Shown: positions 1 to 64,000 of the stretch, piece after piece
Layout: every line of letters starts with the position of its first letter
How positions within the stretch are numbered: the stretch's first letter is position 1
Assembly (NCBI GenBank): GCA_031409655.1
Contig: JANNXQ010000195.1
Location: 32,001-96,000, forward strand
Source of the DNA: Chthoniobacteraceae bacterium
GTDB taxonomy: Bacteria; Verrucomicrobiota; Verrucomicrobiia; Chthoniobacterales; Chthoniobacteraceae
Reading direction: 5' to 3'
Length of the DNA: 64,000 bases
The notes under the pieces: generated by a model
What the model was told of the DNA's origin: nothing
The model's input: only the letters and a program-made list of their open reading frames with translations
Databases searched by the model: none
Made by a program: the position numbers and the translations under genes

Positions 1-501
1 TGTCTGGTGATGCTGCGCTCCCACCCGATCACGGCGCGGCTGATCGCCGCCATGAGCACCGTCGTCGTCTGGCTGGCCTGCATGGAGAATCTCGACAAGC
101 TCAGCGACCACCTCGAACAGCAGGCCTCGGTGAAGCCCATCGCCGAGCATCTGCGCACGGCGTCGGACTTTGATCGCGCGACCATCTTCGCCTGCGAAGT
201 CCGCGCCCACGGCTGGGAATTTTACCTCCAGCGGCTCACGTTCATGACCCGCGTCGATGCCGATGTGGTGCTGCCGCTCACGGACGAACAGCGCGGACGG
301 ATGATCGCCAAACCATCCCAATGCTCGGAGGAAATGCTCAAGCGCGCGCCCGCCTACGGCCTGGTGCGGGTCGAGCGCTTCCGGCGCAGCTTTCCAAAGG
401 AGCAGTGGACCGTGCTCGAAAACGCCGGCGACTTTCTGCTCATCGGCTCGAACGACACCGCGCTCGCGGTGGCGGCGACCGCTAAAACTGGAAGTAGATA
501 A
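1..501 (+). CDS. C-terminal part of a membrane protein, possibly ArnT/PMT-family glycosyltransferase (5'-truncated by window edge)
   Basis: Frame open from position 1; hydrophobic helix (LIAAMSTVVVWLAC) followed by a soluble tail with WEFYL, reminiscent of ArnT C-termini; stop overlaps the MBOAT stop. Confidence 0.4.
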   Translation, partial: CLVMLRSHPITARLIAAMSTVVVWLACMENLDKLSDHLEQQASVKPIAEHLRTASDFDRATIFACEVRAHGWEFYLQRLTFMTRVDADVVLPLTDEQRGRMIAKPSQCSEEMLKRAPAYGLVRVERFRRSFPKEQWTVLENAGDFLLIGSNDTALAVAATAKTGSR

Positions 502-1990
502 ACGCCTTGTACTTCGCCGGGACGAAGAAGAGGGCGACGGCAGTGCCCGCGCCGAGCAAGGCGGCAAAGGCCCAACTCGGAATCCGCCGCCACCAAGTCG
601 CCAGCAGCCCGCGCGAATTCATCCAATGGACCGCCGCGAGCGCGACGAAGACCCACAGACTTTCGACGGCAAAAGCGCGCTTGCCGTGGCTGTCAAAGAG
701 GACAAAGGAATCGAGGATCGTGCTCGCGGTTTTGAAGCCGGTGCGGGTGACGTGGCCATCGGCGTCCTTGATGTCCTGAGAGCGGAAAAAGATCCAGGTG
801 ATGCAGACCCAGTAAAAAGTGAGCGGCACCGCGATCCAGCGCATCACCGTCTGGAAAGCCCTCCCCGCATATTCGATCCGCTGCCACTCGCGATGCACGA
901 TGAGCGCCAGTCCGTGCAGCCCACCCCAGATGACGAAGGTCCACGAGGCCCCGTGCCAGAGCCCGCCGAGGAGCATCGTGAGCATGAGGTTGCGATAGGT
1001 GAAGAGCTTCGTACCGCGATTTCCGCCGAGCGGAATGTAGAGGTAATCGCGCAGCCAGGTGCTCAGCGAAATGTGCCAGCGCCGCCAGAATTCCGTGATG
1101 TGCTGGGCGAAGTACGGGAAGGAAAAATTAACCGTGAGCTCGTAGCCGAGCAGCCGCGCCGTCGCGAGGGCCATGTCCGTGTAGCCGGAGAAGTCGCAGT
1201 AGATCTGGACCGCGTAGAAGAGCACCCCGATCCAAGTGCTGAAGAGATTGTACTTCTGCGGATCGGCGAAGAGCGCGTCCACGACGGGCGCCACATTTTC
1301 CGAGATGCAGGCCTTCTTCACAAAGCCGAGGAAGAAGAGCGCGAGACACGCGCGGACATCCACCTTCGCCCAGACCCGCTTCTCATAGACCTGCGGCAGG
1401 AAGGTCATCGCGCGGACGATCGGGCCGGCGACGAGTTGCGGGAAAAAGGAGATGAAGAACGCCAGATCGAGGAAGCTGCGCACCGGTTCGAGCCGCCGCC
1501 GATACACGTCGATCGAATAACTCATCGACTGGAAGGTGTAGAAACTCACGCCATACGGCAGGATGATTTGCAGCGTCCAATCCGAAGCGGGCAGGCCAAA
1601 CCAAGCGAGGAAAGCAGACGCTGAGGTGAGGAAGAAATTGAAATACTTGAAGAAGCAGAGCACGCCGAGATTCGCGAGGATGCTCGCCAGCAGCCAGGCG
1701 CGGCGCCGGGCTTCCGTGGTCGAGTTCCCGAGCCCGAGCCCGACCGCGTAGTCCATGCAAGTCGAAGCCCAGAGCACTGCGGGAAACCACCAGCCCGCGG
1801 GCAACTTCTCCCAATGCCCGCCGGTGATGTTTTCCCAAAAAGTCAGCGGCTCACCGACGAAGAAGCAGGCGTAGAAAAAGTGATTCGCGACGAGCAGCCA
1901 GAGTTTGCGCGAAGTATTGCCACGCAGCGCCCAGTGGACCCCGAAGACGAGAAGGAAAAAGAAGAGGAAACGAAACTCGACGAAAAGCAC
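482..1990 (-). CDS. MBOAT family O-acyltransferase (AlgI/DltB-like)
   Basis: Motifs LPYGVSFYTFQSMSY, FFPQLVAGPI, QIYCDFSGYTD, EFWRRWHISLSTWLRDYLY, GLWHGA, C-terminal FIYFQF. Confidence 0.92.
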   Translation of the reverse strand: MLFVEFRFLFFFLLVFGVHWALRGNTSRKLWLLVANHFFYACFFVGEPLTFWENITGGHWEKLPAGWWFPAVLWASTCMDYAVGLGLGNSTTEARRRAWLLASILANLGVLCFFKYFNFFLTSASAFLAWFGLPASDWTLQIILPYGVSFYTFQSMSYSIDVYRRRLEPVRSFLDLAFFISFFPQLVAGPIVRAMTFLPQVYEKRVWAKVDVRACLALFFLGFVKKACISENVAPVVDALFADPQKYNLFSTWIGVLFYAVQIYCDFSGYTDMALATARLLGYELTVNFSFPYFAQHITEFWRRWHISLSTWLRDYLYIPLGGNRGTKLFTYRNLMLTMLLGGLWHGASWTFVIWGGLHGLALIVHREWQRIEYAGRAFQTVMRWIAVPLTFYWVCITWIFFRSQDIKDADGHVTRTGFKTASTILDSFVLFDSHGKRAFAVESLWVFVALAAVHWMNSRGLLATWWRRIPSWAFAALLGAGTAVALFFVPAKYKAFIYFQF

Positions 1991-2099
1991 AGGTGGGGCA
2001 GGGGATCAGCGGCGGGCAGGGATGCGGGAGAGCCGCGGAGTTTCAGCGCGTCTGCGGCTGACTGGCGAGAAAACGTTCCGGGAACGAAGCCTCGGGGTG

Positions 2100-2492
2100 C
2101 TAAGCCGGACGGACGACTGGCACGCGATCATTTCCCAGTCGCGCGATTTGCTCCGCGGTCGCGGCCTGGGTCACCACTTTCAGCAGCCGGTAGTGTTTGC
2201 CCGGCGGCGTCGGGAGGAGCAGCCCCTCCAGCGCCGAACCCGCGGGCACGTCCTCCCAATGCTGCTCTCCCGTGGCCTGGTCTTTCTCTCCGAAGCGCTC
2301 GATGCCCGGCACGAGCACTGGCTCGGCGCCCTCGCGTTTGATCCAGTAGTTCCGGCTCTCCGCGCGCGCCGGCCCGCCAAAGACGGCCTCCGCAAACGGG
2401 AGTTCAAACTCGCCCGCCGGTCCGCGCAGGAGCACCGTGGCCTGCTGCCCGGGTTTCACCTCCTGGCCTTTTTGGATGAAGCGATTGCACAT
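2100..2492 (-). CDS. Minimal SRAP (YedK/HMCES-like) domain protein, 130 aa
   Basis: ATG at 2492 gives MCNRF; ARAES, VLVP..FGEK, VVT, NDRVPVV line up in order with SRAP motifs MCGRF, NARxE, CLVP..FYEW, IIT, HDRMPVI. Confidence 0.6.
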   Translation of the reverse strand: MCNRFIQKGQEVKPGQQATVLLRGPAGEFELPFAEAVFGGPARAESRNYWIKREGAEPVLVPGIERFGEKDQATGEQHWEDVPAGSALEGLLLPTPPGKHYRLLKVVTQAATAEQIARLGNDRVPVVRPA

Positions 2493-2505
2493 GGCGGAAA
2501 CGAAA

Positions 2506-3735
2506 CTAGACCTCGCAGGCGGCCTGGAAGGCGGGGAGGGCGTGGGTGAAGGTGGCTTCATCGCGGGCGTGGATGCGGAGGAAGGGGGCGCCTTTCTCGA
2601 TCGGCTCGCCGACTTTGCGGAGGTGGTCGCAGCCGACGGCGAAGTCGATGGAGTCGGTGGCGCGCGCCCGACCAGCGCCGAGGGTCACGCAGGCGCGGCC
2701 GATGTGGCCGGCGTCCATCTTTGAAATGATCCCGGAGCGCGGGGCGGGGAGGTCGCGGATGATGGGGGCGCGGTGGATCTCGAGGAGGCGCTCGAAGGCG
2801 CTGGCGTCGCCGCCCTGGGCTTCGACGAGGGCGATCCATTTGCGCCACGCGGTGCCGTCGGCGAGCCAGCCCGCGAGTTGGGCGCGCGGGGAGTGGGCGA
2901 CTTGCTCGCAGAGGTCGAGGGTGAGCGCGACGAGGTCGCGCGGGCCGCGGCCTTGCAGAGTGGCGACGGCTTCGGAGACTTCGAGGGCATTGCCGACGGT
3001 GGTGCCGAGGGGTTCATCCATGGGCGTGAGGAGCGGGGTGACTCGCACGCCCATCTCGCGGCCCACAGCGCAGAGACTCGCGGCGAGGGACTCGGCTTCG
3101 GTACGCGTTTTCATAAAGGCACCGCTGCCGAATTTCACGTCGAGGACGAGGCGGTCGAGGGATTCCGCGAGCTTCTTGCTCATGATGCTGGCGACGATGA
3201 GCGGCTGGGAGGGGACGGTGGCGGTGACGTCGCGCAGGGCGTAGAGCTTTTTGTCGGCTGGGCAGATGTCCGCGGTCTGGCCGATCATGGCGACACCGAG
3301 GCGGGCGAGCTGGGCCATGGTTTCCGCTTCGCTGAGGCCGACGCGGAAGCCGGGGATGCTTTCGAGTTTATCCAGGGTGCCGCCGGTGATGCCGAGGCCG
3401 CGGCCGGAGATCATGGGAACCCAGAGGCCGTCGCAGGCCAGGAGGGGAGCGAGGATGAGGGAGACTTTGTCGCCGATGCCGCCGGTGCTGTGTTTATCGA
3501 CCTTCGGCGGGGAGCCGGGGGGATGGGCGAGGCAGCGGCCACTGTGCATCATGGCCTGGGTGAGCGCGCCGGTCTCGGCAGCGGTCAGGCCTTGGAAATA
3601 GACGGCCATGGCCCAAGCGCTGACCTGGTAGTCGGGGATCTCGCCGCGGGTGTAGCCGCGGATAAAGTCCTGGATTTCGGAGGCGGTGAGTTCGCCGCCG
3701 TCGCGTTTTTTCTCGATGAAGGTGGGGACGTGCAT
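2506..3735 (-). CDS. deoA: Thymidine/pyrimidine-nucleoside phosphorylase
   Basis: IEKKRDG, DYQVSAWAMA, DKHSTGGIGDK, SGRGLGITGGTLDKLESIPG, LYALRDVT, SIMSKK, LDVKFGSGAFMK. Confidence 0.93.
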   Translation of the reverse strand: MHVPTFIEKKRDGGELTASEIQDFIRGYTRGEIPDYQVSAWAMAVYFQGLTAAETGALTQAMMHSGRCLAHPPGSPPKVDKHSTGGIGDKVSLILAPLLACDGLWVPMISGRGLGITGGTLDKLESIPGFRVGLSEAETMAQLARLGVAMIGQTADICPADKKLYALRDVTATVPSQPLIVASIMSKKLAESLDRLVLDVKFGSGAFMKTRTEAESLAASLCAVGREMGVRVTPLLTPMDEPLGTTVGNALEVSEAVATLQGRGPRDLVALTLDLCEQVAHSPRAQLAGWLADGTAWRKWIALVEAQGGDASAFERLLEIHRAPIIRDLPAPRSGIISKMDAGHIGRACVTLGAGRARATDSIDFAVGCDHLRKVGEPIEKGAPFLRIHARDEATFTHALPAFQAACEV

Positions 3736-3737
3736 TG

Positions 3738-4601
3738 TCACACCCCCACCGGGTGCCAGGCGGTCTTCATCTCCACGGTGTCGAGGATCCAGTAGGGGTC
3801 TTCGGCTTTCGCGGTGGACCAGTCCTTTTCGGCAAGGGTGCGGGTGGCGATGCGCTTGAGATTGAGGGCGGTGCCGGCGCGCAGGGCGGTGGTGGTCCCG
3901 GGGTCGCCGCTGCCGTCGATGACGGCATTGATGTCCATGTGAGTGGCGAAGTGCGGGACGAGTTCGGCGCGGGTGCCGGTGAGGAGATTGATGACGCCGC
4001 CGGGGAGGTCACAGGTGGCGAGGACTTCGGCAAAGGCGAGGGCGGGCAGCGGGCTGGTCTCGCTGGCGAGGACGATGGCAGCATTGCCGCTCAAGATGGC
4101 GGGCGCGACGAGGGAGATGAGGCCGAGCAGGGCGGGGCGATCCGGGGCGACGACGACGACGATGCCGGTGGGTTCGGGGAAGGTGAAATTGAAGTGCGAA
4201 CTGGCGACTGGATTCACGGACGAGAAGAGCTGGGGAAACTTATCCGTCCAGCCGGCGTAGTGGACGAGGCGGTCGATGCTCTGCTCGACCTCCCGCTCCG
4301 CATTGCGGCCTCCGGCGTGGCGCAATTCTGCGACCAGTTCGCTGGCCCGATTTTCGAGCATCTCGGCGGCGCGGTAGAGGATCTGGCCGCGCAGATAAGC
4401 GGTGGCTTTCGCCCAGCCGGGTTGCGCTTTGCGGGCCGCCACGGCGGCGTCGCGGAAGTCCTTGCGCGAGGCCACGCAGTAGTTTGCGAGCAGGGTCTGG
4501 CCATCGGCGGCAAGGGCCGGGGCGACGCGACCACTTTCACCGCGCGGGAATTTTCCCCCGATGAAAAGTTTGCGGGTCTTGAGGACGGAGAGGCGGGGCA
4601 T
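3738..4601 (-). CDS. Aldehyde dehydrogenase family 'half' protein (NAD-binding/oligomerisation part, no catalytic domain)
   Basis: KLFIGGKFPRGESGR, HYAGWTDK, EPTGIV, GVINLLTG, EMKTAWHPVG; no ELGG or GQxC; 287 aa from ATG 4601. Confidence 0.8.
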   Translation of the reverse strand: MPRLSVLKTRKLFIGGKFPRGESGRVAPALAADGQTLLANYCVASRKDFRDAAVAARKAQPGWAKATAYLRGQILYRAAEMLENRASELVAELRHAGGRNAEREVEQSIDRLVHYAGWTDKFPQLFSSVNPVASSHFNFTFPEPTGIVVVVAPDRPALLGLISLVAPAILSGNAAIVLASETSPLPALAFAEVLATCDLPGGVINLLTGTRAELVPHFATHMDINAVIDGSGDPGTTTALRAGTALNLKRIATRTLAEKDWSTAKAEDPYWILDTVEMKTAWHPVGV

Positions 4602-4724
4602 AAGTGGGGGGAACTTGGGAGTTGAGTGCGGGTGGCCAGTCTTGGCAAAGTGCGGTTGAGCGCGACGGGCGAGCATTCCCTACGCAGCCCTGCCGGTTCA
4701 ATCCTCAACTCTTCCCAAACCCCC

Positions 4725-5660
4725 GTGACGAAATCGGAGACCACATTCATCGCCGGCCATCGAGGTCTGGCCGGCGGGGCGATCACGCGCGAGCTGCAGG
4801 CTCAGGGCTACAGCCGTCTGGTCACGCGCACCCGCTCCGAGCTGGACCTGCTGGACCGCGAGGCGGTGCGGCGTTTTTTCGAGGAGACGCGGCCGGTCAT
4901 CGTGGTCGTCGCGGCGGCGAGGGTGGGTGGCATCAAGGCGAATAACGACTACCCCGTGGAGTTCCTGCTCGAGAATCTGCGGGTGCAAAACAACGTCATC
5001 GAAGCGGCGCACGACTTTGCTGTGCGCAAGCTGCTCTTCCTCGGGAGCTCGTGCATTTATCCAAAGTTCGCACCGCAGCCGATCCCCGAGTCGTCGCTGC
5101 TGACGGGTCCGCTGGAGCCGACAAATGAACCCTACGCGCTGGCGAAGATCGCGGGCATCCGGCTCTGCCAAAGTTACGCGCGTGAGTATGGCCGGAATTT
5201 CATCAGCGCGATGCCAACGAATCTTTACGGCCCGGGGGATAACTTCGATCTCGCGAAATCGCATGTGCTCCCGGCGCTGCTGCGGAAGGTGCATGAGGCG
5301 AAAGTGGCGGGTGCGACGGAGGTGCTGGTCTGGGGCACGGGTGCGCCGCGGCGCGAATTTCTCCACGTGGAGGATCTGGCGTCGGCCTGCCGATTCCTGA
5401 TCGAGCACTACGACTCGCCGGAGATCATCAATGTCGGCTTTGGCGATGACGTGACGATCCGCGAACTGGCGGAAACGATCTGTGAGGTGGTGGGCTTCAA
5501 AGGAGCCCTGGTCTTCGATGCCACCAAGCCGGATGGGACGCCGCGCAAGCTGCTGGATACTTCGCGGCTGCGGGCGCTGGGCTGGAGCCCGCAGATTTCG
5601 CTGCGCACTGGCATTCAGCGGACCTACGAGTGGTTCGTCCGTGAGGTGGCAACCACTTAA
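4725..5660 (+). CDS. fcl: GDP-L-fucose synthase
   Basis: AGHRGLAG, AAARVGGI, GSSCIYPK, EPTNEPYALAK, MPTNLYGP, SHVLPAL, WGTG.PRREFLH, KPDGTPRK; GTG start 4725. Confidence 0.95.
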   Translation: MTKSETTFIAGHRGLAGGAITRELQAQGYSRLVTRTRSELDLLDREAVRRFFEETRPVIVVVAAARVGGIKANNDYPVEFLLENLRVQNNVIEAAHDFAVRKLLFLGSSCIYPKFAPQPIPESSLLTGPLEPTNEPYALAKIAGIRLCQSYAREYGRNFISAMPTNLYGPGDNFDLAKSHVLPALLRKVHEAKVAGATEVLVWGTGAPRREFLHVEDLASACRFLIEHYDSPEIINVGFGDDVTIRELAETICEVVGFKGALVFDATKPDGTPRKLLDTSRLRALGWSPQISLRTGIQRTYEWFVREVATT

Positions 5661-5666
5661 ACGAAG

Positions 5667-7169
5667 ATGCCGACCGGGGCTGAGGATCGTGCGCGCGAAG
5701 TCGAAGGGCTGGCTGGGGAGCAGGCTGGTGGGGTGGATGATCTGGATGCGTTGCGGGTCTTGCGGGACATTTCTCCCGTGGGGATCTACCGGACGGATCA
5801 CGACGCGCGCTGCATTTTCGTGAATGCGCGCTGGTGCGAACTGACGGGCCTGACGTCCGAGGAAGCGATGGGCAACGGGTGGCTCCGGGCGATCCATCCT
5901 GCGGATCGCGAGCGGGTGGGTCGGGAGTGGGAGAAGGGGCACAAAGTCAGCCAGGTCTTCAAGTCGGAGTATCGCTATCTGCGGCCGGATTTGACGGTCG
6001 TCTGGATCTTTGGCCAGACGGCGGCGCTGCGCAGTGCGGAGGGCGCGCTGCTTGGGTACGTCGGGTCCGCCACGGATGTCACGGAGCTGCATCTGATGCG
6101 GGAAAAACTGCAACGCTCGGCCGAGCAGCTCGAGGTGACGGTGGGTGAGCGGACGCAGAAACTCTTTCACATAGCGCTGGCCGTGGAATCGATCGGCGAC
6201 GCGGTGATCACGATCGATTCCGACCGGAAGATTGTCTCCTGGAATAAAGCGGCCGAGGTGATGTTCGGATGGACAGCCGCAGAGATGATCGGGGGCTCCA
6301 CGGAGAGGCTCACGCCACCGGAGTTGCTCGCGGAGGCTGCGAAGATCAAGGATCGCGTGTGCCGGGGTGAGCGGGTGGATGGCTTTGAAACGATGCGGAA
6401 GACGAAGAGTGGCGCCATCGTCGAAGTCTCGCTAAGCGCCTTTCCCCTCCGCGATGCGCGGAGCAAAATCATCGGCACGTGCGCAGTGATCCGCGATCAA
6501 ACGCAGATGCGGGTCGCGGAGCGGCGTCTGCGGAAACTTGCCTGGCGCCTGCTGCAGGTGCAGGACGAAGAGCGGCGGCGGCTCGCGCGGGAATTGCACG
6601 ACTCCACGGCCCAGACGGTGGTCGCTGTGTCGCTCAATCTCGCGCAGCTCATCCAGGCGGGACCGCTCATGACCGATGCCCGGCGGAGCGAACTGCTCAT
6701 GGACAGCATGGACCTTGCGGAAAGCGCGATGCGGGATCTTCGCACCACGTCCTATCTCCTGCATCCGCCGCTGCTCGACGAGCGCGGTTTGCGCTCGGCG
6801 CTCGAATGGTTTGTCGAAGGGTTTCGGATCCGGAGTTTGATCGAGGTTTCCACCAATATCGATCCAAGTGTGGAGAGCATGCCCGAGGCACTGAAGCTCG
6901 CGATCTTCCGCATCGTGCAGGAGTGCCTCTCAAATGTGCATCGGCATGCCCGGACCAAGACCGCTGCCCTGAGTCTGCTCACGGACGGCGAAGCCTGGGT
7001 GCTGACGATTCGTGATGGTGGCAGCGGGCTCGCGGTGCCCGTGGAGATCGAGGAAGGCACGGGCATCTCTGGGATGAGAGAGCGTCTTGCGCAGTTCGGA
7101 GGAACGCTCGAAGTTATCCCCAGCCAAAACGGCACCACGGTGGTGGCCCGCATCCCTCTCGAACCATGA
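5667..7169 (+). CDS. Cytoplasmic two-PAS sensor histidine kinase (HisKA_3 type)
   Basis: Two PAS/PAC regions (IHPADRE, SWNKAAE), EERRRLARELHDS, FRIVQECLSNVHRHA, DGGSG, GISGMRER. Confidence 0.9.
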   Translation: MPTGAEDRAREVEGLAGEQAGGVDDLDALRVLRDISPVGIYRTDHDARCIFVNARWCELTGLTSEEAMGNGWLRAIHPADRERVGREWEKGHKVSQVFKSEYRYLRPDLTVVWIFGQTAALRSAEGALLGYVGSATDVTELHLMREKLQRSAEQLEVTVGERTQKLFHIALAVESIGDAVITIDSDRKIVSWNKAAEVMFGWTAAEMIGGSTERLTPPELLAEAAKIKDRVCRGERVDGFETMRKTKSGAIVEVSLSAFPLRDARSKIIGTCAVIRDQTQMRVAERRLRKLAWRLLQVQDEERRRLARELHDSTAQTVVAVSLNLAQLIQAGPLMTDARRSELLMDSMDLAESAMRDLRTTSYLLHPPLLDERGLRSALEWFVEGFRIRSLIEVSTNIDPSVESMPEALKLAIFRIVQECLSNVHRHARTKTAALSLLTDGEAWVLTIRDGGSGLAVPVEIEEGTGISGMRERLAQFGGTLEVIPSQNGTTVVARIPLEP

Positions 7170-7819
7170 GCACTGAGACCCGTATCCTCCTCGCCGATGA
7201 TCATCCAATCGTGCGCCGTGGTCTGCGCAGCCTGCTCGAACAGGCGGGCTGGACGGTCTGCGCTGAGGCGGACGACGGACGCAGCGCCGCGAAGCTGGCG
7301 CGCGAACATCTGCCGGACATCGTCGTCATGGACATCAGCATGCCCGGCATGAACGGGCTCGATGGAACGACGGCGGTGCGCAAGGCCTGCCCGACCGCGC
7401 AGGTGCTCATCCTTTCGATGTATGAGAGTGAGCAGTTTGTGCGGGAAGTCCTGGCGGCGGGAGCCCGGGGCTATGTGATGAAATCCGACGCGCCCCTGGA
7501 ACTCGTCGCCGCGGTCAACGCGCTGCGGGCGGGGAAGACTTTTTTCAGCAGCAGCGTCGCCAAGACCGTGGCGCGGAGTGGGTGGGAGCCGCAGACACCG
7601 CTGACGCAAAAGCGTCCGCCGGGCGGGCTCACGCATCGCGAGCGCGAAGTCGTCCAACTGCTGGCCGAAGGCGAGACGAATAAAGGCGTGGCGGACAAGC
7701 TGCAGATCAGCGTGAAGACGGTGGAGACCCACCGCGCGCGCATCATGAGTAAACTGAGTCTGAAGACGGTGGCCGATCTCGTGCGCTACGCGATCCGCAA
7801 TCTGATGGTGGAGCCGTGA
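7166..7819 (+). CDS. NarL/LuxR family response regulator
   Basis: ADDHPIVR, DISMP, LTHREREV, ISVKTVETHR; ATGA overlap with the kinase. Confidence 0.93.
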   Translation: MSTETRILLADDHPIVRRGLRSLLEQAGWTVCAEADDGRSAAKLAREHLPDIVVMDISMPGMNGLDGTTAVRKACPTAQVLILSMYESEQFVREVLAAGARGYVMKSDAPLELVAAVNALRAGKTFFSSSVAKTVARSGWEPQTPLTQKRPPGGLTHREREVVQLLAEGETNKGVADKLQISVKTVETHRARIMSKLSLKTVADLVRYAIRNLMVEP

Positions 7820-7841
7820 GGTCTTTCGAGGGCCGGCGCAC

Positions 7842-8243
7842 TCACGCCCCGTAGTCCTTCGCCAGGCGCAGTTCCGTGCCTTCTTTCATGAGGCGATAGT
7901 CGATCTCGGTGAAAGCGCGCCGGATCAGATGAATCCCGAGACCACCGGGCTGCACGAGATCGAGCGGGCGGCCTCGCAGACACGAGGGATCACACTGCCG
8001 GCCGAAATCGCGGAGCACAAAGGCGATCCCGTCGGCGCGGCGTTCGCAGAGCAGGCAGATCGGCTGATCGGGCGCGTGCTGATAGGCGTAGCGGATGATG
8101 TTCGTGCAGGCTTCATCGAGGCCGAGGATCATCAGATCTTTTTCCGCCGTGCTGAAATCGGTGGTGGCGAGAAATTCGCGGGCGAAGTCGCGCACCAGGG
8201 AAAGATTCGCGGGATGGCTCGCGAACTCGATTTCGCGCTTCAT
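7842..8243 (-). CDS. Anti-sigma factor / Ser-Thr kinase (RsbW-like HATPase_c)
   Basis: DEACTNIIRYAY, DFG, GGLGIHLIR; coupled to upstream phosphatase. Confidence 0.85.
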   Translation of the reverse strand: MKREIEFASHPANLSLVRDFAREFLATTDFSTAEKDLMILGLDEACTNIIRYAYQHAPDQPICLLCERRADGIAFVLRDFGRQCDPSCLRGRPLDLVQPGGLGIHLIRRAFTEIDYRLMKEGTELRLAKDYGA

Positions 8244-9514
8244 TGGAAACCGAAAGTCAGCAGGGTGAGATCATCGTGCGGATCGACATCGCCGCGGTGC
8301 TTGAGTTCGCCGTCGGTGAGCGTGCGGATCACTTCCACGGCGCTGGGGAAGGGTCGGCCGAGGAGCGCGGCCACGCCGCTGGCGTCGAGCGATTCGTCCT
8401 TCGCGTTGAAGGATTCGACGAGCCCATCGGTGTAAAGGACGAGCCATTCTCCTTTGGCCAGGGTGATGGCGTGCGGACGGCTGAGCAGCTCGGGCAAAAG
8501 GCCCAGCGGGGGCGAACCGGGGATGGCGATCTCGGTAACCGTGCCATCGGCCCGCGCGATGAAAGGGTGGCAGTGACCCGCGCTGCAGAGCTCGACGTGC
8601 CGGGTGGAGAGCGTGATCCGCCCGACGATGGCGGTGATGAACATGCCGCGCACGGTGTGCCCGGTGAGCATTGCATTCCACCGCGCGATGGCGGCCACTG
8701 GCGAGATGCCCGGCTTCACGATGAGCCGGAGCATGCTCAGCGCCTGCGCCATGAGGAGCGCGGCGGGCATGCCTTTCCCCGAGACGTCGCCGATTACAAA
8801 ATGGATCTCGTTCGGCCCGGCCTCCAGGACATCGAAGAAATCGCCGCCCACATTATTTGCCGGGCGATAGGTGGACGCAAAGCTCAGGTGCGGATGCTGG
8901 GGGAGCGACTGCGGGAGGAAGCTCGACTGGATCTCCCGGGCAAAAGCGAACTCCTGCGCCACGCGGTCCTGTTCCCGCTGGCGTTCGATGGTCCGCAGCT
9001 TCTCGATGGCCGTGGCGGCCAGATTTCCGTAGGCCGCAAAGACTTCGAGATCCTCTGGTTGAAAGGCTTCGCGCCCAATCGGGTTGAGCACCTGGAGCAC
9101 GCCGATTTCCTTGGAGTCGCGCCGCAGCGGCACACACAGGATCGACCGTGTGCGAAAGCCCGTGATTTGATCCGCCTCCTGATAAAAGCGCGGATCGGCG
9201 TAAGCATCCGGGACCAGCAAGGACTGCCCGTGCTCCAGCACCCAGCCGGAAATGCCGCGTCCGCGCGGCACGATGAGGGTCTCCCCCGACCGCCCTTCGG
9301 CGGCGGCTCCGCTGGCGCAGGCCAGTTCCAGATCCGCCGATGGAGTGACGAGGAAAAGGGACGCCGCCTCGACTTCCAAAACGCGCCGCGCCACGGCGAG
9401 GATCGCGGGCAGCAGCTCGCTGGATTCCGTGATTGCGTTGATCAGCGCGCTCACTTCCACAAGCCCTTTGTAGAGGGTGAGCTGACGCTGGAGGTCGGAG
9501 AGATCGGCGGGCAT
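8240..9514 (-). CDS. GAF + PP2C (SpoIIE/RsbU-like) Ser/Thr phosphatase
   Basis: GAF (GISGWV, DAYADPRF, TRSILCVPL), AREIQ..LP, VGGDFFD, GDVSGKG, SAGH, YTDGLVE, DDLT; ATG 9514. Confidence 0.9.
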   Translation of the reverse strand: MPADLSDLQRQLTLYKGLVEVSALINAITESSELLPAILAVARRVLEVEAASLFLVTPSADLELACASGAAAEGRSGETLIVPRGRGISGWVLEHGQSLLVPDAYADPRFYQEADQITGFRTRSILCVPLRRDSKEIGVLQVLNPIGREAFQPEDLEVFAAYGNLAATAIEKLRTIERQREQDRVAQEFAFAREIQSSFLPQSLPQHPHLSFASTYRPANNVGGDFFDVLEAGPNEIHFVIGDVSGKGMPAALLMAQALSMLRLIVKPGISPVAAIARWNAMLTGHTVRGMFITAIVGRITLSTRHVELCSAGHCHPFIARADGTVTEIAIPGSPPLGLLPELLSRPHAITLAKGEWLVLYTDGLVESFNAKDESLDASGVAALLGRPFPSAVEVIRTLTDGELKHRGDVDPHDDLTLLTFGFQ

Positions 9515-9678
9515 CAGGAGCGGAGTGTAGCGAGTGGAGTGGGGGAGTAAAGGCGGGTGGCGCGTGGTGAAATTCCCGGAGGTGAGATCACGGTTGAGAG
9601 TTGAGAGCGGCGCGCGCAGAATGGAAAACGCGCGTCGGAAATTCCGCGCCGCGCCCTTTTCCACCATCCCATCCCGCT

Positions 9679-10590
9679 GTGCAATATAAGGACTACTACG
9701 CAACTCTCGGCGTGCCAAAGACGGCCACGCCGGACGAAATCCGCAAAGCTTTCCGCAAACTTGCGCGCCAGCATCACCCCGACGTTGCCAAGGATAAGAA
9801 GAGCGCGGAGGCGAAATTTAAGGAGATCAACGAGGCCAATGAAGTCCTCAGCGACCCCGAGAAGCGGGAGAAATACGACACCCTCGGCGCGGATTGGGAA
9901 CAAGGTGGCCGCCGGCCGCCGCCGCCTGGACGCGGTGGGCGTGGCGGGGGGGAAGAGTTCAGTTTTGGCGGCACCGGCTTCAGCGATTTCTTCGAGCAAT
10001 TCTTTGCCGGCGGAGCACCGCGCGGGCGGGCCGGTGGCGGTGGCTTTGGCTTTCCGGAGGAGCCGGAAGCGAGTGGCGATGTGGAGGCGGATCTGCTCGT
10101 GAGCATTGAGGAGGCGCTCCATGGATCGAAAAAGAAAATCTCCCTGCGTCGGAGCGGCGCCGCGAAGGTCGAAAACTATGAAGTGCGCATCCCGCAAGGC
10201 GTGCGCCCCGGGCAACGCATCCGCCTCGCTGGCCAGGGTGAGGCCGCGGGCGCTCGCCGCCCCGCGGGCGATCTCTACCTGCGCGTCCGCTTCGAGCAGC
10301 ACCCGGACTATCGCGTCGATGGCAGCGACATCCTCTCCGAGATCGAACTGCCGGCCGCGCGTCTCGTGCTCGGGGGCGAAGTGGAAGCGCCAACCCCGGA
10401 AGGTTCCGTGCGCTTGAAAATTCCGCCCGGCACCCAACCCGGCCGCAAGTTTCGCCTGAAGGCCCGCGGCATGTTCACGAGCGCGACCGTGCGGGGTGAT
10501 CTCTACATTCAGGTGACGGCCATGCTCCCGACTACGCTCTCCGACGAAGAGCGCAAACTCTGGGAAGCTCTGGCCCGGCTGCATCCCTGA
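9679..10590 (+). CDS. cbpA: DnaJ-class chaperone without Zn finger (CbpA-like)
   Basis: YKDYY, HPD motif, FKEINEANEVLSD, GFSDFFE, GDLYL; GTG start 9679. Confidence 0.85.
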   Translation: MQYKDYYATLGVPKTATPDEIRKAFRKLARQHHPDVAKDKKSAEAKFKEINEANEVLSDPEKREKYDTLGADWEQGGRRPPPPGRGGRGGGEEFSFGGTGFSDFFEQFFAGGAPRGRAGGGGFGFPEEPEASGDVEADLLVSIEEALHGSKKKISLRRSGAAKVENYEVRIPQGVRPGQRIRLAGQGEAAGARRPAGDLYLRVRFEQHPDYRVDGSDILSEIELPAARLVLGGEVEAPTPEGSVRLKIPPGTQPGRKFRLKARGMFTSATVRGDLYIQVTAMLPTTLSDEERKLWEALARLHP

Positions 10591-10599
10591 TGCCGGGGG

Positions 10600-10672
10600 A
10601 GGCGGGGGCAGGATTCGAACCTGCGATACGGAGTTTTGCAGACCCCGGCCTTACCGGCTTGGCTACCCCGTC
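10600..10672 (-). tRNA. tRNA-Cys(GCA), copy 2 (A2.C71 mismatch, no encoded CCA)
   Basis: Reverse complement GACGGGG TA GCCAAGCCGGTAAGGC C GGGGT CTGCAAA ACTCC GTATC GCAGG TTCGAAT CCTGC CCCCGCC T folds as a cloverleaf; U73. Confidence 0.88.
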
Positions 10673-10760
10673 TTTTACCGACGCCTAGACAAGTGAGCAA
10701 ACCGCGGGCCAAGCCAGGCGAGTGCCCGGGAGGCCACGTTTCCGCTCGCGTGGCAAGGGG

Positions 10761-10832
10761 AGGCGGGGGGGGGAATCGAACCCCCGGATAGGGGTTTTGC
10801 AGACCCCGGCCTTACCACTTGGCTACCCCGCC
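10761..10832 (-). tRNA. tRNA-Cys(GCA), copy 1 (no encoded CCA)
   Basis: Reverse complement GGCGGGG TA GCCAAGTGGTAAGGC C GGGGT CTGCAAA ACCCC TATCC GGGGG TTCGATT CCCCC CCCCGCC T; fully paired acceptor, anticodon and T stems; U73. Confidence 0.93.
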
Positions 10833-10927
10833 GTGCTTTGAGGACGCGGAAGATGGGTGAGGAAATGCCAAAGCGCAAGTGTCGCGGTGGATTTCCGCGC
10901 GGAAAAATCCGCCCCGAAATCGCTACC

Positions 10928-11623
10928 TCAATACACCACCAGAAACGGCGCGGGAACGAGCTTCACGCGGGCGTCTCGTTCCAGGTTTCCTTCGCTCAGT
11001 TCCAGCGCGGAGACGAGGTTGTTGTGAAAGCTCACGGACAACTTTCCCGAAGGCACCTTCACGTAAATAATGCTCTGGACGAGGCGGCCGGTGCGGTCGT
11101 AGCCAGTGACCTCCTGCGGCACGCGTTCGTAGCGGATGAACTCCCACGTCTCGTCGCGGCCTTGGGCGTCGAGGCGCGAGGATTTCTTGCCCGGTTTGCC
11201 GAGGGCGCGAGAGACTTCCTCGGGCGTCATATTGATGGCTGCTTCATTTTTTGCGATCAGCACATCGACCTCGGTCTTCCGCGCGGCGTTCTGCTGCACG
11301 CTTTCGATGAATTCCCGCTTCAGCGGGCTGAGAAACTTCGGGTCCACCCAGCCCGCGACCTGCCCCTGGCGCGCAGCCCCGCGCACTCGATACGCGCCGT
11401 CCGAGATGGCTTGCAGCTCCACGAGCTGGCCGCGCTTCAGCGTCCCGAGGTAGCGCTCCAGATCGATCTTGTAGAAGATTTGCGCGTCGGCGGTGATCGC
11501 GAGTTTCACGGGCCGCGGGATCAAGTCCTCGAGATAGACGGCACCTTCCTCGCGGATGACGGCACCGGAGGGCGCGGCGGCGGCGGGGAGCAGGAGGAAG
11601 AGCAGAAAAGCGAGGGCTTTCAC
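10928..11623 (-). CDS. Exported hypothetical protein (231 aa) with SH3-like and BamE/SmpA-like segments
   Basis: GTG 11623 gives signal peptide MKALAFLLFLLLPAAAA; GQVAGWV (SH3b-like); MTPEEVSRALGKP...ETWEF (BamE/BLIP-like); the upstream part of the 591-aa ORF is antisense to hemL. Confidence 0.7.
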   Translation of the reverse strand: MKALAFLLFLLLPAAAAPSGAVIREEGAVYLEDLIPRPVKLAITADAQIFYKIDLERYLGTLKRGQLVELQAISDGAYRVRGAARQGQVAGWVDPKFLSPLKREFIESVQQNAARKTEVDVLIAKNEAAINMTPEEVSRALGKPGKKSSRLDAQGRDETWEFIRYERVPQEVTGYDRTGRLVQSIIYVKVPSGKLSVSFHNNLVSALELSEGNLERDARVKLVPAPFLVVY

Positions 11624-11727
11624 GGGGCGAATGTGGCGCGAAGTGGTCGGGAGGGAAATCGCTTTCTGCCGCGGGCCAGGGGAGCGTGGCGCTTGGACGG
11701 GCGCCGCGGGTTTTCTCTTCGACGAAA

Positions 11728-11818
11728 GTTCGATGTTCAATTTTCGCCGGGGAGTGTTCGATGTTCGTAACGCTCCTCGCGTAGCAGACACCGAACCTCG
11801 AATCTTGAACCCATGAAC
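11728..11818. repeat. Degenerate heptamer inverted repeat (GTTCGAT / GAACxxx)
   Basis: gttcgat gttcaat tttcg..gttcgat gttcg followed by cgaacct cgaatct tgaaccc atgaac; the hemL ATG lies in the last unit. Confidence 0.55.
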
Positions 11819-13096
11819 GCCCGCCCGCTCTCTCACGAACTTTTCACCGAAGCCCGTCGCTACATCCCCGGCGGCGTGAATTCCCCCGTCCGCGCCTTTC
11901 GCTCCGTGGGTGGCGAACCCTTCTTCGTCGAGCGCGCGAGTGGCGCGCACATCTGGGATGTCGATGGCCGCGAACTCATCGACTACGTGGGCACCTGGGG
12001 CCCGGCCATTCTCGGGCATGCGCCCAAGGTCATCCGCGACGCCATCACCGCCGCCGCGGAGAAAGGCGTGAGCTTTGGCATCCCGAATCCCCTCGAAGTC
12101 CAGATGGCGCGCACCATCTGCGAGTGGGTGCCGAGCGTGCAGAAAGTGCGCATGGTGAATAGCGGCACCGAGGCCACGATGTCCTGCATCCGCCTGGCGC
12201 GCGGTTTCACGGGGCGCGATCGCGTGGTAAAATTTGAAGGCTGCTACCACGGCCACGTCGATTCGCTGCTCGTGAAAGCTGGCTCGGGCGCGCTGACCCA
12301 CGGCCAGCCAGACTCCGCTGGCGTCCCCGGCGCGTTGGCTGCCCTCACCACCACGCTGCCTTTCAATGACCCCGACGCCCTCCGCGCCGTCTTTGCCGCC
12401 GAAGGCCGCGAGATCGCCTGCGTCATCGTCGAAGCCGTGCCCGCCAATGCCGGCCTCTACCTCCCTCGCCCTGGCTTTCACGAGCTCCTCCGCGCACTCT
12501 GCACCCAGCACGGTGCCCTGCTCATTTTCGACGAAGTGATGACCGGCTTCCGGCTCGCCCGCGGCGGCTACCAGCAGCTCTGCGACATCGTCCCGGACCT
12601 CTCCGCCTTTGGTAAAGTCATCGGGGGCGGGCTGCCCGTCGGCGCTTTCGGGGGCCGCGCCGAGATCATGGACCAGCTCTCGCCCGACGGCCCCGTCTAT
12701 CAAGCCGGCACGCTCAGCGGAAATCCGCTCGCCATGGCCGCCGGCCTCGCCCAGCTCCGCGAACTCGACCGGCTCGACGGCTGGTCAAAGCTCGACGAAA
12801 TCGGCGCCGCTTTTGAAGACGCCACTCGCGCCGCGCTCCGCCGCACTGGCCGCGACTACTGTTTCCAGCGCATCGGCTCCATGTTCTGCCTCTATTTCAC
12901 CAGCGGCCAGGTCCACAATCTTGCCGACGCCCAGCGTGCCGATCGCCCCGCTTTCAATGCCTTCTTCCACCACTGCCTCGACGCCGGCGTTTACTTCGCC
13001 CCCTCGCAATTCGAGGCCGGCTTCCTCAGCCTCGCGCACACTTCGGCAGACTTGGAAAGGACCGCCGAGATCGTCGTCCAGGCACTTGCTGCTTGA
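11813..13096 (+). CDS. hemL: Glutamate-1-semialdehyde 2,1-aminomutase
   Basis: PGGVNSPVRAF, NSGTEATM, FEGCYHGH, FDEVMTGFR, GKVIGGGLPVGA, YQAGTLSGNP, PSQFEA. Confidence 0.97.
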   Translation: MNARPLSHELFTEARRYIPGGVNSPVRAFRSVGGEPFFVERASGAHIWDVDGRELIDYVGTWGPAILGHAPKVIRDAITAAAEKGVSFGIPNPLEVQMARTICEWVPSVQKVRMVNSGTEATMSCIRLARGFTGRDRVVKFEGCYHGHVDSLLVKAGSGALTHGQPDSAGVPGALAALTTTLPFNDPDALRAVFAAEGREIACVIVEAVPANAGLYLPRPGFHELLRALCTQHGALLIFDEVMTGFRLARGGYQQLCDIVPDLSAFGKVIGGGLPVGAFGGRAEIMDQLSPDGPVYQAGTLSGNPLAMAAGLAQLRELDRLDGWSKLDEIGAAFEDATRAALRRTGRDYCFQRIGSMFCLYFTSGQVHNLADAQRADRPAFNAFFHHCLDAGVYFAPSQFEAGFLSLAHTSADLERTAEIVVQALAA

Positions 13097-13133
13097 GGGA
13101 AAGCAGACCCGGCCAACGGATTTACGGCGACTC

Positions 13134-13892
13134 CTACCCGGAGAAGTTCACCGTCGAGGTCCAGCCCGGCACCGAGGTGAGGGTTTTCTGGTCGAGAGAC
13201 CGGCGTGCGGCCCAGCGCACCTCCCGCGGGTGCAGGTGGTCGCAGCCCGTCTCCTGGAGCAGATAGCCGCGGGCGGTCGGGATCGGGTCGTCGCCGCAGC
13301 GCGGCACCATCACCGAGGCTTGGGCAAAGGCCGCCGGGGAAAGCACCCGTAGATTGGGCGGCCCTTCGGCAAAACGGGTGGCCTCCTCCGGCGTCTCAGG
13401 CCCGGTGCGCCCGTAGTCATTGTCGGAGACGAGCCACGCCTCGAGTTCGCAGGCAAAGTGGATTCCATCACGGGTGCCAAAGCGCAGGATGAAATCTTCG
13501 CCAGTCCACGAGGAAAACTCGAGGGTCTCGACCTCGCCGTCGGGTTTCCGGCGGATCTCGTGGACGCGCGCCGTGATCACCGCGCGGGCCAGTCGGCCGT
13601 AGTCCGTGATGGATTCATGGGCGTCCTGCCAGGCCGGGTCCGAGCGCACTTCGTAGCCCGAAAAACGGCGCCAATCCTTTTCCCGAAAGTGCAGTTCGGA
13701 GATCTCGATCGCCAGGGCCCGGTAGTATCGAAAGGGCCCCGATGGCAAATCCTTCTCGTGGATCGAATGATCCAGGCGCAGGCTCCACGACGGCCGCTGG
13801 CCGCAGGTATCCAGGGGCCAGAGCAGCACCGAGAGATCTGCCTCGTCCGTGGTGGTCGGCCAGGTTTCGCCGCGCCATTCTACCCAGCTCAT
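13134..13892 (-). CDS. Hypothetical protein (252 aa), paralog of adjacent upstream gene
   Basis: Long ORF with globular composition, 3 nt downstream of 13896..14651 and alignable to it. Confidence 0.7.
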   Translation of the reverse strand: MSWVEWRGETWPTTTDEADLSVLLWPLDTCGQRPSWSLRLDHSIHEKDLPSGPFRYYRALAIEISELHFREKDWRRFSGYEVRSDPAWQDAHESITDYGRLARAVITARVHEIRRKPDGEVETLEFSSWTGEDFILRFGTRDGIHFACELEAWLVSDNDYGRTGPETPEEATRFAEGPPNLRVLSPAAFAQASVMVPRCGDDPIPTARGYLLQETGCDHLHPREVRWAARRSLDQKTLTSVPGWTSTVNFSG

Positions 13893-13895
13893 CGT

Positions 13896-14651
13896 CTAGT
13901 TCTCGTAGTAGCCATTGAAGTGGAGGAGCACATACAGGTCGTTGTGCAGCGATTCGCCCGATTTGTCGTACTTGGAAAAGTCGGTCATCTCGAAGTGCTC
14001 GGGCTGGTTCACGCCGATGAGCGCCTGCGCCCGGGCCAGCGCATATTGCTCCGGATCTTTCGCATTTCGCGGCACCCGCACCGTCACGGTCCCGAAGGGC
14101 ACCGGTTCGATGAGATAGACCTGCGCATTCGCTTTCCAAAATTCCGCCTCCGGCTCCGCGCGCTCCTCGGTGCCGTCGGTGGCCACGACCACCGGTTGCT
14201 GGTCAAAAGCATCATGGAGACTCTGCCCATCCGCAAAGCCGGCCAGTTCGATATTGAAGAAGCGCCCCTCGCGCTCGATCACCCGCCAAGTGAAGGCACT
14301 GGAGAGCGTCGTCGAATCACCGTCATCGTCCTCCGCAGGCTTGAAGTGTACATCGACCGACCCGCAATGGCCGATCGACGAGACTTCCTCCTCGTCGTCC
14401 TCGACGTTCCAGAAGTTGAGCTTTTCGAGATCTTTCCAAGTGCGTTCCGGCGCCCGAAAGCCGGAGAGCGACAACGAAAAGCTCGCGCGTTTCCAAACTG
14501 GCACCCGCCGCCACTGGGCACCCCCGGCCACGTATTCGAGTTCCAGTTCCCAATGCACATCCTTCCGCTCCCGATCCTTCGGCCCGATCATGGCGCTGAT
14601 CCGCGTGGAGCCACGATTGCAGAGCCAATGGTAGTCGAGGAAGTAGAGCAT
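13896..14651 (-). CDS. Hypothetical protein (251 aa), paralog of adjacent downstream gene
   Basis: Long acidic ORF with globular composition; co-linear motifs with 13134..13892. Confidence 0.72.
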   Translation of the reverse strand: MLYFLDYHWLCNRGSTRISAMIGPKDRERKDVHWELELEYVAGGAQWRRVPVWKRASFSLSLSGFRAPERTWKDLEKLNFWNVEDDEEEVSSIGHCGSVDVHFKPAEDDDGDSTTLSSAFTWRVIEREGRFFNIELAGFADGQSLHDAFDQQPVVVATDGTEERAEPEAEFWKANAQVYLIEPVPFGTVTVRVPRNAKDPEQYALARAQALIGVNQPEHFEMTDFSKYDKSGESLHNDLYVLLHFNGYYEN

Positions 14652-14680
14652 TTAGAGGAGCACTGGTGCGTCCGACTGGT

Positions 14681-15160
14681 TCAGCCCTGCACCTTCTTCG
14701 CCACGTCCACGATCGCGCTATTCAGCGCCTCGAAGCTGAATGGCTTCGTCAGCACCGTGGCATCCACGCGCTGAAAGAAACTCTGCACCTTCGGATCATT
14801 CCGATGCCCCGTGACGAAAAGAAAACGCCGCCGCGCCGCCGGCCGGATCCGGGTCACCGCCCAGTAAAACATCTCCCCATCCACCTGCGGCATCATCATA
14901 TCGCAGATGATGAGATCAAAGGGCTCGGTCAAGATCTCCTTGAGCCCCTCGGCCCCATTGGTCACCGAGGTGACCTTGAAAAAGCGCGATTCCAGATAGT
15001 CTCCGATGGCCTGGCGAAAGTCGTCATCGTCATCGAGCAGGAGCACGCGTTGCGTTGCGATCTTTTGCGGCGCGGGCTTCTCGACCAGCGCCTTCGCCGG
15101 CGCGACTTCGGACTCAGGATCGATGCAGAGAATATCGGGGGAATCGGAGGAGTATTTCAT
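14681..15160 (-). CDS. Stand-alone response regulator receiver protein
   Basis: VLLLDDD, DLIICDMMMP, VTG, LTKPF; ATG 15160. Confidence 0.85.
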   Translation of the reverse strand: MKYSSDSPDILCIDPESEVAPAKALVEKPAPQKIATQRVLLLDDDDDFRQAIGDYLESRFFKVTSVTNGAEGLKEILTEPFDLIICDMMMPQVDGEMFYWAVTRIRPAARRRFLFVTGHRNDPKVQSFFQRVDATVLTKPFSFEALNSAIVDVAKKVQG

Positions 15161-15320
15161 GATGGGGCATTTGGTTGGCTTTGAGAGCAGCAGCGCCGGT
15201 GCCACGCTCGCAACATCTCACCGGGCGCGATCCTCCATCCACAGACTCGCGCTTGCGATCCGCGTCACCTGCGTGACGCTATTTCATGGTGGTGCAGGAA
15301 ACCTGGCAGCGCGGCCTCGA

Positions 15321-16211
15321 TCACCCGACCACATTTCCCGCCGGTTGCTTGCGGGTGCAGAAGTAGAAGGCCAGAGCGAAGAGGATGAGCAGGGTCATCC
15401 CGAGGGCCGAGCCAAAGGGCCAGTCGCGGGCGCTGAGGAATTGATCCTGGATCACTTCGCCGATGGTCGGTTCGCGACCGCCACCCATCAGTTGGGTGAT
15501 GGCAAACATGCCAATCGCCGGGATGAAGACGAGCAGGGTGCCGGCGATGATGCCGGGGCGGGTGAGGGGGACAATGACACTTTGAAAAGCGCGCAGCGGA
15601 CCCGCGCCGAGATCGAAGGCGGCTTCGACGAGGGAGTTGTCGAGTTTTTCCACGCTGCCATAGACCGGCAGGATCATGAAAGGCAGGTAGGAGTAAATGA
15701 GACCGAGGACGACGGCGCCGGGCGTGTAGAGCATCTCCCAAGGCTCGCTGATCAGCCGCGTGTATTGGGCAAAACCGTTGAGCAGGCCGTTATTGCTGAG
15801 GATGATGATCCACGCGTAGGTGCGGATGAGGAAACTCGTCCAGAAGGGGATCATCACGAGCATCAGCAGGAGATTGCGCCGCTTCTCCGGAGCCCGCCCG
15901 ATGAACCACGCGACGGGATAGCCGACGATAATGCAGACGATCGTCGTGATCGCGGCATAGAGCACCGAACGCCAGAGCACTCGGATGTAGATGGGATCGA
16001 AAACGCGCCGGTAATTTTCCCACGAGAAATCGTAAACGATCTGCCCGAGTTCATCCCGCTGGCAGAAGCTATAGACGGCCAGGATGGCGGTGGGTGCGAC
16101 GACGAAGGCGAAGAGCCAGACGAGCATTGGTGCCATCACCAGCCAGCCGAACAAGCCAGGTCGGCGCGTCGCTGGCTCGAAGTTCTGGGCGATGGGAGCG
16201 AGGCCAGCCAT
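15321..16211 (-). CDS. potB: Spermidine/putrescine ABC transporter permease (PotB-like)
   Basis: IPFWTSFLIRTYAW, YSYLPFMILP, EAAFDLGA, DWPFGSA. Confidence 0.88.
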   Translation of the reverse strand: MAGLAPIAQNFEPATRRPGLFGWLVMAPMLVWLFAFVVAPTAILAVYSFCQRDELGQIVYDFSWENYRRVFDPIYIRVLWRSVLYAAITTIVCIIVGYPVAWFIGRAPEKRRNLLLMLVMIPFWTSFLIRTYAWIIILSNNGLLNGFAQYTRLISEPWEMLYTPGAVVLGLIYSYLPFMILPVYGSVEKLDNSLVEAAFDLGAGPLRAFQSVIVPLTRPGIIAGTLLVFIPAIGMFAITQLMGGGREPTIGEVIQDQFLSARDWPFGSALGMTLLILFALAFYFCTRKQPAGNVVG

Positions 16212-16318
16212 GGGTCAGGCGAGTCGGCGAAACCTGGAGTCGTTGCGAGCGAACGCCGAAATCCCAGCAGCGGGCCCCGAATCAGAGTTCAATGTTCGAT
16301 GTTCCTCAAAGGTGCGTC

Positions 16319-17356
16319 TTATTTACCGCCCTTCATATCCGTCACCAACTTATCGATGTCCGACGCCACCTTCCCGATGTCGCGGAAGGTTTCGAGTTTC
16401 GGCTCGCCGGGCGGGTAGCTTGCAGGATTCGAGAGTTCGGCAGTGCCAAGGAGCTTGCGGCCTTCGACGTTCGGATTCGTGTAAGGGAAGTCGGCGGAGA
16501 TCTTCACGCTGACTTCAGGCCTAAGGACGTAGTCGATGAATTTCTCGGCGTTCTCCTTATTCGGTGCGCCCTTGGGAACGGCCAGGCTGTCGATGAATTG
16601 ATGGGCGCCTTCTTTCGGCAGCACGTATTGGAATTTCTTGTCTTCCTTCCAAAGGATCGCGGCCTCGCCGCTCCAGACCAGCCCCACATTCACATCACCA
16701 TTGAGCAGTGCGGTCTTCGGACTATCCGAATCATAGACCTTCACCTGCGGGAGCCATTGCTTGAGGATGGGTTTCACCTTTTCGAGGTTCTCCGGGGTAA
16801 CGTCGTTGGCCCCGATGCCGAGGGTGGCCAAGGCCCAGGTGACGATCTCTCGGGCGTCTTTCAGGACGACGATGCGCCCCTTGTGCTTTCCGGAAAAGAC
16901 ATCCGCATAACCTTCGACCGGCTCTTTCACTTTTGCCGTATTCACCACGATGCCGACGGTGCCGACCATCCACGGCACGGTGTATTTCCCATCGGGATCG
17001 TGGGCCAGCTTCATATATTTCGGGTCAATATTCCTGGCATTGGGAATGTTGGCGAAGTTGAGTTCCTCGAGTTTCCCGGCTTTGACCAAGGCTTCGATGG
17101 TGTACTCCGAAGGTTGCACCAGGTCATACTTGGCCGCGCCGCCGAGGAGCTTCGAGAGCATCTCTTCGTTGGAGGCGTAGTTTTCCACGTTGACCTTGAT
17201 CCCGGTCTCTTTCTCAAAGCCCTTGATCACGGATTCCGGGACATATTCGGACCAACAAAATAAGTTGAGGACCGACTTCTTTTTCGGGGCTGCCGAGGCC
17301 GTGATGGTGATGGCGCAGACGAGTGCGGTGATGAGGAGATGGCGGATGGTTTTCAT
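16319..17356 (-). CDS. potD: Polyamine ABC transporter substrate-binding protein (PotD-like)
   Basis: Signal peptide, WSEYVP, SNEEMLSKL, YDLVQPSEY, WSGEA, PKEGAHQFID. Confidence 0.88.
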   Translation of the reverse strand: MKTIRHLLITALVCAITITASAAPKKKSVLNLFCWSEYVPESVIKGFEKETGIKVNVENYASNEEMLSKLLGGAAKYDLVQPSEYTIEALVKAGKLEELNFANIPNARNIDPKYMKLAHDPDGKYTVPWMVGTVGIVVNTAKVKEPVEGYADVFSGKHKGRIVVLKDAREIVTWALATLGIGANDVTPENLEKVKPILKQWLPQVKVYDSDSPKTALLNGDVNVGLVWSGEAAILWKEDKKFQYVLPKEGAHQFIDSLAVPKGAPNKENAEKFIDYVLRPEVSVKISADFPYTNPNVEGRKLLGTAELSNPASYPPGEPKLETFRDIGKVASDIDKLVTDMKGGK

Positions 17357-17372
17357 AAGTTAGATGAGTTGC

Positions 17373-18428
17373 TTACCGATTGAGTTTCCTCGCACTTTCA
17401 CTGACGACCACGAGGAGTGCAGTCGCAAGTACAAAGACGGCGGAAATGGCGTTCAGCGAGGGATCCAGTCCCTTTTTTGCGAGCCCGAAGACTTTGATCG
17501 GCAGCGTCTCCGAGGCGGGGCTTTTGACGAAGTAAGTCACGATGACTTCGTCCATCGAAAGAGTGAAAGACATGAGCGCGCCGGAGACGATCGCGGGCAG
17601 GAGGTAAGGAACCATGACCAGCCAGAAGGCTTTGAGTGGCGGCGCACCGAGGTCCATGGCGGCTTCCTCGAGAAAGGGATCGACGCCGGCAAGCCGCGCC
17701 TGCACCGCCACGAGGACAAAGGGGAAGCAAAAGGTGACGTGCGCGATGATGATCGTCGCGAAACCGAGGCCGAAACCGTCTTGATTGACCGTCGCGAAAC
17801 TTCCCGCCAAACCCGGTGAGGCGGCGCGATAGACCCAGACCGCGGCGGCGAGCCCGGCAGCCAGACTGACCCCGAGCCACCAACTGGCTCCGCGACCGAA
17901 GCGGTTCAGCACCCAGGCGACCAGCGCGCCAATGCCGCCGGCGAGCAGGCCCGCGGAGATCAGGCCGGCGCCGGAGAAGACCGTGTCCGGCCAGTCCAGT
18001 TTGATGAGGAAATCGGTCAGCGGAGTGGCGAGCGTGGAAAAGAGGATCATGAGGCTCACACCCATGATGATCTCCGGGATGACCATGGGGATGAAGATGA
18101 GCGTATTCAGGGCGCGCAGGGCAGGGTAGCGGTAGCGGTGGAGGAGCCAGGCGCCGATGGTGCCGAAGAAGACGGAAAGGATCGTCGTGGCGGTGGCGAT
18201 GATGAGGCTGTTGTGCATCGCTTCGATGAGCGAGTCGCTCTCCGCGAGCTTGCGATACCAATCAAAAGTGAACCCCGTCCACTGGGTGAGGAGGCGCGAC
18301 TTATTAAAAGAATAGACGATCAGCAGGACGATCGGGAGATAGAGGAAGGCGAACACCAGAGCGGTCCAGCCGCCGCAGAGGAGATTCACCAGACGCATGC
18401 CAGTAGGAAGTCGTAAGGCGCGGCTCAT
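17373..18428 (-). CDS. potC: Polyamine ABC transporter permease (PotC-like) with an ~80-aa two-helix insertion
   Basis: FLYLPI..YSFN, IPEIIMGVSL, AHVTF, EEAAMDLGA, FTLSMDE, TLPI. Confidence 0.85.
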   Translation of the reverse strand: MSRALRLPTGMRLVNLLCGGWTALVFAFLYLPIVLLIVYSFNKSRLLTQWTGFTFDWYRKLAESDSLIEAMHNSLIIATATTILSVFFGTIGAWLLHRYRYPALRALNTLIFIPMVIPEIIMGVSLMILFSTLATPLTDFLIKLDWPDTVFSGAGLISAGLLAGGIGALVAWVLNRFGRGASWWLGVSLAAGLAAAVWVYRAASPGLAGSFATVNQDGFGLGFATIIIAHVTFCFPFVLVAVQARLAGVDPFLEEAAMDLGAPPLKAFWLVMVPYLLPAIVSGALMSFTLSMDEVIVTYFVKSPASETLPIKVFGLAKKGLDPSLNAISAVFVLATALLVVVSESARKLNR

Positions 18429-18510
18429 GAAAGTGCCGCGAGTCTGAAGCGGAAATGGAACGCAATCTCAACCTCCAATGGAGCGGATCGCTGAGATGGG
18501 CGCGAAGCGA

Positions 18511-19884
18511 TCATGGCTCCAGTGCCCTCCACTGCATCGCCTGCTCGACGGTGGTGAAGCGGACGAAGCCGCGGCCGCCGGGGCGTCCGTTTCCGGATTG
18601 GCCGAGGCCGCCGAAGGGCAGCGTGGAGGGCGAGAAGGTGGTGGGGAGGTTTGCGTAGAGATTTCCAACGGGCAGTTCGTCCGCGAGACGGTGGAAGGTC
18701 TCGCTGGAGCGCGTGAAGATGGAGGCGGTGAGGCCAAAGGGAGAGGTGTTGTGCCTGGTCACGGCCTCGTCGAGATCGGTGAAGGTTTCGTATTCGACGA
18801 CGGGCGCGAAGCACTCGGTATCGGGCGCGGTGCTGCCGCGGCGTACCCCAGGACGGACGTAGTGGCCACGTTTTCCACCCACCTCGCCGACGACTCCGCC
18901 GGGGATGATCCAGTCGGCCCGCACGGCGGTGAGCGCCTGGAATCGGGTGAAGGCAGCGGCGCTGATCAAGGGGCCGAGTTTCGTCTCTGGCTTGAGGGGA
19001 TCGCCGGGCTGAAACTTGGCGAACGCAGTGGCGAGTAACTCCTCAAACTTCGCAGAAACTCGCGCATCGACGAGCACGCGACTGGTGGCATTGCAACGCT
19101 GGCCGCAGGTGAGGCAGGCACCGTCGGCGACGGCTTCGGCGGCGAGGGCGAGATCGGCATCGGCGCAGACGATGGCGGCGTTGCGACCGCCGAGTTCGAG
19201 GGCGAGTTCTTTGGAAAAATCCGCCGCGAGGGACTGAGCCAGCGCCCGACCGACGGGCACCGAACCGGTGAAGCACACCGCGCGGACGTGGGGATCGAGG
19301 CAGAGCGCCTGCCCTTCATGAGCACCACCTTGCACGATCTGAAAGACGCCGGGCGGCAGACCGTGTTGCAGGATCTCGGCGTAACGTCCGGCGACCACCG
19401 CGGCGAGTGGCGAGGGTTTGAGGATCGTGGGATTGCCCGCGAGCAAATGCGCGAGCACGGCCCCATTGCCGAGGTGCAGGGGAAAGTTGAACGGTGCGAT
19501 CACGACTGCCGGTCCGCGGGCCAGTCGCCGGACAAGCGCGGGATGCGGTCCGCCGGTTACGTCGGGCTGCGCGAGGTGCTGTGCAACGTCTTCAAAGGTC
19601 AGGTCAAATTTTGCCAGCACCGCGCCGACTTCACCGAGCGCTTCGGTGATCGGCTTGCCGGTCTCGATCGCGATGCCGCGGGCGAGTTCGTCTTTGTGGC
19701 GCGCGAGTTCTGTCTGGATGGCGCGGAGACTCTCGATGCGTTGAGGCAGCGGTGTCCGCGACCACATTTTCGCCGCTCCCACGGCCGCGACGATCGCTGG
19801 CGCGACGGGTGTCGCCTGCATCTCGGGGAGTGCCACCGAAAGATCGCCTGGGCTGCGGTTGATCCACGGTGGCGTCATCTTCAT
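18511..19884 (-). CDS. Aldehyde dehydrogenase (AstD-like succinylglutamate-semialdehyde dehydrogenase subfamily)
   Basis: PFNFPLHLGNG, KPS, FTGS, LELGGRN, GQRC, LPFGGLGQSGNGRP. Confidence 0.85.
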   Translation of the reverse strand: MKMTPPWINRSPGDLSVALPEMQATPVAPAIVAAVGAAKMWSRTPLPQRIESLRAIQTELARHKDELARGIAIETGKPITEALGEVGAVLAKFDLTFEDVAQHLAQPDVTGGPHPALVRRLARGPAVVIAPFNFPLHLGNGAVLAHLLAGNPTILKPSPLAAVVAGRYAEILQHGLPPGVFQIVQGGAHEGQALCLDPHVRAVCFTGSVPVGRALAQSLAADFSKELALELGGRNAAIVCADADLALAAEAVADGACLTCGQRCNATSRVLVDARVSAKFEELLATAFAKFQPGDPLKPETKLGPLISAAAFTRFQALTAVRADWIIPGGVVGEVGGKRGHYVRPGVRRGSTAPDTECFAPVVEYETFTDLDEAVTRHNTSPFGLTASIFTRSSETFHRLADELPVGNLYANLPTTFSPSTLPFGGLGQSGNGRPGGRGFVRFTTVEQAMQWRALEP

Positions 19885-19887
19885 ACG

Positions 19888-20808
19888 TCAGCCGGGATAG
19901 ACGCTCCGCCACGCGGCAAACGTGTTCAGATGCACCCGGACGACTTTGGTCACGTCTTCCGTATAGCCCCCGGCGAGCACCCACGCGACGGGAATTCCGT
20001 GCGATCGCGCAAATTCAAAAACAAAGCGATCGCGCGCCAGGAGGTCGTCGTGATCGAGAGCGAGCGGCGAGTAGGGGTCTTCAAAATACGGATCCGCACC
20101 GGCCTGATAGATCAGCAACTCGGGCCGGCGCGCGGCGATCAGCGGCAGCGCTTCCCGCATGACGTCGAGCATCTCCTGCCGATCGCAGCCGCCCGGCAGC
20201 GCGCAGGAGCGATGATTCACCCCGTCCTCGTGGTGCCGCACGGAGACATCGCGGTAGGGGACGTTTTCCCAGTAGTCGTTGCCGTAGATGGAGAGGGCGA
20301 AAAGGTGCGGACGTTCGGCGACGAGCTGGGCGGTGCCATTGCCGTAGTGCAGGTCCATGTCGAGGATCGCGGCGGTTTCCAGATCACCGGACGCGACCAG
20401 CGCATCGAGCGTGACGACGAGGCCATTGAAAGTGCAGAAGCCTTCGCCGTGATCCTCGCAGGCGTGATGGAAGCCACTGACGAGCGCTGCCGACGCGCCG
20501 TCGCGGAGGGCCTGCCGGGCCGCGGCCAGGCAGCCGCCGCTGGTCAGACACACACTCGGAAAGAGTTCCGGCGACCACGGGAATTTCTGCGACTCGGCGA
20601 GCCAGTCCGGTTCGCCGCTGCTGATCGCGGTGATGTATTCGGGAGTGTGGACCCGGAGTAAATCCTGCGGCGTGACCGGCGTTGGTTCGACGAGCCGGAT
20701 GTCTGAAGCGTCGCGCAGGCCCTCGGCCACGAGGCCGAACTTGCGGATCGGCATGACGTGGTCGCCGATCGGAGCGGCGTAGCCGGGGTGGTAAAATGCG
20801 GTCAGCAT
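19888..20808 (-). CDS. Histone deacetylase family Zn-dependent deacylase (class IV-like)
   Basis: GFHHA, GFCTFN, DMDLHYGNGT, AGADP...DP, GGY. Confidence 0.9.
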   Translation of the reverse strand: MLTAFYHPGYAAPIGDHVMPIRKFGLVAEGLRDASDIRLVEPTPVTPQDLLRVHTPEYITAISSGEPDWLAESQKFPWSPELFPSVCLTSGGCLAAARQALRDGASAALVSGFHHACEDHGEGFCTFNGLVVTLDALVASGDLETAAILDMDLHYGNGTAQLVAERPHLFALSIYGNDYWENVPYRDVSVRHHEDGVNHRSCALPGGCDRQEMLDVMREALPLIAARRPELLIYQAGADPYFEDPYSPLALDHDDLLARDRFVFEFARSHGIPVAWVLAGGYTEDVTKVVRVHLNTFAAWRSVYPG

Positions 20809-20861
20809 CCTGGCACGAAGCTACGCGGGCGGAGTGGGCGCGGGCGAGCAGTTCTGCTCGG

Positions 20862-22412
20862 CTAGGCGCTGGGCGGGTCCTCGCGGCTGGACGGAGGAGG
20901 CGCAGTCTCCTCCGCCGCGGGCAACTGGATCGCGACTTCGAGCCCGTGCGGTTCGCGGTTGTGCGCGGTGACGGTGCCGCAGCAGGAGTCGATACAGGCT
21001 TTCACGATCGCGAGTCCGAGTCCGGTGCCGCCCGTCTCCCGGGTGCGTGCGGTGTCGAGCCGGTAGAAGGCGTCGAAGATGCGCAGCAGTTCGGCGTCGG
21101 GCACTCCGGGGCCGCAGTCCGTGACGGTGATCGTTGCTTCATCGCCGGTGCGCTCGGCGCGGATCACGATCGGGCCAGCTTGGCCGGCGTGGCGGATGGC
21201 ATTGCGCAGGAGATTGGCGAGCGCCCGGATGAGCAGGTCCGAATCGGCGGACACGAAGAGTTCGGCGGGCACGGCGATGCGCAGGTCGGCGTCTTCCGTC
21301 TGCTCGCGGCGCACGGCTTCCTCGGCCGCGGCGCGCACGCTCAGCGGCTGCAGCTTCACGGTCTGCGCGCCATACGAGGCTTTGGAAAAAGAGAGCAACT
21401 CGCACACCAGGGTGGCGATCTGCTCGGCCTTCTCGCTGGCGGATTTTACAAATGCCGCGTCGCCGCCCGTGACGCGCTGCTCCAGCACGCCGAGCGCGAG
21501 TTGCAGTCGCGCGAGCGGCGAACACAACTCGTGGGCCACATCCCCGAGGAAACGTTTTTGCCCGGTGATGAGGCCGTCGAGCCGGGTGGCCATCTGGTCG
21601 ATCGACGTGCCGAGCGCGCCGAGTTCGTCGTGGCGGCGCATGTTCAGCCGCACATCGAAGCGACCTTCGGCGATCCGCCGCGTGGCCTGCATCATCCGGC
21701 CCACGGTGCGCGTGATACCGCGGACCAGCGGCAGCCAGAAGACGAGGGAAAAGACGAAGGCCCCCAGACCGAGAGCGAGCCACGGTTTGGGGTCGAAGAT
21801 CAGCCCGCCGGCGCTGATCGAATTCGACCGCGCCACCACGACGACGCGCATCGGATCGCCAGCCAGTGGATTATCGAGCCGGGAACTCGTGAGCAGCCAG
21901 TAGTAGGTGGGGCTCGTCGTGCGCATGATCGCGCGCAGCGGAGGGCGCATCCACCAGCGGCGCTGCGGGTCGCCAGGGCGGACCGCAGGCACCGCCGGGG
22001 GCGCCGAAGTCGCATCCGTCGCGCGTGGCTCTGGCGGGCGCGGTTCCGGAGTGCGCCGCCCCGCATAGGGCAGCGGGCGCTCGACGATCCGCTGCCGCAC
22101 CTCAGCGGGGATCTCGGCGATGTCGCCGACGAGGAGATTTCCGTCATCGTCGCAGAGCGCGAAGGTCACATGGTGGGCTTCGCTGTAGCGCTGGAGCACG
22201 CGCTGCCACTCATCGGGCGCGGTGTATTCCACTTCGCCGATGATCAGATCGCGCATCGCCTCCATCCGCTCGCGCGCGCCGGAGGCCAGCAGCCAGTCGA
22301 GGTGAAAATGAAACTGCGCGTCGAAGAGCAGCGCCACGACGACGCCGAGCACGACGAGATTCAGGAAGAACCAGCCGAGGATCTTCGCGTAGAGGGGGAG
22401 AGGGACGCGCAT
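20862..22412 (-). CDS. HAMP-domain sensor histidine kinase (CpxA-like)
   Basis: Two TM helices, HAMP (RHDELG), VAHELCSPLARL, NLLRNA, DCGPG, FYR, GGTGLGL. Confidence 0.92.
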   Translation of the reverse strand: MRVPLPLYAKILGWFFLNLVVLGVVVALLFDAQFHFHLDWLLASGARERMEAMRDLIIGEVEYTAPDEWQRVLQRYSEAHHVTFALCDDDGNLLVGDIAEIPAEVRQRIVERPLPYAGRRTPEPRPPEPRATDATSAPPAVPAVRPGDPQRRWWMRPPLRAIMRTTSPTYYWLLTSSRLDNPLAGDPMRVVVVARSNSISAGGLIFDPKPWLALGLGAFVFSLVFWLPLVRGITRTVGRMMQATRRIAEGRFDVRLNMRRHDELGALGTSIDQMATRLDGLITGQKRFLGDVAHELCSPLARLQLALGVLEQRVTGGDAAFVKSASEKAEQIATLVCELLSFSKASYGAQTVKLQPLSVRAAAEEAVRREQTEDADLRIAVPAELFVSADSDLLIRALANLLRNAIRHAGQAGPIVIRAERTGDEATITVTDCGPGVPDAELLRIFDAFYRLDTARTRETGGTGLGLAIVKACIDSCCGTVTAHNREPHGLEVAIQLPAAEETAPPPSSREDPPSA

Positions 22413-22469
22413 CGGGTGGGCTTAGCGAGGCCGTGGAAAATGCGGGATCCCGGTTCCGAGCGAAGGGGA

Positions 22470-22550
22470 AAACGTCAAACGCCAAACGACCCGGCGACCG
22501 TGGGCTTCAGCGTTTGGCGTTTGGCGTTTGGCGTTTGAAGTTTGGCGTTC
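22470..22550. repeat. Heptamer inverted-repeat hairpin (AAACGCC)n / (GGCGTTT)n
   Basis: aaacgtc aaacgcc aaacg, spacer, cgttt ggcgttt x3 gaagttt ggcgttc; 22513-22547 is identical to 53744-53778. Confidence 0.85.
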
Positions 22551-22620
22551 AATTCCCCACATCCCGAAATCGCGGTGTCGGTTTTCGGCCATAAAATGTT
22601 CGATGTCCGGCATCTCTTCC

Positions 22621-23364
22621 TCACTCCGCTTCCGGATTGATCAGCATGTACCCCACCGCCCGAATCGTCCGGATAAAGTGCGGCGCTTTCGGATCGTCCC
22701 CGAGCTTCCGCCGGAGCGCGACGATGTGGACGTCGATCGAGCGATCCAGGCCGTCGTATTCGCGATCGGCGATCGTCGCGATGAGTTGCTCCCGCGATTT
22801 CACCCGGCCGCGGGAGCGCGCGAGGCAGGCGAGTAATTCAAACTCCAGCATCGTTAGGGTCAGTGGCTTGTCGCCGAGGATGGCGACACGGGCGTTGGGA
22901 TTGATTCGGAGTTTGCCGACGACGATCTCTGGTTCGGGAGCGTCGGTCTTCGTTTCGGAATTGCGCGACACGCGGCGGGTCACGGCGCGGAGCCGGGCGA
23001 GCAATTCGCGGGATGAAAATGTCTTCGGCAGATAATCGTCCGCACCCATTTCGAGGCCCACGATGCGATCCGTTTCTTCGCCGCGCGAGGTGAGCATGAG
23101 GATCGGCACATTCGAGCGCGCGCGCAATTTCCGGAGCACTTCAAAGCCATCGAAGCCCGGCAGATTCACATCAAGGATGACGGCGTCGAATTTCTCCGCC
23201 AGCGCGCGTTCCGTGCCACCCGGTCCGGTGTGCTCGGCGAGCACCTGGTAGCCGAGCGGTTCGAGATACGCGTGAATGAGAGAGCACAGCTCCCGGTCAT
23301 CGTCGATCACCAGCACGCGCGTCGGACTGTCGGCGGTGTGCGGATTGGCAGTGATGTGAGACAT
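22621..23364 (-). CDS. OmpR/CpxR family response regulator
   Basis: VIDDD, LDVNLP, GADDYLPK, LTMLEFELL, DRSIDVHI..LRRKL, IRTIRAVGY; ATG 23364. Confidence 0.93.
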   Translation of the reverse strand: MSHITANPHTADSPTRVLVIDDDRELCSLIHAYLEPLGYQVLAEHTGPGGTERALAEKFDAVILDVNLPGFDGFEVLRKLRARSNVPILMLTSRGEETDRIVGLEMGADDYLPKTFSSRELLARLRAVTRRVSRNSETKTDAPEPEIVVGKLRINPNARVAILGDKPLTLTMLEFELLACLARSRGRVKSREQLIATIADREYDGLDRSIDVHIVALRRKLGDDPKAPHFIRTIRAVGYMLINPEAE

Positions 23365-23453
23365 GGGTGGAGAGAGGCGGCGCAAAGCCTTAGCAAATCA
23401 TGAATCGCCCGGAAGGAAACACTGCGCGCGCAGCCCGCGTCGCGGGCGGCAAG

Positions 23454-26400
23454 CTAAGGTGCGGGTGCGGTCTGCAACTCCACCGCGCCCGCGGACGCCG
23501 GGCCGGAGAAGCAGCCGGCACCGCGGTTTTCGTCGGATAGGATCACCCCTTGCACACGTGTGCTGCGCTGTGTCGCAGGATGCTGAAAGCGGCCGGTGAA
23601 AAGCCCCGTCGCCGGTTGCAGCGTGAGCGTGAGAGCGAGCGGGCCGGTGAGCGTCGTCGCCCGCGGCCGCGCGAGCGGAGCGGAGACGACGGGCTGCGGG
23701 AGACCGCCGCCGGTGAGTGTCACCTGCACGGCGGCAGCGGCGGGGAAAAGCGGCGCAGTGGCCGGCAGCGCGGACCCTGCGATGACGATCGGCGTGTCCC
23801 AGCCGAAGTCGGTGGCGCTCGCGGGTTTGTACCAGGTGGCCTCACCGGCTACATCCCACGGCAGCGCGGCACTGAGCCGCACCTCGCCGCGGAAGGTGCC
23901 GCGGCGCGTGGAGAGCGGGAGGAAAATGGCCCAGCCTCCATCGTGCCCGAGCATCGAGCCGTGCGTGAAAGGCGTGCCATCACCCAGCTTGCCACTCATC
24001 CACACCCGGCCACCCTTGTTGACCGATACGAGCGCAAACCCGTGGCCGGCGGGCGCGTGATCACCGGTGCCGGGAGCGAAGGCCAGTGTGTAGCGGCCCG
24101 CGGCCGGCGCGGGATTGCGCGCGGCGTGGAAGGTCTGGCGCGCGGCGTCGAAAGTGGACGAAACAAAATCGTGATCCACCGAGCCAGTAATGCGCGGGTG
24201 CTCCGGGTCGGTGAGATCCACGTCGAGTTGCAAGATGAGCGGCTCCTGCCCGGCGCGTGGTAGCAGCAGCTCGAGCCGACGCCGTGCGTCGAGCTCTCCG
24301 CGCCAGCTCCAGCGCCGCCCTTCCAGAGCGAGTGTGCCCGTGACCGCGCCGCGCGCTCCCACCGTGAAATCCACCAGGCCGCTGGAGTTCCACGACCCGG
24401 TCGGGCTTTCGACCAGGGCGCGGTAGCGGCCGCGCGTGGCCTCGATCGCGGGCTGGTCGCCGTCGAGGATGGTGACCGTGACGGTGGGGGGCAGTTCGAG
24501 CATCGGGGGAAAGGCCGGAGGCGAAAGCGTGATCACGAACTGCTCCGCCGGCTCGAACTTGCCGTCGCGGGAGATCGGGATGTCGAACGCGCGGCTGGTC
24601 TGGCCGTCCAGGAAAGTGACCGCGGCAGTGGTGAGCGAAAAGTCGGAGCCCGCGGCGGCCACATTCTTCCCGGTGCGGGGCGCGATCGCGAGACTCACGG
24701 TAGCGTCCCCATCGCTTCCGTGGCTGCGCTCGATCCGGAGCCGCACTACGCCCGCATCTTCCGACACCGTGATCGCGTCGGTGGAAAAGTGCAGCACGCC
24801 CCGCTGCGGCAGGTCGTTGTCCTGGATGGTGACGAACCGCGTGCGATCCGATGGCCAGAGCTGTGCGCCCTCCGCCTCCGAGAGCTGCACCGAGAATGCT
24901 TCGGCCTGCTCGTAAGCGAAATCGTCGGTGATCGCGATCGGGATGGTGTGCGCGCTCTCGCCGTCCTCGAAAGTGAGCGTGCCGCTCACGGGCGTGAAAT
25001 CTTCCCCGCTCAGCGCCTTGCCCGGCAGCGTCTCGTAGCGCACCGAGGCGCGGCCCTGCGTGGAGCCGATGCGCTGCACGCTTACCGCAAAGCTCGTGGT
25101 GCCTTCGCGCACGAGGTCGCCGGTGCCGGGCGGGAAGCGGAACGCGCCGCGCTGCGGCCCGAGCAGGAGCAGGGCGGTGTCTTCCTGCGCCACGCGATCG
25201 ATTTCAAAAAAGTCGCCACCGACGAGCAGCCCGGCCGCGGGCAGCACGGCCAGCGCGGTGAAACGCCCCTGTCCATTGGGCTGCCCCGGCGGCAAGTCGA
25301 AAGTCGGATCGTGCGCGCCGGTCGGCTCCAGTCGCAAGAGCCCGCCGCGGCTGCGGTAGTCGAAAAACGCCGCCAGGATTCCGCCGTCGGCCTGCAAGGC
25401 GATCGCCTCCACCGCCGAGGTCAGCACCGCGCTCGGCTTGAAGGTAGGATCGACCCGCCCTGTCGGGAGCAGCCGCACGAGGCTCGCGCGCGGCACGCCA
25501 TTCACCCCCTCGAATGAGCCGCCCACGAGCAGGCGCCCATCGGCATCGAGCTGCAGGCACGTGGGCTGGTTCGCGGCCGACGTCGGGATGGTCGGCATCT
25601 CCCAGGCAGGATCCGCCGTCCCATCCGCACGCAAATGCGCCACCCGAGTGTTCGGGGCGCCGTGGTAGATCGAACCGTCGGGGGCGACGATCATTTTCCG
25701 GATGCCGCTCGCCACCGTGGGTTGGAAGGTCGGATCGAGCGTGCCATCGGCGAGCAGCCGCGCGAGAAAGCGCCGCGGCACGCCGCCGACGGTGCCGAAA
25801 ACTCCCGCAAAGACGATCCGGCCATCCGGCTGCGCGCCGACCCCGTACACGGGGCCATTGGGCCCGGGCGTCGGCGGGTGGAAGGCGGCGTCTAGCGTGC
25901 CATCGGACGCCAGCCGCACAAAGCTGGCTCGCTCCAGCGTGAGGCTTTGCCCGGCGAGGATCAGCGTGCCGTCGGTATACACCGCCATCGACTGGGCGAA
26001 GCCGGCATAGTGGAAGATGGTGAAAGTCGGATCGAGCTGCCCATCCGCATTCAAGCGCACGACCGCGTGCGGCGCGTCCACCGTGCCCGGCGCCACCGTG
26101 AAAGTGCCCGCGACCACGACTTTGCCATCCCGCTGCGCCACCAGCGCGTCGATGTGCGGATTCACCCCGAGCCCCGCGGTCCCGGCAAACGAGCCTGGAT
26201 CGTCGATGTCGTAGATGGTCACCAAGGCGCTCGGGACCGGATCGAGGCTGGCCCCGCCGGCGCCGCCGCCGAGCGAGATGAAAAACACTTCATCGCCCTC
26301 GTTCACACCGTCGGTGGCGATCGGGATCGCCACCGTCTGCTCCGTCACTCCGTCTTCAAAAATGAGCGTGCCCGTGGTCGCTGCGAAATCCGCGCCCGCC

Positions 26401-26897
26401 TTCGCCGAGCCGTCGGCAGTCTCGAATTGCACCGTGCTGCGCCCTTCGGTGCCGAGCGTGCGTCGCACTTTCAGCGTGATCGCGCCCGCGCCTTCGCGCA
26501 CCGCCGCCGGCTCCGTCTCCCACGCGAGATGGCCGGGCCGCGCGTCGTCTTCGATCGTCACGATGACTGACGGGCGCAATCCCGCGGCCGGTTCCGCGCC
26601 GAGCACGACATAGAAGCTGCGCGCGCCTTCGATGGTCGCATTGTCGGCGATGGGGATCTCGATTTCGTGCAGCACCTCGCCCGGCCCGAAAGTGAGCGTG
26701 CCCGAGCGCGCGGTGTAATCGACGCCCTCACGCGCCTCGCGGTCGAGCGTGTAGTAATCCACCGTGAGCGTCCCCGCAGTGCCGCCGCGGCGGACCACCT
26801 CCAGGCGCGCGCTGCCGCCCGCTTCACTCACGTGATGGCCGGCCCACACGAAACTCGCTGTGCCCGCTCCCGGCAGATCGAGCGGCCCGCCGCCCAC
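23454..26897 (-). CDS. Calx-beta / delta-60 repeat surface protein, C-terminal part (same frame as 26913..29768, beyond a TAG)
   Basis: Four Calx-beta domains (GTLTFGPGE, GTLIFEDG, TLTFEDGE, VTFLDGQ), delta-60 repeats (QPDGRIV..G.F, RL..DG.LDPTF), ~330-aa beta-rich C-terminal domain; no signal peptide of its own. Confidence 0.8.
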   Translation of the reverse strand: MGGGPLDLPGAGTASFVWAGHHVSEAGGSARLEVVRRGGTAGTLTVDYYTLDREAREGVDYTARSGTLTFGPGEVLHEIEIPIADNATIEGARSFYVVLGAEPAAGLRPSVIVTIEDDARPGHLAWETEPAAVREGAGAITLKVRRTLGTEGRSTVQFETADGSAKAGADFAATTGTLIFEDGVTEQTVAIPIATDGVNEGDEVFFISLGGGAGGASLDPVPSALVTIYDIDDPGSFAGTAGLGVNPHIDALVAQRDGKVVVAGTFTVAPGTVDAPHAVVRLNADGQLDPTFTIFHYAGFAQSMAVYTDGTLILAGQSLTLERASFVRLASDGTLDAAFHPPTPGPNGPVYGVGAQPDGRIVFAGVFGTVGGVPRRFLARLLADGTLDPTFQPTVASGIRKMIVAPDGSIYHGAPNTRVAHLRADGTADPAWEMPTIPTSAANQPTCLQLDADGRLLVGGSFEGVNGVPRASLVRLLPTGRVDPTFKPSAVLTSAVEAIALQADGGILAAFFDYRSRGGLLRLEPTGAHDPTFDLPPGQPNGQGRFTALAVLPAAGLLVGGDFFEIDRVAQEDTALLLLGPQRGAFRFPPGTGDLVREGTTSFAVSVQRIGSTQGRASVRYETLPGKALSGEDFTPVSGTLTFEDGESAHTIPIAITDDFAYEQAEAFSVQLSEAEGAQLWPSDRTRFVTIQDNDLPQRGVLHFSTDAITVSEDAGVVRLRIERSHGSDGDATVSLAIAPRTGKNVAAAGSDFSLTTAAVTFLDGQTSRAFDIPISRDGKFEPAEQFVITLSPPAFPPMLELPPTVTVTILDGDQPAIEATRGRYRALVESPTGSWNSSGLVDFTVGARGAVTGTLALEGRRWSWRGELDARRRLELLLPRAGQEPLILQLDVDLTDPEHPRITGSVDHDFVSSTFDAARQTFHAARNPAPAAGRYTLAFAPGTGDHAPAGHGFALVSVNKGGRVWMSGKLGDGTPFTHGSMLGHDGGWAIFLPLSTRRGTFRGEVRLSAALPWDVAGEATWYKPASATDFGWDTPIVIAGSALPATAPLFPAAAAVQVTLTGGGLPQPVVSAPLARPRATTLTGPLALTLTLQPATGLFTGRFQHPATQRSTRVQGVILSDENRGAGCFSGPASAGAVELQTAPAP

Positions 26898-26912
26898 CCC
26901 CAGGACCGCCGT

Positions 26913-29768
26913 CTACTCGCTCGTGGCCACGACCCTCGCCCCGCTGCGCAGCAGCGTGAGCACGCCGCTGGGCGAGTAGCCGCGGACCTCATAGGCGGGG
27001 TCCACCGTGCCATCCGCCCGCAAACGCAGCAGGCCCGCCGCGCCCGTGACGATCGCCCCATCGCGCTCGAGGAAAAGGCTCGCAAGCGGCAGCGCATTCA
27101 CCACCGGCAGCGCCGCGGCGTCGAAGCTCCGATCGAGCTGGCCGTCGGGTGCGAAACGCACGAGCGCGCGTGTGCCGCCGGCGCGCAGCGTGAATTCGCC
27201 AGCCGCGAGCAGGCGGCCATCGGGCTCCAGCGCGAGGGCGTGGGCGGTGCAGACGTTTTCATTCAGCCGCGCGTCGGTGACAAAGCTCGCATCGAACTCC
27301 CCGCCTGGATGCAGCCGCGCCACGCCAGGCAGCACGCGATCGCCCAGCCGCAGACTCCCGCCCCCGACCACCACGCGCCCATCGGGTTGCACCGCCAGGG
27401 CTTCGATGAAGCCCGTGATCGCGCAGGTGAAAGTGGGATCGAGCGACCCATCGGCCCGCAGGCGCGCGAGCGTCGTCTGCGTGTTGCTTCCGGGCGCGAA
27501 CAAGCTGCTCACCACGAGCACTCGCCCGTCGAGTTGCAGGGCCATCTTCTGCACGCTATCGCCGATCGAGGCTGGCGCAAAGCTCGGGTCGCGCGCTCCA
27601 TCGGGGAGCAGCCGCGTGAGTTCCTGCTGGTAGGAGCGCAAGCCCGACGCCACCACCAGCAGCCGGCCATCGGGCTGCGCGACGATCTGCGCCACGCGCG
27701 CCGTGAGCGGAAACTGCACCAGGCCCGGGACGAACGGGAGCCCCCCCGGGGAACCCGGAAGCGGAAACTGCGCATCGAAGGTCTCGTCCGGCGTTCCATC
27801 CGCCAGCAGCCGCACCAGCGAGTGCCGCACGAGGCCGCCGTAGCGGGTGAACCTTCCGCCCACGATCACGCGGCCATCGGGCAACTCCACCGCTGCGGCG
27901 ATCGAGCCGTAGATGTCATCGAGCGAGCCGGTCGGGGCAAAGCCCGGATCGCGCGAACCGGCGCTGTCATTGTCGCGGATCGTCACCACCGCCATGGTCG
28001 CCGCGCCGAGCGTCGCGCCACCGGTGGGCGAAGAGAGCGTCACGGTGAAAGTCTCGGAGCCTTCGCGCAGCCCATCGTCGAAGATCGGCACGCGCACCGT
28101 CTTCACATTCTCGCCATCGGCCAGCGTGAGCGTGCCCCGCGCGGCCGCGTAGTCCACGCCTTCGGTGGCGGTGCCGGAGGTCGGGGTGAAATCGACAGCG
28201 ACGCTCCCCACTGTGTGGCCATTGCGCGTGGCGGTGAGTTCGATTTCTCCCGCTCCTTCCGTCGTCTCGATCGCCGAGACCCGCCACTCGATGACCCCCG
28301 GCCGGTCGTCATCCACGATCGTCGCGGTAGCCGTGGACTCGAAGCCGAGGGTCGCGCCGCCGGTCGGCGAGTGCAGCGTCACGAGCACCGTTTCGTCCGG
28401 CTCGGTGAGCGTATCGTCGAAGATCGGAATGGTGATCGTGTGCACGGTCTCTCCCGGCGCAAAGACCAGCGTGTCGCCGAGTGCGCCGAAGTCACCCGCG
28501 CCCGCCGTGCCGCCGGTCACTGCATATGCCACCGAAACCGTGCCCGCATTTCCTCCCTCGCGCACCACCGCGACCGTGAGCGACCCGGCCGCTTCCGGCG
28601 CCGCATAGACGGGCCACGCCATGCGGAGAGTCCCTGCGCCCGGCAGTGGCGCAGCGCCCCCGAGCACGCGTGCGAGCACGTTTCCCGTAATGGAATCGGC
28701 GGCCACCACGACCCGCCCTGCCACATCCAGCGCGAGCGTCTTGAGCTCTGGCGTGGCCGCGACATCGCCTACAAAAGTGCCGTCGTGCGTGCCATCGCGC
28801 AGCAGCCGGACCATTCCCAGATGCGACCCCGCCGCGATGATCGCGCCGTCCGGCTGGAGCGCCAGCTTGCGATAGATGCCCGCCGTGAGAAACGAGCTCA
28901 GGGCAAAGGTGGGATCAAACGCTCCGCCCGGCAGAAGACGATACACACCCTGCGATGCGGCGATCAGCATGCGCCCGTCAGGCAGGGCCGTGAAGCTCCG
29001 TACATAGTCCACCCTGTCCAGGCAGAAGGTGGGATCGTGCGTGCCATCGCGGCGCAGGCGCACCATGCCCGAGGCCGCGACGCCCGGTGGCTGGAGGTTA
29101 AATCCCGCGACGAGGATGCGGCCATCGGGCAGCACCTCGAGCCCCGTGAACCCCGGCGCCGAGAGCTGCGCGTCGAACGAGCGATCCACGCGCCCATCCG
29201 CAAAGAGGCGATCCACCGTGCGATCCACCTCCTCGCCGCGCCGGAGGAAACGCCCCGCGATGACGATGCGCCCATCCGCCTGCACGGCCACCTTCGTCAC
29301 ATCGCTATAGAGGGGGCCCAGCTCGATTTCCGCGTCGAAGGCCGCATCCACCGCGCCATTGGCCAGCAGCCGCACCAGCATGGGACGGGCAACTTCGGAG
29401 AAGCGGGTGAACGCACCCGCGACCAGCACTTTTCCATCGCGCAGCGGGAACGCCTCCACTCCGAGGTGCACATCCGGCCCTGTGCCCGCATCGAAGCTCG
29501 CATCGCGCGCCCCGTCCGGCATTAGCCGCGCGACTCGTCCGCACGGCGCTCCATCGTACGCCGTGAACGAACCCGCGATCAGTGATTTCCCATCCGGCAG
29601 CGCGGCGATCGTCCTCACCGAGTCGTTCGGCCCTCCGCCGACTTGAAACGTCGCATCCCGCGCTCCCGGCGCCGCATTCCCGACCGCCCCGCACAGGATC
29701 CCCAGACAGACCGCGGCCCCCCGGATCATCCGCGCAGCATTTCGAGCGATTTGGGGGGCCGGCGACAC
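26913..29768 (-). CDS. Calx-beta / delta-60 repeat surface protein, N-terminal part with signal peptide
   Basis: Signal peptide (MIRGAAVCLGILCGAVGNA), two blocks of delta-60 repeats flanking two Calx-beta domains; ends at TAG 26913-26915. Confidence 0.82.
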   Translation of the reverse strand: MSPAPQIARNAARMIRGAAVCLGILCGAVGNAAPGARDATFQVGGGPNDSVRTIAALPDGKSLIAGSFTAYDGAPCGRVARLMPDGARDASFDAGTGPDVHLGVEAFPLRDGKVLVAGAFTRFSEVARPMLVRLLANGAVDAAFDAEIELGPLYSDVTKVAVQADGRIVIAGRFLRRGEEVDRTVDRLFADGRVDRSFDAQLSAPGFTGLEVLPDGRILVAGFNLQPPGVAASGMVRLRRDGTHDPTFCLDRVDYVRSFTALPDGRMLIAASQGVYRLLPGGAFDPTFALSSFLTAGIYRKLALQPDGAIIAAGSHLGMVRLLRDGTHDGTFVGDVAATPELKTLALDVAGRVVVAADSITGNVLARVLGGAAPLPGAGTLRMAWPVYAAPEAAGSLTVAVVREGGNAGTVSVAYAVTGGTAGAGDFGALGDTLVFAPGETVHTITIPIFDDTLTEPDETVLVTLHSPTGGATLGFESTATATIVDDDRPGVIEWRVSAIETTEGAGEIELTATRNGHTVGSVAVDFTPTSGTATEGVDYAAARGTLTLADGENVKTVRVPIFDDGLREGSETFTVTLSSPTGGATLGAATMAVVTIRDNDSAGSRDPGFAPTGSLDDIYGSIAAAVELPDGRVIVGGRFTRYGGLVRHSLVRLLADGTPDETFDAQFPLPGSPGGLPFVPGLVQFPLTARVAQIVAQPDGRLLVVASGLRSYQQELTRLLPDGARDPSFAPASIGDSVQKMALQLDGRVLVVSSLFAPGSNTQTTLARLRADGSLDPTFTCAITGFIEALAVQPDGRVVVGGGSLRLGDRVLPGVARLHPGGEFDASFVTDARLNENVCTAHALALEPDGRLLAAGEFTLRAGGTRALVRFAPDGQLDRSFDAAALPVVNALPLASLFLERDGAIVTGAAGLLRLRADGTVDPAYEVRGYSPSGVLTLLRSGARVVATSE

Positions 29769-29859
29769 CGCCGGAGGATGTCCGCTGCCTCCGCGTGAGT
29801 CAATTCAATGCGTGGCACTCAATCCCCCTCGCGATGGGAGCGCGGCGAAAGGCGTGAGA

Positions 29860-29910
29860 CTTAACCGACTCTTAACAATTTTCCCCGCCCGGCGAAGCCG
29901 ACTCTTAACA
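29860..29910. promoter_or_regulatory. Phased direct repeats, candidate OmpR-family binding site
   Basis: CTTAAC at 29860, 29871 and 29904 (11- and 33-bp spacing); 13-mer CCGACTCTTAACA at 29865 and 29898; lies in a divergent intergenic region. Confidence 0.55.
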
Positions 29911-29996
29911 GTGGTGGCGTCTATTGTTTGCAAGCAACCGCGGCAACTCGCGGCCCGCTGTGCGAAAAACCCGATAACTCCAAAAACAATCCGACA

Positions 29997-30596
29997 ATGA
30001 AAACGACTGCAAAACTCCTCCTCCCGATCCTAGCGTTCAGCGCCTCGATCATCTGCGCCAGTGCGCAAGAAAAGAAAGACGAACAGAATTCTGATCGCCG
30101 CCGTGGCGGTGACCGCGGCAGCTTCAATCCCGACGAATTCCGCAAGCAAATGTCCGAGCGGCTCAAGACCTCGCTCAAAGTCACCGACGATGAATGGGCC
30201 GTCATTTCTCCTCTCATCGAGAAAGTGCAGACCAAAATGCGGGAGTCGATGGGCAGCCGCGGCTTCGGTGGTGGAGGCCCGGGAGGGCAGGGTGGCCCCG
30301 GTGGTGGCGGCGATCGTCGTCGCGGTGAAGGTGGCGGTAGCCCGACTGCGGGAGCGCCCGGCGGTGGTGGCGACAGTCAGCGTCCTGATCGGGCCGCTTC
30401 GCCGGAACGCGATGCTCTCCGCACCGCGCTCGAAGATGAGAAGACCTCGCCGGAGGATATTCAAGCCAAGCTCACGGCGCTGCGCGAAGTGCGGAAGAAG
30501 TCCGAAGCCGATCTCAATGCCGCTCGCGAAGAGCTCCGCAAGGTGCTCTCCGTCCGTCAGGAAGCCGCGCTCGTCGGCATGGGGATGCTCGAATAG
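29997..30596 (+). CDS. Periplasmic helical protein, Spy/CpxP-like
   Basis: Signal peptide MKTTAKLLLPILAFSASIICASA; LTxxQ-like motifs LKVTDDEW and VLSVRQ; Gly-rich linker. Confidence 0.6.
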   Translation: MKTTAKLLLPILAFSASIICASAQEKKDEQNSDRRRGGDRGSFNPDEFRKQMSERLKTSLKVTDDEWAVISPLIEKVQTKMRESMGSRGFGGGGPGGQGGPGGGGDRRRGEGGGSPTAGAPGGGGDSQRPDRAASPERDALRTALEDEKTSPEDIQAKLTALREVRKKSEADLNAAREELRKVLSVRQEAALVGMGMLE

Positions 30597-30602
30597 CTCT
30601 TC

Positions 30603-32315
30603 ATGATCGGGACCCCTCCAGTCTCTGTGAGTGCATCCAGCCAGGCTCTTCTGGCGTCCATGGTGGAGCGGCAACAGCTCTCCGCCATGGACGCCGAAGC
30701 GCTGGAGCGCGAGTGCGCGCTCGGCTTCCGGGCAGATACGGAAGAGGCCGTGCTGCGCTGGCTGGCCCAGGAGTACGGTCTCGGCTTCACCGCGCTGGAG
30801 GGCATCGAGCCAGATCGCGCGCTGCTCGCCAAATTCTCCGCGCGCATCCTGCTCAAGGAAGAGCTGCTCCCGCTCTCCGAGAAAGATGGCGTGGTCGAGG
30901 TGGCCGCGAGCCGGCTCTTCGCGACGCCAGGACTCGATAGTCTGCGCGCGGTTTCCGATCTGAAGTTTCAGCCGATCCTCGCGCCGAGCGAAGCGCTCCA
31001 GCGGGAGATCAAAAAGCACCTCGGCGTCGGCGCCGATACGCTCAATCTGCTCGAACAGGAGGAAGGCTTCCAAGTCGTCTCCGAAGATCGCGAAGATTCT
31101 GGCGATCTCGACAAAGCCGCGGAAGACGCGTCGATCATCCGTTTCGTCAACCAAGTGCTCGGCGACGCCATCTCGCTGCGGGCTTCGGATATTCACGTCG
31201 AGCCTTTCGAGCACGAGCTGCGCATCCGTTATCGCATCGACGGGCTTTTGCAGGAAGTGCCCGTGCCCACGCAGATCAAGCGCTTCCAGCCGGCGATCGT
31301 TTCGCGCATCAAAATCTTGAGCAATCTCGATATCGCGGAGAAGCGCGTGCCGCAGGACGGTCGCATCAAGATCCGCGTGAAAGCGACGGAGGTGGACATC
31401 CGCGTTTCGGTGATCCCGATGCTCCATGGCGAAGCGGTGGTGCTGCGTTTGCTCCGCCAGGAGGCTGGGGTGCTCGGCCTCGATAGTCTCGGGATGGCCG
31501 AGCGGGAGCGCGGGCTTTTCTCCCAAGTCCTCGAAATGCCGCACGGCATCGCGCTCGTCACTGGTCCCACCGGCAGCGGCAAGACGACCACGCTCTACAG
31601 CGCGCTCCATCAGATCAATGATGCGGTACGCAAGATCATCACCATCGAAGACCCGGTGGAATATCAGCTCAAGGGGATCAACCAGATCCAGGTCGCGGAA
31701 AAGGCCGGGCTGACTTTTGCCCGCGGACTCCGCGCGATTTTGCGCCACGACCCGGATGTCGTGCTCATCGGAGAAATTCGCGACCGCGAGACCGCGCAGA
31801 TCGCCGTGCAGGCATCGCTCACGGGGCACATGGTCTTTTCCACGCTCCACACCAATGACGCGCCCGGCGCGCTGACGCGGCTCGTGGACATGGGCGTGGA
31901 GCCGTATCTGGTCGCCTCCTCGCTCGAGGCCGTGATCGCGCAACGTCTCGTCCGTGTGCTCTGCCCGGATTGCAAAGAGCTGGATACCACCGCGCGGACC
32001 TCGGCGCTTCGCGAGCGCGTCGAAGCGCTGCGCTACGCGAATATCTACGCCGCGAAGGGTTGCCGCAGTTGCCGCATGACTGGCTACAGCGGACGCCGTG
32101 CGGTCTTCGAACTCATGACCATGAGCCCGACGATCCGCGAGATCCTGCTCCGCGGGGGTTCGAGCATTGAGATCAAAAACGCCGCCCGCCGCGAAGGAAT
32201 GCGCACGCTGCTCGAAGACGGCTGGCGGGTGGTGAAAGACGGCACCACCACGCCTTCCGAAGTGATGCGTGTCTCGAAGGACGAAGGCAGCGACGGCTTT
32301 GCCGTCGGAACATGA
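30603..32315 (+). CDS. gspE: Type II secretion ATPase GspE/PilB
   Basis: ASDIHVEP, PQDGR, GPTGSGKTTT, TIEDPVE, LRHDPD, GEIRD, TGH..STLHTND, CPDC..CRSC. Confidence 0.93.
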   Translation: MIGTPPVSVSASSQALLASMVERQQLSAMDAEALERECALGFRADTEEAVLRWLAQEYGLGFTALEGIEPDRALLAKFSARILLKEELLPLSEKDGVVEVAASRLFATPGLDSLRAVSDLKFQPILAPSEALQREIKKHLGVGADTLNLLEQEEGFQVVSEDREDSGDLDKAAEDASIIRFVNQVLGDAISLRASDIHVEPFEHELRIRYRIDGLLQEVPVPTQIKRFQPAIVSRIKILSNLDIAEKRVPQDGRIKIRVKATEVDIRVSVIPMLHGEAVVLRLLRQEAGVLGLDSLGMAERERGLFSQVLEMPHGIALVTGPTGSGKTTTLYSALHQINDAVRKIITIEDPVEYQLKGINQIQVAEKAGLTFARGLRAILRHDPDVVLIGEIRDRETAQIAVQASLTGHMVFSTLHTNDAPGALTRLVDMGVEPYLVASSLEAVIAQRLVRVLCPDCKELDTTARTSALRERVEALRYANIYAAKGCRSCRMTGYSGRRAVFELMTMSPTIREILLRGGSSIEIKNAARREGMRTLLEDGWRVVKDGTTTPSEVMRVSKDEGSDGFAVGT

Positions 32316-32563
32316 TCATGGACGCCACACCTTACATTCCATCGGGACCACTCCCGTCGTTCCGAGACTTCGCGCGCGCCGACGAAGCAGAAATCCGGGG
32401 AGCATCCGCGTCTCGCGTGTCGGTTTCGGCGTCTTGCCGGAACGAACTTCCCGATGAGTCCGCTCTGGCAGAAACGTCACTTGATGAAGAGACGGTGGCC
32501 TGTTCTGCGGGCGCGGATGCTCCCCGGAGTTCCGAGTCCGCACCTCAAGAGCCCGCCGAATAG
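32312..32563 (+). CDS. Possible small coupled ORF (83 aa), about half encoded by a REP-like element
   Basis: ATGA overlap with the gspE stop, ends 8 nt before gspF; no recognisable family. Confidence 0.3.
   Translation: MIMDATPYIPSGPLPSFRDFARADEAEIRGASASRVSVSASCRNELPDESALAETSLDEETVACSAGADAPRSSESAPQEPAE
32394..32528. repeat. REP-like palindromic element
   Basis: 17-bp perfect terminal inverted repeat TCCGGGGAGCATCCGCG / CGCGGATGCTCCCCGGA; left arm similar to 35967-36024. Confidence 0.85.
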
Positions 32564-32571
32564 TCCACCCG

Positions 32572-33816
32572 ATGGCCGTCTTCGAATACAAAGCAGTGCA
32601 GGCGAACGGCACGTCGATCCTCGGCACGATCGACGCCTCCGGTCGCCAGGATGCGGTGCGGATGATCGAAGAGCGGGGACTCACGCCGGTGCGCATCACC
32701 GAAAGCGTCGCGACTGCGAAGAACGGAGCGCGCGGCGCGAAGCCGACGGGCGCAGGCCAATTCGCCTGGCAGTCGAACCGCGTTCCCTTCGCCGCGCTCG
32801 AAGATTTCACCCGCTCCCTCTCCAGCCTGCTCTCCGCCAATGTTCCGCTGAGTCGCGCGCTTACCATCTTGTACAAAGAGACGTCGCATCCCGTCGCGGC
32901 CGTGAAGTGGCGCGAACTGCACGATCTCGTCATCGACGGGGTCCCGCTTGCGGAAGCGATGAACCGTTCGCCGGACGTCTTCCCGCGCGTCTATGTCGCG
33001 ATGGTCGAAGCGGGTGAGGCCGGCGGCTTTCTCGATGTGGTGCTCGCACAGATCGCCGACTTTCAAGCGCAGGAAAAAGAGATGCGCGCCAAGGTGATGG
33101 CCGCCCTGATGTATCCCGCCGTGCTGCTCTGCCTCGCCGTCGCGGTGCTCATCTTCCTCCTCGTCTTTTTCATCCCACGCTTTCAGACACTCTTCGCCGG
33201 CTTCGATGCGGCGCTGCCGGCGCTCACCCAGATCATCGTCGGGATCAGTAATTTTGTGCGCAGCTACGGCTTCTATTTGCTCGCGGCGATCGTGGCCGCG
33301 ATCTACTTCGGGCGCGCCTGGTTTGCGCGCGAAAGCAGTCGGCGGCTCTGGGAATCGTGGCTCCTGCGCACGCCGGTCGTCGGCCCCCTCATGGCGCAGA
33401 TCGCCATGGCGCGTTTTTGCCGGATGCTCGGCACGCTGCTTGGCGCCGGAGTCTCGCTGATCAGCGCACTTTCCGTCGCGCGCCGTTCGCTCGGCTACCA
33501 GACGCTCATCGACCTCGTCACGGATTCCACGGAGCGCGTGAAAAAAGGCGAGGCGCTCGGCGCGAGTCTGGCGGGATGCAAAGCGCTCTTTGGCGGCTCG
33601 ACGCTCGAGATGATCGCCGTCGCGGAGGAAAGCGGGCGCCTCGACAAGGAACTGGTGCGGCTCGCGGGCGTCACCGAGATCACCCTCGATCGTCAGCTCA
33701 AGACCGCCGTCGCGCTGGCCGAACCGCTCATGCTCTTCGTCATTGCCGGATTCATCGGCACGATCTTCGTCGGGATGGTCATCCCGATCTTTACCATTCA
33801 GGACTACATCAAGTGA
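32572..33816 (+). CDS. gspF: Type II secretion inner membrane platform GspF/PilC
   Basis: FEYKA, MVEAGEAGG.L, ALMYP, GTLLGAGV, EESGRL, EPL. Confidence 0.92.
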   Translation: MAVFEYKAVQANGTSILGTIDASGRQDAVRMIEERGLTPVRITESVATAKNGARGAKPTGAGQFAWQSNRVPFAALEDFTRSLSSLLSANVPLSRALTILYKETSHPVAAVKWRELHDLVIDGVPLAEAMNRSPDVFPRVYVAMVEAGEAGGFLDVVLAQIADFQAQEKEMRAKVMAALMYPAVLLCLAVAVLIFLLVFFIPRFQTLFAGFDAALPALTQIIVGISNFVRSYGFYLLAAIVAAIYFGRAWFARESSRRLWESWLLRTPVVGPLMAQIAMARFCRMLGTLLGAGVSLISALSVARRSLGYQTLIDLVTDSTERVKKGEALGASLAGCKALFGGSTLEMIAVAEESGRLDKELVRLAGVTEITLDRQLKTAVALAEPLMLFVIAGFIGTIFVGMVIPIFTIQDYIK

Positions 33817-33830
33817 TCACCTTTCCACTC

Positions 33831-34378
<548 letters not shown>

Positions 34379-34382
<4 letters not shown>

Positions 34383-34870
34383 CTGAGTCGCGCCGCACCT
34401 CCGCTTTCACGCTCGTCGAGCTCATCGTCGTCATGGCGTTGCTCGCGATCGTGCTGGCCTTGTCGGCGCCGTCGCTGGCGCGTTCGATGCGCCAGCGAAA
34501 CCTCGAAGCGGAAGCCGCGCGCTTCCTCGCCGCCACGGAGTATGGCCGCAATGAAGCCGTCTCGCAGGGCGTCCCGATGGTCCTGTGGATCGACGAAAAG
34601 ACGCGGCGCTTCGGCGTCGAGGCGCGCTCGGGATTCACCGGCGATCCGGCGCGCGCTCGGGAGTTCGAGTTGCATCCGGAAGTGGAGATCGAGACCGAGA
34701 AAGTGATCGCGCGGACGGCGAAGGTGCAGCCCATCGAATTCGCGCCCGATGGCGCGCCGGCCACGACGAACATCGAGGCGGTACAGCTCAAAGACCGTTT
34801 CGCGTCCGTCGTGACCATCGCCCAGACCACTGATGGTTGGGGTTACGAGATCCTGAAGGAGGTCCGATGA
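34379..34870 (+). CDS. gspH: Minor pseudopilin GspH/FimT-like
   Basis: SAFTLVELIVVMALL; ATGA overlap with gspG. Confidence 0.8.
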
Positions 34871-35247
34871 ACCGCCGCGAGCACGGCTTCACCTTCGTCG
34901 AGATTCTCGCGGCGTTGCTTTTCCTCGGGATCGTGATGCCAGTGGTGATCGGCGCGCTGCAGGTTGCGAATCGCGCGGCGGTGCTTTCCGAGCGCGCCGG
35001 GGTGGCGGTGCAGCTTGCGGAAAACAAGCTGGCAGAACTCCAACTCGGCGACGCCTGGGACTCGTCCTCCTCGACGGGAGAGTTCGGAGAGGATTGGCCG
35101 GGTTACCGTTGGGAACTCACGAAAGCGGATTGGGAAAACGGCGTCATGACGGAGCTGCAACTCGCGGTCCTCTTTAGTGTGCAGGGTCGCGAGCAGGACG
35201 TGCGGCTGAGTACCCTGGTCAGCGAATCGCTCTCGGAGGAACCATGA
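34867..35247 (+). CDS. gspI: Minor pseudopilin GspI-like
   Basis: HGFTFVEILAAL, LAENKLAEL; ATG 34867 overlapping the gspH stop. Confidence 0.8.
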   Translation: MNRREHGFTFVEILAALLFLGIVMPVVIGALQVANRAAVLSERAGVAVQLAENKLAELQLGDAWDSSSSTGEFGEDWPGYRWELTKADWENGVMTELQLAVLFSVQGREQDVRLSTLVSESLSEEP

Positions 35248-35903
35248 GACGCACCGCGTTCACGCTCCTGGAACTAATCATGGCCCTCGCGGCCTCGGCG
35301 GTCATTCTGGCCGCGATCTACGGCGTCTTTTCCCGCGCGGTGCATCTCCGCGATGCGGCCACGACCCGCGTCCGCGAAGCGCGCATCCGGGGCCACGCCG
35401 CGACGATGATTCGCGACGATCTGCGGAATGCGCTCATCTCGGGATCGACGACGGCGACCGCGCTCGGCTCGATGCTCACGGGATCGCCGGAGGGCAAGGA
35501 GTCGAGCTTCCCCGGCTACCTCGCTTTCACCACGACCACTGGGCGCGACGCGGATGAAACGCCGACGGCGGACGTGCAGCGGATCGAGTACTACATCGCG
35601 AATGATCCCGAAGCCGTGGATCGCAACTCGGGAATGCTCGTGCGGACAGTGGAACGCACGCTCCTCGCGCAGACTCCGGAGACGCCGCCTGAGACGCCGC
35701 TGCTCCATGGCGTTGAGAAGATGGAGGTCGAATTTTACGACGGCACCAGCTGGCAGAATGCGTGGGAGATCACGGAGACGGAGAAGACCCTGCCGGAAGC
35801 GGTGCGGGTGCGTCTTCAGCCCGCGACCAGCGCCCGCGGGGAACGCGTGTCACCGATCGAGATCGTCGTCCCGTGGACCACCCATTCGTGGATCGAGTCA
35901 TGA
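35244..35903 (+). CDS. gspJ: Minor pseudopilin GspJ-like
   Basis: AFTLLELIMAL, DLRNA, FYDGTSWQNAW, LPEAVRV. Confidence 0.82.
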   Translation: MRRTAFTLLELIMALAASAVILAAIYGVFSRAVHLRDAATTRVREARIRGHAATMIRDDLRNALISGSTTATALGSMLTGSPEGKESSFPGYLAFTTTTGRDADETPTADVQRIEYYIANDPEAVDRNSGMLVRTVERTLLAQTPETPPETPLLHGVEKMEVEFYDGTSWQNAWEITETEKTLPEAVRVRLQPATSARGERVSPIEIVVPWTTHSWIES

Positions 35904-37534
35904 GAATGCGCACTTCAGCGAATCTCGCGAATGGCCGTGAAAGGAAGAGTGCGTCGTGCGCGGAACTCCGGGGAGCATACGCGTCCCGCGTGTTGGTTTC
36001 GGCGTCCCGCCGAAACGGACTTCCCTCCGCGCTCTGCCAGATGGGGGTTCTCGCGGAGACCGTGCGCGGGTGGAAAGTTCGTCGCGGCGGGACGCCGCGA
36101 CCAACACGCGAGACGCGTATGCTCCCCGGAGTTCCGCGCCCCACGCCCCCTCTGGTCCGAGCCTCCGTGCTCATCGTCGTTCTTTGGGCGACGCTCGGGT
36201 TGGTCAGCGTGGCGCTTCTTTTCGGACATTCCATGACGATGACTTATCGCGGTGCGGACAATGAACTCGCCGGACGCCAGGCCGCGCAGGCGATCGACGG
36301 AGCCGCGCGTTACGCCGAGACGCTGCTGAAAAATGCCGTGATCCCCGGTGTCCTTCCGGAAGCCGCCGAATATCTCAGCGATACGATCCCGGTGGGTGAG
36401 GCGACCTTCTACATGATCGGACGCAGCCTGGATCCGGGCAATGGAACGACGCGCTCCTTCGGGCTCATCGACGAGTCCGGGAAGATCGACTTGAACGTCG
36501 ATGCCACGGCTCAGGATCAAGCCAAGGCAGTCGCCGACCTCAACGCGATGCTCAAGCAACTGCCGGGGATGACGGACGAACTGGCGGATGCAATCAAGGA
36601 CTGGCAGGACGCCGACGAAGACGTCTCCGAGTCTGGTGCGGAAACCGAGACTTACTCGCGATTCACTCCCGCTTACTCCTGCAAGAATGGCCCATTCGAA
36701 TCCATCGAGGAACTCGCGCTGCTCAACGGGGCGACGCGCGAAATCCTCTACGGCGAAGACACGAATCTGAATGGCGTGCTCGACGACAATGAGAACGATG
36801 GCGATGCCTCCGAGCCAGCGGACAACGCGGACGGCAAACTCGACCTCGGAATTTTCGAATACGTTACCGTCTTCAACCGTGAATCGAACAAGTACACCAA
36901 TAGCAGTGGGACGAGCGTCGCGCGGATCGACATCAGGGACATCCCGCAAGCGACCCAGGATCTCACTACTTTGATCGACGAGAAACTCGGCAGCGGGCGC
37001 GCGCAACGCATCATCTCATTGGTGGGTGCGCAGCCGCCCTTGGATAGCGTGCTGGAGTTTTACCTCCGCTGCAAAGGGAGCGCGGGCGTGCTTGCGGAAG
37101 ATGAGTTTGGTCTGCTGGTCGATGCCCTCACCACGACGACCGGGGAATATCGATCCGGGCTCATCAATGTGAACACTGCGAGTGAGGCCGTGCTCACTTG
37201 CCTTCCAGGGATTGGCGACAAGGCGGCGGATGTTGTTTCCAAACGGCTGAGTCGGGTCACGCAGGATACAAATATCGCGTGGATCGTCGAGGTCATCGGG
37301 GATCCGGGCGCTAAACTCGCGGGGCCGCACATCACCGGATACTCTTCGCAAGTCACGGCCGACATCGCCGCCGTCGGACGGAAGGGGCGCGGCTATCGTC
37401 GTGAGAAGGTGGTCATCGACCAGAGCACGGGGACGCCGCGGATCGTCTATCGGCGGAATCTCGCGCCGCTCGGGTGGGCGCTGGGCAGCGAAATCCGCGA
37501 GGAACTCGCGCAACTCAAGGAGCAGGCGCAATGA
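35900..37534 (+). CDS. gspK: Minor pseudopilin GspK-like with a REP element in the leader (alternative start 36119)
   Basis: RASVLIVVLW, DESGKIDLN, AIKDWQDAD, KNGPFESIEEL, INVNTA, LPGIG; ATGA overlap with gspJ. Confidence 0.85.
   Translation: MRMRTSANLANGRERKSASCAELRGAYASRVLVSASRRNGLPSALCQMGVLAETVRGWKVRRGGTPRPTRETRMLPGVPRPTPPLVRASVLIVVLWATLGLVSVALLFGHSMTMTYRGADNELAGRQAAQAIDGAARYAETLLKNAVIPGVLPEAAEYLSDTIPVGEATFYMIGRSLDPGNGTTRSFGLIDESGKIDLNVDATAQDQAKAVADLNAMLKQLPGMTDELADAIKDWQDADEDVSESGAETETYSRFTPAYSCKNGPFESIEELALLNGATREILYGEDTNLNGVLDDNENDGDASEPADNADGKLDLGIFEYVTVFNRESNKYTNSSGTSVARIDIRDIPQATQDLTTLIDEKLGSGRAQRIISLVGAQPPLDSVLEFYLRCKGSAGVLAEDEFGLLVDALTTTTGEYRSGLINVNTASEAVLTCLPGIGDKAADVVSKRLSRVTQDTNIAWIVEVIGDPGAKLAGPHITGYSSQVTADIAAVGRKGRGYRREKVVIDQSTGTPRIVYRRNLAPLGWALGSEIREELAQLKEQAQ
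35958..36139. repeat. REP-like palindromic element (long inverted arms), in-frame in the gspK leader
   Basis: Left arm GCGCGGAACTCCGGGGAGCATACGCGTCCCGCGTGTTGGTTTCGGCGTCCCGCCG... is nearly the reverse complement of the right arm ending ...ATGCTCCCCGGAGTTCCGCGC. Confidence 0.9.
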
Positions 37535-38943
37535 ACTTCTCGCTCGAAGATTTGAAGAAGCGTCTGCAAGTGCGTTCGGTGCTCGCCTTGAGCATCGAGT
37601 CCGGGCGCATCGCGGTCGCCGTCGTGCGCCATGATGCCGGCCGCCAGCGCGTGTTGCGTTCCTTTGCTCTCTCGACGGGCGCGGACGGGCTGCTCGCTGA
37701 TCCGGAAAAGGCGGGGCGTGATCTAGCCGCGCATCTCGACACGGCTGGCGTGAAGGAAAGGCGCAGCGTCGTCTGCATTCCAGCGAGTTGGGCACTCATC
37801 GCGACCACCGACGTGCCCGCGATGGCGGAGGACGAATTGCGCGGCTACCTCGAACTGCGGGCGGAGCGCGAGTTCCCGATTCCCGTGGCCGATCTGCGGA
37901 TCGCGCACTGTGGCTACGCGCTGCCGGATGGCGCGCAACGCGCGACCGTCGCCGGCTTGCCCGCGAAGCGCATGGAAGCCGTGGAGCGTTTCCTCGCGGC
38001 AGCGGGTTGTCGTGCTGCCTCCGTGTCTCTGGGACTCGATGGCTGCGTGCCGCGCGAACCCGCCGAGGCGGCGCTGCACTTCATCGCGAATGGGACGCAT
38101 GTCGATCTCGTGATCGCCGCCGGCGGCGGCATTGCGGCGGTGCGCACCCTACCCGGGGCTGGGGGAGCGAGCGCGCTGCCCTTCGATGCGGAAGGCTTTT
38201 CGCGGGAAGTCCGCATCACCCTTGGGCGTCTGCCAGAAGCGGTCCGCCAGCAGGTGCGCGAGGCCCGTTTCGGCGGCACGCCCGCGACGGCCGAGGAACT
38301 CTGCATCGAGATCCGCCAGCAGCTCCGGCGCATGGGCATCGACAGCCGGCTCGAGCGCCCGGAGCCGGCCGACGCAGATCAACCCGGTGCGGCGATCGAA
38401 GCCGCGGGCCAATTTTTCCGGCACGCACCTGCAGCCTTCGAATTCCTCGCGCCGCAAGTCAGCCGCTGGCAGACGGTCTTTCGCCAGTTTGACGATCGCC
38501 GTCGTCGCTGGGTCGTCGCGGCGCTGATCGCGGCGATCGTTCTCCCGGTGGTTGTCTATTTCATCCGCTCGCGCATCGAGAGCAGCCGGGCGGCGGCGTG
38601 GCGCGGGATGAGCGCAAATGTCGCGGAACTCGAGGAGATCCAAGGGCGCATCCGGCAGTTCCGCCCGTGGTTTGAGCCAGCGCCGCAAGCTTTGCAGGCG
38701 ATCGAAAGTGTCATCTCGGCATTTCCTGAAGGCGGCGAAGTCTGGGCGAAGAGCGTGCAACTCAGTGACGTGAATAAGGTGACGTGCAGCGGCTTTGCGA
38801 AAAACCAGCCGGCGCTCATGGCCACCCTCGATCGGCTCCGGAAAGGACCCAGCGCCAGCGAGGTGCAGGTGCAGCAAGTGCGCGGCGAAAATCCGATCCA
38901 GTTTTCTTTCACCTACAAATGGACTCCCCGCGATGCAAAGTAA
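37531..38943 (+). CDS. GspL / PilM-PilN-like assembly protein
   Basis: Actin-like cytoplasmic region (VLALSIE), single TM (WVVAALIAAIVLPVVVYF), coiled coil, PilN-like ferredoxin domain; position in operon. Confidence 0.7.
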   Translation: MNFSLEDLKKRLQVRSVLALSIESGRIAVAVVRHDAGRQRVLRSFALSTGADGLLADPEKAGRDLAAHLDTAGVKERRSVVCIPASWALIATTDVPAMAEDELRGYLELRAEREFPIPVADLRIAHCGYALPDGAQRATVAGLPAKRMEAVERFLAAAGCRAASVSLGLDGCVPREPAEAALHFIANGTHVDLVIAAGGGIAAVRTLPGAGGASALPFDAEGFSREVRITLGRLPEAVRQQVREARFGGTPATAEELCIEIRQQLRRMGIDSRLERPEPADADQPGAAIEAAGQFFRHAPAAFEFLAPQVSRWQTVFRQFDDRRRRWVVAALIAAIVLPVVVYFIRSRIESSRAAAWRGMSANVAELEEIQGRIRQFRPWFEPAPQALQAIESVISAFPEGGEVWAKSVQLSDVNKVTCSGFAKNQPALMATLDRLRKGPSASEVQVQQVRGENPIQFSFTYKWTPRDAK

Positions 38944-39475
38944 GAACCGCGAGACATTCCTAAAGATCGGCGTTGGCGTGGTGGTCGGCCTCTTCCTGCT
39001 CGATCGAGTGGTGCTCGGGCCGGGCATCGAGAGCTGGAAGGCGCAGGGTGAGCGGCTCGCGGAACTCAAAGTGAAAGTGGAGCGCGGCCGGCAATTACTG
39101 GAGCGCGAGAAGTCGATTCGCGGACGTTGGAACGAAATGCAGCGCACCGATTTGCCCGAGGATGATTCGCTGGCGGAGAACGAAGTCTTCACTTCCATCG
39201 CGCGCTGGGCCAGCGCGAGCCGCGTGGGCATCACGAATCTCACGCCGCATCGCGGAAATCACGATGGTAGCTACGACACCTTTGAATGGCGCGCCTCGGC
39301 AACCGGCGATCAGGCCGCACTCGGCCGCTTGATCTATGAGATCGAAAGTGACGGGCTGCCAGTTCGGGTCGAAGAGTGTGAGATGAACACGCGCGACACC
39401 AAAGGCCAGCAGCTTGGGCTCTCCCTGCGGTTCAGTGCCGTGCGCATTAATGAAGCGAAAAGGAGTGCGCGATGA
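38933..39475 (+). CDS. GspM / PilO-like protein
   Basis: MQSKNRE + TM + coiled coil + ferredoxin-like C-terminus; position in operon. Confidence 0.65.
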   Translation: MQSKNRETFLKIGVGVVVGLFLLDRVVLGPGIESWKAQGERLAELKVKVERGRQLLEREKSIRGRWNEMQRTDLPEDDSLAENEVFTSIARWASASRVGITNLTPHRGNHDGSYDTFEWRASATGDQAALGRLIYEIESDGLPVRVEECEMNTRDTKGQQLGLSLRFSAVRINEAKRSAR

Positions 39476-40038
39476 AGAAGCTGATCGCCCTCTTCCTGCT
39501 GCTCGCGCCGACGTTCACTCAAGCGGCGGAAAAGCCCGCGGGCTACGACACCTTTCAGCTCATCCGCACACGCCCGATCTTCGATCCAAATCGCAAGCCG
39601 CCGAAGAAGGAGTCCGACCAGCCGCGCGCGGTGACCCCGTCCCGGCCGAAGTCGGTGCATCTCGCGCTCACGGGGACGATGGTCACGGAGGCGCGGAAGC
39701 TCGCGTTTTTCACCGGCTCGCGTTCCGAGTTTAATAAGATCGTCAGCGTGGGGGAGAAGCTCGGGGACTACACCGTCGCGACGATTACGGCCAGCGAGGT
39801 GAAATTGGACCAGGCGGGCAAGCCGACCGTGGTCACCATGGGCAAGCGTCTGCAGCTCGAAGGCACGGAAGCAGACGCCGTGGAACCTGAGCCCGCGCCC
39901 GCTGCACCGGCGGGCACCAGCGCCACGCCCGCGGCTGATGGCAGTGCCGCGCCCGCCGCCAGTCCACCGAGCGGCGGGAGCCCGAGCGACATTTTGAAAC
40001 GCATGATGGAACGCCGCGCCAAGGAGATAAAAAAATGA
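39472..40038 (+). CDS. GspC / PilP-like protein
   Basis: Signal, RPIFDP, LTGTM...AFF, VGEKLGDYTV..I...V.L (HR-domain-like); directly upstream of the secretin. Confidence 0.6.
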   Translation: MKKLIALFLLLAPTFTQAAEKPAGYDTFQLIRTRPIFDPNRKPPKKESDQPRAVTPSRPKSVHLALTGTMVTEARKLAFFTGSRSEFNKIVSVGEKLGDYTVATITASEVKLDQAGKPTVVTMGKRLQLEGTEADAVEPEPAPAAPAGTSATPAADGSAAPAASPPSGGSPSDILKRMMERRAKEIKK

Positions 40039-41684
40039 AAGACCCTCTAGCCATGAAACAAATCCACCCACACCGCTATCATGGATCGGAAGGCCGCACC
40101 CTATTTCTCCTCCTCCTCACGGCGCTGCTCGCCTGGACGCAGCCCGTCCAAGCGCAGGCGCCGCCGTTGCCGACTGCCCCAGACCCGAAGCCAAGTTTTG
40201 AAGTCGATCCACTCCGGGCACCTTCGAAGGCGATGCCCGTCCGCTCGGCGGTGGGTGCCGCGGCGGTGACCCCGCCGCAACCGAAGCAGGAGATCATGCT
40301 CAACTTCCAGGGAGCCTCGCTCAGCGACGTGCTCAACTATCTGAGTGAGGCGGCGGGTTTCGTCATCATCCAGGAGGCGCCGCTGACTGGCACGGTGAAC
40401 ATCGTCAGCCGTCAGCCCATCGGTCCGGAGGAGGCGGTCGATCTCCTCAATACGGTGCTCGTGGAGAAAGGCTTCATCGCCATCCGCAACGGCCGCATTT
40501 TGAAAATCGTGAACCGCAAAGATGCGCAGAAGCGCGACCTGCCAGTGCAGACCGGGAGCGACCCGGAGAAGATCCCGCGCAAGGATGAGATGGTGACGCA
40601 GATCCTGCCGCTGCGTTTCGGCGACGCGGCGAAGCTCGTGGAAAATCTCAAGCCGCTGTTACCCGATACCGCGACCATTAGCTCGAACGAAGGCAGTAAC
40701 GCGATCTTGATGACTGATACGCAGACCAATATCCGGCGTATCGCCGAGATCATCAAAGCGATCGACACCTCAGTAGCCAGCATCTCGACGATCAAGGTCT
40801 ATCCGCTGCAGTTTGCAAATGCGAAGGAGCTGGCCACGGTGGTGACGCAGCTCTTCCAGACGAATGCGACGAGCGGCAGCAGCCGGAGCCGCGACCGCGG
40901 GAGTAGTGGATTTCCGTTTCCCTTTCCTGGCAGTGATCGTGGCGGGGACCGAGGTGGCTCCAGTGGCGGGGACAGTGAAGCCCGCCAGGCGGGGTCGCGG
41001 GTCCTCGCGGTCGCGGACGATCAGAGTAATTCACTCATCGTCAGTGCGCCGGAGGATGTGATCCCGTCGATCACCGAGATCGTGACGCGGATCGACACGA
41101 GCATCACGGCAGTGACGGAGACGCGCATCTTCACTTTGAAACATGCCGATGCCACCGAGTTGGCGGAGATCCTGACCAATCTGTACAGCGACACTGGCAG
41201 CCAAAGTAATCGCAGCAGCAGCTCCAGTCGGGGCGGCAGAGATAGCGGCTCCAGTGGCGGGCCCGGTTTTCCGTTTGGAATGTTTGGTGGCGGATCGTCT
41301 TCGTCGCGATCGAGTTCCAGTGGCGACCAGAGCCAGCGTTCGCTCCAAGAGTCGAAGGTCGTGGCCGTGGGTGATCCGCGCACGAACTCCGTGCTCGTGA
41401 TCGCCGCGCGCGACACCCTCATGGAGATCGCCGAGATGATCGGGCGGCTCGATGCCACCGATGCCAAGAAGCAGCGCGTCTTCGTGCATTCCCTCGAACA
41501 CGCCGACGCCGAGAGCGTCGCCAATGTCCTGCGCGGCATGCTCGGCGATCAGACGGCGACGCAGAGTTCAGCGCAGAGCGGGGCCGCGCGACTGACCGAG
41601 CGCAGCGCGAACGGTGCGGCCATGGAATCGTCCTCCCAAGGAGTCGGCAGCGCGGGCGGAGGGCGCTCCTCCGGCGGACGATGA
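40035..41684 (+). CDS. gspD: Secretin N-terminal half (N0 + three N repeats + first half of last N domain)
   Basis: Signal peptide; LNFQGASL (N0); PLRFGDA, PLQFANA, LKHADA, LEHADA repeats; no secretin barrel. Confidence 0.85.
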   Translation: MKDPLAMKQIHPHRYHGSEGRTLFLLLLTALLAWTQPVQAQAPPLPTAPDPKPSFEVDPLRAPSKAMPVRSAVGAAAVTPPQPKQEIMLNFQGASLSDVLNYLSEAAGFVIIQEAPLTGTVNIVSRQPIGPEEAVDLLNTVLVEKGFIAIRNGRILKIVNRKDAQKRDLPVQTGSDPEKIPRKDEMVTQILPLRFGDAAKLVENLKPLLPDTATISSNEGSNAILMTDTQTNIRRIAEIIKAIDTSVASISTIKVYPLQFANAKELATVVTQLFQTNATSGSSRSRDRGSSGFPFPFPGSDRGGDRGGSSGGDSEARQAGSRVLAVADDQSNSLIVSAPEDVIPSITEIVTRIDTSITAVTETRIFTLKHADATELAEILTNLYSDTGSQSNRSSSSSRGGRDSGSSGGPGFPFGMFGGGSSSSRSSSSGDQSQRSLQESKVVAVGDPRTNSVLVIAARDTLMEIAEMIGRLDATDAKKQRVFVHSLEHADAESVANVLRGMLGDQTATQSSAQSGAARLTERSANGAAMESSSQGVGSAGGGRSSGGR

Positions 41685-43120
41685 ATCCAAACCTGATCAC
41701 TCCCATGCCCAAAAATTTCTCTCTCATTGCCGCTCTGTGCTTTCTGCACGTCTTCGCGCTCCTCGCTCCGCAGCTCAGCGCGCAAGTGAGCCGCGCCGGC
41801 AGTTCCGGGCGCACGACTTCGAGCTCACGGAGCAGTACGGGACGCTCGGTTTCATCCTCTGGCAGTCGCAGCAGCACCGGACAGCGCCAGTATCGCAGTA
41901 ATACCGAGCTCGGCGACGCGATGATCACCATCGATCCCGAGACGCGTTCGCTCGTCATCGTGACCGATGAAGACACGCACAACGAGATGTTGAACGTGAT
42001 CAAGACGCTCGATAAGCCCAAGCCGCAGGTGCTCATCAAAGTCGTCTTTCTGGAAGTAACGTATAACAAGGGTTCCGACATCGGCGTCGAAGGCACCTAC
42101 ACCTTCAATCTTGAAGGAGGGAAGACTGCGACCACGGGAACGCGCACCACCACGAATACCCAGGTCTCCGGCACGAAAACGACGACCACCTCGCTCGCGG
42201 AAACGCTGGGCTCCGCTGCCGCGCTCGGGCGGGCGGTCACCGGTGGGAGTGGATTCAATATTCCCGTCGCGGGCGTGAACGCGACGGGACTCATCGTGCG
42301 GGCGATCGGTGACGATTTCTCCGCGACCGTCCGGGCGCTTTCGACGCAGGGTAAGGTCGAGGTGCTCTCGCGGCCTTCCATTATGGCGCGGAATAATCAG
42401 GAGGCCGTCATTGTGGTCGGTTCCGAGATCCCATTCATCACCAACAGCCGGATCGACAATACCGGCAATACCATCAACACCGTCACCTATGACGATATTG
42501 GCATTATCCTCCGTGTTACTCCCTTCATTACTTCCGAAGGCACCGTGGAGATGATCGTCGCACCGGAGATTTCCTCGCTCACCGATCAGACCGTGCCGAT
42601 CTCCAATACGGTGAACTCTCCGGTGATCTCGAAGCGCTCTGCGGAAACCGTCGTGGTCACGCCGAATGGCAAGACCGTGGTCATCGGTGGCCTCATGCAG
42701 ACCCAGCGGATCGATTCCGTGCAAAAAATTCCGATCCTCGGTGATATTCCGATTCTCGGTTTCCCTTTCCGCCGCACCATCAAGAGCGACGAGAAGAAGG
42801 AACTCATGATTTTCCTCACGCCCACCATCGTCAGCGACCCCCGCGAGGTCGATGCGGTGAATGTGGACGAACTCGGAAAGACGGAACTCGTGGATCGGGC
42901 GTTTTCGGAAAAGGAAAAGTCGAAATTCCTCCAAGGCCTGCCCCTCATGCCGGAACCGGAATATGAGCCGGAGATAACGCCGGCTCCGCGAGCCACTGCC
43001 GTGCGGCGGACCTCCCCGAGTAAGTTGCCGACGGTGAAAGCGAGCAAGCCTGCTCCCGCTTCCGAGCCTGACGTGCGCAAGCCCGCGGCTGTCATTCGCG
43101 CCAAAGCCACGCCATTCTAA
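41681..43120 (+). CDS. gspD: Secretin C-terminal half (second half of last N domain + secretin barrel)
   Basis: Own signal peptide; IDPETRSLVI, LDKPKPQVLIK, LSRPSI..NNQEA.IVVG, GIILRVTP, VIGGL, KIPILGDIPILG. Confidence 0.9.
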   Translation: MNPNLITPMPKNFSLIAALCFLHVFALLAPQLSAQVSRAGSSGRTTSSSRSSTGRSVSSSGSRSSTGQRQYRSNTELGDAMITIDPETRSLVIVTDEDTHNEMLNVIKTLDKPKPQVLIKVVFLEVTYNKGSDIGVEGTYTFNLEGGKTATTGTRTTTNTQVSGTKTTTTSLAETLGSAAALGRAVTGGSGFNIPVAGVNATGLIVRAIGDDFSATVRALSTQGKVEVLSRPSIMARNNQEAVIVVGSEIPFITNSRIDNTGNTINTVTYDDIGIILRVTPFITSEGTVEMIVAPEISSLTDQTVPISNTVNSPVISKRSAETVVVTPNGKTVVIGGLMQTQRIDSVQKIPILGDIPILGFPFRRTIKSDEKKELMIFLTPTIVSDPREVDAVNVDELGKTELVDRAFSEKEKSKFLQGLPLMPEPEYEPEITPAPRATAVRRTSPSKLPTVKASKPAPASEPDVRKPAAVIRAKATPF

Positions 43121-43140
43121 AGCCCTAAACCAACGATCCT

Positions 43141-43803
43141 ATGAATACGAATTCGTCTCTTTCCCGGCGTCATTTCCTCTCAGGTGTCGGCGGTGCTGCC
43201 GCACTTTTTGCGGTGCCCGGCGCGTTTGCGGAGGCACTCGTCCAGACTCCGCGTCAAACCGAGGGTCCTTTCTATCCCGACAAGCTTCCGCTCGATACGG
43301 ACAATGACCTGCTGATTCTAAACGATGCTCTCACCTCCGCGGTTGGTGAGGTGGCTTACTTGAGTGGGCGGATTCTCAGTCCGAGCGGTGAACCGGTGCG
43401 CAACGCGGTGGTCGAGATCTGGCAGTGCGACGCGAGCGGCGTCTATATTCACAGCAAGTCCGGCGGGTCGGCCGCGAAGCGGGACGCGAGTTTTCAGGGC
43501 TTCGGTCGCTTCGTCACGGGGAGCACAGGGGAGTATCTTTTCCGCACGATCAAGCCCGTGCCTTACGTCCCGCGCACTCCGCATATTCACTTCAAAGTCA
43601 AAGCGCGGGGGAAAGAGCTGCTCACGACGCAATGCTATATCAAAGGTCATCCGGGTAATGAAAAAGATGGCCTCTGGAAGAGGACGGGTGACGAGAAGAT
43701 GCGGAGCTTGGTGACGGTGGACTTCGCCCCGCTGCCAGGAGCGAAGGCTGGAGAACTTGCCGCGCGGTTCGATCTGGTCCTTGGCGTGACGCCGGAGGCT
43801 TGA
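43141..43803 (+). CDS. Tat-exported intradiol ring-cleavage dioxygenase family protein
   Basis: SRRHFL Tat motif; EGPFY, EIWQCDASGVY, TIKPVPY..RTPHIH (Tyr/Tyr/His/His ligands present). Confidence 0.88.
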   Translation: MNTNSSLSRRHFLSGVGGAAALFAVPGAFAEALVQTPRQTEGPFYPDKLPLDTDNDLLILNDALTSAVGEVAYLSGRILSPSGEPVRNAVVEIWQCDASGVYIHSKSGGSAAKRDASFQGFGRFVTGSTGEYLFRTIKPVPYVPRTPHIHFKVKARGKELLTTQCYIKGHPGNEKDGLWKRTGDEKMRSLVTVDFAPLPGAKAGELAARFDLVLGVTPEA

Positions 43804-43855
43804 ACGGCACGGAAGGCAGCCCCTGAGCGGCGCTAGTCCGGAAGTAGTCAGGCTG

Positions 43856-46800
43856 CTAGCCGCGCGTCGCGAGTTTTGCGCCAGCCTGTTCGAGCCAAGC
43901 CGCGTCGGGCATGGCGTAGGGGCGGAAGGTTTCGAGGGTGCCTTCCTGTTCGTTGGCGAGCAGGGCGCGGTGCAGGCCGAGGGTGGCGGCTTTCGGCGTA
44001 TCGATGAGGCTCGCGGAGTCGTTGGCGCTCATTTGGAAGATGACCCGCATTTCAAATTCGCTCAGCGCCTTCCGGCTCATTGCGCGGTTTACGTTGTTAA
44101 ACGTATCGACGGTCGCGAAGAGATGCAGCCCGTGCGCGCTGCCTTCGGTGATGAGTTCGTTGAACTGGGCGCCGGGGTTGCCGGTGCTCTCTTCGTCGCC
44201 GGACGAAAAGCTGAAGTCATCTTCATGCCGGAGCTTCTTGAACTTCTGCAGGCCATGGATGAACAGGAAGACCGCAGGCTCGTTGCGGGAGGATTCTCCG
44301 GCGGCGTTGCGAGTCTTCAGATCCGCGGCGAGTCCACCCATCACCTCGGCAGCATCGTGACCCCGCGCCAGCGTCAGGCGGCCGGGAAGGGCGGCGGCGA
44401 GTTGGTCGATAAAGGTGGCTTCGGGCGTCTCGGGATTCGCACCGTGGAGCAGGATGAACCTCGCGGTCCCGGCGGGATACTGCGCGGCGAGTGCGACGAT
44501 GGAGACGCCGATCAAAGTCAGCGCGTCGTCGTCGCGCTGACCGACAAGGAGCAGGTGATTGCCGCTCTGCCGCTGAAAGACCGCTTCGGTCGGACCTTTG
44601 ATGGAATTGGGCGCGCCGAGCCAGCAGCGACCCACCGCGGGCGCGGTAGTCGGTTTCGATTCGAGGGCCGCGCGCAAGCGTTCATTCTCGCGGATGTCGG
44701 CCGGTGAATTACCTTCGAAAACGATCGGGCCTGGGTGCTGATCGTGATGCTGCTCGGCGAGTGCGCGCACCTTGTCGAGCCACTGATCGCGCTCTTCATC
44801 CGGCAGCCACACGACCTGGAAGGGGCTGTTCCCCTCGACCGCACCGGAGGCGTCGTTGTAGATGCCTTCGCCCGGTCGCGAGAGGAGGCGCGGCGCGGAA
44901 TTATTGTCATCCATGATGAGATAGGCGTCGGCTTCGTTGCATTGCAGGGCCACGCGGATGGCCATCTGACCGAGCGTTGCGCGGGCGAGCGTGTAAGCAC
45001 CGCCCAGGGTCTGCGAGCCGAGGATCACATGGATGCCAAAGGCGCGGCCCTGACGCACGATGCGATCGAAGAGCAGCGCGGCGCCTTGCGAGACGTTGTC
45101 GTCCTCAACGAAGAACTCCTGGAATTCATCGATCATCAGCAGCGAGCGCGGCATCGGTTCGGCCCCACCCTCGCGCTTGTAGCCCGCGAGATCCTGCACG
45201 CCGAGTTTGCGGAAAATGTCTCCGCGCCGTTTCAACTCATCGTCCACGCGTTGCAGCACACTGAGCGCAAATTCCCGGTCGCTTTCAATGGCCACGACGC
45301 GCGCATGCGGAAGGCGTTTCGTGGCGTAGCACTTAAATTCCACGCCTTTCTTAAAGTCGATGAGGTAAAACTCCACCTGCTCGGGACTGCACGCGAGGGC
45401 GAGGTTCGTGATGATGACGTGGAAGAGCGTGGATTTTCCTGAGCCCGTCTTGCCGGCGAAAAGCGCATGCTGGCGCGTGCCTTTGCCGATCGCGAGATAC
45501 TGCAATTTCGTCGCCCCGGTGCGGCCCACGGCGATGCGCAGTTCGGTGGTCGTGTCGTGCGTCCACATCTCCTCGGGCTTCGGCGCGATCTGGAGGAAAG
45601 GCACCTCGACGCGATTCGAGTCGATGCTGGCTTTGCCGATCTTATGGACGAGCGCAACGGCGAGATCGGCGTCGGGAGGGGCATCGAGCGCGGCCGTGGC
45701 CGTGATCGCGGAGTGCGTGGTCTGGACCACGAGCGCGTCGCCCTGACGGCGGAGGCAGACGCTGCTCTTGCGGAGTTCAGCGGCGACGAAACCATCCGGC
45801 ATCGACTGCCGCGGATCCCAATGGATGAGCGTGAAGACGCCGCAGCGCGGACCGCTGGCGGCGATGCTTTGCAGACGTTTCACCGCGGACTCGCTGAAGC
45901 TTGCGGGGAAATCCGCGACGACGAGAAAGTGATATTTCTCCGCCACGCTGCCTGCCTTGGCATTGTACTCCGTAATCGTGGCGAACTCATTGCGGAGATA
46001 CATCTGGATGACTTTCTCGATGTGTTCATTGAGGTCGTCGAGCCGCTCTTCGATTTGCTCGCGCTGCGTCCAGATGCGGCGGTTGATGAGGCTTTCCTCG
46101 TGATCCCCGAGATGCATGAGTCCGGCGAAGTTTTGGCCGAGCCCGACGGGATCGATGATCGTGAAGCTGAGCTTCCCCGGCGGCGTGGTGGCGAGCAGGC
46201 GGAGGATGGAGTTGTTGATCGTCCCGACGACCGAGGGCTCGCTCGAGTCGTTCGTTTCAAAGAGGAGCGAACCTTCTGCCGGGAAAGAGAGGGCGAGGGG
46301 AATGGAGACGCGGGGCCCGCCGGGCAGGCCGAGGCGGGGATCCTTGGGGCCGGGCGAAGCGGCCTGCGTGAGGTCGAGTTCCAGCGCGCCAAATTTCACC
46401 GCGGGAGCGAAAGCCGTCGGTGCCTTCCATGCTTCCACCATCTCCGAATCCCACGCTGGGAAGCGCCCCTCGGTCCCCGCTTTTATCTCCTCGATCGCGG
46501 CATGCACCGGGAGGATCTCGCGCTGCCAGTCCGCTTCGAGCGCGCCCCAGCGGGCGGCTTCATCGGCAGCAAAGGCCGCGAGGTCCGCCGCGTGCGCTTC
46601 GCTGAGCGTCGTGCGCCGGGTGTCGCTGGCGCTCTGGATCTCGCCGAGCGCCGCGGTGCGTCCCTCCGCGAGCGTCGTGATTTTCGGCGCGAGCATCTGT
46701 TCATTGCGGGCAAAGGCACCGGGGAGTTGCTGCCGGAGTTTTTCCCGCCGAGCGGCGGCAAATTCACGCTCGAGGTCATCGGCGCGATTCCACTCCTCCT

Positions 46801-47761
46801 GGATTCCCTGCGCGAGGGCATCGTGCTCCTCCTGGAGGCGCTGCCGCTCCGCTGCGTGATGCGCCGTGGCCTCCGCGGCACTCGCATCATGCGCCCGCAC
46901 GGCCATCCCGAGCGCACCCGCCAGCTCCGAAGCCGTGGCTTTCGACTGACTGAGCCCGATCCGGTGAATGAGGACGACGAGGATGATCGCAACGAGCGTC
47001 GCTCCACCAGCGATCATCGGCGCGTCGGGATTTGCCCGCAGGACGAGCCAGACGATCAACCCCACGACGGCCAGGATCGGGAGCACCGCCGGGAGCGGCG
47101 CGTAGCTAAAGAGACGCGGCAGGGCGAAGCGGCGGAACTGGCCCAGCTTCTCCTCCGCGACCGCGAGCTGACTCTTGAGTTCAGTGAGTGAAGCCTGGTG
47201 ATCGCCCGTGCCGATGGGCCCGCCCGCCGGCGCCGTGCGTTCACTGCGCAGCATCTTCTGAAAGGAACTGCAGCCGCCAAAAGCATTCCACGCGCGCTGC
47301 TCGAGCTTGCCATGCGCCGTGCGCTGCTCGCCGAGCCGCGCGACGAATTCCGCAAAATTCCCGTCCTCCGCCTTCAAGTCCACCGGCAGCGCCTTTTCCG
47401 CGCGGAAGTGCCGCATTTGCAGCCCGGTGAGGTACTTCTCCTTTTCATGCTGCGCCCGGGTCTTGAGCTTTTGCATGCTGTTCGTGTGCTTCTGCTGGAT
47501 GCCCATCCGCCGTTCCTCGTGAAAGGCCCGGACGCGCGTTTCCTCCGCCGTCACGCCCTCCTCGGTCTCGGCGACCTGCGCCGCGAGCCGGGTCTCGAGG
47601 GCCGCGAGCGCCTCCCGGTTTCGCCGATTCAGCGCGGAACGGCGGATGTTCAGGTCGCGCGTCAGTTGCTCCTCGCGTTGGGCAAACTCCGCCGCGGTCA
47701 GTTTCAGTTTTCCGAAGAGGTCGAGACTCCGGGTGACTCGTAGGTCGATGTCGCTATTCAC
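43856..47761 (-). CDS. FtsK/SpoIIIE-family ATPase, EccC/EssC-like type VII secretion coupling protein
   Basis: Coiled coil, two TMs, coiled coil, degenerate ATPase fold, intact domain (HALFAGKTGSGKS, YLIDFKKG, IDEFQ, GRAFGIH), degenerate C-terminal domain; GTG 47761. Confidence 0.88.
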   Translation of the reverse strand: MNSDIDLRVTRSLDLFGKLKLTAAEFAQREEQLTRDLNIRRSALNRRNREALAALETRLAAQVAETEEGVTAEETRVRAFHEERRMGIQQKHTNSMQKLKTRAQHEKEKYLTGLQMRHFRAEKALPVDLKAEDGNFAEFVARLGEQRTAHGKLEQRAWNAFGGCSSFQKMLRSERTAPAGGPIGTGDHQASLTELKSQLAVAEEKLGQFRRFALPRLFSYAPLPAVLPILAVVGLIVWLVLRANPDAPMIAGGATLVAIILVVLIHRIGLSQSKATASELAGALGMAVRAHDASAAEATAHHAAERQRLQEEHDALAQGIQEEWNRADDLEREFAAARREKLRQQLPGAFARNEQMLAPKITTLAEGRTAALGEIQSASDTRRTTLSEAHAADLAAFAADEAARWGALEADWQREILPVHAAIEEIKAGTEGRFPAWDSEMVEAWKAPTAFAPAVKFGALELDLTQAASPGPKDPRLGLPGGPRVSIPLALSFPAEGSLLFETNDSSEPSVVGTINNSILRLLATTPPGKLSFTIIDPVGLGQNFAGLMHLGDHEESLINRRIWTQREQIEERLDDLNEHIEKVIQMYLRNEFATITEYNAKAGSVAEKYHFLVVADFPASFSESAVKRLQSIAASGPRCGVFTLIHWDPRQSMPDGFVAAELRKSSVCLRRQGDALVVQTTHSAITATAALDAPPDADLAVALVHKIGKASIDSNRVEVPFLQIAPKPEEMWTHDTTTELRIAVGRTGATKLQYLAIGKGTRQHALFAGKTGSGKSTLFHVIITNLALACSPEQVEFYLIDFKKGVEFKCYATKRLPHARVVAIESDREFALSVLQRVDDELKRRGDIFRKLGVQDLAGYKREGGAEPMPRSLLMIDEFQEFFVEDDNVSQGAALLFDRIVRQGRAFGIHVILGSQTLGGAYTLARATLGQMAIRVALQCNEADAYLIMDDNNSAPRLLSRPGEGIYNDASGAVEGNSPFQVVWLPDEERDQWLDKVRALAEQHHDQHPGPIVFEGNSPADIRENERLRAALESKPTTAPAVGRCWLGAPNSIKGPTEAVFQRQSGNHLLLVGQRDDDALTLIGVSIVALAAQYPAGTARFILLHGANPETPEATFIDQLAAALPGRLTLARGHDAAEVMGGLAADLKTRNAAGESSRNEPAVFLFIHGLQKFKKLRHEDDFSFSSGDEESTGNPGAQFNELITEGSAHGLHLFATVDTFNNVNRAMSRKALSEFEMRVIFQMSANDSASLIDTPKAATLGLHRALLANEQEGTLETFRPYAMPDAAWLEQAGAKLATRG

Positions 47762-47963
47762 AATCGATGCGGACCTTTCGCAAAAGCCCATCCAGTTCCT
47801 CGATCACCGCCGCCGCGCGGGCCAGGTGATGCGGGAGATCCTCCAGATAGGTGTGTTCAAATTCCCGAGCCTTCACGTCCCGCCACGATTCCTTCGTCTG
47901 CTCCCACTCGGCCTTCAGCTCCTTCGCCGCCTGCAGCAGATTCGACGCGCTCGCCCGGCTCAT
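47754..47963 (-). CDS. Small WXG100-like protein (69 aa, W-R-D)
   Basis: Helical hairpin with central ESWRDVKAREF; overlaps both neighbours. Confidence 0.7.
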   Translation of the reverse strand: MSRASASNLLQAAKELKAEWEQTKESWRDVKAREFEHTYLEDLPHHLARAAAVIEELDGLLRKVRIDCE

Positions 47964-48472
47964 GATCCGGCGGCCTCCGGCGGGGGCCCCGCGAGCTTCG
48001 GCGCCGTCTCCGCGTAAGCTTCCAGCGTCTTCTGCGCCTGCACCAGAAAGGCGATTCCCTTCGGCAGATCGAAATCGAGCACGAAGCGCAAACTCTCGAT
48101 TCGTTTCAGCAGCGGCTCCGCAGAGGCGTCAAAATCCCGGGTCCACTTCTTCACCAGGCGCATCTTTTTCTCCGCGTGATCCAGCGCCTCCTTCGCCTTG
48201 CGCACCGCATTCTGCTGCGCCGAGATGTTGTCACGCAGATTGGAAAGTTTCGCACTTAGCAGCTCCTGCTGCGCCGCATCCAGGAGCTTCCGCTGCTTCC
48301 GGATTTCCTGCTCCCAGTGGGTCCGCCGATCATTCTGCAGCCACCCGCGCGTCCGCCGCACCTCGTCGCCCACCTCATCCACGCTGCGATGCGCGTGACC
48401 GAGAAAGATGATGAGATTTGCCCGGAACGCCTCCAGCGCGTCGAGCGACGTGACATGCGCCTGCGGTGCCAT
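47960..48472 (-). CDS. Coiled-coil protein, extended WXG100-like (170 aa)
   Basis: All-helical; termini resemble those of the adjacent WXG100 protein. Confidence 0.7.
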   Translation of the reverse strand: MAPQAHVTSLDALEAFRANLIIFLGHAHRSVDEVGDEVRRTRGWLQNDRRTHWEQEIRKQRKLLDAAQQELLSAKLSNLRDNISAQQNAVRKAKEALDHAEKKMRLVKKWTRDFDASAEPLLKRIESLRFVLDFDLPKGIAFLVQAQKTLEAYAETAPKLAGPPPEAAGS

Positions 48473-48475
48473 GGC

Positions 48476-48748
48476 CTAGCGCTGATCCAGATATTCCTCG
48501 ATGCGTTGCGCCTTGCGCAGGAGGTAGGGTGTGTGTTTTTCCGACACCTCGACGAATTTTTTCAGCACCTTCATCGTCGTCAGGAATTCCTCCGCAAACT
48601 TCTCCGCATCCTGATCCTGCCAGGTGCTCCCGAGCGCCGCAAAGCGCGCCTGCAAAGCCCCCGCCCGGACCTGCACGTCGTCATTGAAGCGCTTCAGCTC
48701 TTTGGCGAAGCGCCGCACTTCCTCCGGGTCCATGATCGCTTGAGCCAT
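48476..48748 (-). CDS. WXG100 family type VII secretion target (90 aa, W-Q-D)
   Basis: ATG 48748: MAQAIMDPEEVRRFA..LGSTWQDQDAEKF..LLRKAQRIEEYL; size and central W typical of WXG100. Confidence 0.85.
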   Translation of the reverse strand: MAQAIMDPEEVRRFAKELKRFNDDVQVRAGALQARFAALGSTWQDQDAEKFAEEFLTTMKVLKKFVEVSEKHTPYLLRKAQRIEEYLDQR

Positions 48749-48928
48749 AGGGAATATTGCTGGGGTTTTAGGATTCGCTCCAAGGCTACTCGCAGCGTGA
48801 GCGCCCGGGATCTTTGCAGGTGGGGAATCTCTATGAACTCCCTGCGAAACGCAACGCGCGAGAGCCGCGAGCGGATTGTTGGTTGTCGAAAGGGCAAGAC
48901 CGGCGATTTTCCCGCCCTTGGAAATTGC

Positions 48929-51673
48929 ATGATCGACGTCCTCTACCAGCGCGGCCTCGAACTTCCGGCCCACGGGCTCTGGCTCGATCCGTGGGAGGCG
49001 CGGCCGTTTGCTTTTGTCTCCCATGCGCACAGCGATCACACCGCGCGGCACGCGGAGATCATCGCCAGTGTGGGCACGGCGCGGTTGATGCAGGCGCGCC
49101 TGGGTGGCGTGCGGCGGGAGCAAGTGCTGGAGTTTGGGGAGCGGCGGGAGTTTGGGAATTTCGCGATCACGCTCTTGCCGGCGGGACATATCTTTGGCTC
49201 GGCGCAGGCGTTCATCGAGAGCGCGGCGGGGACGCTTTTGTACACCGGTGATTTCAAGCTGCGTCACGGACTCTCCGCGGAACCCGCCGAATGGCGGCAG
49301 GCAGACACCTTGATCATGGAGACGACCTACGGCCTGCCGAAGTATCGGATGCCGCCGACGGAGGAGGTGCTCGCGCGAATGATCGCGTTTTGCCAGGAAA
49401 CGCTGGAGGACGGTGCGGTGCCGGTGCTGCTCGGGTATTCGCTGGGCAAGTCGCAGGAGATCCTCTGCGCGTTGCTCGCGGCGGGGCTGACGCCGATGCT
49501 GCACGGGGCGGTGTGGAAGATGACGGAGATCTACCGGCAGCTTCGGCCAGGTTTCCCGACTGGTTACGAACCTTATGCGGCTGGTGAAGTCGCGGGGAAG
49601 GTGCTGGTCTGCCCGCCGAGTGCGAATCGGACGGTGATGGTCACGCGGATCAAGAATAGGCGGGTGGCCTCGCTGACGGGTTGGGCGCTCGATCCGGGGG
49701 CGAAGTATCGGCTGCAATGCGATGCCGCTTTTCCACTCACGGATCACGCGGACTATCCGGACCTGCTCCGCTACGTGGAACTCGTGCAGCCAAAGCGCGT
49801 GCTCACTTTGCATGGCTTTGCGGCGGCGTTTGCGCGGGACCTGCGGGCGCGGGGAGTGGAAGCGTGGGCCTTGAGCGAGGATAACCAACTGGAACTCGCC
49901 TTACCCACGGAGGAGAAGCAGCCGCGGATTTCGCAGATGGCGCGGATTTCTGAAACGAGCGCCGCACCCGTGTTCTCGGGGCCATCCGCGGTGTCCTTTT
50001 CAGCGGTCGCGGAGTTTGCGGCTTTTGCCGAAGCTGGCGAACGCATCGCCTCGACGACGAGCAAGCTCAAGAAGACGGCCGTGCTCAGCGAGTATCTTCG
50101 TTCGCTGGACGCCGCGGCGTTGCCGATCGCGGCGGTCTATCTCACCGGCCACGCCTTTGCGCAGGCGGAGGCGAAGGCGCTGCAAGTGGGCGGCGCGGTG
50201 ATCCGGCAGGCGCTCCTGACCGTGAGTGGCTTGAGCGCAGGGGAGTTTCGGACTATCTCGCGCACCCACGCAGATGCGGGGAAGACGGCTTACGAAGTGC
50301 TCCTCGAGCGCACGACTCCGCAGCCGTTTAGCCTCGTCCAGTCGCGGGAGTTTTTCGCCGCGCTCCAGGCCGCGCGCGGTCCTTTGGCAAAAGGCGAACT
50401 CCTGCAGGCGCGCCTCGCGACCCTCGCGCCGCTGGCCGCGAGCTACGTCGTCCGGATCGTCACCGGCGACCTGCGCATTGGGTTGAAAAGCGGGCTGGTG
50501 GAGGAGGCTATCGCCGCGGCGTTTGACGAGCCAGCGAGCAGCGTGCGCCAGGCCCACATGCTCACGGGCGATCTCGGCGAAGTGGCCACGCGGGCGGCGC
50601 AGCACACGCTCGGCGAGGCGACGTTGCGCCTCTTTCATCCGATCCAGTGCATGCTCGCCAGTCCTGAGCCGACGGCGGCGGCGATCTGGGCGCGGCTTTC
50701 CGAACTCGATCCCCAGAGCATCACTTCGCCCGCCTGGGCCGAGGAAAAATACGACGGCATCCGCGCGCAGCTTCATGTCGCCGGTGGGCGGGTGGAAATT
50801 TTTTCGCGCGATCTCCGCCCCTTGACTGGCGAGTTCGCCGATCTCGCGAGCGTGGCCGGCCAGTTTGCTCGCCCGGCGATTCTCGATGGTGAACTGCTCG
50901 CTTTCGATGACGGTCGGCGGCTCACCTTTTTCGATCTGCAAAAGCGGCTCGGACGCAAGACGGAGAACGATCTTTTCCTCGCGGCGAGCGCTGTGCCGGT
51001 GATCTTCAAAGCCTTCGACTTGCTCTTTCTCGACGGCACGGCGCTGCTCGATCGCCCCTTGCACGAACGTCGCACTTTGCTCGAAAGCCTCGCCCTCCCG
51101 CCGCGACTCGAGGTCGCGCCCAGATTCGCGGTGGCCTCGGCGGACGAGGTGGAGGCGGCTTTTGCCGCAGCGCGCAAGCGGGGTCACGAAGGGCTCATCG
51201 TCAAAGAATGCGCGAGCCTCTACACGCCGGGGCGGCGGGGTCAGGCTTGGCTGAAGTTTAAAAAGGAACTCGCCACGCTCGACGTCGTGGTCGTGGGCGC
51301 GGAGCAGGGCCATGGCAAACGCAGCCACGTGCTGAGTGACTACACTTTTGCCGTCCGCGACGATGCCACCGGCGGGCTGCTCACGATCGGGAAGGCCTAC
51401 TCCGGCCTCACCGACCTGGAGATCGAGGAACTCACGGAACACTTCACGGCCACGACAGTCGCGCGTCGGGGGAAGTTCCGCGAAGTGCATCCCGAGATCG
51501 TCCTGGAGATCGCCTTCGATTCCATCCAGCCAAGCGCGCGGCACGCCAGTGGACTTGCGATGCGCTTCCCGAGGATCAAAGGCATCCGCCGGGATAAGAC
51601 GCCCGCGGAGATCGATACGCTGAGTGCGGCGCGGATGCTGGTGGCGGGGCAAAGGACGAAGGATGAAGGATGA
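48929..51673 (+). CDS. Fusion of ligase-associated MBL-fold exonuclease and ATP-dependent DNA ligase
   Basis: SHAHSDH, AGHIFGSA, YTGDF, ETTYG, DHAD; ligase EEKYDGIR, LDGEL, AFDLL, EGLIVK, WLKFK, MRFPRI..IRRDK; ATG 48929. Confidence 0.92.
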   Translation: MIDVLYQRGLELPAHGLWLDPWEARPFAFVSHAHSDHTARHAEIIASVGTARLMQARLGGVRREQVLEFGERREFGNFAITLLPAGHIFGSAQAFIESAAGTLLYTGDFKLRHGLSAEPAEWRQADTLIMETTYGLPKYRMPPTEEVLARMIAFCQETLEDGAVPVLLGYSLGKSQEILCALLAAGLTPMLHGAVWKMTEIYRQLRPGFPTGYEPYAAGEVAGKVLVCPPSANRTVMVTRIKNRRVASLTGWALDPGAKYRLQCDAAFPLTDHADYPDLLRYVELVQPKRVLTLHGFAAAFARDLRARGVEAWALSEDNQLELALPTEEKQPRISQMARISETSAAPVFSGPSAVSFSAVAEFAAFAEAGERIASTTSKLKKTAVLSEYLRSLDAAALPIAAVYLTGHAFAQAEAKALQVGGAVIRQALLTVSGLSAGEFRTISRTHADAGKTAYEVLLERTTPQPFSLVQSREFFAALQAARGPLAKGELLQARLATLAPLAASYVVRIVTGDLRIGLKSGLVEEAIAAAFDEPASSVRQAHMLTGDLGEVATRAAQHTLGEATLRLFHPIQCMLASPEPTAAAIWARLSELDPQSITSPAWAEEKYDGIRAQLHVAGGRVEIFSRDLRPLTGEFADLASVAGQFARPAILDGELLAFDDGRRLTFFDLQKRLGRKTENDLFLAASAVPVIFKAFDLLFLDGTALLDRPLHERRTLLESLALPPRLEVAPRFAVASADEVEAAFAAARKRGHEGLIVKECASLYTPGRRGQAWLKFKKELATLDVVVVGAEQGHGKRSHVLSDYTFAVRDDATGGLLTIGKAYSGLTDLEIEELTEHFTATTVARRGKFREVHPEIVLEIAFDSIQPSARHASGLAMRFPRIKGIRRDKTPAEIDTLSAARMLVAGQRTKDEG
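49920..49991. repeat. Nonamer-repeat palindrome remnant in the exonuclease-ligase linker
   Basis: CGCRGAT at 49923, 49932, 49941 (9-bp period); CCGCGGAT / ATCCGCGG inverted pair. Confidence 0.5.
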
Positions 51674-51752
51674 AGAAGGTGGGCCTTTGGCGCAGAATGG
51701 ATCTCTAATTCCCACTTTCGGTTTCATCCTTCATCCTTCATCCTTCATCCTT
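51652..51752. repeat. Heptamer inverted-repeat hairpin (AAGGATG)n / (CATCCTT)4
   Basis: aaggacg aaggatg aaggatg aa, spacer, tt catcctt x4; supplies the ligase TGA. Confidence 0.88.
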
Positions 51753-51755
51753 CCG

Positions 51756-52547
51756 ATGGATCGCCTCCTGATCGCGTCCACTTTCTGTTTCCTGTTAGGG
51801 TTTGCTTACACCATGCACGCCTTGGGAGCCCGCGTGTACCGGCCTTCCCGGTTAAACTTCTTCGCCATCCTCGGCGGCTTTCTTTTTCAGACCATGTGGC
51901 TCTCGCAGCGCGGCCAGTTGCTCGGCCGCTGCCCGCTCACAAACTTCTTCGAGGTCCTCATCTTCCTCGCCTGGTCCATGGTCTTGCTCTACCTCGCGAT
52001 CGGCACCTCCTACCGCCTGTCCCTGCTCGGCGTCTTCACCTCGCCGCTCGTTTTCCTTTTTCAACTTGGCGCGATGCTCATGGTCCCGGATCATCTGGCA
52101 AAGCCGCGCGGCGGGCTCAATCCCTGGCTCGAAGTCCACGCCGCGATCTCGGTCATCGCCTACGGAGCCTTTGCCCTGGCGGGCGTTGCGGGACTCATGT
52201 TTCTCGTCCAGGAGCGGCAACTGAAGACGCGGAAACTGCACTCGATCTTCCACCATTTACCGCCCATCCACGACCTCGCCATCGCCAATGGGCGCTTGCT
52301 CCTGACGGGCTTTGGCCTGCTGGCGATCGGCATCGGCGCGGGCTTTTCCATGGGGAATCTCATGGCGCATCGCGGGGCTCTCTACTGGTCCGTGGGCGTC
52401 TGGATGCTGTATGGGTTCGTCGTCGCCGCGTGGTGGCTGCGCAAGATCAGCGGGCGGCGCATGGCGTGGCTTTCCGTGAGCGCGTTTGCCTTCGCGCTCC
52501 TGACCCTTGGGGGGCTAATCTCCCTCGGCAAACCGGGTTCCTTCTGA
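51756..52547 (+). CDS. Cytochrome c assembly protein family (CcsA/HemX-like) membrane protein
   Basis: Multi-TM; PLTNFFE, WLEVHA, AYGAF, QERQLK; directly upstream of hemA; ATG 51756. Confidence 0.8.
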   Translation: MDRLLIASTFCFLLGFAYTMHALGARVYRPSRLNFFAILGGFLFQTMWLSQRGQLLGRCPLTNFFEVLIFLAWSMVLLYLAIGTSYRLSLLGVFTSPLVFLFQLGAMLMVPDHLAKPRGGLNPWLEVHAAISVIAYGAFALAGVAGLMFLVQERQLKTRKLHSIFHHLPPIHDLAIANGRLLLTGFGLLAIGIGAGFSMGNLMAHRGALYWSVGVWMLYGFVVAAWWLRKISGRRMAWLSVSAFAFALLTLGGLISLGKPGSF

Positions 52548-52550
52548 CTG

Positions 52551-53627
52551 ATGGAAATCCTCTGCCTCGGCCTCAGCCATCACACTGCGCCCATCGAAGT
52601 GCGCGAGAGATTTGCCGTGCCGGACGCCGAACTGGGCCCGGCCGCGGCGCAGCTCGCGAAGGCGACTGGGGTCAGCGAGGCGGTGATCGTCTCGACCTGC
52701 AATCGCGTGGAATACTACGTCGCCGCGGAGGACGCTGCGGCGGGGTTCGATGCCGTCCGGAATTTCGTCGCAGCGCGCGTGGCGACGCCGGAGGGCGAGG
52801 CCTTTTTCCGCCACGCGACGGGGCAGAGCATCCGCCACCTTTTCCGCGTCGTCGGTGGCTTGGAGTCGATGGTGCTCGGTGAGACCGAGATCCTCGGCCA
52901 GGTGAAAAAAGCCTATCTGGCCGCGCAGACCGGCGGCGCCACTTCGCGGCATCTGAACAAGCTTTTCCAACGCGCCTTCAACGTCGCCAAAGAGGTGCGC
53001 ACAAATACGAACATCACGCGCGGCAGCGTCAGCGTCGGCAGCGCCGCGGTGGAGCTGGCGGAGAAAATTTTTGGCAAGCTCCAGCACTGCCACGTCATGA
53101 TCCTCGGCGCGGGCGAGACCAGCGAACTGACGGCCGGCGCGCTCCATGCGCGGGGTGTGAAGTCGATCTTCGTCGCGAATCGGAGTTACGATCGGGCCGC
53201 TGCACTCGCGGAGAAAATGGGTGGTAAGGCGATTCACTTCGATGGCTGGCAGGCGGAGTTTCACGACGTGGATATTCTCATCGGCTCGACCGCCGCGCCG
53301 CATCACGTCCTTACGGCTGCTCAGCTCGCACCCATCATGCGCCAGCGCCCGGATCGTCCGCTTTTTTGCATCGACCTCGCCGTGCCGCGCGACATCGACC
53401 CCGCAGCCAATGACCTCGACGGAGTTTATGTTTATGACATCGATTCGCTCCAGGCCATCGCCAGCCACTCGATGAATATCCGCCGCCAGGAAGTGACGAT
53501 CTGCGAACAAATGATCGAGCGGCACGTCGTGGAGTTTGGTGAATGGCTCGCTGGCGGCAGCACCCAGGCGGGATTGCGCTACTCCAGTGCGGTGAGCGGC
53601 AGTGCTCCGGAGGGCGTGAAACCGTGA
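52551..53627 (+). CDS. hemA: Glutamyl-tRNA reductase (short C-terminus)
   Basis: GLSHHTAP, STCNRVE, HLFRV..GLESMVLGETEILGQVK, GAGE, DLAVPRDI. Confidence 0.95.
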   Translation: MEILCLGLSHHTAPIEVRERFAVPDAELGPAAAQLAKATGVSEAVIVSTCNRVEYYVAAEDAAAGFDAVRNFVAARVATPEGEAFFRHATGQSIRHLFRVVGGLESMVLGETEILGQVKKAYLAAQTGGATSRHLNKLFQRAFNVAKEVRTNTNITRGSVSVGSAAVELAEKIFGKLQHCHVMILGAGETSELTAGALHARGVKSIFVANRSYDRAAALAEKMGGKAIHFDGWQAEFHDVDILIGSTAAPHHVLTAAQLAPIMRQRPDRPLFCIDLAVPRDIDPAANDLDGVYVYDIDSLQAIASHSMNIRRQEVTICEQMIERHVVEFGEWLAGGSTQAGLRYSSAVSGSAPEGVKP

Positions 53628-53680
53628 GGCAGGAGAAGTGTGAGGGATTTGAGGCGCCGCGCGTGCTTTGCGGGACGGAG

Positions 53681-53780
53681 AAACGCCAAACTTCAAACTT
53701 CAAATTTCAAACGCCAAACGGTGGGCGTGCGTGCTCTGGAAAATTTGGCGTTTGGCGTTTGGCGTTTGAAGTTTGGCGCT
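53681..53780. repeat. Heptamer inverted-repeat hairpin (AAACGCC/AAACTTC)n / (GGCGTTT/GAAGTTT)n
   Basis: Five units plus aaacg, spacer, four units plus ggcg; between hemA and hemC. Confidence 0.88.
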
Positions 53781-53823
53781 CCTTTGTCGGGTTCTCGGCG
53801 CCGGGGCATTTGCTTTTCCGCCC

Positions 53824-54756
53824 ATGAACACCTTCCACCTTGGCACCCGCGGTTCCGCCCTCGCCCTGGCCCAAGCCGAACTCACGGAACGCGCCCTCGC
53901 CCTCGCCCTCCCGCAGCTCCCGACCGAGCGGAAAATCTTCATTACGCGCGGCGACAAGAAGCTCGATCTGAGCCTTCTCAAAGCGAACGAGGCCGGCGGC
54001 AAAGGCCTTTTCACCAAGGAACTCGAAGACGCGCTGCTCCGGGGCGAGATCGATGTTGCCGTGCATTCGCTCAAGGATCTGCCTGGCCATAATCCGCCGG
54101 GACTCGACATCACCGCCGTGCTCCCGCGGGCCCCGACCGCGGATGTGCTCATCGCCAAAACCGCCGGAGGTTTCGACGCGCTGCCCCACGGCGCGCGCCT
54201 TGGCACCAGCAGCGTCCGCCGCGCGCGGCAACTCCGCTGGCTGCGCCCCGATCTCCAGATCCAGGAATGGCGCGGCAATGTGCAGACGCGCCTGCGCAAA
54301 CTCGCGGCGGCGGAAGACATCGCTGGCATTCTCCTCGCGCAGGCTGGCCTGGAGCGCCTCGGCTTCGACTTAAAGGATGGGGCCCTCGTCTTTGAGGAAA
54401 CAGTCTTCCACATTGATCCACTCGGCGGGCGATTGCTGCCGGCGATCGGGCAGGGAGCCATTGCCCTTCAAAGCCGGGCTGATCGCCCCGAAGTCCGCGC
54501 GATTTTGGAAAAGATCGATCACCGCGAAACGCACATCGCCATCCGCGCCGAACGCGAATTGCAGCGCCTGCTTTCCGGCGACTGCGCCATGCCCGTCGGT
54601 GCTCTCACGACCCTGCGCGGCGACCGGCTCCATTTGCGCGCGATCCTTTTCCCCGCCGACGAAGCGCACTCCCCGAAGCTCGCGGAGGCGGAGGGCGCAG
54701 CCACCACGCCGGAGTCGGTCGCGGCCGCGGTCTTCGCGCAACTCGAGGCGAAGTAG
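53824..54756 (+). CDS. hemC: Hydroxymethylbilane synthase (porphobilinogen deaminase)
   Basis: GTRGSALALAQ, KGLFTKELE, AVHSLKD, GTSSVRR, RGNVQTRL, GQGAI, GDC.MP; ATG 53824. Confidence 0.95.
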   Translation: MNTFHLGTRGSALALAQAELTERALALALPQLPTERKIFITRGDKKLDLSLLKANEAGGKGLFTKELEDALLRGEIDVAVHSLKDLPGHNPPGLDITAVLPRAPTADVLIAKTAGGFDALPHGARLGTSSVRRARQLRWLRPDLQIQEWRGNVQTRLRKLAAAEDIAGILLAQAGLERLGFDLKDGALVFEETVFHIDPLGGRLLPAIGQGAIALQSRADRPEVRAILEKIDHRETHIAIRAERELQRLLSGDCAMPVGALTTLRGDRLHLRAILFPADEAHSPKLAEAEGAATTPESVAAAVFAQLEAK

Positions 54757-54765
54757 CGCGCCTGG

Positions 54766-57700
54766 CTACGGCGTCCAGGTAGTCTTCACGCGGAGGAACT
54801 GTTCCGGCACGGCGCTGAGTAAGTGGGTCGTGCGGATCGTGACGCGATCGAATGCGCCCTGATCGACAACACTCGTTTCTACGGTCGCGCCGGGCGAGGG
54901 ATCCCAGACCATCAACGCGGTGGACACTTCCACCGTGTAAGTAAGATCATAGGCATTCTTGCGGCGGGAGTAAGTCAGGGTCGGATAACCCCCCTCGATC
55001 GCGACGAAAGGCGCCAAGGCCGTGCTGCTCCGGTGCGGGTCGCCGTCGAAGGCGTATTCGAGCAGGTTCGTCCAGCCATCGCGCTCGGCGTCGGCGTTGA
55101 TTCCGCTGATCGCGTCATTCAGCAATTCAGCCGCGCTGAATTTGGTGGATTGCCAGACCTCGAAGGTCGGCGGCGTGCTCGAGAAGTTGAGCACGAGATT
55201 GTTGCCGCTGACCGTGAGGATAAAGCCACCGACGAAGAGGTCGTTGTTATTCGCGAAGTTTGTCGTCTGGAGCAGGAACTTGGAGCGATCGAAGCCCACA
55301 ATGCCTCCAGAGGCAGTCGCGATGATCCAGGAGTTGTTCGCCGCATTGTTAAAGGTCGGGACGACGCCGGGCACGTTTGCGGCCGTGAGGCCGGTGATAT
55401 CGATCACGAAACGCTCGCTGGACGTCGCGGTGATCGTGAGCGGCCCGTTGATGTTGTGCCAATCGCTGCCGGAGGGGCCGCCTTGAGTGTCATTGGCGTG
55501 ATTGATTTGCCACTGATAGGCACCACCGGGGGCGTAGGTGGCCGCACCGGTGGTCATCTTTCCGACGAATGAGCCAGGGGCGAAGGTGGCGCCTTGCTGG
55601 ATGGTAAGCGCGCCTGCGAGCGTGCCCGTTCCGGTGAAAGTGCCACCCTCGAGGGTTGTCGGTCCGGAGAAGGTCGCACCAGTGGGGAAGGTCAGGGTTC
55701 CGGTCCCCGTTTTGATGATGGCTCCAGTGCCGGTGATGGTGCCGGAAAGATTGCCGCTGCCGAGAGTGAGGCTGGCGCTGCCGAGTTGCACGGCGCCGCC
55801 GCCGGTGAGTGCGGCGATCGTTTGGTCGAAGTCATTCAGGTCGAGCGTGGTGCCTGGGAGGAAGCCGATGACGGAGCCAGCGGGCAGCGTATTGACCGCC
55901 CCTGCTTGCAATGTTCCGGCGGTGATCGCGAGCGGCCCGGAGTAAGTATTGGCCCCGGAGAAAATCATCATCCCCGTGCCGATCTTCTCCAGGCTCATGA
56001 TACCGCCGTAGCCACCGTTATTCGCAATCGCGCCGCTGAAATCGACGGTCGTCCCAGACTCCGCCCGCAATTGCAGCAGACGGTGGCGATTGTCGCCGCT
56101 CGTTCCGAGCAAAAGGTTTCCGGAAAAGACGGCGTTGCCTGCGGTGATCGCGTCGGGAGCGATGCTGTTGCCGACGATCGCCGCGCCCCCGCTGCCGGAG
56201 AGCACATCGATGGCGCGCGGGATGGTGATGGAGCCGGTGCTGTTACTGGCAAAGACGCCGGTACTCGCATTGCCGCTGCGTCCTCCGAGCAAGACGTAAG
56301 CTCCCTCCGCAGCGCCGAGCCCAGCTCCGTTGTTGGTCAGCAGCGCGCCTTCCGCAAGGATGAGTCCGCCGGTGAAGGTGTTGTTGCCGGTGAGTTCGAG
56401 GATGCCATTCCCGGTCTTTAGTAAGTCGGAATACAACCCACCCGAGATCGCTCCGGACAGACGCGCAAAGTCACTCGTCGAGTCGGGATTATCGATCACG
56501 CAAATTTCCCGTGCGCGATAGTTCGGGAGCACGCTGGGGCTGGTGAGGTTGAGATTGTCGATGAAGGTGATGCGGCGGTCGGCGCGGGCTGAGCCAAGGA
56601 TCAGGGCGTGGCTGGGATCAATAAAGTACGGTTGCTCCCAAGTAAGGGTACTCACGCCGGCACCGTTGAAATCCACGGATGCGTGGGCCCCCACGGCGGC
56701 AAAGCCTCCGCTGCCTTTGTCTTCCTTCGAGAGCCCCGTAACGATCGGCGTGCCGGTGTCGTCCCCGCGCCAATTCAGGTTCCCATTGGCGATCCCGAGC
56801 GTGGGGTTGTAGGTGCCGCCGCCGATCAACTCGATGACGCCGCCGCGGAGTTCGACCCGGCCGCCTGGCAGGCTGGTGCCAGGCGTGGCGCGGATGGTGC
56901 CGGCATTGATCGTGAACGGACGGAGTAACGTGGAGTTGGCGGGATGGGTCAGAATCAGCGTGCCTTCGCCGGCTTTGGTCACGGCATTCGTCGCGGTGGA
57001 GACGCCGACGGCGAGCGAGGCTTCAATCGTCAGCGCGGCACTCTGCACATGGATGTAACGGGCGCCACCGGGACCGGTCAGTCCCCCGGTGCCGCCTCCG
57101 GTATTCGTGATGGCGTAGTCGGTGTTGCCGCGGAGGAGAAGGCCATTGGTGGAAAGGGAGCCCGTCGAAGTAATGGCGAGACTTTGCCCAGGGGCGCTCG
57201 GCGCGAGGACGAGGGAGTTCAGCGAGAAGGTGAGGGCACTCGCGATGGTCCCGGAGCCCGCGAGGAGCGCGTTACCGGTCGGCGAGGACGAGGCGGGGAA
57301 AGAGGCGGTGGCGGCTGCGCCGATACCATTCGCGCCATGGGTGGCGAAGCCCGCGCCATGCACGGTGGCCCAGCCGACGGAGCTATCTGCCGAGACATTG
57401 CTCCGCGAGAGCAGGTTATTAAAGAGAAACGGCAGGCCGAAGACGATCCGCGGTACGTTGCCTGATTGGCCGAGAGTGAGCGTCGCGCCCGCGGTATTTG
57501 TGGCGGTGAAATCCACGGTGGTCCGGGGCGCGCTGGCGCTGTCCCGCGAGTAGTTCGCGATATTCAACACCGTAGCCGCCGTGACCCCGGCGCGATGGAC
57601 CACTCCCACCTTGAGCGCTCCGGCCCGGGTTTGGGTGGCGCTGCCGAGTTGCAGGCGGGCGACCGTTTCCGTAGTCCCCGCAGTATGACCGATTAGTTGG

Positions 57701-58761
57701 AACTCGCCGCCGCCGCCGACCTCGATGCCAGTCGCTCCGCTGTCGCGCAGTCGATTGGTGATGTTGAGCGTCGCATTATCGAGCACAAAACTTCCGCCCT
57801 GGAGCACGACGGCGGCGGCGGTCGAGGTCGCCAGAGAGGTGTTCCCGCTAAAGATCAGCGTGGCTCCGCGACCGGCCACGACATCGCCATTCACGGCGAG
57901 CGGACCACTGAAAGTTTGCGTGCTCGTCCCGCGGATCACCACTGCGCCCGCGTTGGTGCCGGGGGCTGTGGCCGAGTTACCCAGGCTGCCGGCAAAGGTC
58001 GCGTCGTCGAGCATGAGGAGGAGAATGTTTTGGCCATTTCCCGTCGTCGCATCGCGGGCGAGGACTGCGCCGCTGTTCCCGGATAGTTCGCCGCTGCTCA
58101 GCTCGGAGTTACAGCCGAGCGTCGAGGAGCCGTTCAAGGTGATGCGATTGGCGCGCAGCGCAGTGCGTCCGGTATCGCCGTCGTTGCTGAAGCGCAGGTC
58201 GCCGCCGATCAGAGTAAAGCCGCCGTGGAAAGTATTCCCTGAAGGCGTGCCCGGAGCCGGACTACCCAGGCGATAAGGACTTGGCCCTGATCTCGTGATC
58301 AGCCCCGCACCGCTCAAGGCACCATTCAAAACCACGCTCCCCAAACCAGTCCCGGCGAAGGTCATCGGCTTCGCCACATCCAGCGCGGCGTCGATCGTAA
58401 AAGCCCCCGAGCGATTCTGCGAGATCTGCGCACCGAGACCGCCAAAGCGCAGCGCATTCCCCGCGATCTTCTGCGCTACGCTGCTCGTGCTATTGAGTTG
58501 CAGACCGCCTAGTAAGAACGGCGCGGGTGCGAGGTCATTGGTCGTTGTGTAAGTCGCGGCGCCGCTTCCGCCAAAATCTAGCACGGTGCTAGTGCCACTG
58601 ATGGGGACGGAGGCTGGCGACCAATCTCCGCCCACGCTCCAGTTGTCCGTTACGTTACTCCAAAGGCTCGTCGCGCTGTGGGCGCGCAGCACTGCCGACC
58701 AGAGCAAGACCATCTGCAGTAAGGATCGGGTGAGACGTGAAACTCTCGATGAGGACAACAT
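54766..58761 (-). CDS. Autotransporter-associated beta-strand repeat (PATR) exoprotein without beta-barrel
   Basis: Signal peptide; repeats LLKTGNGILELTGNNTFTGG, LEKIGTGMMIFSGANTYSG, KAGEGTLIL; C-terminal DAERDGWTNLLEYAF..DP..FLRVK domain. Confidence 0.85.
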   Translation of the reverse strand: MLSSSRVSRLTRSLLQMVLLWSAVLRAHSATSLWSNVTDNWSVGGDWSPASVPISGTSTVLDFGGSGAATYTTTNDLAPAPFLLGGLQLNSTSSVAQKIAGNALRFGGLGAQISQNRSGAFTIDAALDVAKPMTFAGTGLGSVVLNGALSGAGLITRSGPSPYRLGSPAPGTPSGNTFHGGFTLIGGDLRFSNDGDTGRTALRANRITLNGSSTLGCNSELSSGELSGNSGAVLARDATTGNGQNILLLMLDDATFAGSLGNSATAPGTNAGAVVIRGTSTQTFSGPLAVNGDVVAGRGATLIFSGNTSLATSTAAAVVLQGGSFVLDNATLNITNRLRDSGATGIEVGGGGEFQLIGHTAGTTETVARLQLGSATQTRAGALKVGVVHRAGVTAATVLNIANYSRDSASAPRTTVDFTATNTAGATLTLGQSGNVPRIVFGLPFLFNNLLSRSNVSADSSVGWATVHGAGFATHGANGIGAAATASFPASSSPTGNALLAGSGTIASALTFSLNSLVLAPSAPGQSLAITSTGSLSTNGLLLRGNTDYAITNTGGGTGGLTGPGGARYIHVQSAALTIEASLAVGVSTATNAVTKAGEGTLILTHPANSTLLRPFTINAGTIRATPGTSLPGGRVELRGGVIELIGGGTYNPTLGIANGNLNWRGDDTGTPIVTGLSKEDKGSGGFAAVGAHASVDFNGAGVSTLTWEQPYFIDPSHALILGSARADRRITFIDNLNLTSPSVLPNYRAREICVIDNPDSTSDFARLSGAISGGLYSDLLKTGNGILELTGNNTFTGGLILAEGALLTNNGAGLGAAEGAYVLLGGRSGNASTGVFASNSTGSITIPRAIDVLSGSGGAAIVGNSIAPDAITAGNAVFSGNLLLGTSGDNRHRLLQLRAESGTTVDFSGAIANNGGYGGIMSLEKIGTGMMIFSGANTYSGPLAITAGTLQAGAVNTLPAGSVIGFLPGTTLDLNDFDQTIAALTGGGAVQLGSASLTLGSGNLSGTITGTGAIIKTGTGTLTFPTGATFSGPTTLEGGTFTGTGTLAGALTIQQGATFAPGSFVGKMTTGAATYAPGGAYQWQINHANDTQGGPSGSDWHNINGPLTITATSSERFVIDITGLTAANVPGVVPTFNNAANNSWIIATASGGIVGFDRSKFLLQTTNFANNNDLFVGGFILTVSGNNLVLNFSSTPPTFEVWQSTKFSAAELLNDAISGINADAERDGWTNLLEYAFDGDPHRSSTALAPFVAIEGGYPTLTYSRRKNAYDLTYTVEVSTALMVWDPSPGATVETSVVDQGAFDRVTIRTTHLLSAVPEQFLRVKTTWTP

Positions 58762-58841
58762 AGGACGGATGCATGAAGCCGCTCGCGCGAATCTACGAGG
58801 ACAGGCTGGAAGCCTGCGCCACGACTTGGGGGGCTGCGCTC

Positions 58842-59921
58842 TTACTCGATGCGCTTCGCCATCGCCTGCGCAGTGAGGCAGAGCTCGGCGGCGCGGAAGG
58901 CGTGCTCCTGGGTCATCGCGTTTTCGGTCCGGTTCAGGCAGTCGAGGATGAGCTGGCCGAAAAAGGGGAACCCCACTTCGCCATGGCAGCGGATGTGGTG
59001 CTCACCTTTGCCATCCACGAGATAAAGCTGATCACCCTCCGTCTCGCGCGCCACGTCGAGATACTTGCGCAACTCGATGTAACCTTCAGTGCCGAGGATG
59101 AAGGCGCGGCCATCACCCCAGGTGCTGAGGCCCTGCGGATTCAGCCAGTCGATGCGGATGTAATTCGTCGCGCCATTGTCCGCCAGGAGGTTCGCTTCAC
59201 CCCAATCTTCGAACTCGGGATACTGTTTGTGATGATAGTTCGCCACGGCCGCGTGGACGACTTTTACGTTCTTCGCGCCGGTCCAGGAGAGGAATTGCTC
59301 GAAGTGATGTGAGCCGATGTCGGTGAGGATGCCGCCCGTTTTTTCCTGCGACCAAAACCACGCGGGCCGGCTCGCTGGCGCGCTGCGATGCGGCCCGATC
59401 CCGAGCACCTGCACCACCCGCCCGATCGCGCCTTGCTCGATGAGTTGCCCCGCGCGCACCGCGCACTCCACGTGCAGTCGTTCGCTGAAATAGACCATGT
59501 ACTTCCGCTTCGTCGCTGCCACCGCCGCGCGTGCCGCCGCGAGTTGGTCGAGCGTCGTGAAGGGTGTCTTGTCGGTGAAATAGTCTTTGCCCGCCGCCAT
59601 CACGCGCAGTCCCAATGGCCCGCGCTCGCTCGGCACTGCCGCCCCGGCGACGAGCTTGATCTCATCTTTCTCCAGCACCGCTGCCTCGCTCGAGAGCGGC
59701 TGCACGCCGGGAAAGGCGGCGCAGAATTTCTCCACCTTCACCGGGTCGGGATCATAGACGTAGCGCAGCTCGCCGCCTGCTTCGGTGAGACCTTTGCACT
59801 GGCCGTAGATGTGTCCGTGATCGAGGGCGATCGCGGCGAAAGGAAATTCGCCCTTCTCCACGACGGGCGACGGTTTGCCCTCGGGCGCGTAGTTCATGCC
59901 GTCTGCTTTTTGGTGAGCCAT
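58842..59921 (-). CDS. Gfo/Idh/MocA family oxidoreductase
   Basis: ALDHGHIY, GKDYFTDK.P, GAIGRV, GGILTDIGSH, GTEGYIE; ATG 59921. Confidence 0.9.
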   Translation of the reverse strand: MAHQKADGMNYAPEGKPSPVVEKGEFPFAAIALDHGHIYGQCKGLTEAGGELRYVYDPDPVKVEKFCAAFPGVQPLSSEAAVLEKDEIKLVAGAAVPSERGPLGLRVMAAGKDYFTDKTPFTTLDQLAAARAAVAATKRKYMVYFSERLHVECAVRAGQLIEQGAIGRVVQVLGIGPHRSAPASRPAWFWSQEKTGGILTDIGSHHFEQFLSWTGAKNVKVVHAAVANYHHKQYPEFEDWGEANLLADNGATNYIRIDWLNPQGLSTWGDGRAFILGTEGYIELRKYLDVARETEGDQLYLVDGKGEHHIRCHGEVGFPFFGQLILDCLNRTENAMTQEHAFRAAELCLTAQAMAKRIE

Positions 59922-60030
59922 AGAGAGCGTACCTTGCCGGAGCGCCCGCCGTCCTTCCACGGAAATTTCGCGCATCCTCGCGGCAATCGCCGCCTGCCGC
60001 GCCCGACTGATGGCGCCGGGTTTTGGTTAA

Positions 60031-60146
60031 AAACGCAGAGGCGCGGAGTCGCAGAGGTCGCAGAGCAGAAGGCCGGTGAGGAAGGCTCGCGCGGTTTGCT
60101 GCGGTGATATTCTGACCGCCTGCGCGGCCTCAGAGTCTCTGCGTTT
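60031..60146. repeat. Palindromic element with CGCAGAG units (8-9 nt period)
   Basis: aaacgcagag gcgcggag tcgcagag gtcgcagag ... ctgcgcggcctcagagtctctgcgttt; terminal 10-bp inverted pair AAACGCAGAG / CTCTGCGTTT. Confidence 0.75.
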
Positions 60147-60184
60147 CAAAATCCTTACCGCCCCTTCCGCTTCAGAGATCCGGT

Positions 60185-60721
60185 TTACAGCCCCTCGGGA
60201 TGGCGCGCCGTAAAGCCCGCAGGCGACCGTGGCTCCACCCGCCAGCGGGGACCTTCGTCGCCGCGACGGCCGGTCGTATCCAGCCGCAGTCCGGCGACGG
60301 TGGCGAAGGTGTGGCCTTTTCTTGCATACACGGTGATCCAACGGCCGGGACCGGGATTGCCAAATTGCGCGAGTTCGCGCGAGGCGGCGGGTCGCTCGAT
60401 GGCGTCGGCGTGGTGGAGGAGGAAGGAGACCGTGCCCGAGCAATCGTACCCTTTGTCGTAAAAGCTGCCGTGACCGCCGCCCCAGACGTAGGGCTTGCGG
60501 GTCAGGTGATTGGTCGCCCAGATCGCCCGTTTCACCGGCAGCGGCGCATTTTCCGGCGCGTAGGCGATGCCGCCGCGGACGATGGCTCGGCTGCCGGGCA
60601 CGGTCGGGCCTTTGTTTGGCGGCGTAGCGGAAGTGTAGGCCGCATCGCCGGAAGGCGGGACGGCGAAAAGCACAGTGGCTGCGGTGAGGAGCGAGAGCGG
60701 AGAGAAGCGCTTCCAGTTCAT
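60185..60721 (-). CDS. NlpC/P60-like peptidoglycan endopeptidase
   Basis: Signal peptide; KPYVWGGGH, YDCSG (catalytic Cys), GHTF; ATG 60721. Confidence 0.85.
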   Translation of the reverse strand: MNWKRFSPLSLLTAATVLFAVPPSGDAAYTSATPPNKGPTVPGSRAIVRGGIAYAPENAPLPVKRAIWATNHLTRKPYVWGGGHGSFYDKGYDCSGTVSFLLHHADAIERPAASRELAQFGNPGPGRWITVYARKGHTFATVAGLRLDTTGRRGDEGPRWRVEPRSPAGFTARHPEGL

Positions 60722-60822
60722 GCCATCGTCGCAGGTGCAGAAACTGCACCGTATCCGGAGAAAAGTTTGAATTTCCATAATCACTCCGCGAAGCCGCGCC
60801 CCCGCCGAAGCCACCAACCCGC

Positions 60823-61821
60823 ATGCTCGTCGATCTTCTTGAATACCTGATCACCCCCTGCTCCTGGCAGGCGCGGTCGGTCGGTTTCCTCACCTCCAGC
60901 CTCCAGGTGCAGGCCCGCTACCGCCGCTGCCGCCGCGCCTGGCAGCCGCATCTCGATCGCACCCGGAGCGTCATCCTCGACGCCGCGCAGTCCTGCGCGC
61001 AGCGGCGCAAAGTAGTGATTCTTGGTGCCGGTCTGCTCCACGACATCCCGCTGCGCGAACTCTCCGCGCTCTTCCGCGAAGTCGTCCTCGTGGACCTCGT
61101 CTTCCCCTGGTCCAGCCGTCTCACCGCTGCCCGCTTCCGCAATGTCCGCTGCCTCGCCACCGACATCACCGGCACCATCGACGCCCTCGCTGAAGCCGCC
61201 CGCGATCCCGCGCTGCCGCTCCCACACTCCGCGCCCACTTTATTTCAAAACGACCCCGACCTCGACCTCACCGTCTCCGTCAATCTCCTCTCGCAACTAC
61301 CCTTTATTCCCAAGCGCTACCTCCAGCGCAAAAGTTTCCGCCCAGCGCGCAGCGAAGCCTCCCTGCAAACGTGGTCGCGCCACCTTCAAGACGCCCACCT
61401 CGCCTACCTGCAAAGTCTGCCCGGTCACATCACCCTGATCACCGACATCGCAGGCACTCGGCACACCCGCGACGGAGCCATCGTCGAGCGCTGGGACAAT
61501 CTCCACGGCCTGGAACTACCCACCCCAAGCGCGACATGGGAATGGCCCCTCGCCCCAGCGCCGGAGTCCGATCCGGAATTCGACCATGTCGTGAAGGTCG
61601 CCGCATTTTCCGAGTGGAAGAGCACCCGATGCGAGAGATTGATCTGTCGCGCGGCGCCAGTAGAACGCCCGCGCACCATCCTTTGTGAAATGGGGCGGCG
61701 TCCTTTGGCGTTCGCCGTTCGCCGTTTGGAGTTTGGTGTTAGGAGTTTGAAGTTTAGCCCCGCGCAATGGCCTCGCGATTCTCACCCGCCATCCGAAGCG
61801 ACGGCGCCTGCGGCGGGCTAA
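60823..61821 (+). CDS. Hypothetical protein with SAM-methyltransferase-like Rossmann motif; tail derived from a repeat
   Basis: VVILGAGLLHDIP, VVLVD, DIT, VSVNLLSQL. Confidence 0.7.
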   Translation: MLVDLLEYLITPCSWQARSVGFLTSSLQVQARYRRCRRAWQPHLDRTRSVILDAAQSCAQRRKVVILGAGLLHDIPLRELSALFREVVLVDLVFPWSSRLTAARFRNVRCLATDITGTIDALAEAARDPALPLPHSAPTLFQNDPDLDLTVSVNLLSQLPFIPKRYLQRKSFRPARSEASLQTWSRHLQDAHLAYLQSLPGHITLITDIAGTRHTRDGAIVERWDNLHGLELPTPSATWEWPLAPAPESDPEFDHVVKVAAFSEWKSTRCERLICRAAPVERPRTILCEMGRRPLAFAVRRLEFGVRSLKFSPAQWPRDSHPPSEATAPAAG

Positions 61822-61839
61822 ACTCCAAACACCAAAGGA
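61701..61839. repeat. Heptamer inverted-repeat element (GGNGTTT family)
   Basis: tcctttggcgttcgccgttcgccgtttggagtttggtgttaggagtttgaagtttagccc ... gggctaaactccaaacaccaaagga; contains the TAA of 60823..61821. Confidence 0.75.
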
Positions 61840-61999
61840 TGATACTGCTCCATTTTCCCAAAACTCGATGCGGGGCAGGAGAGCGCCTGAAAGGTGACCC
61901 AGCGGCGTTCCCGATCGGGCGGGCGATCGGGGCAGCATGCGGGGCCGCCTTCCGGCATTTTGCTTGAAAGGGGAGGCGGGCGCTTCTCCACTGCGGGTC

Positions 62000-62791
62000 A
62001 TGAATCGGCTGCAAAAAATTCTCGATGTGAAGCGGGCGGAAGTTGCGCGGTTGCTCCCGCGTGCGGAAAAGCTGCGCGTGGCGGCTTTGCAGCGGGATGA
62101 TTTCCGGCCCTTCGCGGCAGTGCTCGATCGCGGGCCAGAGGCGCTGGGGCTAATCGCGGAGGTGAAGAAGGCGAGCCCGAGTGCGGGGGTGATTGCGGCG
62201 GATTTTGATCCGGTGGCCATTGCGCAAGGGTATGAAGCGGCGGGGGCGCACTGCCTTTCGGTGCTCACGGATGAGCAGTTTTTCCAGGGGCATCTGAGCT
62301 ATCTCACGTGCATCCGGCAGGCCGTGGCGTTGCCTTGTTTGCGGAAGGATTTCATCATTCACGATGTGCAAATCTACGAGGCAGCGGTGGCGGGAGCGGA
62401 TGCCATCCTGCTCATCGTCGCGGCGCTCACGCAGGCGGAACTCGAGGCGCTGAATCGCACGGCGGAAGTGTGTCAGCTCGATGTGCTGGTGGAAGTTCAC
62501 ACGCGCGAGGAACTCGATCGCGCGCTGGATCTCGGGGTGCGCCTGCTTGGGATCAATAATCGCAACCTCACCACTTTCACCGTGGATCTCGCGACGACGG
62601 AGGTGCTGAGTGAGGAAGTCCCGGATGAGGTGATCCTCGTCTCGGAGAGCGGGCTGAAGACGCGCGCGGATACTCAGCGGGCTTTCGCGGCGGGGTGTAA
62701 TGCGATCCTCGTCGGCGAGAGTCTCATGCGGACGGGGGATGTCGCGGGGCAGGTGGCGGAACTGCTCGGCGTGAGCACCGGTCCGGCGTAG
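62000..62791 (+). CDS. trpC: Indole-3-glycerol phosphate synthase
   Basis: IAEVKKASPS, SVLTD, LRKDF, GADAILLI, LVEVH, GINNRNL, SESG, LVGESLM; ATG 62000. Confidence 0.96.
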   Translation: MNRLQKILDVKRAEVARLLPRAEKLRVAALQRDDFRPFAAVLDRGPEALGLIAEVKKASPSAGVIAADFDPVAIAQGYEAAGAHCLSVLTDEQFFQGHLSYLTCIRQAVALPCLRKDFIIHDVQIYEAAVAGADAILLIVAALTQAELEALNRTAEVCQLDVLVEVHTREELDRALDLGVRLLGINNRNLTTFTVDLATTEVLSEEVPDEVILVSESGLKTRADTQRAFAAGCNAILVGESLMRTGDVAGQVAELLGVSTGPA

Positions 62792-62798
62792 GCAGGAG

Positions 62799-62840
62799 TC
62801 TTCTTCTTCCTCTGCTTCCCATTGGGGAGGAAGAGGAAGA
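62799..62840. terminator. Hairpin between convergent trpC and rarA
   Basis: TCTTCTTCTTCCTC / GAGGAAGAGGAAGA 14-bp stem with one G-U; no U-tract. Confidence 0.4.
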
Positions 62841-62849
62841 GGGTGAGCG

Positions 62850-64000
62850 CTACGCTCCTTTCGTCCCAGCGTTCTCGAAAAGCGCTCGCCAGTATTCCAG
62901 CCGTTCCTTCACGCGCTTTTCGTGGCCTTGATCGCCGGGTTCGTAGTAGCGGCGGCCTTGGGGGAGATAAGCTTGCGGGACATACGCGCCCTCGAAGTTG
63001 TGGCTGTACTGGTAGCCTTCGTGGCCGAAGGCCTTCTTCGCGCGCTGGCTCCCGCCGTCGCGGAGATGGCGCGGCACGGCGAGGGTCACGCCTTCCGCAA
63101 CTTCCTTTTTTGCAGCAAGGATGGCGGCGTAGGCGCGGTTTGATTTCGGCGCGGTGGCGAGATAGACGGTGGCGTGGGCGAGGGGAATCTGCGCTTCGGG
63201 AAGGCCGATAGATTCCACCGCCTGCTGCGCGGCGACGGCAAGGATGAGGCCCTGCGGATCGGCCATGCCGATGTCTTCGCTGGCCGAGATGACGAGGCGG
63301 CGCGCGATGAAGCGGATGTCTTCTCCCGCGTGCAACATTTTCGCGAGCCAGTAGAGGGCGGCGTCCGGGTCGCTGCCGCGGATGCTCTTTATAAATGCGC
63401 TGATGGTGTCGTAGTGCTGGTCGCCGTCGGCGTCATAGACGACGGCCTTTTTCTGGATGGATTCCTCGGCGATCGCGCGGTCGATGCGGATCACGCCATC
63501 GGCACCGGGCGGGGTGGTGACGACGGCGATCTCGAGCGCATTCAGGCAGCGGCGGGCGTCACCATCGGCCGTGATGGCGAGATGCATGAGGGCGTCGGCG
63601 GCGATCTCGATGCGCTCCTGGCCGAAGCCGCGCGTTTCGTCGGCCAGCGCGCGCTTTTGCAAGGCGAGGAGACTCTCGGGAGCGAGCGGCTCGAGTTGGA
63701 AGACTTGCGAGCGCGAGACGAGCGGGCTGTTGATGTAGAAGAAAGGATTGTGCGTCGTGGCGCCGATAAGCCGCACGGTGCCGCGCTCGACATCGGGGAG
63801 GAGCACGTCCTGCTGGGCCTTGTTCCAGCGGTGGATTTCGTCGATGAAAAGGATCGTCTTCACGCCGCTGGTTACACGATTCGCAGCGGTGGCGATGACG
63901 CGGCGGAGATCGGCCACATTGCTCTCCACGCCGCTGAGCCGCTCGAAGCGCGAACTGGTGGCCTGCGCGATGATCTCGGCGAGCGTCGTCTTCCCCGTGC
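62850..64000 (-). CDS. rarA: Replication-associated recombination protein A (MgsA/RarA), 5'-truncated by window edge
   Basis: GKTTLA at window edge, FIDEIHR, GATT.NP.F, GDARR.LN, YD.ISAFIKSIRGSD, SEDIG.ADP, PKSN. Confidence 0.95.
   Translation of the reverse strand, partial: TGKTTLAEIIAQATSSRFERLSGVESNVADLRRVIATAANRVTSGVKTILFIDEIHRWNKAQQDVLLPDVERGTVRLIGATTHNPFFYINSPLVSRSQVFQLEPLAPESLLALQKRALADETRGFGQERIEIAADALMHLAITADGDARRCLNALEIAVVTTPPGADGVIRIDRAIAEESIQKKAVVYDADGDQHYDTISAFIKSIRGSDPDAALYWLAKMLHAGEDIRFIARRLVISASEDIGMADPQGLILAVAAQQAVESIGLPEAQIPLAHATVYLATAPKSNRAYAAILAAKKEVAEGVTLAVPRHLRDGGSQRAKKAFGHEGYQYSHNFEGAYVPQAYLPQGRRYYEPGDQGHEKRVKERLEYWRALFENAGTKGA

Follow-up and report, generated by a model that had tools for sequence, protein, structure and literature searches.

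A type II secretion secretin of a Chthoniobacteraceae bacterium encoded as two genes that divide its N3 domain

The type II secretion secretin of a Chthoniobacteraceae bacterium is encoded as two genes, the cut lying in the loop that joins helix 1 to strand 2 of N3. The two-gene form is genuine and inherited and not an artefact, and it is probably functional. The best explanation, which we consider likely, is that the two products are exported separately and together rebuild N3 in the periplasm. All coordinates below refer to the window, i.e. the whole stretch of 64,000 nucleotides that was analysed, and all features described lie on its + strand.

Gene 1 (gspD-N, 40035..41684, 549 aa) encodes a signal peptide, N0, three complete N repeats, the first half of N3 and a Ser/Gly tail; AAGGAG is found 8 nt 5' of its start. 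Gene 2 (gspD-C, 41681..43120, 479 aa when counted from 41681) encodes a signal peptide, a Ser/Arg/Gly arm, the second half of N3, the secretin barrel and a Pro/Ala-rich tail. In a single-chain AlphaFold2 model the C-terminus of the gene-2 product is a helix followed by the low-complexity tail. The two genes form the 3' end of a type II secretion operon, the upstream part of which (30603..40038) consists of gspE, F, G, H, I, J, K, an L-like ORF, M and a C-like ORF. Pfam matches upstream of gene 1 were obtained for T2SSE, F, G, GspH, T2SSI, J, K and M_b; the ORFs at 37531-38940 and 39472-40038 gave none, and we infer their L-like and C-like nature from position alone. A scan of 39800-44000 for sigma-70 promoters and terminators gave hits at chance level (one promoter-like against 0.6 expected, four terminator-like against 3.5). 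The same genome contains three other, distant secretin barrels.

The division of a secretin inside its last N-domain, as proposed by the first-pass annotation, was borne out by three lines of evidence. The first is the Pfam analysis. In gene 1, it detects the GspD N0 domain (PF21305, residues 89-158, E 4e-10; 40299..40508) and four Secretin_N stretches, whereas gene 2 matches only positions 30-69 of the Secretin_N profile (residues 77-116), followed by the Secretin domain (residues 219-384). The last complete N repeat (PF03958, residues 363-473; 41121..41453), also seen in the structure model, has a Gly/Ser loop of its own. It is followed by an orphan first strand and helix of N3 (41472..41543). 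The missing part, i.e. strand 2, strand 3 and helix 2, is at 41918..42016, as given by PF03958 positions 30-69 and the structure model, and is succeeded by the secretin beta-barrel domain (PF00263, E 1e-47; 42017..42832). Secondly, in an alignment with E. coli K12 GspD (5wq7) the orphan segment, the final conserved block of gene 1, falls on strand 1 and helix 1 of the last N repeat, just before the loop. Thirdly, the single-chain relative P0004 is tiled collinearly and without overlap by the two products, gene 1 stopping at residue 393 and gene 2 beginning at about 465-480. The cut falls in a long loop, rich in Gly and Ser, that is found at the same place in single-chain relatives.

Two conserved motifs lie on the stumps of this loop. 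In the gene-1 tail there is an LxxR motif (41592..41603) in a predicted helix, with R invariant and L conserved in at least 90% of 70 rows. In gene 2, a QYxSN...GDA motif (41882..41917; conservation 0.68, Y and G at least 90%) is located just 5' of N3 strand 2. Foldseek searches with gene 2 gave T2SS secretins as top matches (5zdh, 6hcg, 5w68), and TIGR02517 (GspD) is the best match for both genes. The secretin barrel and the gsp operon of a T2SS GspD are present. Instead of a single polypeptide with an intact N3, there are two ORFs, which score 232 and 253 bits with TIGR02517 and so stay under its cut-off of 351, and the set of N0 plus N1-N3 is complete only when both products are combined.

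Relatives were collected by scanning species-representative genomes with gene 2; 117 were found and the best 80 kept. Among the taxa given in their record titles are Chthoniobacterales, Limisphaerales, Verrucomicrobiales and Kiritimatiellae. A separate upstream ORF ending in the orphan strand, the helix and a low-complexity tail is present in 77 of these 80 loci, and a fusion of genes 1 and 2 was found in none of the 80. Two of the remaining three loci end at a contig edge; the third (L027) joins the barrel to GspE and was set aside as a probable mis-join. C-, M- and L-like neighbours accompany the split genes of the relatives in 52/53, 53/53 and 53/53 loci, respectively, over 11 kb. The subfamily is patchy: with the bacterium's own genome counted, 4 of 301 genomes of the phylum match at E 2e-122 or better, the next match being at 8e-60, and in the window's family 37 of 121 genomes do so at 1e-90. 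The longer vestibule, with one additional N repeat, does not hold as a general trait. Three complete repeats are present in 59 of 72 uncut last gene-1 ORFs, while in four loci (L031, L076, L077, L084) the split form keeps the canonical repeat number, and the number of N repeats also varies among single-chain relatives.

Signal peptides were called by a hydrophobicity heuristic. By this measure, both N-termini carry a predicted Sec signal peptide (40035..40154 for gene 1, 41705..41782 for gene 2), a hydrophobic stretch ending in A-Q and likely cleaved between these two residues. The same heuristic finds the gene-2 pattern in the relatives: Met and a hydrophobic stretch precede the half domain in 78/80 loci, and a site of a small residue and Gln occurs in the gene-2 starts of 77/80. 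Lipoprotein export of gene 2 was rejected, as a lipobox-like pattern occurs in just 3/80. The ATGA shared by both ORFs is present at 41681-41684, as first described. A further Met of gene 2, at 41705, immediately precedes the signal-like stretch, and the start is likely to be there rather than at 41681. Since the nearest Met lies 3-335 nt past the gene-1 stop in 76 relatives, and Met 41705 fits this pattern, the overlap is not general and may be incidental here.

In the mechanism that we propose, each chain would be exported via its Sec signal peptide and cut at the predicted A-Q site. The gene-2 product would, by analogy with known secretins, form the ring-shaped outer-membrane barrel and supply strands 2-3 and helix 2 of N3. 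The gene-1 product would insert its last strand and helix, completing each N3. This completion would close the ring on which secretins assemble, so that the N0-N2 vestibule would hang below the pore and N0 would meet the inner-membrane platform. LxxR and QYxSN, being placed on the two loop stumps, would help to latch the chains. The outcome would be a stable two-chain version of the ordinary T2SS channel.

The proposal that N3 is rebuilt in trans, already made in the first pass, is plausible. It is favoured by the complementarity of the halves, by the recurrence of the site and by the properties of the orphan half: column conservation is 0.71 (70 rows), as compared with 0.61-0.68 for the folded parts and 0.28-0.32 for loops. 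The hydrophobic pattern of the two halves follows that of intact N domains (r 0.83 and 0.79). Single-chain AlphaFold2 models show for gene 1 alone a formed orphan helix, an orphan strand that is unpaired or not formed, and a helical LxxR region; for gene 2 alone the half-N3 consists of two strands and a helix. The two covariation tests disagreed. With couplings derived from about 1,000 intact N repeats, a test confounded by kinship, native gene pairs were not preferred over shuffled ones (z -1.6 to -1.8 for all couplings, n 48-49), whereas intact controls were positive (z 4.6 for the penultimate repeat, and z 3.2-6.5 for single-chain N3 subsamples of the same n). A residue-independent mutual-information test, confounded in the same way, was borderline in favour, with p 0.056 for the cognate halves and 0.47 and 0.54 for non-cognate controls; its positive controls ranged from p 0.010 to 0.17, one of three single-chain subsamples failing (p 0.17).

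One residue pair also speaks for complementation. At the most strongly coupled column pair, intact domains combine Asn with Ala/Ser in 998/1016 cases and Arg/Lys with Pro/Val in 57/77. In the split form, Arg/Lys is found on the gene-2 side and, in most cases (at least 31/49), Val/Pro on the gene-1 side. Both genes have moved to the alternative state seen in intact domains, possibly in one inherited event. In helix 2 of gene 2, a usually hydrophobic position has been lost (0.9 to 0.1), so the N3 interface is at least remodelled. We therefore regard complementation of N3 in trans with a remodelled interface as probable.

The absence of a native-pair preference in the coupling test would suit a different arrangement, in which the gene-2 product is a self-sufficient minimal pore, the half-N3 being covered by the QYxSN motif or by a neighbouring subunit, and the gene-1 product docks otherwise, as a linker to the inner-membrane platform. 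Such a linker role is proposed for rhizobial RhcC1 (PMC3459982). The QYxSN motif is conserved to the extent given above and is placed where a substitute element could lie. Mitochondrial GspD, which lacks N domains altogether, was reported to oligomerise in liposomes all the same (10.1101/790865); a barrel can thus assemble without N3. In favour of complementation, a paper on a T3SS secretin (PMC6155069) calls N3 essential for oligomerisation and places an insertion, variable and in part disordered, after the first helix and ahead of the second strand, the very position of the break here. A self-sufficient pore leaves the conservation and hydrophobic pattern of the orphan strand and helix unexplained. 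Moreover, QYxSN is unstructured in the gene-2-alone model (pLDDT under 50), the metagenomic locus L128 is cut at the same N3 site without having this motif, and the N2 break of five loci (see below) would require the same trick again. We consider this arrangement unlikely, while giving it more weight than any other alternative to complementation.

If the halves do complement each other, they might do so reversibly or below a 1:1 ratio, so that the vestibule could be detached or swapped and would in this way control how the pore assembles or works. Separate starts, with gaps of 3-335 nt, permit unequal amounts of the two products, the interface looks remodelled, and the repeat number of gene 1 is variable. 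Yet the genes are adjacent and in the same order in 77/77 loci having both, and a tblastn search of the genome found no second, alternative gene-1 paralogue, the one distant N-domain match belonging to another secretin on C149. We therefore see little chance of an exchangeable vestibule; the complemented ring would more likely be a stable complex.

The first-pass annotation had argued against a sequencing frameshift, and this is supported both by conservation of the split point among related genomes and by the junction as seen in other samples. Besides the same break in 77/80 loci, none of them fused, the gene pairs occur in all three relative frames (0, 1 and 2 in 25, 31 and 21 of 77 loci), and therefore a shared frameshift or readthrough is excluded; programmed bridging into one chain was ruled out for the same reason. 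Contigs from two other samples, both of one study, cross the junction without indels; X2 covers 41379-42174 gap-free, and X3 shows no difference over 41379-41866. Among the best 120 of 245 matches sized 840-2395 aa, single-chain relatives do not exceed 46% identity, and those named are mostly Planctomycetota; the best 120 of 3434 matches under 840 aa are, every one, 405-582 aa long. Although some loci are indeed faulty (an in-frame stop in L021, frameshifts in L023, L064 and L073, and the GspE-barrel join in L027), these data and the signal peptide between the halves make it extremely improbable that we are dealing with a sequencing error, a pseudogene or a site bridged into one chain.

The number of origins was addressed by phylogeny. 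In a quick tree of 118 rows with heuristic labels, from which 17 fragments and 7 truncated rows were excluded and for which single chains were subsampled, 59 of 60 split-type rows are on one side of a branch (SH-aLRT 100) without any single-chain member. As the lone exception, P0326, fell outside this main clade, we scanned metagenomes. The 80 loci obtained comprise 50 single-chain, 8 truncated, 9 uninformative and 6 split loci (L128, L129, L156-L158, L160), one frameshift and 5 long ORFs; L159 is of split type at a contig edge. L184 was rejected as a split form, being the frameshift, as were L173, L174, L179, L180 and L190, which are distant long ORFs of 525-784 aa. L128 has the order C-like, gene 1, gene 2 as here, with a GTGA overlap, yet in its barrel sequence it is closest to single chains (68% to L136). 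In a barrel-only tree of 46 rows (3 dropped), a single clade of all split forms was rejected (p-AU 0.011) under a simple LG+G4 model, P0326 having been chosen after the first tree with its genomic neighbourhood unseen and L128 and L129 being near-copies. The barrel-only tree suggests that the N3 break arose at least twice.

A second break, in the loop after helix 1 of N2, is present in 5/80 loci (L053, L054, L060, L067, L072), which form one clade in the 118-row tree and lie inside T2SS operons. It consists of a stop codon, a gap of 43-54 nt in frame 0 or 1, then another signal-like start, the third, and the remainder of N2. It is conceivable, at somewhat less than even chance, that secretin N repeats have a natural fission point in the loop following helix 1, which was cut at least three times independently (in N3 of the Verrucomicrobiota-centred clade, in N3 among Planctomycetota-like single chains and in N2 of a sub-clade), a signal peptide being gained each time. 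The two- and three-chain secretins would then have ring-forming domains that fold only when separately exported fragments meet, and complementation would be an assembly checkpoint for the pore.

Comparison with known systems places the gene pair closest to the single-chain T2SS GspD (TIGR02517; 5zdh, 6hcg, 5wq7, 5wq8, 5wln). Both have the order N0, N repeats and barrel and a T2SS operon, and best sequence and fold matches are to this group; the pair differs in having two genes cut inside N3, a second signal peptide and usually one more N repeat. The closest unsplit relatives found are single-chain GspD proteins of Planctomycetota (Phycisphaerae; e.g. P0014, P0024 from Humisphaera borealis, and P0004), with up to 46% identity to gene 2. 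Many of the Phycisphaerae proteins have a Gly-rich loop of 80-100 aa at the break site, continuous and within one chain.

Split secretins as such are already published. The rhizobial T3SS secretin RhcC1/RhcC2 (PMC3459982, PMC3574062) likewise distributes secretin function over an N-terminal gene and a barrel gene. Its parts are of different origin, RhcC2 coming from Tad with a BON domain, and the genes are non-adjacent, whereas here one gene underwent fission inside a domain; no BON domain was matched in genes 1 and 2, and the context is T2SS. The mitochondrial T2SS has GspD, GspDL and GspDN1-3, of which GspDN3 corresponds to the N-terminal and GspDN2 to the C-terminal half of a single N domain (10.1101/790865; PMC10128026), so the idea of half domains is not unprecedented. 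It shares with the present case the use of several polypeptides and of N domain halves on separate chains. As far as these sources describe it, the eukaryotic system differs in that N0 is missing and the halves are free-standing small proteins unattached to barrel or vestibule; here, N0 is in gene 1, a half-N3 is on gene 2 and the operon is bacterial. The accessible text of PMC5148204 mentions a T2SS and no secretin. Searches of the open literature, i.e. outside subscription papers, gave no report of a bacterial GspD divided within N3.

Annotation would read split loci as truncated gspD genes. The break marks a site in secretins that is tolerant of chain breaks. N3 is described as the foundation for secretin oligomerisation (PMC6155069); a natural split through this domain would make pore formation and vestibule attachment genetically separable. 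It would become testable whether a barrel with a half-N3 assembles and whether completion of N3 is an assembly trigger, in a tractable bacterial counterpart to the puzzling half-N-domain proteins of the mitochondrial T2SS.

Two large proteins combining DUF5122 beta-propeller and Calx-beta domains, as judged from domain matches, are encoded at 23457-29729 (-) of the window, both transcribed away from the type II secretion (T2SS) operon. These are possibly surface proteins or, as a guess, substrates of the T2SS. Immediately 5' of gspE and overlapping the start region of the operon lies an ORF of 222 residues (29928-30596, +) whose sequence has a signal-like start and is rich in Gly in its middle part. 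A Pfam search with this ORF gave nothing under 0.03; its product may be an assembly helper.

Two genes downstream of the secretin, a type VII-like module was found in this diderm bacterium (43856-48748, -). According to domain matches, it comprises a WXG100 protein (48479-48748, -), an ORF of 170 residues, for which the Pfam search returned no match, and an FtsK/SpoIIIE ATPase of 1311 residues. Domain matches also revealed a single open frame (48317-51673, +) joining a metallo-beta-lactamase-fold nuclease-like part to an ATP-dependent DNA ligase.

Among the secretin relatives are giant single-chain forms of 3,400-5,500 residues with many matched repeats (P0277, P0296, P0297 and others). At L027:2757-4976, the half-N3 and barrel are joined in frame to GspE at a short motif common to both, which is probably an assembly mis-join. 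The record titles of L056, L062 and L077 carry the name Akkermansia muciniphila (title only); in contrast to its title, L056 clusters in the tree with other Verrucomicrobiota MAG sequences.

Five relatives forming one clade in the tree (L053, 3928-5818; L054, L060, L067 and L072) have a three-gene secretin: besides the N3 break, the chain is interrupted once more, in the loop of N2, where a third signal-like start is present. The same N3 break as in the window also occurs in two metagenomic loci (L128, 649-3560, and L129) and in protein P0326, which are placed among single-chain Planctomycetota-like relatives. These split forms do not contain the QYxSN motif, conserved in gene 2 just before N3 strand 2. 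Their N3 break likely originated independently of the window-type split.

Follow-up and report, generated by a model that had tools for sequence, protein, structure and literature searches.

Organization and conservation of the locus

The window, a 64,000-nucleotide stretch of a contig of a Chthoniobacteraceae bacterium, carries on its minus strand a compact module of four genes encoding a 90-aa protein of the WXG100 family, a 170-aa long-hairpin protein, a 69-aa protein with a W-x-D motif, and an FtsK-type ATPase (Table 1). The first two genes are separated by a 3-nt gap, the second and third overlap by 4 nt, and the third overlaps the ATPase gene by 8 nt; the coordinates, gap, and overlaps all agree with the preliminary description of four tightly coupled genes. 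No gene lies between those of the 170-aa and 69-aa proteins. One flank is occupied by a divergent metallo-hydrolase-like/ATP-dependent DNA ligase gene, and the other by a convergent dioxygenase gene. Beyond the latter is a cluster of type II secretion genes, including a secretin, which ends at a distance of 0.7 kb from the stop codon of the ATPase gene. No toxin or immunity gene adjoins the module, as had been stated earlier. Its GC content matches that of the window; a sigma-70-like promoter was not found, and terminators were not in excess.

Table 1. Genes of the module and features of the ATPase, with coordinates in the window.
Feature	Position	Strand	Basis or remark
WXG100-family protein of HP0062 type, 90 aa, STWQD	48476..48748	minus	ORF list and PF06013
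Long-hairpin protein, 170 aa	47960..48472	minus	ORF list and AlphaFold2
W-x-D protein, 69 aa, ESWRD	47754..47963	minus	likely short-armed WXG100-like hairpin; overlaps ATPase start
EccC/EssC-like FtsK ATPase, 1301 aa, GTG start	43856..47761	minus	
Two predicted TM helices of the ATPase, residues 223-265 (223-241, 247-265)	46967..47095	minus	hydropathy, alignments, tree
First RecA-like domain, ~residues 431-720, without Walker A	45602..46471	minus	EccC5 DUF domain match
Middle RecA-like domain, predicted active	44732..45601	minus	Walker A 770-777, Walker B D878-E879, R906
Third RecA-like domain, without Walker A lysine	43859..44731	minus	C-terminal R-P-Y invariant

The four-gene order was kept in 60 of the 62 testable Verrucomicrobiota-type loci (80 fetched) as well as in 13 of 14 loci from the closest relatives of this genome, where the remaining locus is truncated at the end of a contig; therefore, the arrangement is not a product of chance, and the genes stay together. 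The nearest relatives of the ATPase are titled Chthoniobacteraceae, Spartobacteria, or Verrucomicrobiae. The module was carried by 17 of 24 genomes of the family, which is steadier than most defence cassettes, while its tally across the phylum was patchy. A survey of the flanks of 80 loci, based on ORF clustering and reading of the ORFs, showed that the flanks vary almost everywhere and consist mostly of ordinary genes, with no common neighbour and no resemblance to defence islands. Neither a relaxase, integrase, nuclease, or other mobility gene was found there as a conserved neighbour, nor was a membrane scaffold gene seen to travel with the module. Relatives of the module were not found on viral contigs.

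Small helical proteins

The 90-aa protein matched the Pfam WXG100 family (PF06013) above the cut-off, with an E-value of 1.3e-9 and no fused domain. It is the most conserved part of the module, with 67-88% identity to its homologues in related loci. Its best match in PDB by profile was HP0062 of Helicobacter pylori (3FX7, E 4e-10), and since HP0062 is a dimer, the 90-aa protein may likewise form an EsxA-like dimer. The replacement of the Gly of the WXG motif by Asp in both small proteins, pointed out earlier, proved invariant, W-x-D being present in 64 of 64 homologues of each. In the 90-aa family the turn W43-x-D45 is accompanied in all 64 by the C-terminal motif I83-x-x-Y86-L87. In-register comparison with W43-x-G45 and V83-x-x-x-D87 of EsxA gave the substitutions G45 to D and D87 to L; this register rests on ungapped HMMER alignments, and acidic residues occur nearby at positions 84, 85, and 88. 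Thus, neither half of the bipartite export motif (WxG and hydrophobic-x-x-x-D) is in register in the 90-aa protein (64/64).

The 170-aa protein was modelled by AlphaFold2 (pLDDT 90.9) as one long helical hairpin with helices at residues 3-77 and 80-156 and a short Pro/Ala tail. It contained no toxin domain and had no Pfam or NCBIfam match. Fold searches with the model returned generic coiled coils and hairpins only, among them ESCRT-III and SMC proteins, which were dropped as a lead, and no LXG, PPE, or Esp chain was among the matches listed. Its relatives were 109-244 aa long among the best 150 of 2609, and longer fusions were not found in a search limited to 343-2000 aa, which is weak evidence. 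According to the gene order in related loci (L081, L082, L085, and L086), the 170-aa gene occupies the slot of a nuclease with a helical carrier. Homology to effector carriers was weak (one of six tested at E < 0.001), and hhalign comparisons of the 170-aa family with TerY-P-type nuclease carriers and with the 90-aa protein were not significant. By analogy with these relatives, the hairpin may be an effector carrier without a toxin tip. A second carrier was found neither in this genome nor in five others.

The 69-aa protein had no Pfam match of its own; 2 of 42 members of its family matched PF06013 (best E 0.014). With the family profile, WXD/WXG proteins ranked 3rd, 5th, and 6th of about 73,400 sequences including decoys (E 0.01-0.85), and the hhalign comparison with the 90-aa protein was not significant (probability 2.6%). 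The protein is likely a short-armed WXG100-like hairpin, although its kinship to the family is weakly supported. It could be a partner of the 170-aa hairpin, similar to the Lap proteins of LXG toxins.

The ATPase and its transmembrane hairpin

The ATPase consists of an N-terminal coiled coil, a transmembrane (TM) hairpin, a second coiled coil, and three RecA-like domains, of which the first and third are degenerate. The preliminary description of a membrane-anchored FtsK ATPase of about 1,300 aa was borne out by both hydrophobic helices and the match to FtsK_SpoIIIE (E 1.6e-31); the EccCa, EccCb, and EssC families matched below cut-off. K776, D878, E879, and R906 of the middle domain were invariant (71/71), and its mean identity across relatives was 79%. 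ATP hydrolysis is predicted to be confined to this domain.

The model of residues 431-1295 had EccC as its best Foldseek match (4NH0, E 2e-29, 967 columns), with FtsK well below (1.6e-11). The first domain was superimposed on the EccC5 DUF domain (8RIN; VIA-align Z 15.0, rmsd 4.0, 217 aligned residues, model range 1-284); this match was obtained with the structure model only, as the sequence profile gave none in PDB. The third domain weakly resembled distal EssC/EccC domains (profile E 0.0015-0.13; VIA-align Z 17.7-22.5). By Z alone, a single FtsK motor domain scored 24.4 over 267 residues vs 22.2 for EccC over 735 residues. PADLOC assigned only generic FtsK/HerA models to the ATPase (SspH and mad8 FtsK on the middle domain among them) and none to the two W-x-D proteins.

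The two-helix segment was kept in 77 of 84 genome-derived relatives and cleanly deleted in the other seven, which represent seven separate events in the FastTree tree. After the loss the motor was still under purifying selection, with dN/dS of 0.05-0.08 where a pair included a TM-less form (three pairs), as compared with 0.08-0.12 in two TM-bearing pairs. TM-less forms were absent from metagenome contigs (0/25, after three of 28 rows had been dropped, two as misaligned core fragments and one as out of frame). Assembly error was rejected as their source, as the clusters of four of six contained another sequence of similarly short length, and the deletion was shared by all six such members checked. 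Direct repeats around the segment were rejected as the cause of deletion (mean run 6.3 vs 6.3 in a control region, 60 genes), as was substitution of the hairpin by an amphipathic helix (low moments, 0.15-0.33, in six variants). The TM segment was likewise not detected in the TerY-P/CoCoNuT-type and Helicobacter ATPases. Such loss or absence in relatives indicates that the pore-forming element of known type VII secretion systems (T7SS) is dispensable in this ATPase family, and repeated loss of the anchor weakens a simple reading of the ATPase as a membrane translocase.

Relation to known systems and possible function

Searches of the 94.9% complete genome for EssA (PF10661), EssB (PF10140), YukD/EsaB (PF08817), EccB (PF05108), EccD via its YukD-like domain (PF08817), and LXG effectors (PF04740) gave no matches, while controls were positive; EccE (PF11203) had no match either, likewise in the control genomes. 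With EccC as the best whole-chain match of the ATPase model and no hit in the genome for five families of T7 partners or substrates, the idea of a minimal T7-like module held. The classical T7SSa (ESX) and T7SSb (Ess/Yuk) and types T7SSc-j, as described by Garrett et al. (2024, PMC11217815), share with the module a WXG100 protein and a membrane-anchored FtsK ATPase of the EccC fold, whereas their ATPases have four RecA-like domains rather than three, and here about 350 residues of coiled coil surround the TM hairpin. The module also differs in its diderm host and in the absence of the canonical export motif in register.

The earlier statement that WXG100-like genes of diderms had been noticed bioinformatically gave too little weight to what was already published: Zhang et al. 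(2012, PMC3482391) described an ATPase of this type together with solo WXG domains. Their Table 1 (note 6) gives, for verrucomicrobia and planctomycetes, a solo WXG protein with a YueA-like ATPase that has three HerA/FtsK domains with only the middle one active, and such modules are called "mobile versions of T7SS." The module shares the ATPase design, the solo WXG partner, and the lineages: the model contains three RecA-like domains and aligns with EccC over 735 residues, and the Walker lysine is missing from domains 1 and 3. The table note itself gives no gene count, TM hairpin, long-hairpin protein, 69-aa protein, or mechanism. As to the term "mobile," the observations point both ways: the flanks differ at almost every locus and the distribution over the phylum is patchy, whereas 17/24 genomes of one family carry the module, its GC content fits the window, viral contigs had none, and mobility genes were not seen as conserved neighbours. 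HP0062 (3FX7, 2GTS), the best solved-structure match of the 90-aa protein, has W-R-D instead of WXG, as had been pointed out before; its gene clusters with an FtsK/SpoIIIE gene encoding FtsK-like HP0066, termed a minimal type VII set (PMC3397514, PMC4978471). In the Helicobacter plasmid locus (L082) the genes follow the same order, the second slot being filled by a WHH nuclease accompanied by an SMI1/KNR4 immunity gene, a pairing typical of exported toxins (PMC3482391), and the ATPase is shorter. The EssC-like ATPases of CoCoNuT and TerY-P loci (Bell et al., 2024, PMC11090510) share three domains with the middle one active, a long N-terminal coiled coil, two WXG100-like proteins, and the gene order, and stand-alone forms are mentioned. 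These ATPases are described as lacking TM helices, and the loci contain a coiled-coil restriction-like nuclease and a DNA-mimic-like gene, whereas the module has a TM hairpin inside its coiled coil and no nuclease, fifth gene, or TerY-P triad.

We tentatively interpret the module as a minimal, toxin-free T7-like exporter of its own helical bundle, a reading that is quite possible. The EccC-like ATPase would assemble as a ring at the inner membrane and, powered by ATP hydrolysis predicted in the middle domain only, would export a rod-shaped bundle of the three helical proteins. Export would end in the periplasm or the inner membrane, as the module is not accompanied by an outer-membrane channel. 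The W-x-D and I-x-x-Y-L surfaces may serve as the family's own recognition code, replacing WxG and hydrophobic-x-x-x-D. Consistent with export are the EccC-like fold and EccC5-like first domain, the conserved gene order (60/62), retention of the TM hairpin in 77/84 relatives, and the Helicobacter nuclease/immunity pair in the second slot. Known systems point the same way: in Streptococcus intermedius, translocation requires the Walker motifs of one EssC domain alone, and the conserved substrate EsxA is required for the others to be exported (PMC13355648), while the TM helices of EccC gate the ESX-5 pore (PMC8131196). Against export stand the seven TM losses with unchanged dN/dS, the altered EsxA-type signal, the lack of a cargo domain or second carrier, the weak carrier homology of the 170-aa protein, and a single FtsK domain tying with or edging out EccC by Z alone. 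Literature searches gave no report of secretion by any member of the module family.

The main rival, which we consider unlikely but worth weighing, is an intracellular ATP-driven remodeller or switch, with nothing crossing the membrane. A ring tethered or close to the inner membrane would hold the helical bundle and dismantle it upon a stress or phage signal; the TerY-P/CoCoNuT relatives would thereby release a nuclease intracellularly, and in the toxin-free form of PVC bacteria the target of the long hairpin would be either the membrane or a partner whose gene lies elsewhere. It would account for the independent, replicated TM deletions under unchanged selection, the export signal missing in register, the lack of an accompanying scaffold gene, and the TM-less relatives inside TerY-P and CoCoNuT defence loci, two of them in Verrucomicrobiota; for such TM-less forms a different mechanism appears likely (Bell et al., 2024, PMC11090510). 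On the other hand, the 80 flanks, judged by ORF clustering and reading, are mostly ordinary genes rather than defence islands and share no conserved neighbour, PADLOC matches are generic and absent for the W-x-D proteins, the module is steadier in the family than most defence cassettes, and most relatives retain the hairpin. A DNA translocase of the FtsK, TcpA, or HerA type, for which the small proteins would play a structural or regulatory role, is very improbable. In its favour, the middle domain is a genuine motor of the FtsK family on which the PADLOC SspH and mad8 FtsK models fell, and the top Z for single domains belonged to FtsK and TcpA. Against it, the three-domain string resembles EccC/EssC rather than single-domain FtsK, the fixed partner is a WXG100 protein, relaxases, integrases, and nucleases are not conserved neighbours, and the genome has a separate FtsK-like gene (contig C194). 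Least probable of all is a two-membrane route in which substrates pass to the neighbouring type II secretin, a link hinted at in the preliminary description. Apart from proximity, it is favoured by GspE, GspF, or GspK genes near 7 of 80 related loci. However, two of these seven supplied the queries and four belong to one clade, the random-window mean being 2.1 (95th percentile 5); no secretin occurred in any of the 80 related flanks and no type II genes in the 14 loci of the nearest relatives. The proposed link to the neighbouring secretin failed, though the genome may encode a secretin elsewhere.

A rather improbable variant is that these form a channel-independent branch of type VII machines with a rewired signal. 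The membrane helices of the ATPase would be no more than an optional tether, their seven losses having left the motor unharmed. The working part would be the three W-x-D/hairpin proteins, a conserved rod that serves as its own conduit when the ATPase pushes it into the inner membrane or through it, and the essential acid of the signal would now lie in the hairpin turn instead of the C-terminal helix.

This kind of module is not new, having been noted by genome comparison in 2012 (Zhang et al.). Added here are the failure of the secretin link (0/80 and 0/14 flanks); the absence of detectable YukD, EssB, EssA, EccB, LXG, and second-carrier genes from the genome; a second gene that occupies the nuclease slot of relatives, yet encodes no toxin domain and is not followed by an immunity gene; the clean loss of the two-helix anchor in 7/84 relatives through seven events, after which purifying selection on the motor persisted; and a WXG100 protein in which neither half of the EsxA export signal stands in register. 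These findings bear on whether T7-like systems of Gram-negative-type bacteria secrete and on the irreducible core of T7SS. As a small, toxin-free set of four genes in a fixed order, the module could be expressed whole in a laboratory strain, and its natural variants, some with the TM hairpin and some lacking it, offer a ready test of the ATPase helices as a pore. If the channel-independent variant were true, the module would rank as the smallest of the type VII machines and as the first shown to work in a cell with a Gram-negative envelope.

Composition and conservation of the module

Re-reading of the sequence confirmed the four minus-strand genes with their lengths (90, 170, 69, and 1,301 aa), as well as the 3-nt spacing between the first two and the subsequent overlaps of 4 and 8 nt. 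Assignment of the 90-aa protein to the WXG100 family, proposed in the preliminary description, was borne out by a Pfam match (E 1.3e-9). Its closest solved relative is HP0062 of H. pylori, previously reported to be a dimer with a W-R-D motif and an FtsK neighbour (PMC3397514). Searches with family models gave no match over the cut-off for the 170-aa and 69-aa proteins; the 1,301-aa protein matched FtsK_SpoIIIE, and also the EccCa, EccCb, and EssC models, but below their cut-offs. The GC content of the module is about that of the remainder of the window.

Scanning of species-representative genomes yielded 203 loci with an ATPase relative, and the titles of the best 80, which were retained, were nearly all Verrucomicrobiota. 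Of these 80 loci, 62 were testable, having a near-full-length ATPase preceded by over 1.3 kb of sequence. The expectation that the four genes are conserved together was supported, with the order 90 aa, 170 aa, 69 aa, ATPase kept in 60 testable loci, and the W-x-D motif noted earlier in the first and third proteins occurred in 64/64 copies of each. In the exceptional locus L069, the 90-aa gene is missing from the operon head (upstream of 7275), and in L013 a TM-less ATPase has no small genes upstream (of 7305), the second gene being on another contig. The most widespread flanking gene is common to no more than 9 of the 81 compared loci. The ATPase is carried by 17 of 24 genomes of the same family; in a phylum-wide sample, the 90-aa protein was matched in 11/301 genomes, its own included, one match being marginal and two representing TerY-P-type loci. 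Planctomycetota are most frequent in the ESM Atlas cluster nearest to the 170-aa protein (2,908 members). The near-invariant D/E-C-E terminus of the 69-aa protein is encoded where the gene overlaps the start codon of the ATPase (47754–47763), and its conservation may originate from this overlap rather than from protein function.

The 94.9% complete genome contains one WXG100 gene; YukD, EssB, EccB, LXG, and EssA gave no match in it, while the controls were detected, and profile search of the genome found no second copy of any of the three small proteins. A search for EccE likewise gave no match, but neither did it in the control genomes. In each of five other genomes, a single carrier gene was present. 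The proposed link to the neighbouring secretin fails, since secretin was found in 0/80 flanks and a type II gene in 0/14 loci of the nearest relatives. Genes for GspE, GspF, or GspK lay near 7 of the 80 loci (random mean 2.1, 95th percentile 5); two of these seven were the source of the queries, and four belong to a single clade.

Features of the module surroundings and of variant loci
Feature	Source	Position	Strand	Remarks
TM-less form of module	L085, Verrucomicrobiota	7462-19500		VWA gene, WXD protein, 436-442-aa helical protein with putative nuclease domain, small gene, hairpin, ATPase; then phosphatase-like and kinase-like genes
TM-less form of module	L086, Verrucomicrobiota	5272-12013		Same order, VWA gene to ATPase
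Related three-domain ATPase	L083, Rhodococcus plasmid	6489-11919		Small helical genes downstream of ATPase, not upstream; adjoins TerD-family genes
Related three-domain ATPase	L084, Deinococcus plasmid	7785-12587		Small helical genes downstream, not upstream
Secretin, ORF 1	Window	40035-41684	+	N0 and four Secretin_N domains; overlaps ORF 2
Secretin, ORF 2	Window	41681-43120	+	One N domain and secretin domain
Intradiol dioxygenase-like protein	Window	43141-43803	+	Weak Tat signal match; convergent with ATPase gene
Metallo-beta-lactamase-fold/RMMBL region fused to ATP-dependent DNA ligase	Window	about 48914-51673	+	Divergent from module; not a conserved neighbour among loci of nearest relatives
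Cytochrome c assembly protein, glutamyl-tRNA reductase, porphobilinogen deaminase	Window	51756-54756	+	Consecutive genes
Second FtsK-like motor	Source genome, contig C194	31735-32091		Probably an ordinary DNA translocase

The ATPase and its membrane anchor

ATPase residues 1–210 and 276–430, bordering the two hydrophobic helices on either side, are poorly conserved (22–23% identity) and, judging by composition, may form coiled coil. The three domains that follow show 56%, 79%, and 54% identity in order; Walker A and B motifs are present in the middle domain only and are invariant in all 71 near-full-length relatives. A Foldseek search with the AlphaFold2 model of residues 431–1295 (pLDDT 83) returned EccC as the best match (E 2e-29), with FtsK at E 1.6e-11. 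VIA-align gave Z 22.2 over 735 residues for EccC versus Z 24.4 over 267 for a single FtsK domain, and aligned the first ATPase domain with the DUF domain of EccC5 (Z 15.0). On the simplest reading, the model would consist of a DUF-like domain, the active domain, and one distal domain, one fewer than in EccC, described in the available part of PMC8131196 as DUF plus three more domains.

In 6/71 relatives of the first scan, about 50 residues including both helices are cleanly deleted in frame, and the same deletion was found in 1 of 13 ATPases from the nearest relatives. In a FastTree phylogeny built from only the motor domains (28 chosen rows), the seven TM-less ATPases represent seven separate changes, each forced by well-supported branches. 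For four of six TM-less forms looked up, another cluster member was of about equal short length, and all six such short members checked shared the deletion. Motor dN/dS was 0.05–0.08 in three pairs that include a TM-less ATPase versus 0.08–0.12 in two TM-bearing pairs, and the three small genes were retained in six of the seven TM-less cases. TM-less forms were found in 0/25 usable metagenome contig rows; no TM segment was seen among more distantly related ATPases (TerY-P-type, Helicobacter, Rhodococcus, Deinococcus). Within the ATPase family, the membrane anchor can be dispensed with.

Small helical proteins and the export signal

The 170-aa protein is predicted to form a single long hairpin, the fold of which is generic according to fold searches. 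The best 150 of its 2,609 relatives comprise 109–244 residues, and all five long tails inspected are low-complexity. In related loci, the helical protein encoded in the second slot has an additional domain at its C-terminus. On a Helicobacter plasmid this protein is a WHH nuclease, with an SMI1/KNR4 gene next in line; in Caballeronia and in two genomes of Verrucomicrobiota it comprises 436–442 aa, the next gene has 110–132 codons, and the setting is a VWA or TerY-P locus. The latter loci fit the description in the available text of Bell et al. (PMC11090510). The positional match of the 170-aa gene to the nuclease-carrier genes is clear; homology at the sequence level is weak, one of six such proteins reaching E 8e-4 in a search that included about 73,400 decoys. 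An ESM Atlas match to the 170-aa protein (score 0.83) is a cluster of 433 members of about 353 aa, mostly from Planctomycetota, with an Imm33-like domain in 64%; as a lead only, this cluster may represent the hairpin in fused form.

In a search with the 69-aa profile, WXD/WXG proteins ranked directly under the protein itself (E 0.01–0.85). The available part of PMC13355648 describes the export signal of S. intermedius EsxA as W43-x-G45 plus an acid at 87, export being blocked by D87A. The corresponding positions here are W-x-D and I-x-x-Y-L in 64/64 copies, and the acid of the signal may have shifted to the hairpin turn.

Possible role of the module

The module is real and conserved, and its kind is already known from comparative genomics. 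Zhang et al. 2012 (PMC3482391) list, for verrucomicrobia and planctomycetes, solo WXG proteins together with a YueA-like ATPase of three HerA/FtsK domains, active in the middle one only, and regard such sets as a mobile version of T7SS. In the available text of Bell et al. 2024 (PMC11090510), a TM-less, nuclease-bearing form is described and Anantharaman et al. 2012 are cited for stand-alone copies; the variants covered in that of Garrett et al. 2024 (PMC11217815) are Gram-positive only. Searches of openly available main texts turned up no study addressing the function of the diderm module.

By membership tests, the module falls outside T7SSa, T7SSb, and the CoCoNuT-associated form. Its most likely, although still tentative, role is to export its own helical proteins as a minimal T7-like system. 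The main rival, an intracellular remodeller with nothing crossing the membrane, is less likely. Because helices of EccC gate the ESX-5 pore (PMC8131196), the dispensable anchor speaks against the known mechanism operating here unchanged. Although the module has been seen before, its optional anchor and altered export signal allow a direct test of a question of long standing.
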